Shown here in pieces: positions 1 to 64,000 of a stretch of DNA of 64,000 nt. This DNA comes from an uncultured bacterium (GTDB lineage Bacteria; Eisenbacteria; RBG-16-71-46; CAIMUX01; WJJG01), in contig CAZDKK010000002.1 of NCBI GenBank assembly GCA_964506245.1, positions 73,982 to 137,981 on the forward strand, in the 5' to 3' direction. Every line of letters begins with the position of its first letter. Position 1 is the first letter of the stretch. The position numbers were made by a program, and so were the translations under genes. Below the pieces are notes generated by a model. It was not told where the DNA came from. It saw only the letters and a list, made by a program, of their open reading frames with translations, and ran no database searches.

Positions 1-1605
1 CGCCAGCAGGTACGTCGCGCGGCCCTGGCCGACCTCGTCGCGGGCGCGCCGGCAGATCGCCAGCGAGCGTTCGAAGTGCTCTTCGGCCTCGTCGAGGCGG
101 CCCAGCTCCGACGCCGAGATTCCCAGCGTCGTGTGCAAGTGCGCACGCAGCGCCGGTCGTTGGAGACCCTTGGCGCGCAGAGCGCGCTTGCACAGGGCGA
201 GCGCCTTCGCAAACTCGCCCCGTCTCATCTGGAAGCGCGCGATCAGGTTGAGGAGCTCCACGCGCTGCTCGCCCGGAGGACAGGATCTGAGCGCAGCCGC
301 GTAGGTCGCCCAGGCGGGTTCCCACTCACCCCGGATCTCGAGGAGTTGCGCGTGGAGACTCCGGGCACCCACCCGCTTGGCGAGGGCCTCCGCGGGGAGC
401 GTCTCGAAGGCCTGCTCGAGCACATGGTAGCGGCCGGCGGCCAGCAGCTCGGGGCCGCGCTGCTCGATCAGATCCAGCGTGGCCTCGGGGTCGCCGGCCC
501 GCGCATAGGTCGCGGCGGCCTCGGACCATGCGCCGCTGCCCGCCAAGGCATCGGCCGCCCGGCGCAGCAGGTCCCGATGCTCATCAGGATTCAGCGCTTG
601 AAGGAGCTGCTCCTGAAGGAACTGCCGGAAGAGGTCGTGAAGGCGGTACGCGTCTCTCCCTGGCCCGATCGTGTGCAGGAAGAGGTTGCGCCGATGGAGT
701 TCGGTCAGCATCCGCCGGCTGTCCTTGCGTCCGAGAAACTCGTCGCAGAGCTTTGCGTCCAGGTGCGACAGCACCGAGACATGGAGCAGGAAGTCACGCT
801 CGGCCGGCGCGAGACGAGCGATGACCTCCTCGGCGAAGTAGCCAAACCAGCCGGATCCGGTCGATCGCAGCTGGCCGAGGGCGATGTCAAGTGCATCAGG
901 CGTCTGACCGGCCGCGAGCTGTACCACCATCTCGATCCCGGCGGCCCATCCTTCGGTGCGGGACGTCACCCGCCGGACGAGTCGGCGGTCGATGGGGTGA
1001 CCTGAGAAGCGCGTCGCGAGGAAGCGCGCGACCTCCTCCTCGGTGAAGCAGAGCGCGCGGGTGTCCAGCGCAGCAGCCTCGCCGGCCGCGTGCAGCCTGG
1101 ACGTTCGCATGGGCGTCGGCTCGCGCGAGGAAAGCACGATCGTGTTGCCGGGCGGCAGGAAGCGGATGAGCTGTTCGAGCAGGCGCATCACCTCGTCGGA
1201 ACCGGCCACGCGCTGCAGATCGTCGAAGACGAACACGATCTTCTTCTTCTGGTCCTGCAGCGCGAGGAGGATATGCGACAGGATGCGCGTGCCCTCACCC
1301 GGGCTGCCGGTGATGCCCTCGGGGAGGGGATTGCGGCCGAGCCGTCGCCCGGCCTCGACCATGTGCGCGTGAAAGCAGGCGGGGTCCCGGTCGAGCTCGT
1401 CGAAGGTGTACCAGATGCAGCGCCGGCCGTCGCTGGCGATGCCGGCGGCGATGAGCGCCGTCTTGCCGTACCCGGCGCCGGCCGTGACCTCGATCAGCCG
1501 GCGGGACGACCACGATCGCCACAGGTCGTCCAATCTGGGACGGGGCACATAGGCACCCGTGAGCGCGGGGATGCTGAGCTTGGCTGGAATGATCGGTACG
1601 TTCAT
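1..1605 (-). CDS. MalT-like (LuxR-family type) STAND NTPase regulator, N-terminal NTPase + TPR-like helical region. 5'-complete at 1605; the C-terminus runs off the window start. Not in the supplied ORF track.
   Basis: Manual reverse-complement translation from ATG at 1605 gives MNVPIIPAKLSIPALTGAYVPRPRLDDLWRSWSSRRLIEVTAGAGYGKTALIAAGIA... This is a Walker A GxGKT P-loop preceded by the MalT-type 'KLxxP' N-terminus. A long helical/TPR-like region follows and stays open to position 1. The plus-strand ORFs 76..1005 and 1090..1686 are its antisense artefacts. Confidence 0.6.
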   Translation of the reverse strand, partial: MNVPIIPAKLSIPALTGAYVPRPRLDDLWRSWSSRRLIEVTAGAGYGKTALIAAGIASDGRRCIWYTFDELDRDPACFHAHMVEAGRRLGRNPLPEGITGSPGEGTRILSHILLALQDQKKKIVFVFDDLQRVAGSDEVMRLLEQLIRFLPPGNTIVLSSREPTPMRTSRLHAAGEAAALDTRALCFTEEEVARFLATRFSGHPIDRRLVRRVTSRTEGWAAGIEMVVQLAAGQTPDALDIALGQLRSTGSGWFGYFAEEVIARLAPAERDFLLHVSVLSHLDAKLCDEFLGRKDSRRMLTELHRRNLFLHTIGPGRDAYRLHDLFRQFLQEQLLQALNPDEHRDLLRRAADALAGSGAWSEAAATYARAGDPEATLDLIEQRGPELLAAGRYHVLEQAFETLPAEALAKRVGARSLHAQLLEIRGEWEPAWATYAAALRSCPPGEQRVELLNLIARFQMRRGEFAKALALCKRALRAKGLQRPALRAHLHTTLGISASELGRLDEAEEHFERSLAICRRARDEVGQGRATYLLA

Positions 1606-1977
1606 GCCCCGCGCGTCCCCGCAACCAGCAGAGTCCGGCACTTGACTCGGACGGGTCGGCGGTGCGGCCGCACCTACCGTGTGTAGGGGGATCTGGGAAT
1701 CCGTTCCATGCTCCCGCCAGCACGGCATGTTCCCGCGAGGGCGCCGGCCCTTGGATCAGAAGTATACCACGGGATATGTGTACAGCATCTGTCCTTGGAG
1801 GAGCCGCTCACGGCCCTGCGCCACCCCGGCCGACACCGTCGCCGCAACCCCATTGAAAACTACCGCTTGCGCTGACCAATCGAGGTCTTTGAGAATGCTC
1901 AACGCACCCGAGCGAGCTCAGAGACAACGAGGTAACCGCGTGAGGCCCGGGCAGCAGGCTGAGGAAGGGAGGCCGGG

Positions 1978-3723
1978 ATGACCTGTCGAACACGGGACGG
2001 CGCAACTCCAATGGAAAAGATGCTTTGGATGGTGACACTCTGCCTGGCGGGGTCGATCCTGGCGGCCGCATCGCTGGCGCAGGCGCAGGCGCCCCCGGCG
2101 GGCACGCAGGCAGCGCCCCCGGCGGCGGCGCCCGCGGATGACGGCGGGCTGGTCTTGAAGACCCTGCCCCTGCCGACCACGACGCCCGGCGATCTTGCCT
2201 GGGACGGCGAGGCCCTGTGGGTATCGGACTGGATCGAGGGCGTGCTCTACCGCTGCGACCCGGAGGACGGACGCGTGCTGAAGCGTCTGACCGCGCCCTG
2301 CTACCGCCCGCGCGGCCTGGCCTGGGCGGCCGATCGCCTATACATCGCCGATGACTTTGCCGGCCGCATCTATGTCTTCGATCCCGCGACCGAGGTGACG
2401 ATCACCGAGTACGCCACACCCAACGGGGGCGGGCTCGGTCTCGCCTGGGACGGTCAGGCGCTCTGGCTGGCCGACAACATGAAGACCGAGCTTCACCGCC
2501 TCATCCCGGGTGACGGCACCGTGCTCACCTACTTCTCCGCTCCCCAGGAGGAACCCGGCGGCCTCGCATTCGACGGCAGCTACCTGTGGGTCACGCAGCG
2601 CCAGCACGATCGGGTCTACATGGTCGCCCCGCGCACGGGTCAGGCGATCACGAGCTTCGTCTCCCCCGGACCCTACCCGTGCGGCCTCGCGCCCGCGCCC
2701 AACAACCGTCTCTGGCTGGCCGACCTCGCGGAGGGCGTCGTCCGCCTGTGCGCCCCGCGAGAAGCCCGCCCCTATCAGGTGCGCGATTGGCGCGAATCGG
2801 AGCTGCGCATGGCCTACCGTCTCGAGAACCACGGCCCCGGGCAGGTTGTGCAGGCGGTCGCCAACCTCGCGGTGCCCGAGCCGCAGTGCGAGAACATGGT
2901 GCTCCTGGGTCCGCTCGAGTACATCGGGGGCACGCCGCGCATCTGGCGCGACCGCTGGCACCAGGAGATCGCCACCTTCCAGTGCGACCAGCTCGCGCCG
3001 GGGCAGCGCTTCGAGGCTGGCTACCGGGCCAAGGCGCGCATCGGGGCCGTGAACTTCATCGTCATCCCCGAGAAGACGGGGAAGCTGGCCGACATCCCCG
3101 GTGACATCCGGCGGATGTATACGGAGGACGGAGAGCGCTACCAGGTTGCGTCGGAGCTCGTGCAATCGACCGCGAAGAAGATCGTGGGCGACGAACAGAA
3201 CCCGTACTGGATCGCCCGCAAGATCTTCGACTGGGTGATCGGCGCTCTCGAGTACGAGCGCGTCGGCGGATGGGACGTGCCCGAAACGCTGATCAAACGC
3301 GGGACGGGTTCGTGCTCGGAGTACGCGTTCCTCTACATCGCCCTCTGTCGCGCGGCGGGATTGCCGGCGCGGTACGAAGCCGGCTTCGCCGTGCGCGGCG
3401 ACGATGTGAGCATGGACGACGTGCACCACCGCTGGGCGGAGGTGTATCTACCGAACTACGGCTGGGTGCCGATCGACCCCAGCGGTGGCGATGGTCCCTC
3501 CCCCGGCGGCCAGGCCGATGCGATCGGCCGCTTGCAGAACCGCTACTTCGTGACGACCCACAGCGGCGGGGGATCCGAGGCCCTCGGGTGGGACTACAAC
3601 TATCACGCCACGCATTCGACCCGCGGGCGCTGCGCGGTGACCGAGGACGAGTGGGGACTCTGGCGTCGCGCCTCCGAGGAAGGTGCGACCGTGGAGCCGA
3701 GCCGGGCCGTGGTGAAGCCGTAG
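1978..3723 (+). CDS. Secreted transglutaminase-like cysteine protease-domain protein with N-terminal beta-propeller-like repeats
   Basis: N-terminal hydrophobic signal (LWMVTLCLAGSILAAASLAQA). Repeated 'LAWDG.ALW' motifs. Transglutaminase core Cys-His-Asp: GTGSCSEYAFLYIALCRAAGLPARY ... HRWAEVYLPNYGWVPIDPS. A GGAAGGGAGG Shine-Dalgarno sits before ATG 1978. Confidence 0.8.
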   Translation: MTCRTRDGATPMEKMLWMVTLCLAGSILAAASLAQAQAPPAGTQAAPPAAAPADDGGLVLKTLPLPTTTPGDLAWDGEALWVSDWIEGVLYRCDPEDGRVLKRLTAPCYRPRGLAWAADRLYIADDFAGRIYVFDPATEVTITEYATPNGGGLGLAWDGQALWLADNMKTELHRLIPGDGTVLTYFSAPQEEPGGLAFDGSYLWVTQRQHDRVYMVAPRTGQAITSFVSPGPYPCGLAPAPNNRLWLADLAEGVVRLCAPREARPYQVRDWRESELRMAYRLENHGPGQVVQAVANLAVPEPQCENMVLLGPLEYIGGTPRIWRDRWHQEIATFQCDQLAPGQRFEAGYRAKARIGAVNFIVIPEKTGKLADIPGDIRRMYTEDGERYQVASELVQSTAKKIVGDEQNPYWIARKIFDWVIGALEYERVGGWDVPETLIKRGTGSCSEYAFLYIALCRAAGLPARYEAGFAVRGDDVSMDDVHHRWAEVYLPNYGWVPIDPSGGDGPSPGGQADAIGRLQNRYFVTTHSGGGSEALGWDYNYHATHSTRGRCAVTEDEWGLWRRASEEGATVEPSRAVVKP

Positions 3724-3744
3724 GGCCAAGCAACGGAGGAGGCG

Positions 3745-4089
3745 ATGAAGATCGTCAGACTGACAGACGTGAAGCCCGCACCCGTGGAGATGGAAGGCGT
3801 GCGCGGTGCATACAAGCAGCTGCTGATCGGCCAGCGCGACGGAACGCCCACCATGTCGCTGCGCATCTTCACCCTCGAGCCGGGGGGATACACGCCCCAT
3901 CACGCGCACCCCTTCGAGCACATCAACTACGTGCTCGCAGGACGCGGCGAGATCCTGTCGGCCGAGGGGCCCCGGCCGCTGGCGGCGGGGGACTTCGTGC
4001 TGGTGCCGCCGGACGAGCGCCATCAGTTCCGGAACGCGGGGGACGGGCCGTTCGCGTTCGTCTGCCTCGTGCCCAGGGCGTACGAGTAG
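3745..4089 (+). CDS. Cupin-domain protein
   Basis: Two-His cupin motifs (GGYTPHHAHPFEHINYVLAGRG ... GDFVLVPPDERHQFRN). GGAGGAGG RBS 6 nt upstream of ATG. Confidence 0.85.
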   Translation: MKIVRLTDVKPAPVEMEGVRGAYKQLLIGQRDGTPTMSLRIFTLEPGGYTPHHAHPFEHINYVLAGRGEILSAEGPRPLAAGDFVLVPPDERHQFRNAGDGPFAFVCLVPRAYE

Positions 4090-4176
4090 ACCCGCCGGGA
4101 TTTTCGTCTGCCGGCTCTCCGCCGGGGACGCCATCAGCGAACGCCGGTTGGTCGTCGTGCGGTAGGCGCGCGGGGC

Positions 4177-6510
4177 TCATTGGCCTGCCCTCGGCAACGC
4201 CGGGCTTGCAGGCTCCGATTCCTCGACAGGATTCGAGGACCGCGCATCTGAACGTTCTTGGGCACGGGTCGCTTGCTGGCACCGTCGCTGGGCATTGACG
4301 TAGCGCGGGCCCCCGGGTGTATCTCCCCGCAGCTGGGCCGCGTGGGCATAGGCTTCCGCGGCATCGCACCACTTGCCCGCGGCAAACGCGAGGTCCCCAT
4401 CCAGCCTGACCATCACTGATCCGGGTCTCGCCCTCGCCCCGGCTGTCCGGAGTGCCTGGGCTTGGGGCAGCAGACCCAGACTCAGCAGGGCGCGCACCTG
4501 GCGGCCGTAGTCCTCGTCCGCCGCGGCCGGGCTCTGGGTCCCCAGTCGGGCCAATGTCTCCACAGCCCCCACCCACGCTCTGCATTTCGGGTGGCGTGGG
4601 AAGAGCTTCTGAAGAGCACCCACTGCCTGCCGGGCCCCCTGCGGGTCTCCGGACATCACCGCGACGCGGACGTCGGCGAGAAGGAGGTCGACGTCTTGAG
4701 CGCCGTCAGCAACCTGGGCATACGCGCGCGATGCCTCTCGATAGCGCCCCACCCCGACCAGCGCATCGCCATACAATCGCTGAGCATCCGGATCACCCGG
4801 GCGGAATGCGAAATGACGCTCCAGCCAAGTCACTGCCTCCCGAAACCGTCCGACCTCCACCAGCGCCTCCGCCAGACCGAGGGGAACGGCGGGGCTCTCC
4901 GGAATGCCCGCCAGCACGATCTCGTAATTGTCGATCACGGCCTGCCAGTTCTCGGCTCGGTGGGCAAAGAAGACCGCGGTGAAGTTCTGCTCGTATGCGA
5001 TGTGGTCGCGGGGACTGGCCAGTCCGTCCAGTTCCCCGATCCGGGGGAAGGAGGGCACTCCCGGCCGCTCTGCACCCCGCGAAGATGGCTGGAGATACCC
5101 CAGGCTCTCCAGAACCTCGCGCTCGTGTTCGTCTTCGGGACCCTGGAACGATGCTGGGTCAGGTTCCAGCACCTGCATTCGCGCCAGCAGTTCTTCATGC
5201 AGGCTATCTGCCAGAGCCGGCTGAATCGACGCAATGTTGTTCAACTCACCCGGATCGGTGCGCAGGTCGTACAACTCGCGTTCCGATCCGACGATGTACT
5301 TGTGCGTGGCCGTTCGCCAGCCGTACAGCGGGCTCCATCTGAAGAACAGGTACGGGGCCGCCGTCTCGCAGTAGAGGCCGGCCCGTCTCGCCGGGCGGCG
5401 GCCTTCCAGTTGAGACCTGAGGCTGATGCCGTCCGTTTCGACCGAGCCGTCGATTCCCAACATGTCCAGCACGGTCGCCAGGATGTCCACGCAACCAACG
5501 AGGGAAGGGTCGCGACGGCCGGACGTCTGCCCAGGCGTGTGCCACAGGAAGGGCACGCGATCGGCCTCCTCGTAGAGCAACAGCCCGTGATCCATGTAGC
5601 CGGCGCGATCGCCAAGGCCCTCGCCATGGTCCGCAACCAGGATGATGTGAGCGTTCTTGGCCACGCCGAGACGATCCAGAGCTGCCATCAAGCGCCCGAT
5701 CCCGTGATCCATGGCGCTGACCTCGGCGTCGTAGGGTTGGCCGAGCGTGGTGGATGCAAAAGGCTCCGCCGGCGTGTAGGGATCGTGGGGGTCGAAGTAG
5801 TGCACCCAGAGGAAGAGAGGTCCCGAGGGTCGCTGTTCCAGATAGGCAATCGCGCGGTCGGTCGTTTCGGCATCCGCGCGATCCGCGAAGAACTCGTCAT
5901 CGTAGTGCTGGAAACCGCGTGCGACGTCCGTCTGGTCCCGGAGCACTTGGCTGCCGACGAAGGCTGCGGTGTGGTAGCCCTGCGCACTGAGCATCTCTGC
6001 CAGCGTGGTTGGAGCGGATTCCCCTCCACGCCAGCCGTTGTTCCGCACCCCGTGCCCAAGGGGAGAGCGCCCGGTCATCATCGTCATGTGAGACGGCAGT
6101 GTGATCGGAACCGCTGAGATTGCGTTCTCGAACAGGGTGGCCTTCGCGCTGATGCTGTCCAACGCGGGCGTGGAGGCGAAGCTGCATCCGTAGCATCCCA
6201 GGCGATCGGCTCGCGTCGTGTCCATCGTGATGAGGATGACGTGGGCCGGGTCCTTGGACAGACCACACCCGGAGACGATCGCCAGCAGGAGCAGCAGGAC
6301 CACCCCAGGCTTGAGAGAACGCCCGGCTCGGGACCGCACGCCAGGGCTGGCACCCGTTGGCGTCGCCCCGACGCCAGGCAGTCCACCGCGGCCCGCGCGG
6401 AGGCGCGAGCCCAGTGCGGCCATGTTGTCCACCGACATGACTTGCGCTCCCATGGCTAAGCTGGCTATCCGGCGCTGGTTGGAGCGCCGCAAGGGGATCC
6501 TGGCGAGCAT
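4177..6510 (-). CDS. Lipoprotein: alkaline-phosphatase-superfamily sulfatase-like hydrolase/transferase fused to C-terminal TPR repeats. The start may be the internal ATG at ~6423.
   Basis: LLLLLAIVSGCG lipobox. Sulfatase-family N-terminus (ILITMDTTRADRLGCYG..., DPHDPY, VADHGEGLGD). No canonical C-x-P-x-R fGly motif was seen. The C-terminal ~300 aa are TPR-like. Confidence 0.75.
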   Translation of the reverse strand: MLARIPLRRSNQRRIASLAMGAQVMSVDNMAALGSRLRAGRGGLPGVGATPTGASPGVRSRAGRSLKPGVVLLLLLAIVSGCGLSKDPAHVILITMDTTRADRLGCYGCSFASTPALDSISAKATLFENAISAVPITLPSHMTMMTGRSPLGHGVRNNGWRGGESAPTTLAEMLSAQGYHTAAFVGSQVLRDQTDVARGFQHYDDEFFADRADAETTDRAIAYLEQRPSGPLFLWVHYFDPHDPYTPAEPFASTTLGQPYDAEVSAMDHGIGRLMAALDRLGVAKNAHIILVADHGEGLGDRAGYMDHGLLLYEEADRVPFLWHTPGQTSGRRDPSLVGCVDILATVLDMLGIDGSVETDGISLRSQLEGRRPARRAGLYCETAAPYLFFRWSPLYGWRTATHKYIVGSERELYDLRTDPGELNNIASIQPALADSLHEELLARMQVLEPDPASFQGPEDEHEREVLESLGYLQPSSRGAERPGVPSFPRIGELDGLASPRDHIAYEQNFTAVFFAHRAENWQAVIDNYEIVLAGIPESPAVPLGLAEALVEVGRFREAVTWLERHFAFRPGDPDAQRLYGDALVGVGRYREASRAYAQVADGAQDVDLLLADVRVAVMSGDPQGARQAVGALQKLFPRHPKCRAWVGAVETLARLGTQSPAAADEDYGRQVRALLSLGLLPQAQALRTAGARARPGSVMVRLDGDLAFAAGKWCDAAEAYAHAAQLRGDTPGGPRYVNAQRRCQQATRAQERSDARSSNPVEESEPASPALPRAGQ

Positions 6511-6584
6511 GGGCTCACCACGCGGGACGCGGAGCTGGGGTTCCTCGGCAGCTATGACATGATTATACCACGTCGGGCCCCGGG

Positions 6585-8060
6585 CTAGGAAACGGCCTCC
6601 AAGTCCGCATCACGGCAGGCGCGCTTCTCCGGGCAGGCAGCCCCCGGAGCGCGGTCGGCCAGCGAGATGCCGTTCCAGCAGTACGTGCAGAGCTTCTCAC
6701 GAGGCAGACCGATCGCCGCCACCATGTCCTCGAGGGTCTGGTATTTCAGCGAGGAGAGACCGAGCCGCGCGCGGATCTTCTCGATCATCTCTTGGCACCT
6801 CGCGCTGCATGGGTCGGCGTATTCGGCCAGATGATTCGGCGAGTCGCCCTCGAGCTCCCGGATGGCTTTGCGACCGGCCAGATCGAGCTCCGAGCGGGAG
6901 CGTGAGAAGTTGAGGAACTTGCAGCTGTGGACCAGGGGCGGGCAGGCGGGCCGCATGTGGACCTCGCGGGCGCCGGTGTCGAAGAGGCGCTGGATGACGT
7001 CCCGGAGCTGCGTGCCGCGCACAATGGAATCCTCGCAGAAGAGGAGCCGCTGGCCCGCGATCTGCTCCCGGATGGGGATGAGCTTCATCTGGGCCACGAG
7101 ATCCCGCACGCGCTGCTCCTGCGGCATGAAGCTGCGCGACCAGGTCGGGTTGTACTTGACGAAAGGGCGCCCGTACTGGATGTGCGCCTGCGAGGCGTAG
7201 CCGATGGCGTGCCCGACCCCGGAGTCGGGCACCCCCGCCACGATGTCGATCTGCACGTTGTCGGCGCGGGCCAGTGCGGCGCCGCAGCGGTAGCGGGCCA
7301 CCTCCACGTTGATCCCCTCGTAGCTCGACGCCGGGAACCCGTAGTAGATCCAGAGAAACGCGCAGATCTGTAGCTGGCTCCCCGGGGGGGAGAGCTGCTC
7401 CAGGCCGTCCGGGGTGAGGCGGACGATCTCACCCGGGCCGAGATCGTGGTCGATCGCGTAGCCGAGATTCGGGAAGGCGCAGGTCTCGAAGGTGGCCGCG
7501 ATGGCCCCGTCCTTGCGCCCGATCACGATCGGGGTCCGGCCCAGCCTGTCTCGCGAGGCGTAGATTCCGTGGTCGGTGAGGAGCATGACCGAGCAGGACC
7601 CTTCCACCTTCGCGTGTACGTGGCGCAACCCATCCTCCAGGCTCTCCTGCTGGTTGATGAGGCTGGCCACTACCTCCGTCTGGTTGAACTCGTTCCCCTT
7701 CATCTCGCTGAAGTGCACCGGCTGCTTGCGCAGGATCTCCTCGGCCAGGGCCCGGAGATTGTCGATCCGCCCCACGGTCACGATGGCGTAGCGGCCGTGG
7801 TGCGAGCCGATGAGCATCGGCTGGTCCTCGTAGTCGCTGATCACGCCGAGGCCCATGTTGCCGATGTGCTTGTGCAGGTCTGGCTCGAACTTCGTGCGGA
7901 AGGGGGTGTTGCCGATGTCGTGGATGTTGCGCTTGAAGCCCTGCTTGCCCCGCACCACCATGCCGCCGCGCGCGGTGCCCAGGTGCGAGTGGTAGTCGGT
8001 CCCGTAGAAGAGGTCCGCGACGCAATCGTACTTGCTGGCCACGCCGAAGAAACCGCCCAC
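6585..8060 (-). CDS. Amidophosphoribosyltransferase (PurF)-like protein: class-II glutamine amidotransferase-like domain + PRTase domain + Bacillus-type C-terminal Cys cluster. The N-terminal nucleophile Cys is absent.
   Basis: PRPP-binding motif VPDSGVGHAIGYA. C-terminal C-x2-C (LCTYCWNG...CPEKRAC). The N-terminus reads V(GTG)GGFFGV where PurF has CG(I/V)(F/V)G. No Cys or alternative start in frame upstream before the stop at 8142-8144. Confidence 0.75.
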   Translation of the reverse strand: MGGFFGVASKYDCVADLFYGTDYHSHLGTARGGMVVRGKQGFKRNIHDIGNTPFRTKFEPDLHKHIGNMGLGVISDYEDQPMLIGSHHGRYAIVTVGRIDNLRALAEEILRKQPVHFSEMKGNEFNQTEVVASLINQQESLEDGLRHVHAKVEGSCSVMLLTDHGIYASRDRLGRTPIVIGRKDGAIAATFETCAFPNLGYAIDHDLGPGEIVRLTPDGLEQLSPPGSQLQICAFLWIYYGFPASSYEGINVEVARYRCGAALARADNVQIDIVAGVPDSGVGHAIGYASQAHIQYGRPFVKYNPTWSRSFMPQEQRVRDLVAQMKLIPIREQIAGQRLLFCEDSIVRGTQLRDVIQRLFDTGAREVHMRPACPPLVHSCKFLNFSRSRSELDLAGRKAIRELEGDSPNHLAEYADPCSARCQEMIEKIRARLGLSSLKYQTLEDMVAAIGLPREKLCTYCWNGISLADRAPGAACPEKRACRDADLEAVS

Positions 8061-8224
8061 GCTGCTGTCCTCCCACCCGATCCCGGGTGATTGCGGAGAT
8101 CGCCTGCTGCCGGACCCCTCATCGAGGAGATAGAGCAGGGATCATAGGTCCGATCGGGCGGGTGCCGTCAAGCTCGGATCGGGGTGGCCTTGCGGCGGCC
8201 CTCCAGCCCGCGATGGAGGCGCTG

Positions 8225-8794
8225 TCATCCCAGAATGATGTCGGCGAGCCGCCGCTTGGGCACGTGGTGCACGCCCGCCGGGTCGCGCCAGTAGCGGATG
8301 TCCTCTTGCGGCCCCACCTCTTCGAGGACCACCGTTTCCAGGGGAGCCCCGAGCGCGATCACGAGCAGGATCTCGTAGGCATCAGGGATCGCCAGCGCCT
8401 GCCGGAGACCGTCGCGCGCGATCGAGCCGATCATGCAGCCGCCCAGTCCCCGTTCGGTGGCGCCCAGGAGGATGGTCTGAGCCGCGATGCCGTGGTCGCA
8501 GCCGACGTTCGGGCGGATGCGCGTGTCGCCCAGGATGATGACATACGCGGCCGGGCGCTCGCCCTCGGGCGGACCCGGCCAGTCCTTGAGGTAGCCCGCC
8601 CAAGCGAGATGGGGAAAGATGCGAGCGTTGCGTTCGCGCTCGGCCGAGAGCAGATACCGGAGCGGCTGGAGATTGGCGCCCGACGCCGAGCAGCGAGCCA
8701 GATCGACGAGCTCGCGCAGGGTCCCCAGCGCGATCGGGACGTCTTCCCGGAACCGGCGATAGCTGCGGTTGCGCAGGACGAGATCGCGGAGCAT
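8225..8794 (-). CDS. Nitroreductase-family protein
   Basis: Typical nitroreductase fold signature (RRSYRRF..., GLGGCMIGSI, LLVIALG); 189 aa. Confidence 0.85.
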   Translation of the reverse strand: MLRDLVLRNRSYRRFREDVPIALGTLRELVDLARCSASGANLQPLRYLLSAERERNARIFPHLAWAGYLKDWPGPPEGERPAAYVIILGDTRIRPNVGCDHGIAAQTILLGATERGLGGCMIGSIARDGLRQALAIPDAYEILLVIALGAPLETVVLEEVGPQEDIRYWRDPAGVHHVPKRRLADIILG

Positions 8795-8894
8795 CCCACT
8801 GGCCTCCTTCTGCGAAGACGGACCTCCGGCGCGTCAGGGCCGCGCGGTCAGCCCAGCACACTCCTCCGGCTCGCTCGCCACGGCATGCTGCGGA

Positions 8895-9911
8895 CTATCT
8901 CCGGAAGATCCCTTTGATCTCACCCCACGTGCTGCGCTGCACCGTCGTACCTCCGCACCCCACCGGCCAGGCGCCGATCAGGTCGCATTCCGGGTTGGGC
9001 GGCGTGAACGGCGCGCACGGTGAGGTGCACTGCAGTGCCAGGTCGCCCGCTGCCAGGTCGCAGAACTGGGGGTCCGCGGAGATGTTGCCCTCCACACCGT
9101 ACTGGTCCGCAATGCAGCCAATCCAGTCGCCCAGTTGGTTGCCGAAGATGTCGCAGCATGTCAGCGTCGCGTGCACGTCCGTCGTGTAGCAGTCGACAGC
9201 CTGATAGCCGAAGGCGAAGATGCAGTTGTCCATCCACGCGGTTGTACCCCAGCCGAAGACTACCACGTTCCCCAGAGTCGGGGATCCCGCGAACGTCGTA
9301 TGGTCCATTCGGAGTACACCCCCTGAGCAGAAGATCGCGTCAAGGGAGTTGTTGCGAAACGTGCAGTACCTAGCGGTACCATCGCAGTCCCAGAATGATA
9401 TGCCCCCAACTGAACTCATCCAACCGCTGTTCCCTTCGAAGAGGCAGTATTCAAACACTGGCGAAGACTCCCAGCAGGTAACCCCGCCCGCCAGTTCCTC
9501 GAAGTAGCTACGATTGTCCCGTATGACGCAGTTACGGATCGTTGGGGCGGCATGCTCGGAGCACATCAGGGCCGAGAAGGTCGTGGTCCCGGTGAACGTA
9601 AAGCCCTCGACGACTGTGGTCTCATACACCCCGTTGCAGACGAACACGCGCGTTCCACCTGCCGGGGATAGCACAACGCACTCCGGCTGACCTGTCTCAC
9701 TGCGCAGGACGACACCCGATTTCATGAAGATATCTGGAAAATACGTGTGGCTCCCACACGCAACCTCCACCGTGTCCCCTGCCACAGCAGCATTCAGACC
9801 CGCTTGGATCGTGGGGTACGCGCTGGGTACATGCAGGGTCGTCGCTGCCGCCGGACAGGCAGCGGCAACAAGAATCGCACTGCCGATGATCATCTGCCTG
9901 GAATTGCACAT
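8895..9911 (-). CDS. Secreted right-handed beta-helix (pectate-lyase/NosD-like) protein with short conserved C-terminal tail STWGEIKGIFRR
   Basis: Signal peptide MCNSRQMIIGSAILVAAACPAAA (start chosen at ATG 9911 with AAGGGGA RBS). Repeated C/G/N-rich beta-helix rungs. C-terminus ...ADPQFCD...GCGGTTVQRSTWGEIKGIFRR*. Paralog at 53621..54811. Confidence 0.7.
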   Translation of the reverse strand: MCNSRQMIIGSAILVAAACPAAATTLHVPSAYPTIQAGLNAAVAGDTVEVACGSHTYFPDIFMKSGVVLRSETGQPECVVLSPAGGTRVFVCNGVYETTVVEGFTFTGTTTFSALMCSEHAAPTIRNCVIRDNRSYFEELAGGVTCWESSPVFEYCLFEGNSGWMSSVGGISFWDCDGTARYCTFRNNSLDAIFCSGGVLRMDHTTFAGSPTLGNVVVFGWGTTAWMDNCIFAFGYQAVDCYTTDVHATLTCCDIFGNQLGDWIGCIADQYGVEGNISADPQFCDLAAGDLALQCTSPCAPFTPPNPECDLIGAWPVGCGGTTVQRSTWGEIKGIFRR

Positions 9912-10140
9912 CGCTTTCCCCTTCGTATGCGTCTGCACATCGCCCTCCGGTTGGAACGGTGTCCACGCCCCCGAGGCCCTATGGTTGGCTTCGCGTTCCA
10001 CCATCGCTTGGTCTTGAAGCCATGACGCTCGTCTTTGATTACAGGCTTGACCGCGTTGATTGTACGAGCCAGGCTAGTGTCGTCGCAACGCTGCTGTCCG
10101 TGCTGGGGAATCCCGTGACCCGTGGCCGAGGAGAGATGCC

Positions 10141-12730
10141 ATGATGCCGTTGGGACATTGCCGCCGTACTGGATCTTCACGCGCACGGAAACGTCTGTGT
10201 AACTGGGGGGGGGTGTAAGGGCTTAGCTCTCCTGATCCTTCTGACCGCATGTGTCGGGGTGGGCGTAGGGGTCGCCGGGGCCCAGACGATCTGTGTCCGT
10301 GAGAGCGGCCGTGAGGCTTGCCTGGTCCATACGACCGATCCACTAACGGGAGCCCACGCCTGGGCGATCTGGACGGACAACTTCCGGCAGTACTTGGTGC
10401 TCGAGCCCGACCCCCCCGGGATCTACCGGTTCAAGTTGACCTCGTTCGAGCGCATGGTGGGAGATTCGGCGCGCGGCTGGTGCCAGGGTGGCCCCTTTGC
10501 AGGGGAGTACGAGCTGCAGTATGGATGGGCGGCCGGTTCGATGACGCTGGTGCTCGATGGACCGAACTGGGAGGATAGTCTGGCGTTCGTGGATGCCGCG
10601 ATCGGGCAGGGCGAGCAGGACGGGATCGCGTACGTGCAGCTCGCGCCACGCTTCCGCCACATCTCTCAGCCTCTGGAGATCCGGCTCTTCTACCGTGCAT
10701 ACCTGGACGGCTACCTGGAGCGCTGGGCCCGGGTGACGAACACGGCCGCGAGCGACACGACCCTCTATATCGACCATCTGGCGTCCGCTCGTCGGCAGCT
10801 TTCCCCGGCAGGATGGCTGCCTGGCGGAGACTCGCGGTGGGAGGTGGAGTATATCGTACCCGGCCACACCGCCTGGTTGGACAGCCTTGACGTGCCGGAA
10901 TACCCCTACTACCGGGTGCTGCGGAGCTGGCCGCAATCGCCTGCTCCGTATGCTTCCCTCGCCTGGTGCGCCGTGCGGTACGATAGCCGCTGCGACAAGG
11001 ACTGGTGCCGGCAGGAGGGGTTCATCAACGGTCTGGTGCAGGCCTCCGGGGCACAGGAGTGGCCGAACTTGACCCAGCTGGCGAGGCCCCAGTCTGGGGT
11101 CGGATTGGATCTCAAGACCTACAACGTTGAGCGGACGCAATCGACTGATCTCGATCGGGAGGAGGAAGAGGAAGACCGAGCGGAGATACTGCCCCAAGTC
11201 GTCCCGCCCGGACAGTCGGCGGAGGGCAGCCACGTCTACTTCATGTTCACCAACGGCACCATCGATGACGCAACACTGAAGACGCACCGGTTCATGCGGA
11301 ACCACTATGCCCCGGCGGCCCCATTCCCCGCCGACAGCATGCCACGGGTGCAGTTCCTGACCTACTTCTGGAACGACTGGGGCTTCACGTACGCTACCCT
11401 GTCGCAACAGGCTGACGTGTGTGAGGGTCTCGGCGTCGAGCTGTTCGTGATCGATGCCAACTGGTGGCCCTACTCCCTCTACAACCCACCGCCGACCACC
11501 GACTTCAACTGCTACAGGAGAGGGAACGGGTACTGGGTCTCCGACGCCTGCCGCTTTCCGGAGCCCGATTCGACGCTGCCCGACTTCATGGACGAACTGG
11601 AACATCGAGGAATGGACGCCGGCCTGTGGGTCTACCCCTGCAGCGTGGATTCCGTACTCCTCTCAGTCGATAGCCTCGCGTGTTGGAGCGAGGATCCGCC
11701 TGTGGGATCACCCTGCTTCTGTGACTCCGCGGGCACATTGGTGTGCTCTCCTTGGCACTCCATTTGGTACACGGCCTATGGTCACGGTGATTGGTGGGAA
11801 AACTGCCTCGCCACCTCTCAGTGCCCGACCACGACCGGGCAGAGTCTCGGCGAACTCTGCTGCGCCCACGCTCCGGCCCGGGAGTGGATGAAGGGCCAGC
11901 TCCGGCGGCTTCTGGAAGAGGACTGCTACGGAGCCCGCTACCTGAAGTTCGACGGGGGGATCCATCCCTGTATCTCGACCAGTCACGGCCACCGCATGGC
12001 GCTTGAGCCGGGCGATTCCCTCCGGGTCCAGTCCACCCTGCTCGGCTACTACCAGATGCTGGAGGAACTGCGCCAGGAGTTCCCGGAGGTGACCTTCGAG
12101 TCGAGCTGGCCCGTGGGCCACGTGGCCAGCGGGGAGGATGCGGACCCCGCTGAGATGCTGCCCCGGATGTCGCGCTACTCCATGGAGTCGCTGCGCTGTG
12201 CCTTTCCGCCCCGGTACACAGGCTGCTTCCTCTATCGGGAGCCGGACGTCACGGGCTTGGATCAATCCGAGCGACTCGCGGTGCGCCGGCACTACGCCCG
12301 CACACCCATGCTGGGTCCGTACACGATCAGCAGCGACGTGACCATCTGGTCCGTCGAGTTCCGGGCGGTCGTGGCGGAGGCGATCGACTACTACCAGGCC
12401 AACCGCCGCTTCCTGCAGGGCGAGGTCTACAACATCCTGACGCAGCGGAGCCTCTGCAACAGCTCCCTGGCAAGCTGCCCGGATAGCTGGGATGCGGTGG
12501 AGTTCGTGGATCCCGATGTTGGAGACGCGCGGGTGTTCGTTTTCCGCAACGAGGCGGACGAAGATACCCAGACCATCATCCTCCAGGGGCTCGTGCCGGC
12601 CCAGCAGTACTCGGTCACGGGCGTTGACCAGGGGGACTATGGAACCTACACGGGCACGTCCCTGATGACGACCGGCATCGAGGTGAAGCTGGAGCACGAG
12701 ACCAGCTCGGAGATCCTGGAGATCGAGTGA
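10141..12730 (+). CDS. GH36-like glycoside hydrolase (alpha-galactosidase family), probable lipoprotein. The reading frame is broken in a G9 homopolymer (10205-10213). The ORF track starts it at GTG 10259.
   Basis: ELFVIDANWW and YLKFDGG motifs resemble GH36 'ELFVIDDGW' / 'KxD'. ATG 10141 has a GAGGAGAG RBS and encodes MMPLGHCRRTGSSRARKRLCNWGG. Only a -1 (or +2) change in the G-run joins it to CKGLALLILLTAC(lipobox)VGVGVAGAQT... of the main frame. Confidence 0.55.
10205..10213. repeat. Poly-G (G9) homopolymeric tract at the signal-peptide/coding junction of the GH36-like gene
   Basis: aactgggggggggtgtaagg. One-G contraction would restore the full lipoprotein ORF from ATG 10141. Confidence 0.7.
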
Positions 12731-12818
12731 CAGCGGCGGCCCCGTTCTGCGCGGTGCTGGGACTGCCGCCGGACCGCGCTCTCAGAGCCGGAGCCGCGCG
12801 ATCAGGCCGAAGGCGTCC

Positions 12819-13457
12819 CTACGTCCGCACCCGCGCCGGGTTCCCGACCGCCGTCACCCCCGGCGCGATCGCCTCGACCACCACCGCCCCCGCGCCCACC
12901 ACGGCGTCGTCCCCGATGGCGATGCCGGGGATCACCGCAACCCCGGTGCCCAGGAACGCGCGCGTCCCGATCGTGACGTTGCCCGCGAGGTGGCACCCGG
13001 GCGAGATCTGCGCGAAGTCCTTGATCAGCCCATCGTGGTCGACGGTGCAGGCCGTGTTCAGGATGACCCCGTGGCCGACGCGGACCTCGGTGCTCAGGAT
13101 CACGCCCGGCCCGATGAAGACCCCGCTGCCGAAGGTGGCGGTCGCGCTAAGGACAGAGTGCGGGTGAACCACGCTCACCGCCGGGCCCCCGGTCAGCGCG
13201 GCCACCCGGCGGGCCAGCTCCTCCCGCTGGCGATTGTCGCCCACCGCGATGAACCAGGCCGTCTCGCGCGCCCGCAGCTCGGCGCACTCCTCCGGCTCGC
13301 GCGCCAGCACGGGGATGCCGTTGATACACTGGCCCGGTTCGATCGCCCGGTCGATGAACCCGATCGGCCGGAAACCCGCGCAGCGCGCGCAGTCGAGGAC
13401 GACGCGGCCGTGACCCGAGGCCCCCACGATGATCAGCTCCGCCAGCCGTGTCGCCAT
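12819..13457 (-). CDS. NeuD/PglD-family sugar O-/N-acetyltransferase (left-handed beta-helix, hexapeptide repeats)
   Basis: N-terminal Rossmann-like LIIVGASGHGRVV. C-terminal hexapeptide repeats (IGTRAFLGTGVAVIPGIAIGDDAVVGAGAVV). ATG 13457 is 4 bp after the upstream gene's stop. Confidence 0.85.
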   Translation of the reverse strand: MATRLAELIIVGASGHGRVVLDCARCAGFRPIGFIDRAIEPGQCINGIPVLAREPEECAELRARETAWFIAVGDNRQREELARRVAALTGGPAVSVVHPHSVLSATATFGSGVFIGPGVILSTEVRVGHGVILNTACTVDHDGLIKDFAQISPGCHLAGNVTIGTRAFLGTGVAVIPGIAIGDDAVVGAGAVVVEAIAPGVTAVGNPARVRT

Positions 13458-13461
13458 GGGC

Positions 13462-14103
13462 TCACCCTCCCCTGCTCTCTCCGCCACTCGCGTGCCGCTC
13501 CGGGTTGCCGCGGAACCTCTCCATGGTGGCGCATCCCGGCTGCGCGATACCCCGGCGCTGGAACACCTGCCCGACGGTCAGCATCAGGATCCACACATCC
13601 AGCCAGAAGCTGCGATGATCCACGTACCACGTGTCGAGCGCGAACTTCTCCTCCCACGAAAGCGCGTTGCGACCCTTGACCTGCGCCCATCCCGTGATGC
13701 CCGGCGGGACCTCGTGCCGGCGCGCCTGCTCGGGCGTGTAGAGCGGTAGATACTCGACCAGCAGCGGCCGCGGGCCCACGAGGCTGAGGTCGCCGCGCAG
13801 CACGTTCCAGAGCTGCGGCAGCTCATCCAGGCTGAGCGAGCGGATGATCCGCCCGGTGCGGGTCAGCCGCTCCTCGTCGGGCAGGAGCTGCCCGTGCACA
13901 TCGCGGGCGGCGGTCATCGTGCGGAATTTGTACACGGTGAAGAGCCGCCCACCGCGACCGGGGCGCTGCTGGTGGAACAACACGGGTCGGCCCATCGTCA
14001 CCCGCACGGCCAGGGCGGTCACCCCCAGCAGCGGCGCGGTCACGACCAGCGCGATGGCGCCGGCCACCAGGTCGAGTGCGCGTTTGGCGATCGGCTGGCT
14101 CAT
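13462..14103 (-). CDS. PglC/WbaP-type small phosphoglycosyl (undecaprenyl-phosphate sugar) transferase
   Basis: MSQPIAKRALDLVAGAIALVVTAPLL (TM) ... KFRTM ... DELPQLWNVLRGDLSLVGPRP = bacterial sugar transferase signature. ATGA overlap with the GT4 stop at 14100-14103. The upstream part of track ORF 13462..14667 is an artefact. Confidence 0.85.
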   Translation of the reverse strand: MSQPIAKRALDLVAGAIALVVTAPLLGVTALAVRVTMGRPVLFHQQRPGRGGRLFTVYKFRTMTAARDVHGQLLPDEERLTRTGRIIRSLSLDELPQLWNVLRGDLSLVGPRPLLVEYLPLYTPEQARRHEVPPGITGWAQVKGRNALSWEEKFALDTWYVDHRSFWLDVWILMLTVGQVFQRRGIAQPGCATMERFRGNPERHASGGESRGG

Positions 14104-15338
14104 CGCGCCACCAGAGACTCCATCAGCTCGAGATACTGTTTGGCTCGCGACTCGCGCGAGGCGTGGGTGCGCACCCAGGCGAGGCCGTTGGCACCCATTC
14201 GCCGGCACTCGTCCCGGTGATCGGCGAGATGAATGATGGCATCGGCAAGGGCGCGCGGGTTCTCGGGCGGCGCGAAGAGGCCGGCCTGCGCCTGCTCGCA
14301 AACCAGCTCGCGCGCCACGCCGTCGATCGCCAGGAGCGTCGGACGCTCGCAGGCCATGTAGTCGAAGACCTTGTTCGGGTAGACGGTGCGGAAGGTGAGA
14401 TTGTCCTGCAGCACCGCTGCGCCCGCGTCGCAGGCTTGCACGAACGCGGGCATGCACTCCTTCGGTTGGGGTCCCAGGAACTGGATGTTGGCCAGGCCGC
14501 GCCCGCGCGCCAGGGCGGCCAGCCCTGCCCGTTCGGGGCCGTCGCCCACGCAGGCGATCAGGATCTCGGCACGCGACCTGAGCAGCTCGGCCGCCTCGAT
14601 GAGCTGACCGACGGCGTTGGCGCGCCCGTGGGCGCCGCAGTACATGACGACGAAGCGATCGCTCCAATCATGCTCCGCCCGGACGTGGTTCTCGCGCGGC
14701 CCCGGCTGGAAGAGGCGCAGGTCGGCGCCGTTGGGGATGACCGCGATCTTCGCCGGAGGCGCGAGATGCCGGTCGAGGATGTTCTGCTTGAACGCCGGCG
14801 TGAGCGCGGTGATCGCATCGCTGCGCCGGTAGGCCCAGCGCTCGAGCCGGTAGAGCAGGCGCGCGAGCAGGCTGCCGGCGCGCAGGACCCCCGTCGTGAC
14901 CGCGCTCTCGGGCCACAGGTCGCGCACCTCGGCGATCCACGGGGCGCGCCGGCCCGGGAGCCTCGCGGCCAGCCAGCCGGGGACGAAGGCCGTGAGCGGC
15001 GGCGAGGTCGCGAGGACGACGTCGCTGCGCTGCGTGCGGAGCACGGCGGTGGTGCTCGAGAGCGTGAACGCGAGAAATGCCCACATGCGTCCCGCGTACC
15101 CGCGGCTGTAGGAGGAGGGCACGTGGCAGCGCCAGACGGTGACCTCTCCGTCGCGCTCACGGACCACCCAGCGGCGGCGATAGGCTGCGGGGGTCTCGCC
15201 CGATGTGTAGTTCAGTGTGCCGGCGATCACCGTCACGTCGTGTCCACCCTCGGCCCAGATGCGCGCCATCTCGTTGAAGCGCGACCCGCCCGGCATGCCG
15301 GGCACGAGGTAGTGCTGGTGGATGACGAGAATGCGCAT
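14100..15338 (-). CDS. Glycosyltransferase family 4 (WbuB-like)
   Basis: GT-B fold GT4 signatures (MRILVIHQHY..., EVRDLWPES, ...NKVFDYMACERP). 412 aa. Confidence 0.9.
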   Translation of the reverse strand: MRILVIHQHYLVPGMPGGSRFNEMARIWAEGGHDVTVIAGTLNYTSGETPAAYRRRWVVRERDGEVTVWRCHVPSSYSRGYAGRMWAFLAFTLSSTTAVLRTQRSDVVLATSPPLTAFVPGWLAARLPGRRAPWIAEVRDLWPESAVTTGVLRAGSLLARLLYRLERWAYRRSDAITALTPAFKQNILDRHLAPPAKIAVIPNGADLRLFQPGPRENHVRAEHDWSDRFVVMYCGAHGRANAVGQLIEAAELLRSRAEILIACVGDGPERAGLAALARGRGLANIQFLGPQPKECMPAFVQACDAGAAVLQDNLTFRTVYPNKVFDYMACERPTLLAIDGVARELVCEQAQAGLFAPPENPRALADAIIHLADHRDECRRMGANGLAWVRTHASRESRAKQYLELMESLVAR

Positions 15339-15345
15339 CTTCGAG

Positions 15346-17496
15346 CTATCCGCCGCCGGCCGGCCCCGCGGCCGACCCCACGGCCGGCCCCGCGGCCGGT
15401 CCGGATTCCCACTCCCGCGCGAGGCGCTTGGCGTCCTGCGGGCGCAGCGGGAGCAGCGCCCGGACGGCGTCCGCCGGCCCGATCAGCGTGACGAAGCGCG
15501 CCTGCTGGCCCCGCGCAACCAGCTCATACGACCAGGCCGGCACGCGCTCGCCATAGTAGGGTGCCCACCAGCCCCGGGGAACCTGTTCATTGCCGCGCTC
15601 CCAGTTGCCGGCGGGATCGCCCACGGCCCGGCATTCGAGGCGCAGCGGCCCGGCGGGCCCTGGGAGGAGCGTCGCGCCGTGATCGTCCCGCTCCGGCACT
15701 TCGTCCGCCACGAGCCAGTGGAGCCGAAACGTGTGCTCCTCCCCGCCCCCGGCGAGGTCATCGATCACCAGCCAGAGGTCGTCCCGGACGATCACGCAGC
15801 GCGTGTGACGCACCGGGCGATAGCCGTCGTGGTGGCCACGAAAGACCGCCCCCCGCGGTGTGACGCGATGCTCGTCGAGATGCCCGGCCACCCAGTCGTG
15901 CCAGAGGAAACGCTCGCCGCGGCGCATCTGATCGCGGCCGTCCACGGTCACGCTGTTGTGACTGCCCGTCCCGGTGAAGTGCTCCATCCAGGCGCGCCCG
16001 GCGTTGTACAAGTAGGTCCCCGCATCGACCAGGATGTTCCGCCCCTGGAACCAGACATCCAGATGGAGCATGTCGGCCTGGTGCGGGCGGTGCTCGTACG
16101 CCCCGCAACGGATGATGGCGTGCGTGTTGCGTCCATCGAGTCGGTAGTAGCCGCCCTCGCGGAAGGCGACCGGAGCGTTCTCGCCCTCCATGAGTCCCGG
16201 GGCCACGTCCTTCTCAACAGCCACCGGCCCCCCGACCGGACCGCGGGCCCGCACCGGCGGCGCGTTCAGCCAAGCGGCCGCCTCCTCCCACGGCCCCGGG
16301 CCGTAGAGCGGTCCCTCGCCGAGGAGCGCGGCCAGGGCATGGAGCGCCGGGCGGTAGTCCGCGTACGCGCAGGAGGCCAGCGGCAGCAGGAGCGTGCCGT
16401 CGTTCGGCCCGTAGCTGGGCAGCGCCCCTGATGCGCGGTCCTGCAATCCGACGAGGAAGTGCACGAGCCGCCGCGCCGCAGCGACCAGCTCCTCGGGCGG
16501 CTCGACCTCTGCGGTGGCGCACAGCGCCAGAACCCAGGCGTACAACTGCGCGACCAGCCGCGCGTAGTTCGACGAATGCTGCACGTAAGAGCCGTCGGCG
16601 TAGACCTGCCACGCCTCTCGCCCCAGCGACTCCCGGCCGGCACGGCGCCACCGGGCGCTGTCGGGGAGGAACGGGAACTGCACGCCGATGGTGAAGAGCG
16701 CCGTGGCCTCGCTGATGGCATGGTTGTTGCGCAGGCTGTGGACCGCGAACCCGTGAACGGCTTCGATGTGCCGAGCGTGATCGTGGATCGACTCGATCAG
16801 CCGGCTCAGGCGCGCATTCGTCGCGACCGGGGTGTTCAGGAACGCGTGCAGGCCGAACATCCAGGCCAGCAGGCGCAGGCTCACCTCCTGGCCGCAGCGC
16901 CAGTGAGGCCCGGTCTCGGGGGGATTGGCCGCGATCCAGTCCTCGGCCTGGACGAAGAACGCCTCGGGGTAGCGGGCGTCGTCTGTCAGGGCGAAGGCTC
17001 GCGCGAGCAGATAGGTCTGACCGAAGCGCGCGATCTCCCAGATCGCCTTGATGTCGCCGCGCTCCGCGGAGAGCTCGTCGATCTTCATCCAGTGCACGTC
17101 CGCGGGCCAGCGCGTCCCCGTCAGCGGTGACCTGAACCAGTCGGGCGGATGGCCCACATCCCAGGCCCGGTGCGCGAAGAGCACCAGGCGGCCGCGCAGG
17201 ACGTCGTCCGCCCGCGCGACCACATCGTCCGGATCGTCGATGCGATCCCGCAGGGTTCGCGGGTCACCGGGAACGAAGAAACGGCGGGCGCTCGTGTGCA
17301 GGTGGCCGCGCAGCGATTCCCGGGTGCTGTCCCACTCCCACCCGGCGCCGCTGCGCCCGGGCGTCCCCGGCGCGGGCCGCGCGGGCAGCCGGCGGGCGAT
17401 GCGCCCGCTGCGCAGCGCGAGTTCCCATGCGCCCCGGTGGGTCACCCAGCCCGGGCCATACTCGCGCAGGAGTGCCAGCGAATCCGCCCAGCGCAA
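15346..17496 (-). CDS. Heparinase II/III-family (alginate-lyase-like) protein. The start is uncertain: there is no in-frame ATG before residue 249 of the track ORF. TTG 17496 with a GGGGGA RBS is proposed; GTG 17445 is an alternative.
   Basis: Family-typical N-terminal region (RLVLFAHRAWDVGHPPDWFRSPLTGTRWP) and a central/C-terminal Hepar_II_III-like region. The frame upstream of 17513 is the terminal part of the oxidoreductase gene in another frame. Confidence 0.7.
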   Translation of the reverse strand: MRWADSLALLREYGPGWVTHRGAWELALRSGRIARRLPARPAPGTPGRSGAGWEWDSTRESLRGHLHTSARRFFVPGDPRTLRDRIDDPDDVVARADDVLRGRLVLFAHRAWDVGHPPDWFRSPLTGTRWPADVHWMKIDELSAERGDIKAIWEIARFGQTYLLARAFALTDDARYPEAFFVQAEDWIAANPPETGPHWRCGQEVSLRLLAWMFGLHAFLNTPVATNARLSRLIESIHDHARHIEAVHGFAVHSLRNNHAISEATALFTIGVQFPFLPDSARWRRAGRESLGREAWQVYADGSYVQHSSNYARLVAQLYAWVLALCATAEVEPPEELVAAARRLVHFLVGLQDRASGALPSYGPNDGTLLLPLASCAYADYRPALHALAALLGEGPLYGPGPWEEAAAWLNAPPVRARGPVGGPVAVEKDVAPGLMEGENAPVAFREGGYYRLDGRNTHAIIRCGAYEHRPHQADMLHLDVWFQGRNILVDAGTYLYNAGRAWMEHFTGTGSHNSVTVDGRDQMRRGERFLWHDWVAGHLDEHRVTPRGAVFRGHHDGYRPVRHTRCVIVRDDLWLVIDDLAGGGEEHTFRLHWLVADEVPERDDHGATLLPGPAGPLRLECRAVGDPAGNWERGNEQVPRGWWAPYYGERVPAWSYELVARGQQARFVTLIGPADAVRALLPLRPQDAKRLAREWESGPAAGPAVGSAAGPAGGG

Positions 17497-17512
17497 GGCT
17501 GCGGTTCCCCCA

Positions 17513-19729
17513 TCAACGCGCCAGCTCGATGCGTCCGGCGCCCTCGGCCGCCGCGACCGCGGCGAAGGAAGCGAGGGTGACGTTCTCGATCTCCGCGAAC
17601 GGGATGAGCGGATCGCCCCCGGACTGGATCCGCGCGACGAAGGCGCGGAGCTGCTCGCGGTGCCCCTTGCGGGGCCGCAGCAGGCGCGCTGGGCGCAGGC
17701 CGACCCAGCCGCGCCCCGCCAGCTTGCGGAAGTTCTCCAGGCGCAGCACGCGGCCGTCGCTGAAGACCTCGATCGTCTCCTTGGGATAGGCCCGGTGGCC
17801 GTTGGCGAAATAGAGCAGCGTGCCGATCGAGCCATCGGCGAAGGAGAGCGTGACCGCCATCTTGTCGTCGCGCACCTCGGCCCCCGCGACGGGACCGACC
17901 ATCGCCGCTTGTACAGAGACGATCGGGGAACCCGCCAGGAAACGCAGGAGGTCGATCCAGTGACAGCCCTCGCCGATCATCCGTCCGCCGCCGGCGCGGC
18001 GGTTCTGGGGCCATGCGTCGGCCGGCAGCGCCCCGGCATTGACGAGGGCGCTGAGGCACAGCGGCCCCGCGCGCCCGCGCAGCAGGGCCTGGGCACGCGC
18101 CGTCAGGGGCGCGAAGCGGCGGTTGAAGCCGACGTGCAGCATGACGTCGCCTGCCACCTCACGGGCGTGACGGATCTCTTCCAGCTCGTCCTCGGTGAGG
18201 CACAGGGGCTTCTCGACCCACACGTGCTTGCCCGCGCGCAGGGCGGCCGCGGCCAGCGCGGCGTGCGAATCGTGACGCGTGGCGATGATGACCGCGTTGA
18301 TCTCGGGGTCATCCAGGATGTCCTGCGGGTCGCCCGTCGCCCGGGCGAAGCCGAATCGGCGGGCCATGTCCACCGCGGCGACGCCATCCCGCGACGCGAC
18401 GGCGCCCAGCCGGGCCCTGAGCCGCTTCATGGCCGGCCCCAGCGTGCGCTTCGCGAAGTTGCCCGCGCCGATGAGGCCGAGCACCACCTCGCGCTCGGCC
18501 CGCACGCGGCCTGCCGCCGCGCGGGGGATCTCGCACTCGCCCAGGGCCACGCGGACGGGGGTGCGGGCCGGGGCGACGGGCGGGGCTTGCCCCGGGGTCC
18601 CTCGCGGTCCCTCGAGGGCAGGCTCCTCCGGATACGTGAGCAGGGTTGCCAGCGGGGCGTGTCCCGACGTCAGCTCCGTGTACGCGCGCTGGGCTTCGGC
18701 CACGGGAACGCGATTCGCGATCAGCGCGCGCGGGTCGAGCTGCCCGGCGGCGAGGCATTCCAGCACCGCGCGGAGGTTGCGCTGCTCCGTCCAGCGCACG
18801 AGGCCGTAGGGATAGTCCTGCCCGCTCTCGTAGCCTTCGTCGTGACGCCCTGGCCCGTAGGAGCAGGAGACCTGGAACGTGATCTCCTTCTCGTAGAAGT
18901 CGGCGCGGTTCAAGTCGAGGTCGACGACGCCCACGAGGACGATGCGCCCCCGCTGCCGGCACATGCGCGCCGACTGGTGGACGATGCGGTCCTTCTCCGC
19001 CGCCGCGGCGATGAGAACGCCGTCGACACCGTGACCGTGCGTCAGCGCCAGGGCTCGGTCGACCGGATCTGCGCCCGCCGAGAGGTCGACCGCCTCCGCG
19101 CCGTACCCCGCCGCCAGCTCGCAGCGTTCGCGCACGGGATCGATCCCGATGACCCGGCAGCCCGATGCGCGCAGGAGTTGCACGGCGAGCAGGCCGATCA
19201 GCCCCAGGCCCGTCACCGCCGCGGTCTCGCCCAGCGCGGGGCCGAGCAACCGGATGCCCTGCAGTCCGATCGCCCCCAGCACGGTGAAGGCCGCCTGCTC
19301 GTCGGAGACCCCGTCCGGGATCCGCGCGCACAGGTTCTGCGGAACGCAGACGATTTCGGCATGCGGCCCGTTGCTGACGATGCGGTCCCCCGGCGCCAGG
19401 TCGCGCACACCCTCGCCCACGGCGATCACCGTGCCGACGTTGCTGTACCCCAGGGGCAGCGGGTCGTCCAGCCGGGATTGGACCGCCGCGTACGCGGCCA
19501 GCCACCCTTCGCTGCGCGCCTTGTCGAGCACCTGCTGCACGCGCTCGGGCTGCTTGAGCGCCTTGCCGATCAGACTGCTGCGGGCGAAACCGACCAGCAT
19601 CCGCTCGGTGCCGGGCGAGATCAGGCTCAGGCGCGTGCGCGCCAGCACGCAGCCGGGCCGCACCGAGGGCGGCGGCACTTCGGCCACGACGAGGTCCCCG
19701 CTTCTCAGATCTTGCAGGAGCTGCTGCAT
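17513..19729 (-). CDS. Bi-domain oxidoreductase: N-terminal Zn-dependent alcohol dehydrogenase (MDR) fused to C-terminal Gfo/Idh/MocA NAD(P)-binding oxidoreductase
   Basis: MDR domain (GxGxxG LGLIGLLAVQL). Second Rossmann domain (VVLGLIGAGNFAKRTLGP ... EKPL). 738 aa. This is the conserved partner of heparinase II/III + GT4 cassettes in polysaccharide loci. Confidence 0.85.
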   Translation of the reverse strand: MQQLLQDLRSGDLVVAEVPPPSVRPGCVLARTRLSLISPGTERMLVGFARSSLIGKALKQPERVQQVLDKARSEGWLAAYAAVQSRLDDPLPLGYSNVGTVIAVGEGVRDLAPGDRIVSNGPHAEIVCVPQNLCARIPDGVSDEQAAFTVLGAIGLQGIRLLGPALGETAAVTGLGLIGLLAVQLLRASGCRVIGIDPVRERCELAAGYGAEAVDLSAGADPVDRALALTHGHGVDGVLIAAAAEKDRIVHQSARMCRQRGRIVLVGVVDLDLNRADFYEKEITFQVSCSYGPGRHDEGYESGQDYPYGLVRWTEQRNLRAVLECLAAGQLDPRALIANRVPVAEAQRAYTELTSGHAPLATLLTYPEEPALEGPRGTPGQAPPVAPARTPVRVALGECEIPRAAAGRVRAEREVVLGLIGAGNFAKRTLGPAMKRLRARLGAVASRDGVAAVDMARRFGFARATGDPQDILDDPEINAVIIATRHDSHAALAAAALRAGKHVWVEKPLCLTEDELEEIRHAREVAGDVMLHVGFNRRFAPLTARAQALLRGRAGPLCLSALVNAGALPADAWPQNRRAGGGRMIGEGCHWIDLLRFLAGSPIVSVQAAMVGPVAGAEVRDDKMAVTLSFADGSIGTLLYFANGHRAYPKETIEVFSDGRVLRLENFRKLAGRGWVGLRPARLLRPRKGHREQLRAFVARIQSGGDPLIPFAEIENVTLASFAAVAAAEGAGRIELAR

Positions 19730-19738
19730 GGGTTCATC

Positions 19739-20704
19739 TCACGTCGCTTGCTCTTGCCTGGATGCCGCCAGATGCTGCCGGACCGCGTCATTCGCGCGCA
19801 TGTACACGATCGCCGCCAGCATGGCGATCACAACCGTGGTCGCGACGATCCTCGCCCGCGGCGGACCCGACTTGCGATCGGGGATGTCCGGGCGGTTGAG
19901 GATGTTGATGACCGAGGCGTAGTGCTCTTCTCCGACCCGCGCCAGCTCGCACTGGTCGCTCACCATCTTGTACAAGTCAGCGGCGGATTCGACCTCGGAT
20001 CGAAGGGCATCGTGCCGAGTCATCAATTCGCCCGAGAGGTCCCGCGCCGGGTGCTCGCGCTCGAACGCCTGCAGCCGCTCCTGTGCGAGCTCCAGGATCT
20101 CGCGCCGCTGTTCGCGGCGTGTCTCGAGGAGGTCGCGGGTGTAGGCAAACCCCTGGTCGGTCTCGTGCTGGATGTAGGCGTCCACGCGTTCGAGCAGGCC
20201 GCCGAGCAACGCCGGGGCCAGGGCAGGGTCACGGTGGGTCGCCGAGGCATGCACGACATAGGTGCGCGGATTGATCTCCAGGCGAACGATGCTGCTGAGC
20301 CCGGTGATCAGCTCCGCGTCCGACGGCGAGTGATCGCCGTACTCCCGGGACAGGATCGCGCGGAGCGGCTCACCCTTGTGCTCCATCGACAGCAGCTCGG
20401 ACAGGACGCCCCGGCTCAGGGCGATCTGCGTGTACATGGTGGCCATGGTCGCCGGCGTCGTGCCCAGCGCCGGCGCACCGATCAGCTCGCTGACGCCCTC
20501 GATCTGCGGCGGGGCCGCGTGCGGCAGAATGTCGGCCGTGGCGGTGTAGCGATTGGGGAGGCGCAGCGTGTAGGCCATGCTGACGGCGGCCGCGACCGCG
20601 AAGACGATCACCAGCGCCAGGAGATGGCGCCGGATGAAGAACGCCCAATCGACAATCGTTGCCGCGAGCGGATCGGTGGCCTGAGGGGGCCGCGGATGGG
20701 TCAT
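19739..20704 (-). CDS. Wzz-like polysaccharide co-polymerase (chain-length determinant) protein
   Basis: Start at ATG 20704 (MTHPRPPQ...). N-terminal TM (LLALVIVFAVAAAVSMA), a long coiled-coil periplasmic region, C-terminal TM (IVATTVVIAMLAAIVYM). The upstream part of track ORF 19739..21184 is an artefact. Confidence 0.7.
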   Translation of the reverse strand: MTHPRPPQATDPLAATIVDWAFFIRRHLLALVIVFAVAAAVSMAYTLRLPNRYTATADILPHAAPPQIEGVSELIGAPALGTTPATMATMYTQIALSRGVLSELLSMEHKGEPLRAILSREYGDHSPSDAELITGLSSIVRLEINPRTYVVHASATHRDPALAPALLGGLLERVDAYIQHETDQGFAYTRDLLETRREQRREILELAQERLQAFEREHPARDLSGELMTRHDALRSEVESAADLYKMVSDQCELARVGEEHYASVINILNRPDIPDRKSGPPRARIVATTVVIAMLAAIVYMRANDAVRQHLAASRQEQAT

Positions 20705-20856
20705 CGTCCCTGACTCCGTGACTGTGCCCGGACTCCCCGGGCCGGACGGACCGAGGCCGCGTCCGGCGCCCAACTCCATCGGTCCGGCGCAAGGAATAAT
20801 CCCGGACTCCGGGCCTGTCAACCGAAAGGCCCGCGGTCCCGTGCGCGTAGCGCCTT

Positions 20857-22413
20857 TTACCACATGAACTTGAGGACTGCCCACCCGACATGGGCCACGG
20901 CGACCAGGCCAAACCACACCCCGCCTGTCAGCCGCAGCTCCCCGCGGCGCGCGGGATCCTCGAGATCCGGCAGGACAGCGAGCAGGATCATGGCCGGCAG
21001 GAACTGACCGAGGTGGCGGGTCTCGAGCGAGGTCGCCGCCACGGCGCCGAGCGCTCCGAGGGCGTAGAGCGTCAGGAAGAGGGGGGCCGCCGCATGGGGC
21101 TCGTGTCGCCGCGCGGCACGCAGCACCTCGCGGATCCCGGTGATGGCGAGCGGCACGATGGCCACCAGATAGATCCCGTGCCACGCCTTGAGGTAGATGT
21201 AATCGACCATGCCCGGCCGCAGTCCCGCCCAGAGCGGGATCGGGTTCACGATCAGGGAGAAGGACCCGAGCAGCAGCCGCACCGGCAGCGGCTGTTGCAC
21301 GATGAGCGCCATGCCGAGCGAGCCCTCGGTCGTGGCTCCCGTGCCGACCCGCTCATAGGTCTCCGCCACCGCGGCCACCGTCCCGGTCACGGACTGCACG
21401 CCCGCCAGCAAGTGGGCGTAGAGGAGCACCAGGCCGACCGCGAGGATCCCCACCGCGAGGAGTCGCCCGAGACCCGGCCGGCAATACCAGAACCACGTCA
21501 CGAGCGCCAGCAGGGCAAAGAGCGCGAAGAGCGGTGCACTCGCCGGCCGCAGGCCCAGGACGACCCACGCGCCCACAGCCACGGTCACGAGCGCCACCAG
21601 GAGGCGGATGGCGCTCATCTTCTGCACCGCCCGCACGAGCGTCCACAGAACCACGGTGTTGACGAGGAGTGTGAAAGCGTCGCGCAGGAAGAGCGCGCCG
21701 AAGAGCCAGAACATCCCGCAGGCCGCGCAGAGGGTGCCGGCGCGGCGCAGACGCGCGTCGATCGAGGCCGCCTGCGCGCGGCCTGAGTGCCCATCGGGCG
21801 GGTTCGGCGCGATTCCATGCTCCACCAGCTCGCGTGCCATCCGCACCGTCAGCGCGCCGACGCATCCCACGGTAAAGGCGTTCAGGAGGACGCCGATCCA
21901 GGGCCCGAAGTTGAGGCCGCAGGCCAGACAGATCCTGTAGAAGGATTGCCAGACTAGGACGGCGTAGGGAGCATTGACGGGGAATCGCTCGCCGAGGCGG
22001 TAGTACGGTGGCTGGCGGAGGATCGCATGGTAGAAGGCATCCGCATCCGACGTGCTCAGCGGCGTCCCGAACGCCCACTGCGAGTAGGCCTGGCACAGCC
22101 CGGCCATGAGCACACACACCGCGTACGTGAGCGCGAACCCGCGCACGACCCAGCGGTCACCGCGGCTGAGGTACCACGTCGCGCCGGTCCCGAGGGCAAG
22201 GAGCACTGCAACCAGGGCGAGCGGGTCGAGGGTGCGGTGGAGGTCGGCCAGCAAGGCGCTGCCCGCCAGAAGGCAGAGCGCGACGGTCGGGTAGCGCACG
22301 AGCGGAGAGAAGAGGCTCACCAGCGCGAGCAACGGGGTGGGCACGGCGCGCCCGCCGGTTGCGCCGCCCGCCGGGCCGCCCAAGGTCGCGGCTGTCGCTG
22401 GTGCTTCGGACAT
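20857..22413 (-). CDS. Polytopic integral membrane protein, Wzy-like O-antigen polymerase/ligase candidate
   Basis: About 12 predicted TM helices and a large loop. Position between wzz and the regulator inside a glycan locus. Start at ATG 22413 (MSEAPATAA...). Confidence 0.5.
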   Translation of the reverse strand: MSEAPATAATLGGPAGGATGGRAVPTPLLALVSLFSPLVRYPTVALCLLAGSALLADLHRTLDPLALVAVLLALGTGATWYLSRGDRWVVRGFALTYAVCVLMAGLCQAYSQWAFGTPLSTSDADAFYHAILRQPPYYRLGERFPVNAPYAVLVWQSFYRICLACGLNFGPWIGVLLNAFTVGCVGALTVRMARELVEHGIAPNPPDGHSGRAQAASIDARLRRAGTLCAACGMFWLFGALFLRDAFTLLVNTVVLWTLVRAVQKMSAIRLLVALVTVAVGAWVVLGLRPASAPLFALFALLALVTWFWYCRPGLGRLLAVGILAVGLVLLYAHLLAGVQSVTGTVAAVAETYERVGTGATTEGSLGMALIVQQPLPVRLLLGSFSLIVNPIPLWAGLRPGMVDYIYLKAWHGIYLVAIVPLAITGIREVLRAARRHEPHAAAPLFLTLYALGALGAVAATSLETRHLGQFLPAMILLAVLPDLEDPARRGELRLTGGVWFGLVAVAHVGWAVLKFMW

Positions 22414-22459
22414 CGCCGGCACAGTAGTGCGCGACCGGAGGCCACGCAAGCGCGGCCCG

Positions 22460-23818
22460 CTAGCCGTTCTGCGGCCCTTCGCCCGCGCGCGGATCCACCC
22501 CCAGCGATCGCATCTTGCGATACAGGTTCGTCCGCAGCAGGCCCAGGCTGCCCGCCGCCCGCTCGACGTCCCCGCCCGCCTCGCGCATCCGGCGCACGAT
22601 CAGCTCCCGTTCGAAGCGCTGGCGCGCCTCGCGCAGCGTCTCGCCATGGGTCTGGCTCCAGATGTCCGCCTGCCCCGCGCGCGGATGGAAGTCGATGTCG
22701 CTCGCCAGGATGCGATCACCCTCGCAGAAGAAGGCGGCGTTCTTGACGACCTTGGCCAGCTCGCGGACGTTGCCCGGGTAGTCGTGCTGCTTGAGCCGCG
22801 CCAGCGCCTCGGGCGACAGCTCCTTGAAGCGGAGGTTGTTCTCGTCCAGGAATCGGCTCAGGAAGTTGGGCGCGATGTCATCGATGTCCTCCAGGCGTTC
22901 GCGCAAGGGGGGCATCTCGATGACGAAGGTCGAGAGCCGGAAGTAGAGGTCCTCCCGGAACTCCCCGCGCGCGATTAGCTCCCCGAGGTTGCGGTGCGTT
23001 GCGAAGATGAGCCGCGCGTCGACCGGCACCTCGCGCGTCTCCCCCACCGGCGTGACGGTCTTCTCCTGCAGCACGCGCAGGATGCGGCTCTGCAGCGGCA
23101 GCGCGAAGTCGCCGATCTCATCGATGAAGAGCGAGCTGCCCTGGGCTGCCTCGAAGTAACCCTGATGATCGCGGTGGGCGCCGGTGAAACTCCCCTTCTT
23201 GTAGCCGAAGAGCTCCGCCTCGATCAGGTTGGGATTGAGCGAGGCGCAGTTGACCTTGTGCAGGGGGCGGGCATAACGCGGCGAGAAGAAGTGCAGGTTG
23301 GCGGCCACCAGCTCCTTGCCCGTCCCGCTCTCGCCCAGGATGAGCACGCTCTCGTTGAGCGCGGCCAGCTTGCGCGTCAGGCCCGTCACACGGCGCATCG
23401 CGCCGCTGTGGCCCAGGAGGGCGTGCCGGGCCTGGGCGGAGCTGCGCGCGTTGTGGATCGAGAAGGCATTGCGCACGGACGTGAGCAATCGCGCCAGAGA
23501 GACGGGTTTCTCCAGGAAGTCCAGCGCACCGTGCTGCAGGCAGGCCAATGTCTTCTGGATGTCGCTCTCGCCGGACATCATGATCGCCTGGGCGTTGGGG
23601 AAGCGCTCGCCCAGGACCTTCACCAGATCCTCACCATCGAGCCCGGCACCGGGGAAGAAGATGTCCAGGATCGCCACAGCCGGGGGCTGCTGCGTTGCGC
23701 GCGCGAGAAAGTCTTCCGGCGCGGCGGAAGTCTCGACCTGGTAGCCTTCGCGCGTGAGGATGGTGCGCAGCCGTTCCAGGATGGCCGCGTCGTCATCGAC
23801 AACCCACAGGGTCTCCAT
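22460..23818 (-). CDS. Sigma54-dependent response regulator (NtrC family): REC + AAA+ sigma54-activation + Fis-type HTH
   Basis: REC (LWVVDDD...D). Walker A GESGTGKE. Sigma54-contact GSFTGA (GAFTGA variant). C-terminal HTH. ATG 23818 is preceded by AGGGAGAG. Confidence 0.9.
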   Translation of the reverse strand: METLWVVDDDAAILERLRTILTREGYQVETSAAPEDFLARATQQPPAVAILDIFFPGAGLDGEDLVKVLGERFPNAQAIMMSGESDIQKTLACLQHGALDFLEKPVSLARLLTSVRNAFSIHNARSSAQARHALLGHSGAMRRVTGLTRKLAALNESVLILGESGTGKELVAANLHFFSPRYARPLHKVNCASLNPNLIEAELFGYKKGSFTGAHRDHQGYFEAAQGSSLFIDEIGDFALPLQSRILRVLQEKTVTPVGETREVPVDARLIFATHRNLGELIARGEFREDLYFRLSTFVIEMPPLRERLEDIDDIAPNFLSRFLDENNLRFKELSPEALARLKQHDYPGNVRELAKVVKNAAFFCEGDRILASDIDFHPRAGQADIWSQTHGETLREARQRFERELIVRRMREAGGDVERAAGSLGLLRTNLYRKMRSLGVDPRAGEGPQNG

Positions 23819-23864
23819 GACCTCGCTCTCCCTCACCTGGCCTGTTTTCGGGGCAGTCCGCCGT

Positions 23865-24947
23865 TCATGTGGGCAGCTCCGCCCCCAGTTTCCTCAACGT
23901 GATCGCGAAGGCGACGCCCGCGCCCCGGTCCTCGACGGTCACGTTGAGATCCAGATACTCGGAGATCCGCTGCACGAGGAACAAGCCGTATCCGCGGCCC
24001 GCGCCCTTCTCCGAATACCGGATCTTGAAGATCCGGGCAGGTTCGGCGATGTGGCGGCCGGGGGTCACGAATTGGATGTGCACCTCGCCCGGCCGGTCGT
24101 GCAGCTCGACCCGAAACTCTCGTGGATTGGCCTCGATGCCGTTGTTGACGAGGTTCACGATGGCCATGCGCAGCAGCGTGGGCTCGGTCCGCACGCGCAC
24201 CGGCTCCGGGGGCAGCTCGCCCCGGACGTCCAGCGCACCGTGCGTCGCACGTAGTTGGCGGAACGTTTCGGCGAGCACGGGCCCCAGCTCGAGCTCCTCC
24301 CGCGGGCCGAACTCGATGTTCACCAGCTCCTTGAAGACGCTCAGGATCGCTTCCACATCATGGGTCGCCGCGAGGATACTGCCCACCTCCTCCCGGGCCG
24401 CGCTGGCGCTGAGCTCGCGCCCGGTCCCGGTGAGGCTGAGGGTCTCGGCGGAGAGCTTCAGCGGCGTGAGCGGGTTCTTCAGCTCGTGCATCAACAGCCG
24501 GGCCCCGTCTTTCCAGGCCCTCATCCGCTCGTAGTCGCGCAGCTTCTCCTGATCCGCCACCAACAGGTCGATGTACTTCTGCATCAGCACGCGCTCGTTC
24601 TCGTCCGCCACCAGCCTGCGATCCAGCCGCAGCCGTTCCCGGGCGATGCGGGTCAAGTTCTCGAAGATGCGCAGGTAGGCGTCGGACAGGAGCCGCGACA
24701 GGAGCACGCCGACCGGGAGGCTGACGGCGAGCACGGCCAGCACCAACAGCACGTAGCCGACGAGCGCGCGCTGCAGGATGCGCTCGCCCATGATCGCCAC
24801 GTAGGCCTGGTTCTCGGCATGCACCACCCGCTCCAGCGCGTCCCGGAGCGCGTAGATCGAGACGGCGGCAATCACCGCGACCAGCAGGCCAATGTAGACG
24901 CTGAAGAAGATCAGGAACCGCCGCCGGATGGTCATCTGCGCTCCCAT
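23865..24947 (-). CDS. Sensor histidine kinase (2 TM, HisKA + HATPase_c)
   Basis: H-box MHELKNPLTPL. N-box NLVNNGIEA. G-box GRGYGL. Start ATG 24947 or 24935. Confidence 0.85.
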   Translation of the reverse strand: MGAQMTIRRRFLIFFSVYIGLLVAVIAAVSIYALRDALERVVHAENQAYVAIMGERILQRALVGYVLLVLAVLAVSLPVGVLLSRLLSDAYLRIFENLTRIARERLRLDRRLVADENERVLMQKYIDLLVADQEKLRDYERMRAWKDGARLLMHELKNPLTPLKLSAETLSLTGTGRELSASAAREEVGSILAATHDVEAILSVFKELVNIEFGPREELELGPVLAETFRQLRATHGALDVRGELPPEPVRVRTEPTLLRMAIVNLVNNGIEANPREFRVELHDRPGEVHIQFVTPGRHIAEPARIFKIRYSEKGAGRGYGLFLVQRISEYLDLNVTVEDRGAGVAFAITLRKLGAELPT

Positions 24948-25435
24948 GTGCCGTTGCGGTACACCCACTTCTCCTTGACCCGCGGAACGTAGTGGTTCCA
25001 CAGCACGCGCGTGGAGAGGCCCGTGGACTGGCGGAAGGTGGAATCGGGGAGGATGGTGGCCTTGACGAAGACCACAGCCTCGTCGCCTTCCCCGATCTGC
25101 ACACCCGGCAGGGCGAGTTGCGCCGTCCCCATCTGCTTCTGGATCTCTTCCGCGGGGATCGCGACCTCGTTGAGCAGCCACGTCTCGTCATACCTGAGGC
25201 TGTTCACCACGTGCCCGCTGTACGCGCGCCGATCCTCCACGATGACGGAGCAGTAGTAGTCGATCTTGAACTCGAAGCCATGGCGGATGAGATCCTCCGT
25301 GTCCGCCGTGACCGGGGCCGTGAGGTACGCGTCCACCGTGAGCGTCTGACCGTCGACCTGGAGGCCGAGCGGCAGGAAGAAGACCACCGCCGAGATACCG
25401 GCCCCCAGCACCTTGACGACGAACTCGTGGATCAC
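24932..25435 (-). CDS. Hypothetical membrane-anchored/periplasmic protein co-transcribed upstream of the histidine kinase
   Basis: N-terminal TM (VLGAGISAVVFFLPLGL). Overlaps the HK start by 16 nt. 167 aa. Confidence 0.5.
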   Translation of the reverse strand: MIHEFVVKVLGAGISAVVFFLPLGLQVDGQTLTVDAYLTAPVTADTEDLIRHGFEFKIDYYCSVIVEDRRAYSGHVVNSLRYDETWLLNEVAIPAEEIQKQMGTAQLALPGVQIGEGDEAVVFVKATILPDSTFRQSTGLSTRVLWNHYVPRVKEKWVYRNGTWERR

Positions 25436-25483
25436 GTCAGACCCTTCGCTTCACACGCCCTTCTGCCGGAACCCCATCCCTGG

Positions 25484-26248
25484 TTAGAAGAACACGCGCA
25501 CGCCCATCTCGGGACGGAACTCGTACGGGAGGACCTCGTCTTTCACCTCGTTGTGATCGTGGATGAAATCCTCCCACTCGCCCTCCAGCTTGAATCCGAC
25601 CGTCAGGCACTTGTCACGGGCGATCCAGAACTCGATGGTCGAGCCCATGCCGGCTCCGCCGATCGACTCGTCCCGGCCCTTGTCGGCGGCATCGTAGTCA
25701 GGGAGGATCCACAGCCCGCGCAGGAAGGCTGTGCCGCTGATGAAGTTCAACAGCACCGGGGTACCCCAGGTGAGCTTGAGGGCGAGTGCCTGGCCGTGGG
25801 CGTAGTACGGGTCACCGTTGTCCTTGTGCAGCAATCCCTCTCGCCGGAAGTACTCGAAGCCGGCGGAGACCCCCAGCCGGTACGCGCGGCGACTGTCGAT
25901 GTACTTCTGTTCCCAGGGCGGAGTCCACCCGGGAAACCCGAACATGTACCCGACCTCTATCGTCCACTGGTTCGCCGCTGCGGTGAGCACCGATGTCGTC
26001 CAGCCGGTGCCCCACCCCAACGTCTCCCCGGTCGCGTAGGGATTCGCATCCACGTTCTCCATGATGATCTTCTCGATCTTGACCTCGAGCGAATCGAGGC
26101 GGGCGCGGAGCTCGGCGCATTCGGCCCCTGCGTCCGATGGACCCTGCGCTCGGGACAGACCCGGCTGCCCAGATGGGTCCTGCGCCTGAGACGGCGCGAT
26201 GGCCAGCGCCAGCAAGACCACGGCGCCGATGGAGATGAGCGTTCGCAT
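25484..26248 (-). CDS. Putative outer-membrane beta-barrel protein with N-terminal coiled-coil segment
   Basis: Signal peptide MRTLISIGAVVLLALAIAPSQAQ. Strong GAGGAGG RBS before ATG 26248. Alternating amphipathic beta-strands. C-terminal ...MGVRVFF. Confidence 0.6.
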   Translation of the reverse strand: MRTLISIGAVVLLALAIAPSQAQDPSGQPGLSRAQGPSDAGAECAELRARLDSLEVKIEKIIMENVDANPYATGETLGWGTGWTTSVLTAAANQWTIEVGYMFGFPGWTPPWEQKYIDSRRAYRLGVSAGFEYFRREGLLHKDNGDPYYAHGQALALKLTWGTPVLLNFISGTAFLRGLWILPDYDAADKGRDESIGGAGMGSTIEFWIARDKCLTVGFKLEGEWEDFIHDHNEVKDEVLPYEFRPEMGVRVFF

Positions 26249-26387
26249 AAGACCTCCTCGCTGGATTTCGTCGGGTTCCTTATCCCACCGTCCGGCCGGA
26301 CTGTCCACGGGAAGGCTGGCGCGCATCGCTGGGCCGCGCCTTGCACCGGCGGCCGGCGTGCCGCTTCTTCCCACCGCGCGTCTTCTC

Positions 26388-26403
26388 GCAGAGCCCATGC
26401 CAG
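26388..26403 (-). promoter_or_regulatory. Candidate sigma54 (-24/-12) promoter upstream of the OM beta-barrel gene
   Basis: Minus-strand CTGGCATGggctCTGCg (GG-N10-GC spacing correct; consensus TGGCACG-N4-TTGCW). About 125 nt upstream of ATG 26248. Confidence 0.5.
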
Positions 26404-26478
26404 ACCGAAGGAGTCATGTAACCGCCTACGTTTGGTGTAGTTATCGGCGCATTCGCCATGGCCTGCATCCCACGCCCG

Positions 26479-26493
26479 TATCCGGGGCGATTC
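26479..26493. promoter_or_regulatory. Perfect palindrome GATTCgcgcgGAATC (candidate enhancer/UAS for the NtrC-type regulator), ~80 bp upstream of the 26388-26403 sigma54 element
   Basis: Inverted repeat GATTC-N5-GAATC followed by AGAACGGATCAG. A near-identical copy is at 27826-27840. Confidence 0.45.
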
Positions 26494-26501
26494 GCGCGGA
26501 A

Positions 26502-27668
26502 TCAGAACGGATCAGCGGCATGCGGGTCGCCGCCGGATGCTTCGTCGCCCGCCTGCGCCCAGATCCAGTCCATCACCTCCGCGATGCCCGCCTCCGTCTC
26601 GGGGTGGGCCGCGTTGGCGATGACCGAGAAGGCGAGATTCCTCTGCGCGCACACCACCGTCGCGCACAGGAACGTGCCCGCACTGCCGAAGTGAACCGAG
26701 AACGGCTGGCCGTCCCGGGCCGAGATGCTCCAACCCAACGCGTAGTCACCGACGGGACTGTGCAACCTCTGGATCGTGGCCGCGGGGACGATGCCATTCG
26801 TCCCGCGCAGGCCGTTCAAGTGCTGTCGCAGGAAGACGGCGTAGTCATCCAGCCTGATGCTGATGTCCCCTGCCGGAGCGATGACAGCGGGCAACACGTA
26901 GGCATCCCAGGGATCGTGGGGAATCAGCGTGCTCCCGTCCCAGGCGTGACCCCAGGGCTCGTCTGGGCCCGCGCGGCCCGGCCACCCAAAGGTGCATGAG
27001 GCCCCCAGCGGCGACAGGACCAGCTCCTGGACCAGGTCTTCCCAGGGTGATCCCATGACGCGTTCGGCCATGGCCGCGGCAATCGCGTACCCGGCGTTCG
27101 AATAGCAGTATTCACCCGGCGCGACCGCGGGAGCTTGCGCAAGCAGCCACGCCGTGAAGACATAGCGCTGCTGGATCGGCGGGCCGGAGAGCTCCGGCAG
27201 CGCGGCGAACTCCTCGATTTCGGTGAAGGGCTGGATGCCGGCCCGGTGGCTGAGCAGCTGCTCGAGCGTGGCCTCGCGATAGGGCTCTTGCACACTGCCG
27301 GCGAGCTCCGGGAACACGTCCAGAATCCGAGTGTTCCACGCAAGGCTGTCCCGCTCGACCAGCACGCCGATCAGGGTCGCCGTGACGGCCTTGGTGTTCG
27401 ACCCGATGTGCCAGAGATCCTCCCGCTGCAGCGCGTCGCTCGCTCCAAGCTTGCGGACGCCGGCGACCGCCTCATCCACGTCATCTCCGCGAACCACGAC
27501 GGCCGTCATCCCGGGGATCCCGTGGTCCGCGATCGCGCTCTCCAGGATTGCCCGAAGGTCCACCTCGGGAGGCGCCGGCTTGGTCGTCTCCTCACTGCAG
27601 GAGGCGAGCCCGATGCTGGCGGCCAGCAGCAGCGTCCCTCCGATCGCCCGATCTCCAATCCCTCTCAT
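26502..27668 (-). CDS. Lipoprotein serine hydrolase, class-C beta-lactamase/PBP-like family (ATG 27668; the track uses GTG 27686)
   Basis: S-x-x-K active-site motif HIGSNTKAVTA. Lipobox LAASIGLASC. GGAGAGGAGG RBS before ATG 27668. Confidence 0.8.
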   Translation of the reverse strand: MRGIGDRAIGGTLLLAASIGLASCSEETTKPAPPEVDLRAILESAIADHGIPGMTAVVVRGDDVDEAVAGVRKLGASDALQREDLWHIGSNTKAVTATLIGVLVERDSLAWNTRILDVFPELAGSVQEPYREATLEQLLSHRAGIQPFTEIEEFAALPELSGPPIQQRYVFTAWLLAQAPAVAPGEYCYSNAGYAIAAAMAERVMGSPWEDLVQELVLSPLGASCTFGWPGRAGPDEPWGHAWDGSTLIPHDPWDAYVLPAVIAPAGDISIRLDDYAVFLRQHLNGLRGTNGIVPAATIQRLHSPVGDYALGWSISARDGQPFSVHFGSAGTFLCATVVCAQRNLAFSVIANAAHPETEAGIAEVMDWIWAQAGDEASGGDPHAADPF

Positions 27669-27724
27669 CTCAGACCTCCTCTCCACGAACCCTCAATGGT
27701 GAAACGTGTCTGCGCCGGGGACGC

Positions 27725-27740
27725 GCAGGGTCCGTGCCAG
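27725..27740 (-). promoter_or_regulatory. Candidate sigma54 (-24/-12) promoter upstream of the beta-lactamase-like gene
   Basis: Minus-strand cTGGCACGgaccCTGCg. Exact TGGCACG, correct 10-nt GG..GC spacing. About 45 nt 5'UTR to ATG 27668. Confidence 0.6.
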
Positions 27741-27825
27741 CGAGTGCGAATCACCTAACTCCTAGCAGGGGTGCCTATTCCGGGCGGGGCGCGTGGGCGT
27801 CGGAGGCAGGAGTCGTATCGTCTGT

Positions 27826-27840
27826 GATTCTCGCGGAATC
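27826..27840. promoter_or_regulatory. Palindrome GATTCtcgcgGAATC (second copy of the candidate UAS), ~90 bp upstream of the 27725-27740 sigma54 element
   Basis: GATTC-N5-GAATC followed by AGATAGGATTCAG. Same arrangement as 26479-26493. Confidence 0.45.
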
Positions 27841-27896
27841 AGATAGGATTCAGGGGTTGACCGGACCTTCGGGCGGGGTGACGCGCGGGCCGACCC

Positions 27897-28520
27897 TCAC
27901 GACCACTCCAGGAAATTCCTCAGCAGCCGCGTCCCAAAGCGGTGGCTCTTCTCGGGGTGGAACTGCGTGCCCATCACATTGCCGTGCTGCAGCGCCGCGG
28001 TGAACGCGTATCCGTGGGTCGTGCGTGCAAGCACGTCGGTCTCATCGTGGCAGACGACGTGGTAGGAGTGGACGAAGTAGAAGGCGGTGTCCTCGTCCTC
28101 GTCGAGGCCGCGGAAGAGCGAGTCCGCCCGGACAATCTCCACGGTGTTCCACCCGATGTGAGGCACGCGCGCGTCGCGGGCCTCGGGCGGGAAGTGGAAC
28201 CGCACGGTCTGGCCATCCACCCAGCCTAGGCCCGGCACTTCCGCTTCCTCGCTGCCCCGCGTCATGAGCTGCATGCCAAGGCAGATGCCCAGCACGGGGA
28301 TTCGCTCTTGGCGGGCCTTGCGATCGAGCACGTCGCGCAGCCCCAGCCGGCCGATGTTGTCCATGCCCTCGCCAAAGGCACCCACACCAGGCAGGATGAG
28401 CCGCTCGGCCCCCGCGATCACTTCCCGGTCGGACGTGATCACGCTCTCGGCGCCGATTCGCCTCAGCATGTTCCGGATCGACCCGAGATTCCCCAGCCCG
28501 TAGTCGACGATGACGAGCAT
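27897..28520 (-). CDS. HisH-like glutamine amidotransferase (imidazole glycerol phosphate synthase subunit H paralog; WbuY-type in glycan loci)
   Basis: MLVIVDYGLGNLGS..., catalytic GICLGMQ, and the H..E triad region. Confidence 0.9.
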   Translation of the reverse strand: MLVIVDYGLGNLGSIRNMLRRIGAESVITSDREVIAGAERLILPGVGAFGEGMDNIGRLGLRDVLDRKARQERIPVLGICLGMQLMTRGSEEAEVPGLGWVDGQTVRFHFPPEARDARVPHIGWNTVEIVRADSLFRGLDEDEDTAFYFVHSYHVVCHDETDVLARTTHGYAFTAALQHGNVMGTQFHPEKSHRFGTRLLRNFLEWS

Positions 28521-28533
28521 CCCGGCGCGCTCC

Positions 28534-29703
28534 TCAGAAGAGATCCGCCACCTGCACGACCCGCGTGGAGCGCAGCTCCGCCGCCGCTCCGAGAGATTCG
28601 GCGATGCGGGGGCCGAACGAGCGCGACAGGATCAGGATCTGGTCCGCCGGCCGCGCGCGCAACGCCGCCCGGTCTTCGACCGGGATGGCAAAGGGCGGAT
28701 AGTAGCGGCCCGCCACGCGCGGATCGTCGTCGAAGAAGCGCAGCGACAGGCCTCGCAGATCGAGCAGGGCCAGATAGGTGAGGGCGCGGCTGGGGCAGTA
28801 GATGCCGAGGCTCTCACCCCGCCTGCGCGCGCCCTCGATGTAGGTGCTCAGTGTGTCCAGATTGGCCAGGGCACGCTCCCGGTAGGTCTCGGGCGCCGGT
28901 CCGGAGAGCTCCGGTGTGATAGCTGCCTCATCCGCCGGCGCACCCTCGGCACGTGTCCAGGCGGCATACACGGGCTCGCCGACGCGCGCCGCCTGGAAGG
29001 CCATGATCCGTGCGCCGACCGCGCTGGCCAGGGCCCGCAGGCTGCCGCGTGAAAAGTAGTTCCAGTGCTGGTGATACAGCATGTACAGGTCGCCGCGAGC
29101 GATGTTGGGCGTCTCGTCGGGCACGGAGAAGATGAGCACGCCCCCGGGGCTGAGCAGGGCAACCTGATCCCGCAGGAAGGAAGCCGCATCGGCGATGTGC
29201 TCGAGCACGGCGTAGTGGAGGATGACGTCGAACGGCCGCTCGAACCGGTCTCGGTCGAACTCGTCGGCGATGACGCGGATCCCCTCGCGCGCGCAGAGCT
29301 CGGCGCAGCGCCGATCGGGCTCGATGCCCGTGACGCGCGCACCGAGCTGCTCGAGCTTCTTCAGCAGGTAGCCGCTCCCGCAGCCGATCTCCAGAACCTC
29401 GAGCCCCGCGGCGGGCCGCTCGGGCAGATGCGCGCGAAGAAACTCGTAGAAATCCTCGCCGTAGCTCTTCCCCAGCCCCTGATCGTCCATGGGCGTGCCG
29501 ATCTGGCACCCCTGCCGGTACACCTCCGTGAGCTGCCGCGAGACCTCGGTGTTGGGCATCTGGACGAGAACGCCCAGCTCATCAACCCCCAGCGCGAACG
29601 GCAAGCGGTCCGGAAACGGATCGTTGCTCGGCCGCTCGCGCGGACCGATCTGGAAGGGGATCTCGCCCAAGTCCCAGAGCTGGGTCAGCCTGCGCGCGTT
29701 CAC
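28534..29703 (-). CDS. Class I SAM-dependent methyltransferase with C-terminal sugar C-methyltransferase-like domain (GTG start overlapping the upstream stop, GTGA)
   Basis: Motif I LEIGCGSGYLL. ~390 aa. C-terminal domain resembles Methyltransf_14 of TylC3/NovU-type enzymes (family knowledge). The N-terminal part of track ORF 28534..30432 is an artefact. Confidence 0.65.
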   Translation of the reverse strand: MNARRLTQLWDLGEIPFQIGPRERPSNDPFPDRLPFALGVDELGVLVQMPNTEVSRQLTEVYRQGCQIGTPMDDQGLGKSYGEDFYEFLRAHLPERPAAGLEVLEIGCGSGYLLKKLEQLGARVTGIEPDRRCAELCAREGIRVIADEFDRDRFERPFDVILHYAVLEHIADAASFLRDQVALLSPGGVLIFSVPDETPNIARGDLYMLYHQHWNYFSRGSLRALASAVGARIMAFQAARVGEPVYAAWTRAEGAPADEAAITPELSGPAPETYRERALANLDTLSTYIEGARRRGESLGIYCPSRALTYLALLDLRGLSLRFFDDDPRVAGRYYPPFAIPVEDRAALRARPADQILILSRSFGPRIAESLGAAAELRSTRVVQVADLF

Positions 29704-30782
29704 GCCTGGGAGTCCCCCGTCGCGACGATCTCGACCTCGGCCAGCGAGCGGGCGATGGTGGCCGACCGGTAGGGGAAATGCTCCGGAATCTCCTCGCCCA
29801 GCAGATGCTTGCGGATCAGGATGTCGGGCTCGTTGTAGCCCACCATGGCGCGCAGCGAGGTCGTGCCCGAGAAACGCGGGTTGATCTCGAACACATGGAC
29901 CACGCCGCCGACCAGGCGGCACTGGATGTTGATCGCGCCCGTCGCCCCCAGCGCGGCGGCGATCTGCTCGCAGGGTCCGGTCACCTCCGGGAATCGACCG
30001 ATGTCGCCCTGCGAGACGCCGCTGCTGATGGCCAGCACCGGCCCCAGCTCGTCGCGCCCCGAGCGGTTGGGGACCTTGAGCCGGTTGCTGAGCGCCGAGA
30101 GAATGTGGCGGTGCACGGCGATCGAGTTGATCAGGTTGCCGCCCATGTCGTGCAACACCCCCACCGTGTACTCGGCATCCACGCGCCCCACGTAGGCCTG
30201 GATGATGCACTCCGAGTAGTAGGTCAGCATCTGCGCGGCGCAGACGCGCAGCATCTCGCGGTCCTGGACCAGAAACGTGTTCGCCGATCCGCCTCCCCCG
30301 ACCGACGGTTTGATCACCGCGGGAAGGTGGCCGAAGGCGAGCGCGTCCTCCACGCTGCTTATGCGCGCGAACGGGGGGCAGGTGAATCCGTGAGCCTGGA
30401 GGAACTCGCAGGTCTTGATCTTGTCCATGCACAGGTCGATGACGCCCGCGGGGTTGATCGGGAGGAAGATCCCGAGTTCGGCAAAGCGCTCCCGGTTGGC
30501 GCTGAAGACCTTGAGCTCCGGCTCCGAGCCGTGGAAGAGCGCTCGCACCTCGTGGCGGCGACAGAGGCCCAGGATCGCATCCAGGAACGCGGCATCGCTC
30601 GCGGGGGGAACGACGTGGGAGACGTCCGCGGCGCTGAGCCCGGCGCTGAAGCGGCTCATGTCCGTTCCGACGACGTGGTAAGGCGTCTCGGCCAGGCGCA
30701 GCGCCTTGAGGATCTGCTCGCCGTGTCCGCCGCCGCCCACGCCGGTCACCATCACGCAGATGGGTCCTGAATGCCTGCTCAC
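29700..30782 (-). CDS. ATP-grasp domain protein (carboxylate-amine ligase type) in a sugar-modification cassette
   Basis: ATP-grasp signatures (PAVIKPSVGGGGSANTF ... FEINPRFSG). GTG start. Confidence 0.8.
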   Translation of the reverse strand: MSRHSGPICVMVTGVGGGGHGEQILKALRLAETPYHVVGTDMSRFSAGLSAADVSHVVPPASDAAFLDAILGLCRRHEVRALFHGSEPELKVFSANRERFAELGIFLPINPAGVIDLCMDKIKTCEFLQAHGFTCPPFARISSVEDALAFGHLPAVIKPSVGGGGSANTFLVQDREMLRVCAAQMLTYYSECIIQAYVGRVDAEYTVGVLHDMGGNLINSIAVHRHILSALSNRLKVPNRSGRDELGPVLAISSGVSQGDIGRFPEVTGPCEQIAAALGATGAINIQCRLVGGVVHVFEINPRFSGTTSLRAMVGYNEPDILIRKHLLGEEIPEHFPYRSATIARSLAEVEIVATGDSQA

Positions 30783-31513
30783 GTTGCAGGGTCCTCCAGC
30801 TTCTCGGCTGGCGCTCGGCGCAGCCAGGTCTTCATCTGCTCCGGCAGCGCATGGCCGTATAACCGGATCATCTCTTCGACATCGAAGGGTATGCGTCCGA
30901 TGCGCGCCGCACGTGTGGCCGGATCGAAGAGCGCGAACGCCGCCGTCCCGCTATCGTCGCGCGGGAGGCCGACCGATCCGACGTTGACGCAGAGCACCCG
31001 CCCGGCCTCCCGGATGAAGGGGCGGTGTGTGTGTCCCATGAAAACGACGTCGTACGGCAGGTCGCTACAGGGCGAGAAGTCGCCATCCGGGTAGAGGTAT
31101 CCCTCCTGGGGATCATCCGGCCGGCCGTGGACGAGGAGCATCCGACAGCCGTCGACCTGTGCCTCGCGGCGGATGGGCCACATGGCGATCGTTGCCAGGC
31201 GGTCCGCCCCGAGCCGCGCTCGGGCCTCTTGGATCTGGTAGATCGGCTCCCCGCGAATCGCCCGCGGAGATTGGGTGAAGAGGTAGCTCTCGTGGTTCCC
31301 CTGCTGGCACAACGCACCGCATTCGGCCAGCACGTCGAAGACCTCGCATTCGCCGGGGAGGTACCCCACCAGGTCCCCGAGCACGTAGATGCGTTCCGCG
31401 CCGAGCTGCTGGATGCGACGGAGGCAGGCTGACAGCGCCAGGGCGTTGCCGTGGATGTCGGAGAGAACCGCTACCTGCATGCCGCCCTCCGCTCGGTCTC
31501 CGCGTGCAGGCAC
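30779..31513 (-). CDS. Metallophosphoesterase (calcineurin-like); likely start at the internal ATG ~31480 (MQVAVLSDIHGN)
   Basis: DxH...GD...GNHE...H metallophosphoesterase motifs (VLSDIHGN, VLGDLVGY, GNHE, GHTH). Confidence 0.85.
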   Translation of the reverse strand: MPARGDRAEGGMQVAVLSDIHGNALALSACLRRIQQLGAERIYVLGDLVGYLPGECEVFDVLAECGALCQQGNHESYLFTQSPRAIRGEPIYQIQEARARLGADRLATIAMWPIRREAQVDGCRMLLVHGRPDDPQEGYLYPDGDFSPCSDLPYDVVFMGHTHRPFIREAGRVLCVNVGSVGLPRDDSGTAAFALFDPATRAARIGRIPFDVEEMIRLYGHALPEQMKTWLRRAPAEKLEDPAT

Positions 31514-32436
31514 TCGTCGACGCCCTCCGCCAGTCCGATCTCGGGACGCCAGCCCAGGACGCGCTCCGCTGCGCGCACGTCGTAGCGGGACGGGGTCCCC
31601 TCGAGGGGGTCATCCGCTCCGGAGGGTTTCACGGCCGATGCGTCGAGTCCGGCGAGCCGCGCGACCAGGAGCGCCAGCTCGCGCATAGTCACGGGCGTGG
31701 CGGCACTAATGTTGAAGATCCCCGCCGGCAACCGGCGCGCGTCCGGCGCTGCGGACGGCGCAGCGCACAGAGTCGGACTCAACGCCAGCAGAAAGGCCCG
31801 GCCGATGTCCCGCACATGGGTGAAGCTCTGTTCGCGCGATCCGCTGCCAAAGTAGTACAAGGGTCCGCCGTCCAGGGCCTGCTCGATGAATCGCTGAAGA
31901 ACGCCCCCGCGCCATTGCCGCGGTCCGTAGGGCGCGCACAGGCGCAGGGCCGTGAAGGGGACACCGGCGGTCCCCAGCACCCTTGTCCCCTCGCGTTCGG
32001 CCCAGGCCTTCTCTTGGGCGTAGGCCCCGAGGGGCCGGACCGGCGCCGACTCGTCGAGCGGCGTCCCGGCTGCCAACGCGGCGGGATCGTAGACCGCCAC
32101 CGTGGAGGCATAGATGAGCGGCAGGCGGCGTTCGACGCACAGCGTCAGGAGGCTCGCGTCCATCGCCCGATTGGCCGCCGCGGCCGCGGTGGAATCCTCG
32201 TGACTCGGGGGAAGCACGGCAGCGGTGTGCGCCACCGCGTCCACCTCGCCCAGGCGCGCCACGCTGCGCGCATCGGTCAGATCGCACTTGGTCCACTTCA
32301 GGCCGGCCTGCTTCCAGGAAGGGTGTTGCGGAGCCCAGGGCGCTGTGACCCGGCAGCCCGCCTCCAGCAGCGCCCGGCCGACGGCCTCGCCCACCAGACC
32401 TGGGGCGCCGGTCAAGAGGATGCGGTTCTGCGTCAC
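31471..32436 (-). CDS. NAD-dependent epimerase/dehydratase (extended SDR); GTG 32436 with GGGGAGGG RBS (alternative ATG 32505)
   Basis: ILLTGAPGLVG Rossmann motif. YxxxK-type SDR region. The upstream part of track ORF 31471..32835 is non-coding repeat DNA. Confidence 0.75.
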   Translation of the reverse strand: MTQNRILLTGAPGLVGEAVGRALLEAGCRVTAPWAPQHPSWKQAGLKWTKCDLTDARSVARLGEVDAVAHTAAVLPPSHEDSTAAAAANRAMDASLLTLCVERRLPLIYASTVAVYDPAALAAGTPLDESAPVRPLGAYAQEKAWAEREGTRVLGTAGVPFTALRLCAPYGPRQWRGGVLQRFIEQALDGGPLYYFGSGSREQSFTHVRDIGRAFLLALSPTLCAAPSAAPDARRLPAGIFNISAATPVTMRELALLVARLAGLDASAVKPSGADDPLEGTPSRYDVRAAERVLGWRPEIGLAEGVDECLHAETERRAACR

Positions 32437-32531
32437 GAACCCTCCCCGTCCGCGGGGCCCAGCGGCGCCAGATCCCGCGCCGGCCGCCTCGCCGTTGCCG
32501 ATCATGGTAGCGAAGTCCCAGCCGCGCCAGC

Positions 32532-32600
32532 GGAAACGCGCCGGGGAGGCGCGCCCGGGAAGCGCGCCCGGGAAACGCGCCCGAGAAGCGCGCCGGGGGA
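32532..32600. repeat. Five tandem ~13-bp direct repeats A(A/G)GCGCGCC(C/G)GGG in the divergent promoter region between the SDR gene and the hisF-like gene
   Basis: ggaaacgcgccgggGAGGCGCGCCCGGGAAGCGCGCCCGGGAAACGCGCCCGAGAAGCGCGCCGGGGG. Each unit has a palindromic GCGCGC core. Confidence 0.7.
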
Positions 32601-32779
32601 AGTGCAACCGGGGTGACGCGCCCGCGGCGCGGCCCGGCGTGGGCCGCGGCCGCCGTCCGGTCCGGGGGTGTCCTCCGGGCTTTCGCGGCCACGCGGGGCA
32701 TGCCATCATCCGCCATGTGTCCCCGCCCGCCGCCGCGGACAGGCCTGGGTCCCGCAGATGCTCGGAGGGTTCTGTCCTC

Positions 32780-33541
32780 ATGCTGCAGACGCGCGTCATG
32801 CCGTGCCTGCTCCTGCGCCGCCGCGGGCTGGTCAAGACCGTGCGGTTCCGGGATCCTCAGTATGTGGGCGACCCGATCAACACCGTGCGCATCTTCAACG
32901 AGAAGGAAGTCGACGAGCTCATCTTCCTCGACATCCGGGCCACGCCCGATGCGCAGCCGCCTCAATTCGAGCTGCTGGGCGAGATCGCGGACGAGTGCTT
33001 CATGCCGTTCACGTACGGTGGTGGGTTGCGGACCCTCGCGGACATCGAGCGGGTACTGAAGCGCGGGGCGGAGAAGGTGGCGCTCAACACGATCGCCCAC
33101 GAGGACCCCGAGCTGGTGCGCGGCGCAGCCCGGCGTTTCGGGAGCCAGAGCATCGTGGCTTCGATCGATGCGAGCCGGGGCGCGCTGGGCCGCTACCGGG
33201 TCCTCACCCGCGGGGGCACCGTGAAGACCGGGGAGGACGCGGTCGCCTGCGCGGGGCGGATGGAGGATCTGGGCGCGGGAGAGATCCTGCTGACCGCCAT
33301 CGATCGGGATGGCACCATGGAGGGGTACGACCTCGAGCTGATCCGCCGCGTGACGCACGCGGTCCGCCTGCCGGTCATCGCATGCGGCGGCGCAGGTGCA
33401 ATCGCCGATTTCGTGCGTGCTGTCAGAGAGGCCGGCGCGTCGGCCGTGGCCGCCGGCAGCATGGTTGTCTATCAGGGACGGAACCGGGCTGTGCTGGTCA
33501 ACTTCCCGGAGAAGCGGGAACTGAAACTGGCGCTCGGGTAG
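32780..33541 (+). CDS. HisF-like cyclase (imidazole glycerol phosphate synthase subunit F paralog; WbuZ-type)
   Basis: (beta/alpha)8 HisF signatures (VRFRDPQYVGDP, LIFLDI, FTYGGGL, IACGGAG). GGAGGG RBS. Confidence 0.9.
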   Translation: MLQTRVMPCLLLRRRGLVKTVRFRDPQYVGDPINTVRIFNEKEVDELIFLDIRATPDAQPPQFELLGEIADECFMPFTYGGGLRTLADIERVLKRGAEKVALNTIAHEDPELVRGAARRFGSQSIVASIDASRGALGRYRVLTRGGTVKTGEDAVACAGRMEDLGAGEILLTAIDRDGTMEGYDLELIRRVTHAVRLPVIACGGAGAIADFVRAVREAGASAVAAGSMVVYQGRNRAVLVNFPEKRELKLALG

Positions 33542-33580
33542 TGGGATCACCCGGCGCGCAGATCGAGTCAGGAGGGATCC

Positions 33581-34459
33581 ATGAACAAGTCTCCCTTTAT
33601 CGTACTGAGCCTCATCGTCGTCGCCCTGGTCGCTGTCGTCATCGTGCTGGGCAACAAGTACAAGGAGACGACGGCTCGCTATGCCGAGACAAAGCAGGCT
33701 GAGGAGACCGTGAGGAACCAGTTCAACTCCGCGCTCGTTTCGCTCGCCGAGATCCAGGAGAGCCTCGAGTCCGTTGTGCCCGAGGGGGAGCGCGTGGTGC
33801 GTCTGGTGCGCGACGTCGAGCCCGGTACCGAGGAAGCGCAGACGCAGCGCGATCACATGCTCGGCACGATCTCCAACCTGAAGGAGACCATCGATCTCAG
33901 CAAGCGCCGGATTCGCGAGCTGGAGGAAAGCCTGCAGAAGAGCCACACCGAGATCAGCGGTCTGAAGCGGCTGATCGATAGCCTCAAGCGATCCGTCGCT
34001 GAGAAAGAGGCCTTGATCGCGAGGCTAACGGCCAAGGTCGACTCGCTCAACGTCACCGTGGTCGGTCTGAAGGAGGACGTCCGCCGAGGAGAAGAGACGA
34101 TCAGCCAGCAGGCAACCGTGATCGAGGCGAAGAGCCAGGAGCTGGCCACGGTCTTCTACGCGATCGGAACCAAGAAGGAGCTCAAGGCGAAGGGCATCAT
34201 CACGGAGAAGGGCGGTGTCATCGGCGTGGGGAAGTCCACGGTTCTGTCGGGCGCCTTCAGGGCAGGCGATTTCACGGCGCTGGACACCGATCGATTCAAG
34301 GAGATCCCGATCCCTGGTCGCGAGCCGCAGGTGCTGAGCGCGCAGAGCGCGCCGAGCTACGAGATCCAGATCACTCCCGAGGGAGCCAAGCTGGTGATCA
34401 AGGACGCGCGGGAATTCCGCAAGGTGAAGTATCTGGTCGTCATGGTGAAGGAGGACTAG
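33581..34459 (+). CDS. Membrane-anchored coiled-coil protein, hypothetical (lower GC than its neighbours)
   Basis: N-terminal TM (IVLSLIVVALVAVVIVL). ~170 aa heptad-rich coiled coil. Globular C-terminus. GGAGGG RBS. Confidence 0.7.
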   Translation: MNKSPFIVLSLIVVALVAVVIVLGNKYKETTARYAETKQAEETVRNQFNSALVSLAEIQESLESVVPEGERVVRLVRDVEPGTEEAQTQRDHMLGTISNLKETIDLSKRRIRELEESLQKSHTEISGLKRLIDSLKRSVAEKEALIARLTAKVDSLNVTVVGLKEDVRRGEETISQQATVIEAKSQELATVFYAIGTKKELKAKGIITEKGGVIGVGKSTVLSGAFRAGDFTALDTDRFKEIPIPGREPQVLSAQSAPSYEIQITPEGAKLVIKDAREFRKVKYLVVMVKED

Positions 34460-34771
34460 GCCGGAGCTCCGCGTTCGGCCATGCGTGGGCAGAATTCAAC
34501 CGGCTGGCGGCCAGGGCCGTGCCCTGCGGCGCGGCCGCCGGTGCCCCCGGGCGGTCGGAGGTTGCAGGCTCCCGCTCCGCTCCGCCGACCGAGGCGGCGC
34601 GCAACGTAAGTTCGTTATGTGAGTTACGCGCCCCCTCTGACCTGGCGTGCAGGCGCGGGATTCGGGGGACTTCAGCGGCCCGCCCTGGCCGGCTTCTTGC
34701 ATACCCTCCCCGCGGACCGGAATGTGTCCCCCTGACGGGCGGCGCCGCGCGCCATTTGCACGACGCCGCCC

Positions 34772-36067
34772 GTGGGTGCCAATCTCGAGGACGAGGATTC
34801 GCGCATGGCGCAACGCGCGCAGACCGCTGCTCCGGCCGCCCCGGCTGTTGCGGCCGTGCCTACGGCTCCGCCCTCCGCTGCCGCGCACGGGCCGCGCATC
34901 GTCGCGGCCGCCTTCACGCCGCCGCGCACGGACGTGCGCTTCTGCACGCGCTGCCTGTACGACGAGACCACGCCCGCTATCAGCTTCGATGAGCAGGGTG
35001 TGTGCAACTACTGCCACCTGCACGACCAGCTCGATCGCGCGCACCCCACCGGCCCCGCGGGCCGCAGCCGGCTCGAGGCCATGGCCGCGGAAATCCGCCG
35101 GGCGGGGCGGGGCAAGCCCTACGACGTCGCGGTCGGCGTGAGCGGGGGCTGCGATTCATCCTACCTGCTCTATCTCGCCAAGGACCTGGGCCTCCGGCCT
35201 CTGGCGGTCCACTACGACAACACCTGGGACTCGCGCGTTGCCGTCGAGAACATCCACCGGGTGCTCAGGGCGCTTGACGTCGAGCTCTTCACGATCGTCG
35301 TCGACAACGAGGAGTACGACGAGATCTACCGCTCGTTTCTCCTGGCGGGTGTGCCCGACATCGACACGGCAACGGACATCGGCCTGGCGGCCACGCTCTA
35401 CATCGCGGCCGAGAAGTTCGGCATCCGTTACACCTTCGAGGGCCATTCCTTCCGCACCGAGGGCATCTCGCCCATCGACTGGTGCTATATGGACGGCAAG
35501 TACATCGAGAGCGTCGTGCGCCAGTACAGCGGCTGCCGCCTGCAGACGTTCCCCAATTTGACCCTGGGGCGCTTCCTGCGCTGGATGATCGTGCGGCGCA
35601 TCAAGCGCCTGCGTCCCCTATACTACGTAGACTATCAGAAGGAGAACACCAAGCGCTTCCTGGCCGAGAAGTTCGACTGGCAGTGGTACGGCGGGCATCA
35701 TCTCGAGAACCGCTTCACGGCCTTCAGCCACAGCTACTTTTTCCCGCGCCGGTACGGCATCGATCAGCGGCGCAACGGGTGTTCCGCCCTCGTGCGGTCG
35801 GGTCAGATCAGCCGCGAGGAAGGTCTGCGGGAGCTCGGACAGCCGCCGCACCTGGAAGACGAGATCCTGACGCTGGTCAAGAAGCGGCTGCGTTTCAGTG
35901 ACGAGGAATTCGAGCGCGTGATGACGCAGCCCAAACACACCTATCGGGAGTTCAAGACCTACAAGCAGACCTTTGAGCGGCTGCGTCCGCTCTTCTGGCT
36001 GATGGCCGAGCTGGAGTTGGTGCCGCGCAGCTTCTACGTCAAGTACACGTCGAAGAGGAACATCTGA
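34772..36067 (+). CDS. N-acetyl sugar amidotransferase (PP-loop ATP pyrophosphatase, WbuX/PseA-like). The true start may be downstream of 34772.
   Basis: N-terminal C-x2-C...C-x2-C (FCTRCLYDE...GVCNYCHLHD). PP-loop VGVSGGCDSSY. With the HisH/HisF paralogs this forms the acetamidino-sugar triad. Confidence 0.85.
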   Translation: MGANLEDEDSRMAQRAQTAAPAAPAVAAVPTAPPSAAAHGPRIVAAAFTPPRTDVRFCTRCLYDETTPAISFDEQGVCNYCHLHDQLDRAHPTGPAGRSRLEAMAAEIRRAGRGKPYDVAVGVSGGCDSSYLLYLAKDLGLRPLAVHYDNTWDSRVAVENIHRVLRALDVELFTIVVDNEEYDEIYRSFLLAGVPDIDTATDIGLAATLYIAAEKFGIRYTFEGHSFRTEGISPIDWCYMDGKYIESVVRQYSGCRLQTFPNLTLGRFLRWMIVRRIKRLRPLYYVDYQKENTKRFLAEKFDWQWYGGHHLENRFTAFSHSYFFPRRYGIDQRRNGCSALVRSGQISREEGLRELGQPPHLEDEILTLVKKRLRFSDEEFERVMTQPKHTYREFKTYKQTFERLRPLFWLMAELELVPRSFYVKYTSKRNI

Positions 36068-36069
36068 AA

Positions 36070-36093
36070 GGGTCGTGCGCGCATTGACGACCC
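36070..36093 (+). terminator. Hairpin (7-bp stem GGGTCGT/ACGACCC, 10-nt loop) immediately after the amidotransferase stop; no U-tract
   Basis: gggtcgtgcgcgcattgacgaccc, 3 nt after stop TGA 36065-36067. Confidence 0.3.
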
Positions 36094-36099
36094 GTGCGT

Positions 36100-36620
36100 G
36101 CATGCTGTAGTTCCAAGCTGCTTGGAAGCGCCGGAGGTTCCGGGAGTACTGGGCGAAGCCGTCTCCAAGTACATAGTCCGCCTGCGCAAGCCCCCGTCGG
36201 CGACCTGGCGCACGTTCCTCAAGAACCACGTCAAGCACCTCCTCGTCACCGCCAATCCGACTGCGGAGTGGACAGCTCAGCAGATCGTCGAGGCATTCCC
36301 GTGGGAGGAAGCCCCCCGCCTCCTGCTTCGAGATCGCGACCGCATCTACGGCCAGGACTTCTCCCATCGAGTGGAGCGCACGACTGGTCGGCAGCATCTG
36401 CAGAGAATGCCTCGATCACGTGATCGTGCTCAACGAGCGGCACCTGAAGCGCATCCTCACGCACTACTTCGACTACTACCACCGGTGGCGTACGCGTCAG
36501 GGGCTGGACATGGACTGCCCGGGTGGCCGAGATGTTCATCCTGTAGAGCGCGGCGGTGTGGTCGAGATCGAGCACATGGGCGGCCTACACCATCACTACG
36601 AGCGGGCTGCCGCCTGACCC
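36100..36620 (+). pseudogene. 5'-truncated, frameshifted remnant of an rve/DDE insertion-sequence transposase (3' half)
   Basis: ...SATWRTFLKNH...ANPTAEWTAQQIVEAFPWEEAPRLLLRDRDRIYGQDFSHRV... and, after a frameshift, ...VLNERHLKRILTHYFDYYHRWR...GGLHHHYERAAA*. These align with the C-terminal half of the intact transposase at 39683..40828 (...VSSNPTAGW...IFDRDGKFGP...LGERHLRRMLHEYVEYHHEDR...GGLHHRYEWRGAA*). Confidence 0.75.
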
Positions 36621-36750
36621 CTCCCCCGAGCAGAGCCTCCGGTCCCCGCCCGTCGTCCTCGCACTGCCGCCGAGCCGCGCCCATGCCGCTCCGTTCGTGC
36701 ACTTTCGCCTTGTGAACCCGCTGCCAACAGGGTCGCAATAGAAGTTGAGT

Positions 36751-36795
36751 GATGGGCGCCGCGCGATTGTGAGGCTGCGGAGATGGAATCTGAGG
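36751..36795 (+). repeat. ~45-nt repeat, copy A: GATGGGCgccgcGCGATTGTGAGGCtGCGGAGATGgaatctgagg. Copy B is at 45235-45279.
   Basis: About 80% identity over ~45 nt in the same orientation; both lie downstream of decayed insertion-sequence copies. Confidence 0.6.
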
Positions 36796-36829
36796 CCGGA
36801 GTGCACCGCAGATGGGATTCTCGGGATGG

Positions 36830-37750
36830 TCACCTGAACCGCTGCAGCGCGTCGGGATCGATCGCCTTCTCGATGACCGCGATGAAATCCGCCGGCAGAT
36901 CCGCGCGATAGTCCTGCAGGCGAAAAGAAGCCCCCGGCGGGGGCGCCACCACACGGGTGCCGGCTTTCCCCACGGCCGGCACAGGGTCACCGGGAAAGCA
37001 TCCGGTAACGAGGTGGAAGAGGAGCACTCCCAGGCTGTAGAGATCGGATGCGACCGTCGCGACCCCATCGCGTAGGATCTCCGGGGCCATATACGCCGGG
37101 GTGCCCGAGATTCCCCGCACGTCGCCGTCCTCCTGCACCTCCGCTCCCACGCCGAAGTCCATCAGCAGATAGCGACCGCCCTCCTCCCGCATGATATTGC
37201 TCGCCTTGACGTCGCGATGGAGCAGACCGGCCTTGTGCACCGCCACGAGCGTTCGACAAACCTTGCGGCCGACCAGGCGCGCCTCGTCGGCGGCAAAGGT
37301 TCCTTGCGTCTGGAGCATCTCCTGCAGGGTGCATCCCCGGACCAGCTCCGTCCACATCCCGACCTGGTCGCCCTGCTTTCGGGCCCCATACACGCGGACG
37401 ACGTTGGGATCGTTCACGCGGGCCATCAGGATCGCCTCGTCCAGGACGGTTCCCGGAGCGCGCGTCAGAAGCCTCCCGCCGACGCCGGGCTGGGTACGAT
37501 AGATCTTGAGCGCCACCAGCCGGTCGAGGGCCTTCTCGCGGGCCAGAAAGACATCCGCAAACGCACCGGAGGCGATCCACTGCCAGACAAGAAGCTCGCC
37601 CCATTCACAGGGAGTCTCCAGCGTCCCGCCGGTGGATCCGCCGTGGAGACAGTCCCCGGCGAGGTCCGGACGAGAGCTTCTGTCGCGGGAATCGGATTCC
37701 ACAGGGGGCGCCGTCGGGTTTCGAACGTCGCAGGATTCGTCGGGGGCCAT
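36830..37750 (-). CDS. Orphan Hanks-type Ser/Thr protein kinase (kinase domain only)
   Basis: HRDVKASNIM, DFGVG, GTPAYMAPE motifs. Start ATG 37750 (MAPDESCD...); the track starts at 37867. Confidence 0.8.
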   Translation of the reverse strand: MAPDESCDVRNPTAPPVESDSRDRSSRPDLAGDCLHGGSTGGTLETPCEWGELLVWQWIASGAFADVFLAREKALDRLVALKIYRTQPGVGGRLLTRAPGTVLDEAILMARVNDPNVVRVYGARKQGDQVGMWTELVRGCTLQEMLQTQGTFAADEARLVGRKVCRTLVAVHKAGLLHRDVKASNIMREEGGRYLLMDFGVGAEVQEDGDVRGISGTPAYMAPEILRDGVATVASDLYSLGVLLFHLVTGCFPGDPVPAVGKAGTRVVAPPPGASFRLQDYRADLPADFIAVIEKAIDPDALQRFR

Positions 37751-37790
37751 AGCTTCCCCGGGGCCCGAACCGCCACAAGCGCCACTCGAG

Positions 37791-38528
37791 TCACGCGTTG
37801 CAGGCCGTACCAGCGGCCGGTGGCGGCGGCCAGGGGGTCCACAGAATGCAGAGCGGGGACATGGCAAGGACCGTCAGACCGGCGCGCCTCACCACCTCCC
37901 GCAGCTCTCCGGATCGGAACATGTGGCAGCGGTGCGTGGCGCCGTCCCAGTTCTCCGGCGTCAGATCCCCCGTGTCTGTGACCTTGCGGTTGCCTTCCGG
38001 TGGCACGGTGAGTACTCCCGACAAGAACCGGTGAGCCGTGCCCCAGAGCGACATGACGCTGGCAAGGACGTGCCCTTCCCTCTTGCAGACCCGCACGCAT
38101 TCCCGTAAGGCTACCGGCGCCTGCTCGAAGATGTAGCTGAGAGGTCCACCGTAGCAGACAACGGCGTCAAAGGATTCGGACTCCAGGCAGTTCATATCGC
38201 AGACATCCAGCTGCAGGCGATCCTCTACGGCACTATCGAAAGCCAACTGACTTGCATACTTCCGATGGAGTCCCAATTGGACCTGCGATAGGTCTGCTGC
38301 CACGATGCGGCACCCCATCTCCGCCAGTACCTGTGTAAATCGGCCCGGACCAGCGCCGACGTCCAAGACCCGTGATCCCGGCTTCACGAATACCCGCAGC
38401 TAATGTGTGTGAATGAAGAGGCTAACGGCGTCCACAGGACTGCGGGAGAATCGTTCCCATTCATGCTCGCCGTATTCGTCGTAGCGAGCAGCCACCCAGT
38501 CTGGATTGTAGGTGCTGGCCTGGTCCAT
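37791..38528 (-). pseudogene. Class I SAM-dependent methyltransferase interrupted by a single in-frame amber codon (TAG at 38400-38402)
   Basis: Track ORFs 38400..38771 (...MDQASTYNPDWVAARYDEYGEHEWERFSRSPVDAVSLFIHTH*) and 37791..38387 (V(GTG)KPGSRVLDVGAGPGRF...) are in the same frame. Only TAG + 4 codons (LRVF) separate them, and together they form a complete methyltransferase N-terminus + motif I. Confidence 0.65.
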
Positions 38529-38670
38529 ATTCCCTCTGTCCAACGAAAGCATCAGCGGTGGCGCGAAGCGGCATCCGCTGAATGTAGTGTTCGGCGTCTT
38601 CATGATCCATTGCACAATGCGGCACCAGGACTCCAGCAATGCTCCTACTAGAATTGAGCCTATTCCACTG

Positions 38671-39057
38671 TCAGCTGTCTGTTGTTGTGTCTCCTGCGCC
38701 GGGGAGCATTCGTTGGCGCACGCTGTCGCGCCCAATGACAGTGATGCGCCCCGCGAAGCTGATGTCGGCATGCTCGATCAACGCCAGCAGTGTAGAGGCC
38801 GGTTCCTCCGGATCCATGGGTGCGAAGCGAAGTAGAACGATACCCGGTTCTGCAGCGCTTGACGTTCGAAAGACCAGCGCACCGAAATCGCGGTCAAACG
38901 TGATGAGAGTGCGGTTTTGCTCGATGCCCAATCGAAGCACGTCGGCATCGGCTATGCCTGGGGATGATTCAGCAATTGACAGGACATCGTGACCGGCTGC
39001 TCGTAGGGCATGGAGGGATGCTCTTGGGATGTTCTCGTCGGCCAAGAAGCGCATCAC
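38671..39057 (-). CDS. DUF5615-type PIN-like putative toxin
   Basis: MRFLADENIPRA...HDV...TLITFDRDF signature. 4-bp overlap with the upstream DUF433 gene. Confidence 0.7.
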   Translation of the reverse strand: MMRFLADENIPRASLHALRAAGHDVLSIAESSPGIADADVLRLGIEQNRTLITFDRDFGALVFRTSSAAEPGIVLLRFAPMDPEEPASTLLALIEHADISFAGRITVIGRDSVRQRMLPGAGDTTTDS

Positions 39058-39293
39058 GTCCCCGTACGCCGAGTCGGGTAGGTGGATTCTTCACCTAGGA
39101 TCTGGGCGGCATATGCGTACACTGCCCTCAACGCATCCTGAGTGACCTTGGGGTAGTTCTCTCGAATCTGCTCCTCCGACCACCCTTCGGCTAGCAGCCC
39201 CAGGATGAAGTCCACTGATAGGCGCGTGCCTTTGATAACGGGCTTTCCCACAAGGATTTGCGAATCTATCATGATGTGGTTATGCCAGTTCAT
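39054..39293 (-). CDS. DUF433-domain putative antitoxin (start ATG 39293; the track ORF starts further upstream at 39494)
   Basis: IMIDSQILVGKPVIKGTRLSVDFILGLLAEGWSEEQIRENYP = DUF433 consensus. Confidence 0.75.
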   Translation of the reverse strand: MNWHNHIMIDSQILVGKPVIKGTRLSVDFILGLLAEGWSEEQIRENYPKVTQDALRAVYAYAAQILGEESTYPTRRTGT

Positions 39294-39679
39294 CGGATCA
39301 CTTCCTTCCTCCTGAAATCCCCAGTCCTCATTCAGTATACAGCATGTTCTTGGCCGAAGATGCCATCTCCTTTTTTCGCGCAGGGGGCAGTCGTCCAGCG
39401 CGGATTCCCGGTGTTGGGCATGGCCCGGTAGGTATCTGGAAGTGATCGAAAACCCCAGAGATTCAGCATCGATGCCTCGTGTCCTCTGCCACAACCTCGT
39501 CTGTGCCGGTTTCTGACCAACAGCCTGGATCGCGTCGGTTGGGGGAGGCTGATCAAAGGATAGGAATCACCCGCTGAGCGTGCGGATTCTGCTCGGACTG
39601 AAGCCGCCCGAGGTACGAGGGTAGGTGTGAGAGATAGCTTGACGTAGCTGCGAACGTCCAATCCAAACTTGTTGGACGG

Positions 39680-40800
39680 GAATCAGGCAGCCCCCCGCCA
39701 CTCGTACCGATGGTGCAGGCCGCCAACGCGGGCCGAAGAGACAACCTTCGCAGCCCGGTCGGATCGCGTTGTCGGCTGTCTGCTCACCGGGCAGTCCTTC
39801 TCCAGCCCAAGATGACACCGATCCTCGTGATGGTACTCAACGTACTCGTGGAGCATGCGGCGAAGATGGCGCTCACCCAGGACGACCACACTGTCCAGGA
39901 GATCCTGCCTGACAGAGAGCACCCATCTCTCGGCGATTCCGTTCTGCCAGGGACTTCGGTAGGCTGTTCCGACGATCTTCACCCCCATGCCATGGAGCGT
40001 CCTGGCAACCGCAGGCCCGAACTTGCCATCGCGATCGAAGATCAGGTACCGCGGGGTTTGGTCATCGGGGAACGCCTCGCGGAGGCGCTGGCAGATCCAG
40101 CCAGCCGTCGGGTTGGATGAGACGCCAACATGAAGGACGGTGCGACGAGCGTGGTGGATGATGAACAGAACGTAGAGAACCTGGAATCTCAACGTTGGGA
40201 CGGAGAAGAAGTCCATGGCGGCCAGGCAGTCTCGGTGATTCCGAAGAAATGTCATCCAACGTTGATGAGCATCTGGGCCGCGGGGACGCTTCGGCATGTA
40301 TCGCGCGACGGTGCGTTCTGACACCTCGAAGCCGAGCATCCGAAGCTCACCATGGATCCGAGGTGCTCCCCAGGTTGGATTCTCCGTTGCCATGGGCCGA
40401 ACCAAGTCACGAACCTCACCGTCGATAGCCAGCCGACCGCCTTGTTCGGTGCGCGACTTCCAGCGCCAGTATCTTTGGAAGCCCTGTCGATGCCAGCGGA
40501 TCACCGTCTCGGGTTTCACGATGATCAGTGCCTCACGCCACCTGGGCCACAGGCGGTGGAGGAGGACCCAGAGGGCGCGGTCAGATGCCCGCAGCCGAGG
40601 CCGCGGCTTCTTGGTCTTCAGGACGGCGAGCTGTTGGCGGAGCGCCATGTTCTCGAGGGCAAGGTCGAGCCTTGGCCTGAGCACGGCGCGGATGAACTGA
40701 GCCAGGCATGCGATCAGATGCATAGCCGGGGAAGAATGCTGCATCGGCGCGTCGATTGACAAGCTGCCGGTGCGTCTCTTGGTGCGGCCGCAAGTCCCAC
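39680..40800 (-). mobile_element. Intact insertion-sequence element (ends approximate; terminal inverted repeats not resolved)
   Basis: Homology with the two remnants stops within a few bp of the transposase stop on one side. On the other side it stops ~40790-40810, where a truncated FlgD-type C-terminal coding fragment begins. Confidence 0.5.
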
Positions 40801-40828
40801 CCGGACTTGGCGGACGAGGTTTTGGCAA
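39683..40828 (-). CDS. Insertion-sequence transposase, integrase-core (rve/DDE) family, IS481-like size; the start may be the internal ATG at 40744 or 40723
   Basis: rve-type catalytic region (...FDRDGKFGP...SPWQNGIAERW...). HTH-like N-terminus. 381 aa. Two degraded paralogous copies are in the window. Confidence 0.85.
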   Translation of the reverse strand: MPKPRPPSPGGTCGRTKRRTGSLSIDAPMQHSSPAMHLIACLAQFIRAVLRPRLDLALENMALRQQLAVLKTKKPRPRLRASDRALWVLLHRLWPRWREALIIVKPETVIRWHRQGFQRYWRWKSRTEQGGRLAIDGEVRDLVRPMATENPTWGAPRIHGELRMLGFEVSERTVARYMPKRPRGPDAHQRWMTFLRNHRDCLAAMDFFSVPTLRFQVLYVLFIIHHARRTVLHVGVSSNPTAGWICQRLREAFPDDQTPRYLIFDRDGKFGPAVARTLHGMGVKIVGTAYRSPWQNGIAERWVLSVRQDLLDSVVVLGERHLRRMLHEYVEYHHEDRCHLGLEKDCPVSRQPTTRSDRAAKVVSSARVGGLHHRYEWRGAA

Positions 40829-41030
40829 GCCACACCGGGTGAGCGTCTATGACCATGCTGGGCGCCTCGTGCGCCGGCTCTGCGACCAGATCCTGCCGGC
40901 GGGGCATCACCAGATCCCTTGGAACGGCCGCGGTCCGACGGGCGGACGGTTAGCGAGCGGGACCTATCTGATGCGGATCGAGACGGAGAGCAAGCACGTG
41001 GCGCGCACTCTCGTGCTGCTGGGCTGTTGA
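40770..41030 (+). pseudogene. Orphan C-terminal FlgD-Ig/T9SS-type sorting-domain fragment, remnant of a secreted-protein gene truncated at the insertion-sequence boundary
   Basis: ...RVSVYDHAGRLVRRL...IPWNGRGPTGGRLASGTYLMRIETESKHVARTLVLL* matches the C-terminal domain of the FG-GAP protein (ALDLYDVSGRKLKTV...GVYLYELRAGAFRSGGKIVVR). There is no N-terminal body; the insertion sequence sits directly upstream. Confidence 0.55.
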
Positions 41031-41049
41031 TCGCGGTAGCTTGATCCGA

Positions 41050-44000
41050 TCATCCTGCGCGAACGCGCCGGCGAACGACGGTGATCCGCCAGGAGGCCAG
41101 CAGGGCGACCGCCATGCCGCCGAACAGGAGCAGCGCCGCCGCGGATGCGCGATTCATGGGACTGGGGTGCGGCAGCGACACCCGCACGTCGCCGTCGCCC
41201 ACCACCACGAATCCCGCCCAGTAGAAGGGATGGTGCATTCCGGGTCTCGCGCGCACGGCCACCTGTGCAAGTTGCAGCGCGCTCGCAACCGTCTCACCAC
41301 GCGCAAGCTCTCTGTAGAAGTGCTCCATGAAGCGCGCCGTCCCGCGATCGTCCACGGGCCAGAGGGTCGCCACCACCGCCCCGGCGCCGGCGCTCAAGAA
41401 GGCCTGGCAGATTCCCAGGACGCCCTCGCCTGACAGGATCTGCCCGCCGGCCGACTCGCAGCTCGAGAGAACCACCAGGTCTGCCGCCAGGGACATCGCG
41501 GCGATCTCACCCGCGCGCAGCCCTCGCTCGGGACGGTCGAGCATGATCGGCAGCTTGGATTGCCACGGACTCTGATCATCGGCCCTGAAGTGCGCAGCCA
41601 CATGGATGGTTCCCGCGCGGCTGAGCTCCTCGATCGTGAGAGGCGTCCCCGGCACCCAAGGCGCATGAAGCGCCGCGCCGCGCGCGATCCGCTGCAGGGC
41701 CTCGACCTCCTCGACGACCCCGCGCAACGCCCGGCCGTCCCCGCCGGTGGTGTCGGCGATGACGCACATCGGACGAGTCCCCGGCTCGGCGAGCTCCTGA
41801 GACTGTGCGCGCAGCCACTGGAGCAGGGTTGCGGACGGCACGCGCACCCACTCGCGCCCGTAGCCTGCATCCGCCGCGGACGTCTCCGGCGACCCGTCGT
41901 CGATCAGCAGCCCGAGGGGCACGAGATTGAGCGGCCCATCCGGGGAAATGAAGACGCGCTGGGCGCCGGCGATCTGAGCCGCCAGCTCGCCGAACACGAG
42001 CTCGGTGAGCCGCTGCGTCGTCGCGCGCAACGCGGCGCCGCTCACCGACTGCGCGGAAAGCTCCGCCGGCACGGCCACCAGCTCGCGGTAGCGGCGCAAG
42101 ATGCCGCCCAGCTCATCGCCCGGGGGCAACGGTCTGGCCTGGCAGGTCTCCCGCGTGACCGCGAAGATGAACGAGGCCTTCGTTCCCACGTACGCATCGA
42201 GGAAGAGCTCACCGGGCCGGAGCACGTCACCTTGCAGCGCGGCCAGGGTAGCCAGATCCGTAACCGCCGGAAGACTCGCGGGACCGGTGATGCGCTCCTG
42301 CAGGGTGCGCGTCTTGAAGAGCTGGAGTCGATCGAACGCTGAGCGAACCCGTTCGTCCTCGGCCTGATCGGGCGCCTCGAGCAACGTAGCCGCCAGCTCC
42401 GTGCCGATGTTGCGGCCCAGCGCGCCCCGCTGCTCGCGCCAGACAGGATCCAGCGGCGCCGCACGCATGGCCTCCCAAACTCGGGCCGCTTGCTCGAGCG
42501 CGGCCAATGCGCTGTCGGGCTGAGCCAGTGACCGGTGAGCGCGCGCCTGCTCGACCAGACCCAGCATGTGGTAGTAGTCCAGGCCCCGCTCGGCGGCGCG
42601 CCGGGTGCCCCGCACGAGCAGGGGGAGCCCCTCACCGGGCTGGCCTGCGCGCGAGAGCAGAGCGCCCCGCTGCTGGTCGATCTGGGGCCAGGCGTCTCCA
42701 TTCGACGCACCGGTGATGACCGTCTCGGCCCGGTCGACGTAGGCGAGGGCGCGCTCGTAGTCCTGCAGGTCGTCCATGACATCCGACAGCCCCATGATGG
42801 CCGTCACATGCGCCTGTAGGGACATGTAGCTCGCCAGCTCCAGGGCCTGTTCGTAGCGCTGCGCGGCTTCGCGTGGTCGCCCGAACTCGCGGCTCAGCCG
42901 CGCCAGATGGCTCAAGGTCACCGCTTCGAGATCGTAGTACTTCTGATCTCGGCAGATCCGCAGAGCTTCCTGCAGCGCGCTCTCGGCGCTGTCCCGGTTT
43001 CCCAGCTTTCCGTAACAGAGCGCGACATTGATCAACGGCGTGACGGCCTGACGCAGATTGCCCGCGTCCTTCTGCAGCTTCAACGACCGCTCGAAGGCCT
43101 CCAGCGCGGCGCCCGGATCGCCCAGGGAGTACTCGAGCGTGGCGATGTTGTTGAGCGCCATCGCTTCCCCCAGCGGGTCGACCCGGCGCCGGGCGAGTTC
43201 GTGCGCGGCTCGGAACGCGGCCAGGGCCGGGAAGTACTCACCCTGGCTGGTCAAGGCCATGCCCCGGCCGTTCTGAGCCCAGCTCTCCCCTTCCAGGTCC
43301 CCCAGCGCGGCGAACACGCCCCCGGCCCGTTCGTACTGCTCAAGCGCCTCTCCGGAGCGGCCGAGCATGTTGGCCTGGTAGGCGAGACCGACCAGCGACC
43401 AGCCGATGGTGGCGGAATCCCCAGCCGCCGTGGCCAGCGTTAGTCCGCGGCTGAGGAGCTCACACGCCTCCGGCCTGCGCCCCATCGCCTCCATGGCGAC
43501 ACCCAACCAGCGCAGCGCGCGGCATTCCATGAGCGTGTCGCCCGCGATCCCCGCGAACGCAATCACCTCGCGCAGATCGGGCTCGGCCGCGGCGGCTCGC
43601 CCGAAGAAGACGCGCCGGACGCCGCGCCGCAGGAGGAGCTGGGCCTGCAGCCCGGGACCTTGCCCATCCGCTCCGTTCAACATGGCGTCGGTGAGCGCCA
43701 GGGAGGAGTCGCGCGCGGCGTGGGTCCAGAGCGAATCGATCAGATCGAGGGACTGTTGCTGATCCGCGGGCAGACTGGAGAATGTCTCATCGAGCAGCGG
43801 CCGCGGACGGGACTGCGCCGCGCTCGGCGCGGTGCACAGGATCAGCAGGCTGGTCGACCACGCGATGAGGAAGCGCGCCGCGCTAGCGCCGCGCGTCCTG
43901 CGCTCCCGCGTCGATGGTCTCCAGTTCGGACAGGTCGTCCCGGAAGAAGGCAATGCGGTAGCTCTCCGCTCCCGGCGCGGGCGCCCACGTGAAGCGGGCG

Positions 44001-44055
44001 CCGCCGTCTTCGAGTTGTTCCATGGTCGCGGCCACCACCGCGGCGACCGTCCCAT
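41050..44055 (-). CDS. Secreted TPR-repeat + CHAT (caspase-like) domain protein with a C-terminal TM anchor; start uncertain
   Basis: Signal-like FLIAWSTSLLILCTAPSAAQ. Many TPRs. CHAT signatures (IHVAAHF..., VVLSSCESAGG, HPFYWAGFVVVGDG). C-terminus ...PHPSPMNRASAAALLLFGGMAVALLASWRITVVRRRVRAG*. Confidence 0.8.
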   Translation of the reverse strand: MGRSPRWWPRPWNNSKTAAPASRGRPRRERRATALPSSGTTCPNWRPSTRERRTRGASAARFLIAWSTSLLILCTAPSAAQSRPRPLLDETFSSLPADQQQSLDLIDSLWTHAARDSSLALTDAMLNGADGQGPGLQAQLLLRRGVRRVFFGRAAAAEPDLREVIAFAGIAGDTLMECRALRWLGVAMEAMGRRPEACELLSRGLTLATAAGDSATIGWSLVGLAYQANMLGRSGEALEQYERAGGVFAALGDLEGESWAQNGRGMALTSQGEYFPALAAFRAAHELARRRVDPLGEAMALNNIATLEYSLGDPGAALEAFERSLKLQKDAGNLRQAVTPLINVALCYGKLGNRDSAESALQEALRICRDQKYYDLEAVTLSHLARLSREFGRPREAAQRYEQALELASYMSLQAHVTAIMGLSDVMDDLQDYERALAYVDRAETVITGASNGDAWPQIDQQRGALLSRAGQPGEGLPLLVRGTRRAAERGLDYYHMLGLVEQARAHRSLAQPDSALAALEQAARVWEAMRAAPLDPVWREQRGALGRNIGTELAATLLEAPDQAEDERVRSAFDRLQLFKTRTLQERITGPASLPAVTDLATLAALQGDVLRPGELFLDAYVGTKASFIFAVTRETCQARPLPPGDELGGILRRYRELVAVPAELSAQSVSGAALRATTQRLTELVFGELAAQIAGAQRVFISPDGPLNLVPLGLLIDDGSPETSAADAGYGREWVRVPSATLLQWLRAQSQELAEPGTRPMCVIADTTGGDGRALRGVVEEVEALQRIARGAALHAPWVPGTPLTIEELSRAGTIHVAAHFRADDQSPWQSKLPIMLDRPERGLRAGEIAAMSLAADLVVLSSCESAGGQILSGEGVLGICQAFLSAGAGAVVATLWPVDDRGTARFMEHFYRELARGETVASALQLAQVAVRARPGMHHPFYWAGFVVVGDGDVRVSLPHPSPMNRASAAALLLFGGMAVALLASWRITVVRRRVRAG

Positions 44056-44379
44056 CCGGTCCCCGCAAGACGATCGGCTCGTTCGGGCGGCGGCTGAACT
44101 GCGCGATCTGCTGCGTGGCGATGATGAGCAGCGCGACGACCGCCAGGCCCCAGGCCGGACGCAGGGTCGGGCGGATCAGCGTGCGCCCCAGCGCGCGCAG
44201 CGAATGCCCGGCTCATGCCTCGGATGCGCGGACCGATCCCGCCGGGGACGGATGCACCGGGATGATCTCACGTTCCAGGGCGGACGCCAATCGCATCCGC
44301 GCGTCTTCCGGGTTCACGGTGGCCGGGAGTTCGCGCGGGTTCAGGAAGGCCTGTCCTTCCCACAAACCTGGTCCGCACA

Positions 44380-44897
44380 GCGCCACTTGACGTTGCATGG
44401 CTGGTCCATCAGCCTCACAGACATGATGACACTGCTCTTGGGCACCGCGGCAGCGGTCATCAAGTCACGCCGGGCGCTCGTCCTGGAGAACCTCGCCCTG
44501 CGGCACCAGATCGGGGTTCTGCGGCGATCCGTCAAGCAGCCGCGGCTGAGACCGATGGATCGAGGGCTCTGGGTGCTGCTGTCGAGGATCTGGCGCGGGT
44601 GGGACAGGTCGCTCGTCTTGGTCAAACCCGAGACCGTGATCCGTTGGCATCGCAAGGGCTTTCGGCTGTATTGGCGATGGAAGAGCCGTGCACCAGGGCG
44701 GCCCAAGGTCTCATACGAGATCCGGGATCTGATCCGGCAGATATCCCGGGCCAACCCGCTCTGGGGTGCGCCCCGGATACACGCGAATTGCAGAAGCTCG
44801 GCATCGAGCAGGTCATGATTTCGGCCCGCTCTCCATGGCAGAGCCCGTACATGGTGGGCGGGCCTCATCATCGCTACTTCCGGAACGCTGCTTGACC
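44380..44897 (+). pseudogene. Internally deleted, frameshifted copy of the same insertion-sequence transposase (N-terminal ~130 aa fused to the last ~35 aa)
   Basis: ...LVLENLALRHQIGVLRRSVKQPRLRPMDRGLWVLLSRIWRGWDRSLVLVKPETVIRWHRKGFRLYWRWKSR...NPLWGAPRIH aligns with the intact N-terminus. After a frameshift, ...ISARSPWQSPYMVGGPHHRYFRNAA* aligns with the intact C-terminus. Confidence 0.7.
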
Positions 44898-45234
44898 GTC
44901 AAACCTGCGGCGGCAGCTTGGGACACCTGGGATCCGGTGGCCTCGCCCGTGGTTCTCCCGTGCCTGGCGCCGGTACGCGATCGGACCCGTACGACCGGAA
45001 GCAGATCGCCTTGCAGCTCGGGGATGTCATCCGATCCTATCTAGAAGAGCCAAGGGGGGGAACAATTCGCGGCCCGCGAGCGGTACATGACGGTGCGGGA
45101 CCGCGCCTTCTGCCCGATGGGTTCTTCGTGCCGGCGTGGCTCGGCAGATCGAGGCCCCAGCGCCGGGCGGTGGTGGCTCCACGCGCCGGCGCGAGGGACG
45201 GGGGCTCAGTGGGCACTCCCCTCTACGGAAGAGC

Positions 45235-45279
45235 GATGGGCTTGGTGCGATTGTGAGGCAGCGGAGATGCGTTCAGGGA
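45235..45279 (+). repeat. ~45-nt repeat, copy B: GATGGGCttggtGCGATTGTGAGGCaGCGGAGATGcgttcaggg
   Basis: See copy A at 36751-36795. Confidence 0.6.
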
Positions 45280-45388
45280 TTGGTGACGGCCCCGTACGGA
45301 GTTTTCGGGATGTACACCGGCCATGACCTGTGGACGCCGCAAGGCGGCCATCAGGTTCATGGGCTTGTCAGACCTCGGCTGTCGACTC

Positions 45389-45694
45389 TCATCCTCTCTT
45401 CTGTAGCGCCGTAACCTCACGCGTCAGGCGCGCCCCCAGGCGATCCCGCTCGACCTCAAGATCATAGCGCGTTTGGAGATTGAGCCAGAATCGTTCCGAA
45501 GTTCCAAAGTAACAGGATAGTCTCAGGGCGGTATCCGCGCTGATGGACCTCTTGCCATGGACGATTTCGTTGATTCGCCGGGCAGGGACAGTGATCTCCT
45601 TCGCGAGGCGGTACTGACTGATGCCCATTGGCTCGAGAAACTCCTTCAGGAGGATCTCACCAGGATGAATAGGAGCCATACGCTTGCGAGCCAT
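45389..45694 (-). CDS. higA: HigA-type antitoxin (XRE-family HTH)
   Basis: MARKRMAPIHPGEILLKEFLEPMGISQYRLAKEITVPARRINEIVHGKRSISADTALRL = HigA/VapI consensus. Confidence 0.9.
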   Translation of the reverse strand: MARKRMAPIHPGEILLKEFLEPMGISQYRLAKEITVPARRINEIVHGKRSISADTALRLSCYFGTSERFWLNLQTRYDLEVERDRLGARLTREVTALQKRG

Positions 45695-45703
45695 CGTGGC
45701 CTC

Positions 45704-45985
45704 CTAGTGGTAGCCCGTGATCTCCACCTCGAGTGCGTCGGCACCCCTCCAGCGGAAACAGACTCGCCACTGGTCGTTGATCCGAATACTGTACTGGCCC
45801 TGGCGTCGACCAGCGAGCTTCTCCAAGCGATTCCCCGGAGGAATCCGGAGATCATCGAGCCGATCGGCGGCATCCAGGATCAGGAGCTTCTGAAGGGCAG
45901 CGCGCTGAATCTCCGGGGAGAAGCGCGGGACCCGGAAACGCCGGAACACCCACTCCGTATCTCGACTTTGAAAGCTCCGGATCAT
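45704..45985 (-). CDS. higB: HigB-type toxin (RelE/ParE superfamily, 'plasmid maintenance system killer')
   Basis: MIRSFQSRDTEWVFRRF...PGNRLEKL...YSIRINDQWRVCFRW = HigB consensus. 9 bp upstream of higA. Confidence 0.9.
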   Translation of the reverse strand: MIRSFQSRDTEWVFRRFRVPRFSPEIQRAALQKLLILDAADRLDDLRIPPGNRLEKLAGRRQGQYSIRINDQWRVCFRWRGADALEVEITGYH

Positions 45986-46616
45986 GGTCTAATACTAACG
46001 CCTCGCGGTAATATCGTCACGCGTTATGTTCCGAGGTCTAGCGTAGACCCCCCCCTACACCCAGCCTCGCTCTTCTGCGGTCAGTCCGCAGCCTCACTCC
46101 CTCGCACTCACCCTATGATCGCAGATCCTGTTCACCTGCGCCAAGTACCCTCCGCAGCGGGCTCTCGCGCGGCTTCGTGGCCTCTCCCGAGGCCGCGGCC
46201 CACCCCGGCGCCACCCTACGCGGCCGCAAAGCTTGGACCGTATCGCGACAGCTTCTTCAGATTGTGCACGATCCCGAACAGCTTCCACTGAATGTCCACC
46301 TTCACCTTCCCCCGCAAACTGGGTTCGCACGGAATCCCGGAGCCGTGCCACGCACGCACGCACGGCTGCCGTTGCTGCAGTGCATCTCGAGTTGGGGGTG
46401 CAGCGTCACCCGTGACGGCTGATCTGAGGCGCATCCCACGAGCAGGCAAGCTCCTGCCAGTGGAAGAAACCACACAGGATCGGGTGCCAGCGTCCACGTA
46501 GGGCACGGACCCGCGAGCCCCCATTTGACCCCCCTGTCCCCGCCGTGTACTTTGAATCCGATGCCCGCGACGCACCGCCCTACCGGCGGCCGCGCGTGGA
46601 TCGGGAGGACCTGTGC

Positions 46617-47675
46617 ATGAGCCCTGCGGGAACCAGAACCGGCTTGGCGGCCGCACCCGTCTTGGCCGTCCTGCTGGCGATCGCGCTCCTCGCGCCGGGA
46701 TGCGAAGGCACGCCCCCGCCCGCGGGCGGCGACCAGACCGGTCGCGCCGTGCAAACGGCACCCACCGTGACCGGTCCCGACGCGGCCGCCGTGCGCGCTT
46801 CCATCACCCGCACGATTCCCTGGCTTGCACAGACGCGCGTTCGGCCGGCGCAGGAAGGACTGGGGCGTTTCCGCTTCTACGTCATGGAGGTCCACTGCTG
46901 GTACCTTCTCTACGTCTTCACCGATGAGCCGCTGCAGAAGGAGCGGTATCGAACGGAAGTGGTCGAGCGACTGCGCCTTCTGGGCGATGGACGGCCGCTG
47001 CTCGAGCATCTCCAGCGCGTTCGCATCCCCAGCGTCATCGCCGACGTGTTGATCCTGGTGTTGATGGCGCAGCACGTCGGCGTCGAGTTGCCCGCAGTCA
47101 CGCAGGCGCTGCCGGAGCTGTACCAGCTGGGGCTCGACGAGCCCAAACGCCCGATCGGCCTGAAGATCGCGCTGACCTGGCTGGCCGGCGCCGTGGGGCT
47201 GAAACCCGTGCCCACCCTGGAGGAACTCCGCCAGGAGGCGATGGTTCGCACACAACCGCGCGAGGCCACGATGAAGGCTCGGGATGTCTACCACCTGACC
47301 CACGAGATCTTCGGACTGACCGACTACGGCCTGCGCCGGGGCGATTTCACCCCGGACGAGCAAGCCTATCTCGAGCGCAGCCTCCCATTCTGGTCGCTCT
47401 TCAACGTCATCCTCGGTCAGGCCGATGTCACCGCCGAGGTCAGCATCTGCCATCAGGTGGCGGGAACGACGAGCACCTACGGCTACGGAGAGGGCATCCG
47501 CTATCTGGTGGAGAGCCAGTCGGCGGAGGGCACCTTCGGGGAATCGAAGGTCGACTCCGATCTGCCCATCGACATCCGGCTGGGATACCTTCACACAACG
47601 ATGGTCGCCTTGCACGCGCTGCTAGGCCATGAGGCGTTGCTGGTGAAGGGCACGCTGCCCGGTCTGCCCCGGTGA
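46617..47675 (+). CDS. Hypothetical lipoprotein encoded 29 bp upstream of the SARP-type regulator (the track ORF starts at 46545)
   Basis: MSPAGTRTGLAAAPVLAVLLAIALLAPGC lipobox. No recognisable catalytic motifs. Confidence 0.55.
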   Translation: MSPAGTRTGLAAAPVLAVLLAIALLAPGCEGTPPPAGGDQTGRAVQTAPTVTGPDAAAVRASITRTIPWLAQTRVRPAQEGLGRFRFYVMEVHCWYLLYVFTDEPLQKERYRTEVVERLRLLGDGRPLLEHLQRVRIPSVIADVLILVLMAQHVGVELPAVTQALPELYQLGLDEPKRPIGLKIALTWLAGAVGLKPVPTLEELRQEAMVRTQPREATMKARDVYHLTHEIFGLTDYGLRRGDFTPDEQAYLERSLPFWSLFNVILGQADVTAEVSICHQVAGTTSTYGYGEGIRYLVESQSAEGTFGESKVDSDLPIDIRLGYLHTTMVALHALLGHEALLVKGTLPGLPR

Positions 47676-47703
47676 GGGGCCGCGCCGCATAGGACGCAGA
47701 GGA

Positions 47704-50700
47704 GTGGGGTCGGTGCCGACCCGAGTGGAAATCCGCCTGCTGGGCCCCCCGCGCGTCGTCGTCTCCGGCCAGATCGCTCCGACCCGGCGTCGCAAGGCGC
47801 TGGGCCTGGCCGCCTTCCTCGCCGCCAGCCGCGTCCCCTGCACGCGCGGGCTGCTCGCTGCCACATTCTGGCCCGACGCGGACCATGAAGGCGCGCACGC
47901 GCAGCTCCGCAACCATCTCTGGGTCCTGCGCCGGGCAGGCCTGACCCCCTGGCTCGCGCTGGAGGGGGAGATCGTCGCACTGCGCTCGGGGGAGGGCCTC
48001 TGGGTCGACGTGCGCGAGCACCGGCGCCTGCTCGAGTCGGCCGGGCTGGTGACGGGACGCGGCGGGGCGCTGCCTGCGGGCGCCGAGTCAATCCTGAGCC
48101 AGGCCGTCGCCCTCTATCAGGATCACTTCCTGGCCGGCTTTTCCTTCCCCGACAGCGTTGCCTTCGAGGAGTGGCAGCTCCGTGAGGAAGAAGCCCTGCG
48201 GACCTCCCAAGGGGCGGCCCTCGACGCCCTGATCCATCTGCGCGAGAGGCTGGGCGATCTCGAAGGGGCGCTGGCAAGCGCGCAGCAGCGCACCCAGCTC
48301 GATCCACTGAACGAGCAGGCCCTGCGCAGCGTGATGACCCTTTACCTGCGCCTCGGACGGCGCGGCGAGGCGCTGCAGGCGTACGAGCGCTTCAGCGCAC
48401 TCCTCGAGCGCGACCTGGAGATCGCCCCCTCACGCGAGACGATCCTCCTGCGCAACGAGATCGCGACCGGCGGCGCGCGGCCACTCAGGCCGGTTCCTGC
48501 CGCAAACGTACCCCCGCGATCGGTGCTGCCGGAGCCGCCGACCCCGTTTGTCGGGCGCGAAAGGGAGCTGGACGAGATCGCGCGTTGCTTCGATGCGCCG
48601 GAGCTGCGCCTGTTCACCCTCACGGGTCCGGGGGGATGTGGCAAGACACGCCTGGCCCTCGAGGCCGGGCGCAGGTTGAGCCCGCTCTTCCCCGACGGCG
48701 TGGTCTTCGCCCCGCTGGCGACGATGGCGGCGGGACACCTGCTGCCGGTCGCGCTGGCCGAGGTTCTCTCTCTGCCGCTGGCGGCACACGATCGCGTGCC
48801 CGCGCCGGGCCCGCGCGAGGGACTGATCGGCTTCCTGCGCGAGAAACGGATCCTCCTCATCCTGGACAACCTGGAGCAGATGGCGGGCGATCTCCAGTCC
48901 CTGCGCGAGATCCTGGCGGGGACGCGTGGCACGGTCGTCCTGGCCACCTCACGCACGCGGCTGCGCCTCGCGGGCGAGCAGGTCCTGGAGGTGGAGGGCC
49001 TGCCCTGGCCCGCGCGCAAGGCTTCCCCCGAGGAGGTGCAGCGCTGCGCCTCGGTCCGCCTCTTCCTGCAGACCGTCCGGCGGGTGCGGGGACCTTTCAC
49101 ACCCGCGCGCGCGGAATGGGGCGCGGCCGGTGAGATCGCCCGAAGACTGCGCGGCCATCCGCTGGGGCTCGAGCTGGCCGCCTCCTGGGCGCACACCCTG
49201 AGCGTGGTCGAGATCGCCGCGCAGCTCACCGTGAGCCTCGACCTGGAGGCAGCCCCGCGAGCCGATGTCCCGGCGCGCCATCGCAGCCTGCGGGAAGTCT
49301 TCGAGCAATCGTGGGCGCTGCTCTCCCCCGATGAACGCGCTGCCTTCCGCCGGCTCTGCTGCCTCCCGGGATCGTTCGACCGCGAGGCGGCACTGGAGAT
49401 CGGAGGTTCCACGCCGGCGATCTTCACCGCGCTGATCGAGCAGTCGTTCCTGCGTCGCACAGGCGATCGGCGCTTCGAGATCCTGGAGACGCTGCGGCAG
49501 TTCGGCCGCGAGAAGCTCGCCGCGAATCTGCGTGAGGAGTCCGCGGTCCGGGACCGCTCCGCACGCCACTACCTGAATCGACTGATCGAGGCGCGCGGCG
49601 CACTGGAGGGTGCCGGCCAGAAGAAGGCCCTGCACGAGCTGGCCCGCGATCGTCACAACCTCCGCCAGGCCTGGCTGCGGGCCTCAGAGCGCGGCTGGGT
49701 CGCGGAGATGTTGAAGGCGGTGCGGCCGCTCTTCCTCTTCTATGACATGAGCAGCCGCGTGGTGGAGGGTGCGGAGACAACCGGCCTCGTACTGCGATCC
49801 TTGCTGCGGCGGCCGCAGAGCGCTCCGGCGCGGCGGCCTGCGAGCATTCCGGCGCGGCGACTCATCGCCCTGTCTCGCATCGCGCAGGCCTGGTTCCTGC
49901 GCTTCGAGGGTCGCGGACGCGGCCGCGGGATGATGCGCCAGGGGCTGCGCGACCTGCGCACGGTGGGCACACCCGTCGAGCGCGCGTTCGGCGAAGCTCT
50001 CGCGGCGCTCGTGGACCCCTTCTCTCCCCGTGCCGAACGGGCGCTGCGGGAAGGCGGGTACCAGTGCGAACGCGCGGGGGATCTCTGGTGCGCGGGGCTG
50101 GTGTGGGAGGTGTTGGCCTGCCACCTGCTGGTGAGCGATCCAGAGGAGGGCTTCCGCGTCCTGCACCGCAGCCTGGCTCTGCGCCGGCGCTGCCGCGATC
50201 GCTGGTCGATCGCGCTCGGGCTCTACGTGGTGGGTCTGTCCCTGGAGCAACGTGGACTCCTGCGCGGAGCGCGCCGGCGCTTCGAGGAGAGTCTCGCCCT
50301 GCGTCGTCGCCTGGGGGCAGACACCGACGGGATCCTCGACTGCCTGGAGGGCATCAGCCGCATGGCGCTACGCTCGGGCGCGCTGGCGGATGCCCGGCAG
50401 CACGCGGCGGAGTCTCTGGTCTTGGCCGAGCGGCTTGGCATCCGCGCCAAGATCGCCCGGGCGCAAACGCGCCTGGCCCAGATCCACTGTCTGATGGGAG
50501 CGCCGGTCGAAGCGCGCCCCCTCCTGGATGCGGCGCTGGTCACGTCCGAGAGCCTGGGCAATGCCCCCTGGTCGGCTCATCTGCACGTGCTCGGCGGGAT
50601 CGCCGCGCTGGATCTGGGCGACGCGGGGGAGGCAGGCTGGTGCCTGGAGCGAGCCATGTCCGCCGCGGCACCCGAGACGGAGCCGGGGCCGGGAACGCAG

Positions 50701-51150
50701 CCCGGCTGGCTGAGCCGCGACACGGCGGCCTGGCGAGATCTCCTCGCGGGACGGCTGGCGCTCGCGGACGAGCACGCGTCGCCGGCCAGTGAGCCACTGG
50801 CCGGGGCACTGCGTGGTGCGCTGGCCGCTCGTCACGAGCCGCTGGTGGCGGAGACGCTCAGCGGCTGGGTGGAGCTGTATAAGTGCGCGGGACACACCGC
50901 TGCCGCTGGACGCCTCGCCACCGTGCTCCTCGCCAGCCCGGTGCTGTCCGAGCCCCGGCGGGCCCGGCTGGAGCAGCTTCTGGCGGAATCAAGTGGGGCT
51001 GCGGACGTGCCACCGGGTGCCCCCCCGAACACACCGGCGGTCCTGTTGCCAGGTGCCGTCTTGCACACGCCCGCAGCCCCATCATCGGATGCTGCCCCCC
51101 TCCTGCGCGTGGCTGCCGACTTGTTGGCGGAAGAGCAGCCGCGCATCTGA
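47704..51150 (+). CDS. AfsR/SARP-family regulator: OmpR-type winged helix + BTAD + NB-ARC (STAND) NTPase + TPR
   Basis: VEIRLLGPPRVVVSGQ... DNA-binding N-terminus. BTAD (ALYQDHFLAGF...). Walker A FTLTGPGGCGKTRLAL. Long TPR C-terminus. 1148 aa. Confidence 0.85.
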   Translation: MGSVPTRVEIRLLGPPRVVVSGQIAPTRRRKALGLAAFLAASRVPCTRGLLAATFWPDADHEGAHAQLRNHLWVLRRAGLTPWLALEGEIVALRSGEGLWVDVREHRRLLESAGLVTGRGGALPAGAESILSQAVALYQDHFLAGFSFPDSVAFEEWQLREEEALRTSQGAALDALIHLRERLGDLEGALASAQQRTQLDPLNEQALRSVMTLYLRLGRRGEALQAYERFSALLERDLEIAPSRETILLRNEIATGGARPLRPVPAANVPPRSVLPEPPTPFVGRERELDEIARCFDAPELRLFTLTGPGGCGKTRLALEAGRRLSPLFPDGVVFAPLATMAAGHLLPVALAEVLSLPLAAHDRVPAPGPREGLIGFLREKRILLILDNLEQMAGDLQSLREILAGTRGTVVLATSRTRLRLAGEQVLEVEGLPWPARKASPEEVQRCASVRLFLQTVRRVRGPFTPARAEWGAAGEIARRLRGHPLGLELAASWAHTLSVVEIAAQLTVSLDLEAAPRADVPARHRSLREVFEQSWALLSPDERAAFRRLCCLPGSFDREAALEIGGSTPAIFTALIEQSFLRRTGDRRFEILETLRQFGREKLAANLREESAVRDRSARHYLNRLIEARGALEGAGQKKALHELARDRHNLRQAWLRASERGWVAEMLKAVRPLFLFYDMSSRVVEGAETTGLVLRSLLRRPQSAPARRPASIPARRLIALSRIAQAWFLRFEGRGRGRGMMRQGLRDLRTVGTPVERAFGEALAALVDPFSPRAERALREGGYQCERAGDLWCAGLVWEVLACHLLVSDPEEGFRVLHRSLALRRRCRDRWSIALGLYVVGLSLEQRGLLRGARRRFEESLALRRRLGADTDGILDCLEGISRMALRSGALADARQHAAESLVLAERLGIRAKIARAQTRLAQIHCLMGAPVEARPLLDAALVTSESLGNAPWSAHLHVLGGIAALDLGDAGEAGWCLERAMSAAAPETEPGPGTQPGWLSRDTAAWRDLLAGRLALADEHASPASEPLAGALRGALAARHEPLVAETLSGWVELYKCAGHTAAAGRLATVLLASPVLSEPRRARLEQLLAESSGAADVPPGAPPNTPAVLLPGAVLHTPAAPSSDAAPLLRVAADLLAEEQPRI

Positions 51151-51168
51151 AGCGAGCAGCAGGCTTCC

Positions 51169-53007
51169 CTACCTGACGACGATCTTCCCCCCGCTCCGGA
51201 ATGCGCCCGCCCGCAGCTCGTAGAGATAGACCCCGGCGAGCAGGCCCTTGGTTGTCGCCGTGTGGGTGCCGATCGGATACGCCCCTTGGGCCACCGTCTT
51301 GAGCTTCCTGCCGGACACATCATAGAGGTCGAGCGCGACCTCGCATCGACTGGGAAGCGTGAAATGGAAGGCCACGTCGCCCGCCAGGGAAGGGTTGAAC
51401 ACCGTGGCGCACGATGGGATGGCCCCGGGCGTCAAGTCCACTTCGCCGATGCCGCTGGAAGTGGCCCAAGCGATGTGCAGTTCTTCCACGGTGGGACTCG
51501 CGAGCACCTCGGTCGTTGCCAGCAGCAGGCGATACTGGAAATACCGCGTGCCGTCCGCGACGTACGAGGAGAGATCATCCCCCGAAGCCACCACCGCGCT
51601 CCACGCGCCCATGTTGGCGGCGTCCCCCGAAGCACGCACTTCCACGCCGACGGATGTCTCGGGCGGCGTTGCGGAGGCCCAGCTGATGCTGCCCCAGTTG
51701 CCGACGGGATCGCCGCAGTCGAGGATCGAGGACTCGAGGGACCCACTGGCCACATACGCGCTCGATGGCTCGTACCAGAGGATGCTGTTGTCCCAGGAGA
51801 AGGAGGCCAGAACTTCCAGCGCCTGGTCACCGTCGACGTCGACCGCGAGCACGTCGTTGGGTCCAGCGGAAGTCCCGTCGACCTCGTGTCTGAGCCAGAC
51901 GCGACCCAGGGCATCGACGTTCTCGTACCACATCACCCGGTCCCCATCGCGCTCGTTGCTGATTACGTCATTGTCGGCGTCCCCATCGAGGTCTGCGACG
52001 CGGGAGCTGAAGGGAGCGGCCAGGCTCGCACCCACCGCGTGCTCCGTCCAGGTGCCCCCAGCGCCGTCGTTCTCCCACCAGGCCACGCGCCCGGCATAGG
52101 ATGCGCCGACGACATCCAGGTCGGTGTCCCCGTCCATGTCGGCCGCACGGCAGCTGAGCGCCTGCGGGAAGCTGGCGCAGATGAAATGCTTGGTCCAGGT
52201 GGCACCGGTGCCCATGTTCTCGTACCAGCAGATGTCCCCGGCGCCATAGGCGGCACCCACGATGTCGATGTCATCGTCGCCATCGATCCGCGCGGCCACG
52301 GCCCACCAGGCATAGCTGAACGCGGCGTCGACGGTGTGCTCGACCCAGGTGGTGCCGATGCCGTCCGTGTTCTCCCACCAGAGGATGTCGCCGGCGTAGA
52401 ACACGGCCCCGCACAGGTCGACATCGAGGTCGCCATCGAAATCGGCGGAGCAGACCGAGAAGGGACCGTTGACGGACGCGTCGACGACGTGTGCGATCCA
52501 CCCGCCGCCCGATCCGTCGTTCTCCCACCAAGTGATGGTGCTGCTGTCCTCCGATGTCGCGGCCACGTCGAGGTATCCGTCGCCGTTGATGTCGGCCACA
52601 TGCACGCTGGCGGCGGTGGGGAAATCAGTGGCGATCGTGTGCTCGACCCAACCCCCACCCGTTCCATCGTTCGCCCACCAGGCCACCTGATTGCCTTGAT
52701 AGGCAGCGCCCACGATGTCGGGGTCCTGGTCGCCATCGAGATCGCCGTAGTCGATGCAGGCGGGCTCGCCGAAGGTGGAGGTGACCGTGTGCGCAGTGGG
52801 CATGGCTGCAAGAAGCGTCAGGCCCCCGGGCGGACTCGCCCAGTCGATTCCCTGCGCAGATGCGAAGAGCGTGCCCCAATCCGCGACGGGTCCGGCGACG
52901 CCGCCCCCGCCCGACCAATCGGTCTGCAAGGCCTCAGCGCCGAGGGCCGGCGCTGCCAGCGCGAGGGCCAGATATGCGACGGTCCCCGTGGCGGTCACGA
53001 ATCTCAT
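51169..53007 (-). CDS. Secreted FG-GAP/VCBS-repeat (integrin-alpha-like beta-propeller) protein with C-terminal FlgD-Ig/T9SS-type sorting domain
   Basis: Start ATG 53007 with signal MRFVTATGTVAYLALALAAPALGAEA. Repeated D.DGDG..D...W.EN motifs. C-terminus ...GVYLYELRAGAFRSGGKIVVR*. Confidence 0.8.
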   Translation of the reverse strand: MRFVTATGTVAYLALALAAPALGAEALQTDWSGGGGVAGPVADWGTLFASAQGIDWASPPGGLTLLAAMPTAHTVTSTFGEPACIDYGDLDGDQDPDIVGAAYQGNQVAWWANDGTGGGWVEHTIATDFPTAASVHVADINGDGYLDVAATSEDSSTITWWENDGSGGGWIAHVVDASVNGPFSVCSADFDGDLDVDLCGAVFYAGDILWWENTDGIGTTWVEHTVDAAFSYAWWAVAARIDGDDDIDIVGAAYGAGDICWYENMGTGATWTKHFICASFPQALSCRAADMDGDTDLDVVGASYAGRVAWWENDGAGGTWTEHAVGASLAAPFSSRVADLDGDADNDVISNERDGDRVMWYENVDALGRVWLRHEVDGTSAGPNDVLAVDVDGDQALEVLASFSWDNSILWYEPSSAYVASGSLESSILDCGDPVGNWGSISWASATPPETSVGVEVRASGDAANMGAWSAVVASGDDLSSYVADGTRYFQYRLLLATTEVLASPTVEELHIAWATSSGIGEVDLTPGAIPSCATVFNPSLAGDVAFHFTLPSRCEVALDLYDVSGRKLKTVAQGAYPIGTHTATTKGLLAGVYLYELRAGAFRSGGKIVVR

Positions 53008-53072
53008 ATTCCCTGTCCTTTCGCGGCACATCGCCGTCATCCTCGGCACCCCATGCAGGCCCCCACGACCCG

Positions 53073-53128
53073 GACGCCGCCGCGGACTGCCCATCCGCAT
53101 GACGCCGCCGTGGACTGCCCATCCGCAT
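53073..53128. repeat. Tandem 28-bp direct repeat x2 (GACGCCGCCG(C/T)GGACTGCCCATCCGCAT) 65-120 nt upstream of the FG-GAP gene start
   Basis: Two consecutive 28-mers differing at one position. They lie in the otherwise non-coding 53008-53620 gap. Confidence 0.6.
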
Positions 53129-53620
53129 CGAGTATGGTCGAGGGGCGCATCAGAAACGTCTCATGAGCGTCTCACGGCCCGGAAATCGCCTGGCGGGACG
53201 CGGGGGAGCTCGGGGGCGCGGGCGTCTCGGGGGTGTGTGGGGTCTCGCGGGCGCGGGGCATTGGGTGAGTCCTTCGAGATGCTAACCCTTTCACGGACCT
53301 GCAAGCTGGACGGGCCGATGGCACTCGTGCACCAGGGCATGATCGATCTGGGAGACGCAAAGGTCTTCCAGGTCGTCGCCGGACCCGGGAAGGCCTTGGA
53401 TATCTTGAAGCGGGGGCTGATCACCGAGATGGCTCCGACAAGCCCGGCCGTGGCCAGATCCGCAGGGGTCAAGACCCGCGGTCGGGTCGGAGACACCGGT
53501 CCTGAACGTCGCAAGAGAATGGCGCAGCACATCCTTCGTGCGTCCGGCGCGTCCCGGACGCTGACGGCAACCAGGGAGGTTGTGATGCGCCAGCTTCGTC
53601 CTCGGCCGTACGAGGAGCCG

Positions 53621-54811
53621 TCACCGCCGAAAGACGGCTTTGATCTCACCCCACGTGGACAAGATCGCGGGGCTCGGTCCGCCCCCCGATGGGCAACCGA
53701 CGCCCAGTGCGCCAATCTGCCCGCATTGCGGATCGGACGCGCAGGGCGACCCCGCCTGCAGCTCGTAGCATCCGTCAAAACCGGTGCACGGGCAATCGCG
53801 GGGATCGCAGAACAGGGGATCGACGAACAGGTTGTGGCCCTGCCACTGCACTGGCCCGAAGATCCCACTGGAATCGACGTCGCAGCAGGTGAGGGTCGGG
53901 GATCCGAAGGGGGAGTCGACCCAGATCTGGTCGCCGCTTTCCGCGCAGTTGCCCCATACGATCGTGTGGTCGACCAGGGCATTGCTGCAGACGAGACCTC
54001 CACCCTCGCCGTAGGAGGCATTGCCGGAGAAGGTGCAGTAGGAGATCTCGGCGTCCCGGCAGCCCAATCCTCCGGCCCCGTAGATGGCACCATTGCAGAT
54101 GAAGGTGCAGCGCGTGAATACACCGGAGGTCACGGCAGCACCGCCTCCGAAGCCGTCGGCGCCGTTGGCGATGAACGTGCAGTCGGTGAAGGTGCCGTCT
54201 CCGTCCGCCCCGCCTCCTCCATCCCCGGCGTAATTGCGGATGAAGTCGCAGCCCTGAAAGGTGACGGCCGTGAGCATCGGCCTGCAACGAACCGCTCCGC
54301 CGAAGGCCGCCTCGTTGCCCTCGAATCGGCAGTCGATGAAGGACGGATTGCCGCGCTCGCAGTACACGGCGCCGCCGCTCTCATAGCCCGCGTTGTTCTG
54401 GAAGTGGCAGTTCACGATCGTAGGGGAAGAAGAGCCGTAGATCGCGAGCGCTGGGCCATCCACATACCCATCGTGGCCGAAGTCCCAGATGCCGATGCCT
54501 TCCAGCCTGGTGTCCGGGCCCTCGCCCTGATCGATCAGGAATCCCCACGCCTGCCCTTGGCCAGAGATGCGGCAGGCGGCAGGGTTCCCGCTCGCCGACC
54601 GGATGGTGACCGCACGACCAGGCAGGTGGATGTCATGGTTCCCCGGACCCACATAGACCCCATCGGCCATCTCGATGACGTCGCCCGAATCGGCCAGAGC
54701 GATGGCGGCCTGCAGGCCGCCGGGATACTCCGGTGTGATCGGGATGACCTCGGCTCGGGGAGTACTGGACAGCAGGAGACCCACGACAAAGCAGGACAGC
54801 AGGCGGTGCAC
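53621..54811 (-). CDS. Secreted right-handed beta-helix protein, paralog of 8895..9911, ending in STWGEIKAVFRR
   Basis: Signal MHRLLSCFVVGLLLSSTPRA. Beta-helix rungs (CxF.GN). Same C-terminal architecture ...VDPLFCDPRDC...GCPSGGGPSPAILSTWGEIKAVFRR*. Confidence 0.75.
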   Translation of the reverse strand: MHRLLSCFVVGLLLSSTPRAEVIPITPEYPGGLQAAIALADSGDVIEMADGVYVGPGNHDIHLPGRAVTIRSASGNPAACRISGQGQAWGFLIDQGEGPDTRLEGIGIWDFGHDGYVDGPALAIYGSSSPTIVNCHFQNNAGYESGGAVYCERGNPSFIDCRFEGNEAAFGGAVRCRPMLTAVTFQGCDFIRNYAGDGGGGADGDGTFTDCTFIANGADGFGGGAAVTSGVFTRCTFICNGAIYGAGGLGCRDAEISYCTFSGNASYGEGGGLVCSNALVDHTIVWGNCAESGDQIWVDSPFGSPTLTCCDVDSSGIFGPVQWQGHNLFVDPLFCDPRDCPCTGFDGCYELQAGSPCASDPQCGQIGALGVGCPSGGGPSPAILSTWGEIKAVFRR

Positions 54812-55041
54812 AGAAACCTCCTGAGCTGAGCGCGGAGCCGAACGGCAATTGCACGGGTGCGATTCATTGATAGTATAGCCGATCCTGACCGGTGCGCTCT
54901 GGAGTTCTTGTGGGCAGCGGGCCGCGCCCCGAGCCCACCCGAGGAAGCTCCAACCGCTCCTCCCAGCCCCGGGGGTTGAAAACCCCTCGGGTGCGGAACG
55001 AAGAGCCTTGGAGGTATCGGAAACTCACTCGGGCGGTCCGC

Positions 55042-57057
55042 ATGTCCCTCATCACAGCCAGTGGCCTGGCGAAGTCCTTCGGGGCATTCACCGTCTTCCA
55101 CGGGGTATCGCTGCAGATCCCCCGCGACGGCCGCATTGCCTTGGTGGGCCCCAACGGCGTGGGCAAGACCACCCTGCTGCGCATCCTGGCCGGGCTCGAC
55201 GATCCCTCGGCGGGTACCGTCCATCGCGCCCGGGCACTGCGCGTCGGCTACCTGTCCCAGGAGGCGATCGGTGACGCACGTGGTACGCTTTGGGAGAGCT
55301 GCCTCGAGGCGCTGTCCGCACTGCGCGAGCAGGAAGCGGAACTCGCCGGCGTCGAGCGGCGGCTCTCCCAGGCGCCGGAGGATGCGGCTTTGCTGGAGCA
55401 ATACGGCGAGCTCCAGCAGGCCTTCGAGCTGGCCGGCGGGTACACCTACCCGACGCGCCTCCAGCAGACGCTCAGCGGCCTCGGTTTCCGCGAGCGCGAC
55501 TACGGCATGCCGCTGGAGAAGCTCTCGGGTGGCCAGCAGACCCGCGCCCAGCTTGCCCGCCTTCTTCTGGCTGCCCCCGACCTGCTGATCCTCGATGAAC
55601 CCACCAACCATCTCGACATCGAAGCCGTCGAATGGCTCGAGGGCTGTCTGCGCGAGTGGCGCGGTGCGGTCTTGGTAGTGTCCCATGACCGGTACTTCAT
55701 GGACCGGGTGGTCACACACGTCTACGAGCTGCGCTCGTTCGGACTCGAGTCCTTCCGCGGCAATTACACCACCTTCGCGCAGCAGCGCCAGATCCGCTGG
55801 GACGATCGCGCCAACTACATCGCCGCTGTAAAGGAGGAGCTGGAACACGAGCTGGAGTTCGTCCGGAAGCACATCGCCGGTCTGCTGACGAATCAGGCCA
55901 AGGGACGCCTGCGGCGGGTGAGTCGCAAGATTCGCGCCATCGAGAACCACGGCTTCGAAGGCGTGCGCGGCAAGCGCTGGCTCGAGATCGGCACCAGCGA
56001 TCGCACCATGGGTGTGGAGGAGGCCTGGCAGAAGCTCAAGGCCTTGGCGGGCACCGATCATGATCCCGGAAGGATCTCGTTTCACCTGAAGCCCCGGCGA
56101 CATGGCGGGAACATCATCCTGCGCGCCCAGAATGCCTGCATCGGCTATCCCGGTCGTCTGCTCTTCCGCATCGACGAGCTGGCCCTGCAGCGCGGGCACC
56201 GCGTGGCGATCATCGGCGGCAATGGATCGGGCAAGACGACCCTGCTGAGAACGATGCTGGGCGAGGTGGGCGTCCTGAGCGGCCGTCTGCAGATCGGGCA
56301 GGGACTGGACTTCGGGTACTTCACCCAGGCCCACGAGGACCTTGATCCGTCCCGCACGCTGATCGAGGAGATTCAGAGCATCGCCGCCGACATGCAACCA
56401 CCCGAGATCCGGCACTTCCTCGGGCGGTTTCGCTTCTCGGGCGAGGACCATTTCAAGACGATCTCGGTGCTCTCGGGTGGCGAGCGCGGCCGGCTGGCAC
56501 TGGCCAAGCTGTCCCTCTCCAAGGCCAACCTGCTCCTGCTGGACGAGCCGACCAACCATCTGGACCTTCCATCGCAGGAGGTCCTGCAGCAGATGCTGGT
56601 CGAGTACACCGGCACGATCCTGCTCGTCTCGCACGACCGCTATCTGATCGATGCCCTGGCGACCCAGATCTGGGCGATCGATGCCGAACATGCCCGCCTG
56701 GTCGTGTTCGCGGGCGGATACGCCGCGTACAAGGCCTGGCTGGCGGAGTCGGCGGCGGGGGACGTGGCCGAACCGAGCGTCCAGCCGGCACAGGCATCGC
56801 GCGCGGCGCGTGCGCGCAAGCCATCCGTGACCGCATCCGGGGCCCGGGAGCAGCAGCGCCGTGAGGAGCTGGCCCGCGTGGAGGAGACGATCGCGGATCT
56901 CGAGGCGCGCCTCGCGCTGACGGAGGAGCAGCTCGCCCATCCGCCCTCCGATCCGCAGGCGCTGCAGCGTCTGGCGGCCATGCACCAGAGCCTGCGGGAT
57001 GCGGTCGTCGTCTGGATGACGAAGTGGGAAGGGCTGCAGGGCGACCGTGCGCCGTAG
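55042..57057 (+). CDS. ABC-F family ATPase (tandem ABC domains + C-terminal coiled coil; Uup/EttA-like translation factor)
   Basis: Two Walker A sites (GPNGVGKTT; GGNGSGKTT). Two LSGG signatures. No TM domain. C-terminal coiled coil. Start ATG 55042 (MSLITASGL...). Confidence 0.9.
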   Translation: MSLITASGLAKSFGAFTVFHGVSLQIPRDGRIALVGPNGVGKTTLLRILAGLDDPSAGTVHRARALRVGYLSQEAIGDARGTLWESCLEALSALREQEAELAGVERRLSQAPEDAALLEQYGELQQAFELAGGYTYPTRLQQTLSGLGFRERDYGMPLEKLSGGQQTRAQLARLLLAAPDLLILDEPTNHLDIEAVEWLEGCLREWRGAVLVVSHDRYFMDRVVTHVYELRSFGLESFRGNYTTFAQQRQIRWDDRANYIAAVKEELEHELEFVRKHIAGLLTNQAKGRLRRVSRKIRAIENHGFEGVRGKRWLEIGTSDRTMGVEEAWQKLKALAGTDHDPGRISFHLKPRRHGGNIILRAQNACIGYPGRLLFRIDELALQRGHRVAIIGGNGSGKTTLLRTMLGEVGVLSGRLQIGQGLDFGYFTQAHEDLDPSRTLIEEIQSIAADMQPPEIRHFLGRFRFSGEDHFKTISVLSGGERGRLALAKLSLSKANLLLLDEPTNHLDLPSQEVLQQMLVEYTGTILLVSHDRYLIDALATQIWAIDAEHARLVVFAGGYAAYKAWLAESAAGDVAEPSVQPAQASRAARARKPSVTASGAREQQRREELARVEETIADLEARLALTEEQLAHPPSDPQALQRLAAMHQSLRDAVVVWMTKWEGLQGDRAP

Positions 57058-57095
57058 GACCGCGCCAGCGACCGGGTCCCTGCATGGAGTCGGCG

Positions 57096-58028
57096 TCACT
57101 CGAAACGCTCCCCGAAGTGGCTGTTGCGCTTGATCAGCAGCCGTGCGTGCGCGTAGTCGAAGACGAGATTGAATCTGCGCAGCACCGCGTTCGCGAGCAC
57201 GGCGTCGGCCTCGCCCGCCTTCGAGCGAATCTCCGCCGGGGCGAACGCGGCGACCACGTCGTGCAACTCGTGGGGGCCGAGGATGAGCTTGGCGATCCTG
57301 CCCCGCTTTCCATGGATGTCCCCGCTCAGGCCGCGGCCCAGGTAGGCTTCCGTCGTCTCTTGCGGAAGTGTGAGCTTCATGCCGTCTCTGAGCAGCAGCT
57401 CGATGCCCTCGCCCGAGGCGCAGTCGATGTAGGTCTTGAGCGGGATCGGGGCCTCACGATCGACGACGATCGAGACGTCGAGAAAGGGAAGGTTGTTCTT
57501 GCCGAACGTGAGCGGCACCGCTGTCCAGTCGGGCACGGGCTCGAACGCCTGCGGATCGCGCAGAGTGAGGGTGAGGCTGTCGAAGTCGACTTCCACCGCG
57601 TAGTGCCCGAGCAGGGTATAGCCGATCACGCCATCGACCCCGGCACTCTCCATGGTGCCCTCGGACAGGATGATGATGCGCTGATTCACGAACCCCACCT
57701 CTCCGACACGGAAGCCGGCAGAGTCCGAGAAACACGCCTTGGAGGGCGGCCCTCCCCCGGCCCCGGGGATGACGGCATCGATCAGGGTGTGGATTCCGAG
57801 CGAGTCCTTAAGCTCGGGCTTGAAGAGGAGGAGGCCATCGAAGCCCATCCCGGTGTCGAGGATGAGGTGGAGTTCGCGCAGCCCCTCGAACTGCACCGGG
57901 ACCATTGTCTTATCGCGGACCAGGGTGATGGGAACGGAGGGGTCAGCCGCCCAGACGACCGTGCTCGTGAGAGTCAGCGCCAGGGACAGAAATGCTGGAC
58001 GCCACGCCGCGTGACGATAGGGACACAC
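57096..58028 (-). CDS. Secreted retropepsin-like aspartic peptidase-domain protein
   Basis: Signal peptide. Aspartyl-protease signature LILDTGMG. 310 aa. Confidence 0.6.
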   Translation of the reverse strand: MCPYRHAAWRPAFLSLALTLTSTVVWAADPSVPITLVRDKTMVPVQFEGLRELHLILDTGMGFDGLLLFKPELKDSLGIHTLIDAVIPGAGGGPPSKACFSDSAGFRVGEVGFVNQRIIILSEGTMESAGVDGVIGYTLLGHYAVEVDFDSLTLTLRDPQAFEPVPDWTAVPLTFGKNNLPFLDVSIVVDREAPIPLKTYIDCASGEGIELLLRDGMKLTLPQETTEAYLGRGLSGDIHGKRGRIAKLILGPHELHDVVAAFAPAEIRSKAGEADAVLANAVLRRFNLVFDYAHARLLIKRNSHFGERFE

Positions 58029-58489
58029 TGCATTCTTCCTCGTCGTTCCGTTGCACTGGGTCCTCCGCTGCTCGGGCAGGATGGACTGCCGCGGTCAGGA
58101 TAGGCGAGAATCGACCTGGCGCACGGGAGAATTGTCGAGCCCGCGGCGGGTCCATGGCCGCGTTCGCTGCTCGGCAAGGCATGCCTCCTCTGTCTCGCCC
58201 CGCACACGTTTCCTGTATCGCCCCGTGCACATCTGCCCGCCCCTGGGCCGGCCCGCTGCCAGCCAGGGCGACCCATCTGTCCGTGCAACTGCCGCAGCCC
58301 CACGCCATTCAGGCCACCTCGATCGCACCGAATCCGTGATGGCACGGATGTTGGAACACCCCGGGGGCAAGAGCGCGACCCCGGAACCAACAAGACGGCG
58401 GGAGAGACGACAGGGACGACGGGGCCCAGGACGTGGCAAAGCGGCGCGCGGGTGACTCCCCGGCGCAGCGCGGACGGAGGAGGCGAGTC

Positions 58490-59803
58490 ATGAAAGCGTG
58501 GAAGAATGACAGTCGAATGCTGGCGAAGACTGCGACCCTGTGCATGCTGATCGCCATGGGTGGAGTGTTGACCGTGGATCTGTGCGGCTGCGACAGCGAG
58601 GGCCCGACCCGGGCGCACCACACCCCGGTGGGTCCGCCGCCGCCCGGGCCACTGGCTCAGGCCAGCTTCGGTGGGTCGGACCTCACCTTCTGGCCCTACG
58701 TGGGCACCACGTTGGACAGCCAGGGATCGGACCCCGTGAACCTGATCTTCGTGGGCAAGGCGAGCCCGGCCGAGGTGCGCGCGGCCCTCATGGCGCTGGA
58801 CGGCGACCGCAGTGCCGTGGGCCTGCCCCCGATCGAGCCGTTCACATCGACCTGGACGGACGCGAACGGCGATGTGCAGGCCACGTATGCCGAGGATGGC
58901 GGATGGGTCGGGAGTGTGATCCAGCTCCAGCTCGGGGGCTACGGTCCGATGCGCGTGCATCTGCGCCTCTTCGGCACGGACGCGGGCTTCGGCAGCGAAG
59001 GGACCTGGACGCTGGGCAGCGCGCACTTCGAGATGCTCATCCCGGGCACGGCGGATCACCAGGTGCTGAGCTGGGAGCTGGCCGAGGGCGTGGTGGTGGG
59101 CGACCTGGCGCGCAGCGGTCTGCTCGATGGCGCCAAGCCTTCAGTCGCCGTACCCGGGATCAACGCAGCGCCCGGGTATCGCGAGATCCCGGCCATGATC
59201 TACAACGAACTTCCCACGGATCTGCGCAGGCTGATCGACGGCCCGGTTGACAACGTCACCGAGCCCGTGCCCATCAAGACCGACGGCAGCGCCACGCTGC
59301 TCAACCTGGCCGATGCCGCGGGAATCACGGCGGGCAGGTTCACGGATGGGTTCACGATGACCTACGACATGGTGATGCCGAAGCCCTTCTGCGGTACGGA
59401 GGAGAGCGCCTGGGTCCATGTGGCCGGCCCGGTCGAGTTCCACAAGACAGTAGATGTGACGGCTGATGGCGGCTACAGCTTCGCCGCTGGCTACACCGGT
59501 GAGCTGATCGTGACGCCCATGGACCTGACGAAGAACCCGCCGGCGCCTGCCGGACCGTCCTATGCGGCCGTGGTGAGCGACGACCAGGTGGGCTGGATCA
59601 CTGCGCAGGGGTGGGATGTGTCGTCCACCGTCGAGCGGATGGCCAACCGCCCATCCGGCAAGGAGCACCTGCGCGTCGAGCTGCGGCTGGAGTCGGACGG
59701 TGAGCGAGAAGCGCTGATCGACGCGAGCTGTCTGCCCGAGGATGACGCAGACAGCGGGACCTATCAGCGCGGGACGTCTCTCCAGGAGGACCGGTCGCGC
59801 TAG
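58490..59803 (+). CDS. Hypothetical lipoprotein
   Basis: GGAGGAGG RBS. MKAWKNDSRMLAKTATLCMLIAMGGVLTVDLCGC lipobox. 437 aa, no recognised domain. Confidence 0.6.
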   Translation: MKAWKNDSRMLAKTATLCMLIAMGGVLTVDLCGCDSEGPTRAHHTPVGPPPPGPLAQASFGGSDLTFWPYVGTTLDSQGSDPVNLIFVGKASPAEVRAALMALDGDRSAVGLPPIEPFTSTWTDANGDVQATYAEDGGWVGSVIQLQLGGYGPMRVHLRLFGTDAGFGSEGTWTLGSAHFEMLIPGTADHQVLSWELAEGVVVGDLARSGLLDGAKPSVAVPGINAAPGYREIPAMIYNELPTDLRRLIDGPVDNVTEPVPIKTDGSATLLNLADAAGITAGRFTDGFTMTYDMVMPKPFCGTEESAWVHVAGPVEFHKTVDVTADGGYSFAAGYTGELIVTPMDLTKNPPAPAGPSYAAVVSDDQVGWITAQGWDVSSTVERMANRPSGKEHLRVELRLESDGEREALIDASCLPEDDADSGTYQRGTSLQEDRSR

Positions 59804-59880
59804 GCAAACGTGTGGGGATGCGTCATCTCGCTACCGTTCGACAGCCGGCCCCCGATCCACCCGGGTCTGGGGCCGGTGCC

Positions 59881-60861
59881 TCAGTGCTGTGCGATTCGGC
59901 CTGAACCGTTCGCCCCCCGGGCCGAACGCACCAGGGTTGCCTCCTCCGGATGCGGCCCCAGCCAGTTCACCTTGCCGGACGCGAGATCGTAGATGGCCCC
60001 CACGATGGCGACCTCCCGCGCAGCGACCAGCTCTCTGGCCACCGAGCTGCCGGTGAGTAGGTCCTTGATCGCCTGCATGATGTTCGCCCGCACGACGAAC
60101 GGCACGAGGCTCTCGCCGGTGAGGCCGGGATGGAGGCGGCGCGCATCCGCCATCGCGCGCTCGATGTTGTCGAGCAGACCCGGGAGGCTGCCTTCCAGCT
60201 CGGTTTCGGTCGCGACCGCGGTCACCGCGCCGCATTTTTCGTGACCCAGGACAACCAGCAGCGGCGTGTGCAGGTGCCCGATCCCGTACTCCATGGTGGC
60301 GATCTCATCGATGTCCGCAACGTTTCCCGCCACGCGTACAACGAAGATGTCTCCCAGCCCCTGATCGAAGAGGATCTCGGGGGGCACGCGCGAGTCGGAG
60401 CAGCAGAGGATGGTGGCGATGGGGTGTTGCCCCTGCTCATTCAGCTCGGCCAGCCGGGCCGCGTCCTGGTGTGGATGCTGCGGGGTGCCGGCGCGGAAGC
60501 GCTGGTTGCCCTCCTTCAGTCGAGTGAGCGCCTCATCGGACGGGGTGACCACCGGCGCCGCAGCCGGGGCAGATGCATTCGTCCCGTGTTTCTCTGCCGC
60601 TGGCTTGCTCTCCTTCTTCGTCCCGTGCTGCTTGGTCTTGGTCTCCGACCCGTGCTTCTTGACCTTCTTCTCCGAGGAGGATTCGGCGCTGGACGAACCC
60701 ACTCGCTGTCCGACTGCGGCCGTCAAGGTCTCTGATGCGGGCGCAGCGAGCCTTCCTGCGGCCGGGCGCGGCCCCGCCGCGCCGACGAGGAATGCGATCA
60801 GGGTCATCGGCAGAATCCGGGTCGATGCGCGCACGTCCACCTCCAGGGCCCGGGGCTTCAT
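59881..60861 (-). CDS. Periplasmic beta-class carbonic anhydrase with Lys-rich N-terminal linker
   Basis: Zinc ligands CSDSRV ... HEKCGA (C-x-D-x-R ... H-x2-C). Signal peptide. Confidence 0.85.
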   Translation of the reverse strand: MKPRALEVDVRASTRILPMTLIAFLVGAAGPRPAAGRLAAPASETLTAAVGQRVGSSSAESSSEKKVKKHGSETKTKQHGTKKESKPAAEKHGTNASAPAAAPVVTPSDEALTRLKEGNQRFRAGTPQHPHQDAARLAELNEQGQHPIATILCCSDSRVPPEILFDQGLGDIFVVRVAGNVADIDEIATMEYGIGHLHTPLLVVLGHEKCGAVTAVATETELEGSLPGLLDNIERAMADARRLHPGLTGESLVPFVVRANIMQAIKDLLTGSSVARELVAAREVAIVGAIYDLASGKVNWLGPHPEEATLVRSARGANGSGRIAQH

Positions 60862-61050
60862 AGAACCTGCGGTGCCTTTGTCTTATCGGCCCGTGAGGTG
60901 GAGATCATGAACCCGGAGTCGGGGAGGGCTGGCGGGGCGAGCTGCGCAGGCTCGCGCGTCTCGAGAGAGGCGGAAGCGCGGGGGTAAGAGAACCCCCGAG
61001 GGTTGTTCACCCCCGGGGGGTCGTGTCGAGTTCCGCAGAGCGGCCTGCGA

Positions 61051-61737
61051 TCAGCGCCGGCGGCGTATGAGCCCCAGCGCGGCCGGACCGCCAACCACGA
61101 CCCCGAGGAGCACCAACGAGGTCGGCTCCGGCACCGTGGAATAGGGTTCCACACCACCTTCACCCACCCAGACCGAGCCCAGTCCGCTGGAGCCCGTGCC
61201 CTGAAGGTGAAGCGCGGAGTGATAGCTCCCTGACCCGCCCCCGGGAGCGCTGAGGTAGTCGAAGGACAGAGCGCCGATGGAACCCGTGCCGGCGTAGTCG
61301 ATCTGGTAGATCGAGTGCTCGGCGTTCTTGAACCGGCCGTCGCCGGAAGTCGCGAATTCGAAGACGAAGTCGAAGAAGCCGTCCCCGTCGGCCTTGTAGG
61401 CATCGCCACCAGCCCGATGGCCGATGTCAGCAGGCTGCTCGCCGGACAGGTAGGTGAACGTCAGATTGCCGGGATCCTTGTCCGGATCGAAGTTGAAATA
61501 CCACTTGCCGATGAACTCCGTGCTGGAGAGGTTCAGAGCATACATGTCCAGCCGGACCTGATTGGTCCCGATATCCGTGAACTCCGCACGGGCCCAGGGA
61601 GCAGCCCCGAGGGGCTCCTCGCTGCCACTGAAGATGTAGCCCATGTCCCAGACCAGTGCTGAAGCTCCGGACACCCCGACCAAGCTGAGTACGAGGATCG
61701 TGCCGGCGATGGCCAGCCCACGGTTTCCAGGTGTCAC
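61051..61737 (-). CDS. PEP-CTERM sorting-domain protein (exosortase substrate)
   Basis: GTG 61737 with GGGGG RBS gives signal MTPGNRGLAIAGTILVLSLVGVSGASA. C-terminus VPEPTSLVLLGVVVGGPAALGLIRRRR* = PEP motif + TM + Arg cluster. Confidence 0.8.
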   Translation of the reverse strand: MTPGNRGLAIAGTILVLSLVGVSGASALVWDMGYIFSGSEEPLGAAPWARAEFTDIGTNQVRLDMYALNLSSTEFIGKWYFNFDPDKDPGNLTFTYLSGEQPADIGHRAGGDAYKADGDGFFDFVFEFATSGDGRFKNAEHSIYQIDYAGTGSIGALSFDYLSAPGGGSGSYHSALHLQGTGSSGLGSVWVGEGGVEPYSTVPEPTSLVLLGVVVGGPAALGLIRRRR

Positions 61738-62097
61738 GCAATACCCCCTATGGATGTCTTTTCTGGCGTTCTGTTGGTCATCAGAGCGCAGTTGCCCCGC
61801 CAATTATCGGAAGAGTATAGCAGATCGGAGACACTACACTCGTAGATAATCGGCAATTGATTCTCTGATATGCGGTTGCGACGACCTCATGTGTTGACCT
61901 GACCGACTGCGATCCCGGCCGCGTCCTGTGCGTTCTGGGTTGGTTGTGGAACTAGGATTGGTGAGAACTGCAGGATAACTATTTGTGAGATATTCACTTA
62001 GGAGACATGAGTGTCATGCCGGCGGACCTGGGAGGCAAGTCGCGGAGGCTTCGGAAGACAGCCGGAGGTTTCACCAATCTTCGCACCACAACCTGGT

Positions 62098-62793
62098 CTA
62101 CACGCCCAGGATCGTGATCCGAAACACGCAGTCGCTTCCGCCCGTCTTGAGCGACTCCACCAGGTCGACGCGCACGGCCTTGCCCGTGATGCGCTCGAAG
62201 ATCTCCTGCACGTATCCCGTCGAGCAGTAGCAGAAGGTCGGGGAGAGCCCCGGCGGGCCGGATTCGACCAGCGGGCACATGCAGTAGCCATCGCGGATGG
62301 TGAGCCCCCACGGGTTCTGGTGATCGCGCCCCCAGTTGAACGTAAAGCTGACCGTGTCGCCCTCGCGGGTCAGCGCGTACCCGTTCTGCTCGAGGTGCGC
62401 GAGGTACTGATCCAGATCCTCCCGGGATGGCTTTTTGCTCCCCGCGACCCCCGAGGCATGGATGTAGCAGGAGCGCCCGCAGGCCTTCATCAACCGGGCC
62501 TTCGTCTCCTGGTCGAGCATGCTGTCCATGTGGTCCATCAGGGCCTTGATCCAGGACTCGGCCTTCTCGGCCTTGACCCAGCCCGGGGACTCCGATCCCT
62601 TGACCATCCGCTGCTCGAGATCGCTGATCCAGGCGGCCTCGCCCGCCTCGGCCGCGCCGGCCGCGTCGCCCGCGGCCCCTCCGGCGGCACCTGCTTCACC
62701 TGCCCGGCAAGGTAGGGCCCGCCCCAACGCTGCGGCGCAGCACATGGCGCCCGTCTGGGCCACTTTCTTCAGAAACAGCTTGCGGTCCATCAT
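62098..62793 (-). CDS. Hypothetical secreted Cys-rich protein
   Basis: N-terminal hydrophobic signal. Gly/Ala-rich linker. C-terminal CMCP...CYCSTGY cysteine cluster. Confidence 0.45.
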   Translation of the reverse strand: MMDRKLFLKKVAQTGAMCCAAALGRALPCRAGEAGAAGGAAGDAAGAAEAGEAAWISDLEQRMVKGSESPGWVKAEKAESWIKALMDHMDSMLDQETKARLMKACGRSCYIHASGVAGSKKPSREDLDQYLAHLEQNGYALTREGDTVSFTFNWGRDHQNPWGLTIRDGYCMCPLVESGPPGLSPTFCYCSTGYVQEIFERITGKAVRVDLVESLKTGGSDCVFRITILGV

Positions 62794-62823
62794 TGCATCT
62801 CCATCTCATCGCGATCGGCCCGG

Positions 62824-63840
62824 CTACTGGATCCGCGGAGCCTTCACCGCCCCGTTGGCGATGTCGAGCATGGTGATCTTCCCGGCCGCATCCTTGACGA
62901 AGCGAAAGTCGGTGCCCGGGAACCGGATGAAGTACTCTGTCTCCGATTCGGGCACGATCTCGCGCTCCGTGGGCCACCCGGTGCGCTGCAGCATGAGGTG
63001 CTCCCCCATGCGCGTGACGGTGTAGGTCACGCCTGCCTGCTCCGGATGCTGGTAGACGCCGATGCAGGCATCCAGAGCCTCCGGGCTGACCACAGCCTCC
63101 TTGCGCGTCCTGTACAACGGGGCTTCCGTGATCGGCAGCGCATCCCGCGGGCGCGCGAAAGTGGTTTGGTCAACGTCGACGTTGTGCTCGGTCGCAGTGA
63201 ACTCCAGCGTGATCCGCAGGGGATGCTCCTCGTCGCTTTCCCCCAACCGGACGCGATAGGGCCGCGTCACACCCGCCGCCTCGCGGTAGTCCTCGAAGAG
63301 CATGCTGCCTGCCCGCAGCAGCAATCCCGTCTCCCGGTCGAAGGCGAGCTCCATGCGGATGCCCTCAAGGGTCGTGGCCTGGATCGTATACGCCTCGCGC
63401 TCGCCGACCTGCTCGATGCCGGTCGTCGAGAAGTACGGGCAGAGGCTCCGAAGCTTGCTCGGAATCAGCGGATCGAGCAGGAGCTGGAGGTCGAAACGCT
63501 GCGCCGCGCTCATCTCCTGAACCCCACGGGTGTCCTGGATCCAGGCGTCTGCGCCATCGCAGCCGAATCGAAGCTGGTCGCCGTACGAGAACGTGATGTG
63601 CCAGAGCCACTGCCCCGCGGCCGTGGCCGCGGTTCGCACGGGCATCCTCCCGGCCTGCCCTCTGAGGACGGTCCCGCTGCGTTGCTCGGTTCGAACGGCG
63701 AGCAGCGCATCGCCGCCCGCGGCCGCCATCCAGCGCGCGATGACCTCGTCCCCCGGCGGGAGCGGGGCCGCTACGCCCCCGGCGGTGGCCGGGTCGCCGG
63801 TGACGGCGCCAGCGGCGAACGGCAGGCATCCGGCCGCCAC
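62824..63840 (-). CDS. Hypothetical secreted protein with C-terminal DUF3471-like domain
   Basis: C-terminus ...YQHPEQAGVTYTVTRMGEHLMLQRTGWPTEREIVPESETEYFIRFPGTDFRFVKDAAGKITMLDIANGAVKAPRI matches the DUF3471 pattern (the beta-lactamase-associated C-terminal domain). Confidence 0.5.
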   Translation of the reverse strand: MAAGCLPFAAGAVTGDPATAGGVAAPLPPGDEVIARWMAAAGGDALLAVRTEQRSGTVLRGQAGRMPVRTAATAAGQWLWHITFSYGDQLRFGCDGADAWIQDTRGVQEMSAAQRFDLQLLLDPLIPSKLRSLCPYFSTTGIEQVGEREAYTIQATTLEGIRMELAFDRETGLLLRAGSMLFEDYREAAGVTRPYRVRLGESDEEHPLRITLEFTATEHNVDVDQTTFARPRDALPITEAPLYRTRKEAVVSPEALDACIGVYQHPEQAGVTYTVTRMGEHLMLQRTGWPTEREIVPESETEYFIRFPGTDFRFVKDAAGKITMLDIANGAVKAPRIQ

Positions 63841-64000
63841 CAGCGAGAGGAGCCAGAACGCGCGCCGCCGCCCGGACCCAGCGGGTCGACGCGCCCGGCT
63901 GAAGTACCGAGGGCCGGCCGCCTGCCGCGGGGATGGATGCGGCCAAGGCCTGGCGGACGGTGGGCTCGAGGTGAGAGCAGTGGGTGGGACACAGACTTGG

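Follow-up and report, generated by a model that had tools for sequence, protein, structure and literature searches.

Gene content of the locus

The window analysed here, a 64,000-nt stretch of DNA, carries a four-gene cassette on the minus strand within a putative polysaccharide locus. The first cassette gene (25484..26248, minus strand) encodes a 254-aa outer-membrane barrel protein with a signal peptide and a C-terminal FF, in which a conserved N-terminal segment (DSLEVK...ATGETL.WG.GW) is followed by an OmpA/OmpX-like 8-stranded beta-barrel. The AF2 model of this protein has 8 strands, and Foldseek ranked the transmembrane domain of OmpA (1bxw) first with E 9e-5, while Pfam and NCBIfam searches returned no match. 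The second gene (24932..25435, minus strand) encodes a 167-aa protein, almost constant in length over its family, in which a hydrophobic anchor at the N-terminus accompanies an Ig/Fn3-like beta-sandwich. A specific function could not be assigned from this fold, as its structure matches were to generic Ig/Fn3 domains only. The third gene (23865..24935, minus strand), which overlaps the second by 4 bp, encodes a 356-aa histidine kinase (HATPase_c E 2e-10, HisKA E 8e-5) whose two transmembrane segments bracket a loop of ca. 27 aa; a sensor domain could not be recognised in it. The fourth gene (22460..23818, minus strand) encodes a 452-aa NtrC-class sigma-54 activator and response regulator with REC, AAA+ and Fis-type HTH domains (PF00158 E 1.7e-60, PF00072 4.6e-20, PF02954 8.9e-7). 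These domain matches bear out an earlier note on this DNA, which had placed a sigma-54 activator and its kinase downstream of the candidate promoters described below.

The activator shows the features of a group I enhancer-binding protein, namely GSFTGA and GESGTGKE motifs and an invariant Asp within ILDIFF, and its closest solved relatives include Aquifex NtrC4 (3dzd) and Brucella NtrX (5m7n). Assignment as NtrC, PrsR, ZraR, AtoC or a similar equivalog was rejected since every score fell under the respective cut-off. Intergenic distances inside the cassette range from -4 to 48 bp and a terminator scan found no terminator-like sites within it.

Upstream of the cassette lies a gene for a 388-aa serine hydrolase of the beta-lactamase/PBP family (26502..27668, minus strand; PF00144 E 3.9e-41) with the lipoprotein signal LASC, which scored under every cut-off of the class C and AmpH models. 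On the other side, 10 bp after the activator gene, begins a gene (20857..22449, minus strand) whose product, a multi-pass membrane protein, is up to 530 aa long and was termed wzy in the earlier note. This putative Wzy had no Pfam match. Its gene is probably co-transcribed with the cassette and is missing from the corresponding position in lineage L008. A Wzx/Wzy-type polysaccharide locus would be expected to combine an initiating sugar transferase with glycosyltransferases, a Wzz-type co-polymerase and a Wzy polymerase. The surrounding locus further encodes Bac_transf (9e-63), GT4, PglD-like and heparinase II/III proteins as well as a Wzz-like protein (27.2 bits against a model cut-off of 25.5). 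No flippase was identified in the locus and no exosortase or PEP-CTERM protein was found among the scanned ORFs of the window.

Two predicted sigma-54 promoters with upstream palindromes

Two candidate -24/-12 elements are found on the minus strand. P1 (TGGCACGgaccCTGC, 27725..27739) precedes the hydrolase gene, its predicted target, with a predicted start near 27713, and P2 (TGGCATGggctCTGC, 26388..26402) precedes the barrel gene, with a predicted start near 26376 and a leader of ca. 128 nt. In both elements exactly 10 nt separate GG from GC, the spacing characteristic of sigma-54 promoters, and the sole departure from TGGCAC-N5-TTGCW is a C in place of the first T of TTGC (the -12 element reading CTGC). 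Both are intergenic and point at the downstream gene, the start codon of which lies 57 nt from P1 and 140 nt from P2. The earlier note had them flanking the two-component system; both are in fact located 5' of it, in tandem and on the strand that encodes it, one on either side of the beta-lactamase-like gene. A pattern search for TGGCAYG-N5-TGC recovered 3 copies in the 64-kb window (0.45 expected), the third of which, at 16716(+), is antisense within an ORF and has no upstream site. When the strict sigma-54 pattern was searched on both strands of ca. 205 kb, covering the window and the non-redundant loci, all matches headed the cassette except P1 and one antisense intragenic match. No rpoN gene was found among the scanned ORFs of the window. 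A riboswitch or structured leader 3' of P2 was considered and discarded, as there was no Rfam match, a fold z-score of -0.21 and 1 compensatory pair among three sequences.

Each promoter is preceded by a GATTC-N5-GAATC palindrome on the minus strand (GATTCcgcgaGAATC, 27840..27826, before P1; GATTCgcgcgGAATC, 26503..26489, before P2). Direct reading of the sequence and pattern searches thus recovered both -24/-12 elements and both palindromes reported by the earlier note, the second palindrome being displaced by 10 bp from the 26479-26493 given there. The window contains two exact copies of the palindrome (0.02 expected), a count reached in 0 of 100 shuffles, and at both P1 and P2 the TGG sits exactly 101 bp from the palindrome start. 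A chance origin of the palindromes and promoter elements is excluded.

Palindromes close to stop codons could also represent RNA or DNA structures, for instance REP-like repeats or the terminators of preceding genes, whose position near sigma-54-like sequences is accidental. Their positions are in line with this idea in that the P2 copy overlaps the TGA stop of the hydrolase gene (26504..26502) and the P1 copy lies 57 bp past the stop of a hisH-like gene. However, the stem is 5 bp long, AT-rich and lacks a T tract, the terminator scan makes no call at either palindrome, and only two copies exist in 64 kb. Further, the feature conserved in other lineages is a direct 21-bp repeat of GATAC whose distance to the promoter stays fixed irrespective of the upstream gene. 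We consider this explanation extremely improbable.

Tandem inverted repeats as the putative binding unit

Based on comparison across lineages, the conserved putative binding unit is GWWTC-N6-GATAC, an inverted repeat of 16 bp that occurs as two copies spaced 21 bp centre to centre. At P1, site A (27836..27851, minus strand; GAATC-ctatct-GATTC) is a perfect 16-bp inverted repeat centred at ca. -130 from the predicted start, and site B (27815..27830, minus strand; GAATC-acagac-GATAC) is centred at ca. -109. At P2, site A (26499..26514, minus strand; (T)GATC-cgttct-GATTC) has a degenerate left half and overlaps the end of the hydrolase gene, both its final codons and its stop codon, and site B (26478..26493, minus strand) reads GAATC-gccccg-GATAC. 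The palindrome with the N5 spacer represents the junction between the two sites; at P1 (27826..27840) it is composed of the right half of site A and the left half of site B. The conserved AGA..GGAT(T/C)CAG described in the earlier note is likewise present in the sequence, where it corresponds to the fourth half-site (GAATC at P1, GATCC at P2).

Within the window itself, four half-sites alternate at each promoter and symmetry alone cannot separate the N6 from the N5 register. A single activator dimer could be imagined on the central GATTC-N5-GAATC, the outer half-sites being auxiliary or irrelevant. Both copies in the window have the N5 palindrome in perfect form and, by symmetry, most GC-rich lineages also show 4-5 of 5 complementary positions at the junction. 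However, the outermost half-site GATAC (-79/-80) is one of the two best-conserved elements, and in the information profile the inner left half is conserved only as G..TC. The two lineages that lack the N5 palindrome, L020 and L022, carry clear N6 palindromes (GTATC-N6-GATAT and a perfect GTATC-N6-GATAC, respectively) and neither has a half-site at the N5 position. In the L010 group, GTTTCG-N5-GATAC is repeated as a 21-bp unit, which again corresponds to the N6 register. The N6 register is favoured on these sequence comparisons and occupation of the central palindrome by a single dimer appears unlikely. The conserved unit is the tandem repeat in place of the N5 palindrome proposed previously.

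A 41-bp position weight matrix (PWM) built from the other lineages only ranked the P1 element first of 128,000 positions (28.9 bits) and the P2 element second in the window (14.0 bits). Shuffled maxima reach 19.7 bits, so that support for the P2 site comes from its position and conservation. The same scan revealed no further regulon members in the window above background.

Conservation across lineages

The earlier note had named absence of the promoter and palindrome from orthologous loci as evidence against its proposal. The promoter and upstream sites were present before the beta-barrel gene in 7 of 7 recovered lineages. Gene order (barrel, 167-aa protein, kinase, activator) is kept in six of these with unrelated flanks, while the seventh, L020, retains the first two cassette genes and a kinase remnant only. 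The two GATAC half-sites, 21 bp apart, lie 98-101 bp 5' of the promoter, or 77 bp in two AT-rich lineages; in a strict-pattern scan, GAWWC-N16-GATAY was located at -98 to -101 in all but L020, with the same pair at -77/-56 in L020 and L022. A bacterial enhancer is expected to comprise at least two inverted-repeat sites ca. 80-150 bp 5' of a sigma-54 promoter, conserved along with the cognate activator, and the tandem GWWTC-N6-GATAC pair at its fixed distance in the seven lineages agrees with this.

The sequence between sites and promoter is not conserved, and the P1 and P2 spacers are 33% identical (p = 0.095), yet spacer length is fixed at 72-75 bp. A free spacer sequence of fixed length points to a footprint of function rather than a recent duplication, and a recent P2-to-P1 duplication was rejected on the spacer identity. 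An IHF site within the spacer was likewise rejected, the best candidates having at least 3 mismatches and no common position.

In case of the hydrolase gene, tblastn recovered only L006 and L007, both identical to the window, and linkage of this gene to the cassette was seen in no other recovered lineage. This restriction of the hydrolase gene and P1 to the present lineage suggests that P1 was recruited to the regulon in this lineage alone. Inclusion of the beta-lactamase-like lipoprotein in the regulon, as put forward in the earlier note, agrees with the presence of P1 and its identical architecture in front of the gene, with the qualification that both gene and promoter are lineage-specific.

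Genomes that lack the polysaccharide block (L008, L010 and L017) also contain the cassette, and one homologous contig carries the depositor label Eisenbacteria. A metagenome scan with the 167-aa protein alignment had the L008 contig as its sole match. We also scanned a genome collection, which did not contain the source genome, for GATTC-N5-GAATC-N82-90-TGGCAYGG-N4-TGC; the 5 single matches came from unrelated taxa and none was accompanied by cassette genes. One of these, the L001 match, belongs to another system, with a sigma-54 promoter before a glmS-like gene and the palindrome inside the coding region of an activator gene.

Proposed regulatory circuit

Judged from its sequence, the cassette looks like a rare, NtrC-type autoregulated sigma-54 operon from an uncharacterised gene family. 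The best overall explanation, to which we assign a probability of roughly 80%, is that P1 and P2 are genuine sigma-54-dependent promoters, each with an enhancer made up of two adjacent 16-bp inverted repeats. The kinase would phosphorylate the NtrC-class response regulator encoded at 22460..23818, two dimers of which would then occupy the tandem sites on the same helix face. The dimers would form an active AAA+ oligomer, loop to the sigma-54 holoenzyme at -24/-12 and drive open-complex formation. P2 would transcribe the barrel, the 167-aa Ig-like protein, the kinase, the activator and probably also the next membrane protein; transcription of its own kinase and activator genes would constitute positive autoregulation. 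P1 would represent a second copy of the P2 architecture, recruited here for the beta-lactamase/PBP-family lipoprotein.

The upstream sites could be real and yet be bound by a regulator other than the cassette response regulator, be it a different enhancer-binding protein or a repressor or activator of unrelated type. L020 would fit this scenario, since it keeps the sites and promoter although the activator gene is absent within 10 kb, which indicates that a one-to-one pairing of site and cognate protein does not hold for all genomes. In the other six of the seven lineages, however, the sites immediately precede an operon whose activator is highly conserved (orthologues are 56-80% identical). 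The recognition helix of its HTH, LRxNLYRK, is conserved wherever the GATAC half-site is conserved, so that helix and half-site co-vary in their conservation, and the neighbourhoods of the cassette share no further conserved DNA-binding protein. Binding by a different regulator is very improbable, and the cassette activator remains the preferred candidate for the tandem sites.

The core of the autoregulated sigma-54 regulon envisaged in the earlier note is strongly supported by the comparative evidence. Its possible extension to the wzz and glycosyltransferase genes is unsupported because a separate gap with a conserved element precedes the wzz-like gene: a stretch of ca. 150 bp in front of it (20704-20857), overlooked when only two sizeable gaps were counted in the gene array, contains a conserved TTGACA...hairpin...TATTCC block that also occurs in L008.

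A more far-reaching and rather doubtful idea is that the cassette constitutes an undescribed envelope-spanning sensor. Here, the 8-stranded barrel, with its highly conserved and supposedly periplasmic N-terminal segment, and the membrane-anchored Ig-like protein might co-sense for a kinase almost devoid of a periplasmic domain, and the state of the outer membrane or surface polysaccharide might be relayed to sigma-54 via a previously unknown GTATC-N6-GATAC element. Such a system might be confined to a few uncultured lineages, possibly of Eisenbacteria/FCB type.

Comparison with known systems

The proposed mechanism is textbook and introduces no new principle. The value of the analysis lies in annotation and in the clean conservation of motif and spacing around a free spacer, which together provide an uncultured lineage with a regulatory model that can be tested, comprising motif, spacing, promoter and a regulon of at least two transcription units.

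A close parallel in overall layout is NtrB/NtrC at glnAp2 (glnALG) of enteric bacteria, where a two-component system with a REC-AAA+-Fis-HTH activator likewise works at a -24/-12 promoter and the genes for kinase and activator belong to the operon itself, allowing positive autoregulation. NtrC binds two sites at glnAp2, centred at -140 and -108 (PMC5159524). Two strong dimer sites more than 100 bp upstream are thus common to both systems, those in the window being predicted at ca. -130 and ca. -109. In contrast to glnAp2, the half-site is GATAC and the sites are spaced by 21 bp rather than 32 bp. The cassette kinase is membrane-bound and without the PAS domain of NtrB, an outer-membrane barrel and an Ig-like protein are encoded, with nitrogen-assimilation genes absent, and the activator reaches 348.6 bits against the NtrC equivalog TIGR01818, under the cut-off of 558.6.

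ZraS/ZraR, an envelope stress system of E. coli and Salmonella, also pairs a membrane histidine kinase with a sigma-54 activator. It is autoregulated and drives the envelope-protein gene zraP, ZraR binding inverted repeats 5' of sigma-54 promoters. The ZraR structure (1ojl) is among the closest solved relatives of the cassette activator (E 1.5e-68), which nevertheless scores 273 bits against the 760 bits of the ZraR equivalog. ZraS has a periplasmic metal-sensing domain where the cassette kinase has its short loop of ca. 27 aa. ZraP is unrelated to the barrel and Ig-like proteins, and zraP is divergent whereas the accessory genes of the cassette would be co-transcribed.

PrsK/PrsR (TIGR02915), the two-component system that belongs to PEP-CTERM/exosortase polysaccharide loci, offers another likeness, that of an NtrC-type sigma-54 activator set in a locus of apparent exopolysaccharide type. 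Among NCBIfam models, PEP_resp_reg ranks second for the activator (342.1 bits), under its cut-off of 502.6, and the 356-aa cassette kinase is far smaller than PrsK.

On a broader scale, a statistical association of sigma-54 with exopolysaccharide, lipoprotein, peptidoglycan and outer-membrane genes across genomes has been described (Francke et al. 2011, PMC3162934). As far as we checked, neither the cassette nor its binding motif is described in that study. The predicted targets here follow the same theme: besides the outer-membrane barrel and the PBP-family lipoprotein they include a membrane protein, within a putative polysaccharide locus. In keeping with that association (PMC3162934), two hitherto unannotated protein families, represented by the 254-aa barrel and by the 167-aa Ig-like protein, may thereby be tied to a sigma-54 two-component circuit.

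Two predicted sigma-54 promoters and their genomic setting

Using sequence reading and pattern search, two sigma-54 elements were located on the minus strand of the window: TGGCACGgaccCTGC at 27739..27725 (P1) and TGGCATGggctCTGC at 26402..26388 (P2). Each is accompanied by a palindrome on the same strand, GATTCcgcgaGAATC (27840..27826) for P1 and GATTCgcgcgGAATC for P2, the latter overlapping the stop codon (TGA) of the gene before it. All four elements claimed in the earlier note exist, with counts above expectation (exact palindrome: 2 copies in the window vs 0.02 expected; sigma-54 pattern: 3 copies vs 0.45) and with exactly 101 bp from palindrome start to TGG at both promoters; the second palindrome had been misplaced by 10 bp and lies at 26503..26489. 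From sites to promoter, the P1 and P2 regions can be aligned gap-free. Further, a weight matrix built from other lineages only ranked P1 first (28.9 bits) and P2 second (14.0 bits) among all window positions and returned no additional site in the window. The third sigma-54 pattern copy (TGGCATGgttgTTGC, 16716..16730, plus strand) is a perfect match, which we attribute to chance because it is antisense within the heparinase-like ORF and no activator site precedes it. Intragenic sigma-54 sites are reportedly widespread in E. coli (PMC4591121). No rpoN gene was found among the ORFs scanned in the 64-kb window.

Genes of the minus-strand array were assigned from GC3-guided ORF calls and family scans. 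A HisH-like amidotransferase gene (27897..28520) lies upstream of P1, a beta-lactamase/PBP-family lipoprotein gene (the hydrolase gene, 26502..27668) separates P1 from P2, and P2 is followed by a cassette encoding a 254-aa protein (25484..26248), a 167-aa protein (24932..25435), a histidine kinase (23865..24935) and a sigma-54 activator (22460..23818). Next come genes for a multi-pass membrane protein without family match (20857..22449), a Wzz-like protein (19739..~20704), an ADH/GFO oxidoreductase fusion (17513..19729), a heparinase II/III-like protein (15346..17835), GT4 (14100..15338), Bac_transf (13462..~14102) and a PglD-like acetyltransferase (12819..13487). The fusion is a single 738-aa ORF joining zinc-type alcohol dehydrogenase and GFO/IDH/MocA oxidoreductase domains within the polysaccharide block. 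The Wzz-like, GT4, Bac_transf, PglD-like and heparinase II/III-like genes fit the polysaccharide setting proposed earlier. The promoters had also been said to flank the two-component system and to occupy the only two sizeable gaps; instead, both lie upstream of that system, flanking the hydrolase gene, and a third gap of ~150 bp precedes the wzz-like gene. This gap (20704..20857) contains TTGACA-N17-TATTCC (20793..20821, minus strand) enclosing a GC hairpin (CCCGGAgtCCGGG), a block that may act as a sigma-70-type promoter or as a terminator plus promoter. The block recurs in L008 (13795..13951), one of the contigs compared below, ahead of the wzz-like gene there, although the upstream gene differs. 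Its conservation suggests that the wzz-like gene is probably under its own control.

Elsewhere in the window, a low-GC stretch (38000..40830, 0.58 vs ~0.68) carrying a transposase/integrase ORF (39683..40828; rve_3, HTH_21) and a 26-bp palindrome (GAATCACCCGCTGAGCGTGCGGATTC, 39564..39589) probably represents an insertion sequence. Other genes encode a large TPR-CHAT protein (41050..44055, minus) and a STAND-type regulator of BTAD/AAA/TPR composition (47704..51150, plus), the regulator having an L008 counterpart near the cassette.

Conservation of the cassette and its promoter

Contigs that encode relatives were collected for comparison. The order of barrel (254-aa), 167-aa, kinase and activator genes recurs with unrelated flanks in L008, L013, the L010/L011/L012/L017/L021 group, L015 (Eisenbacteria according to its depositor) and the AT-rich L022. 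The AT-rich L020 retains the first two genes and a remnant of the kinase N-terminus, and its tandem sites and sigma-54 promoter are intact despite the lack of an activator gene within 10 kb. The remnant is a 112-aa ORF after the 167-aa gene (10501..10887), whose match to the kinase is confined to the N-terminal transmembrane part.

On both strands of ~205 kb, comprising the window and the non-redundant loci, matches to the strict sigma-54 pattern are confined to positions ahead of the cassette, except for P1 and the antisense intragenic match. A GAWWC-N16-GATAY pair lies 98-101 bp upstream of TGG in all loci but L020, and 77 bp upstream in L020 and L022. The spacer between sites and promoter is not conserved in sequence but keeps a length of 72-75 bp, a classic footprint of function. 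Absence from orthologous loci had been named beforehand as refuting; the promoter and site pair was found there, favouring the finding. Among the lineages recovered, the hydrolase gene is linked to the cassette in the window's lineage only. A pattern-scan match in a Rhodospirillales MAG (L001, 199..314, minus strand) was rejected as unrelated to the cassette; its sigma-54 promoter, TGGCACGGgcctTGC, has an NtrC-family activator gene on one side and a glmS-like ORF (MCGIVGL...) on the other, and its palindrome falls within the activator coding region.

The L008 genome is ~65% identical and has many window genes in common, without the polysaccharide block. A 292-aa membrane-anchored coiled-coil protein (window 33581..34459, plus; L008 8770..9648, minus; 64% identical) is encoded ~7 kb from the cassette in the window and divergently beside it in L008, where the two share the intergenic region with the activator sites.

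Two further elements were observed near the promoters. TTAnnnnAyTC stands exactly 8 nt upstream of TGG (-19..-9) in P1, P2 and L013 (27748..27758 and 26411..26421 in the window, minus strand), is not clear in L008, and may be an extended promoter or auxiliary site. The P2 5' leader (26249..26330, minus) contains a highly conserved block, CGTGGACAsTCC..CCGGACGGTGgGATAAGGA..CCGnC, with counterparts in L008 (9925..10000) and L013 (2505..2582); it had no Rfam match, a fold z-score of -0.21 and one compensatory pair only among the three sequences.

Anatomy of the predicted activator sites

Anchored alignment resolved four half-sites of alternating orientation, G..TC-N6-GATAC-N5-G..TC-N6-GATAC, the two GATAC halves being most informative. 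A 16-bp imperfect inverted repeat, GWWTC-N6-GAWWC, forms the repeated unit and occurs in two copies (sites A and B) with centres 21 bp apart, i.e. two helical turns, so that both would lie on the same helix face. In the window the half-sites read GAATC/GATTC/GAATC/GATAC. The GATTC-N5-GAATC palindrome of the earlier note is thus perfect in the window but arises where the right half of site A adjoins the left half of site B. We favour the N6 over the N5 register from these alignments because L022 carries a perfect GTATC-N6-GATAC and L020 GTATC-N6-GATAT, the N5 position being empty in both, because GTTTCG-N5-GATAC recurs as a unit in the L010 group, and because the outermost half-site is conserved as well as any. 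Lineages sharing GATAC also have a conserved recognition helix, LRxNLYRK, in the activator.

Cassette proteins and proposed mechanism

The activator combines REC, AAA+ (GSFTGA, GESGTGKE) and Fis-HTH domains, its nearest solved structures are Aquifex NtrC4 and Brucella NtrX, and it fell below the cut-offs of all NCBIfam equivalogs, NtrC and PrsR included. In the kinase, two transmembrane segments surround a ~27-residue loop, and sequence analysis and family scans revealed no sensor domain. The 254-aa protein carries a signal peptide, an N-terminal segment that is strongly conserved, a C-terminal FF and eight predicted beta-strands, and its model resembles OmpA/OprF/OmpX barrels. The 167-aa protein is predicted to have an N-terminal hydrophobic anchor and, confidently, an Ig/Fn3-like sandwich whose structural neighbours are all generic. 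Neither protein matched a Pfam or NCBIfam family; we found 10 relatives of the former among 5.8 billion clusters and 52 representatives of the latter family among 1.84 billion.

The best-supported reading is that an NtrC-class activator under phosphorylation control would bind the two tandem sites, oligomerise and activate sigma-54 holoenzyme via looping at the predicted promoters. P2 would confer positive autoregulation on the cassette, while P1 would place the PBP-family lipoprotein under the same control. Intergenic distances within the cassette are -4 to 48 bp without any terminator-like site, and the multi-pass membrane protein gene, starting 10 bp downstream of the activator gene, is probably reached by P2 transcription as well. 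Since the kinase lacks a sensor domain and the genes are predicted to be co-transcribed, we infer that the barrel and Ig-like proteins may be its co-sensors, for which they are obvious candidates. They may prove to be components of an envelope-spanning sensor.

Sigma-54 has been associated with envelope and polysaccharide functions, and the cassette system fits this association (PMC3162934). New here are the cassette family, the inferred recognition sequence and the constant spacing; the activator is a member of none of the NtrC, PrsR and ZraR equivalogs. The predicted architecture is the same as that of NtrBC/glnAp2 and ZraSR/zraP: NtrC sites lie at -140 and -108 at glnAp2 (PMC5159524), compared with predicted site centres near -130 and -109 relative to the predicted starts at 27713 and 26376.
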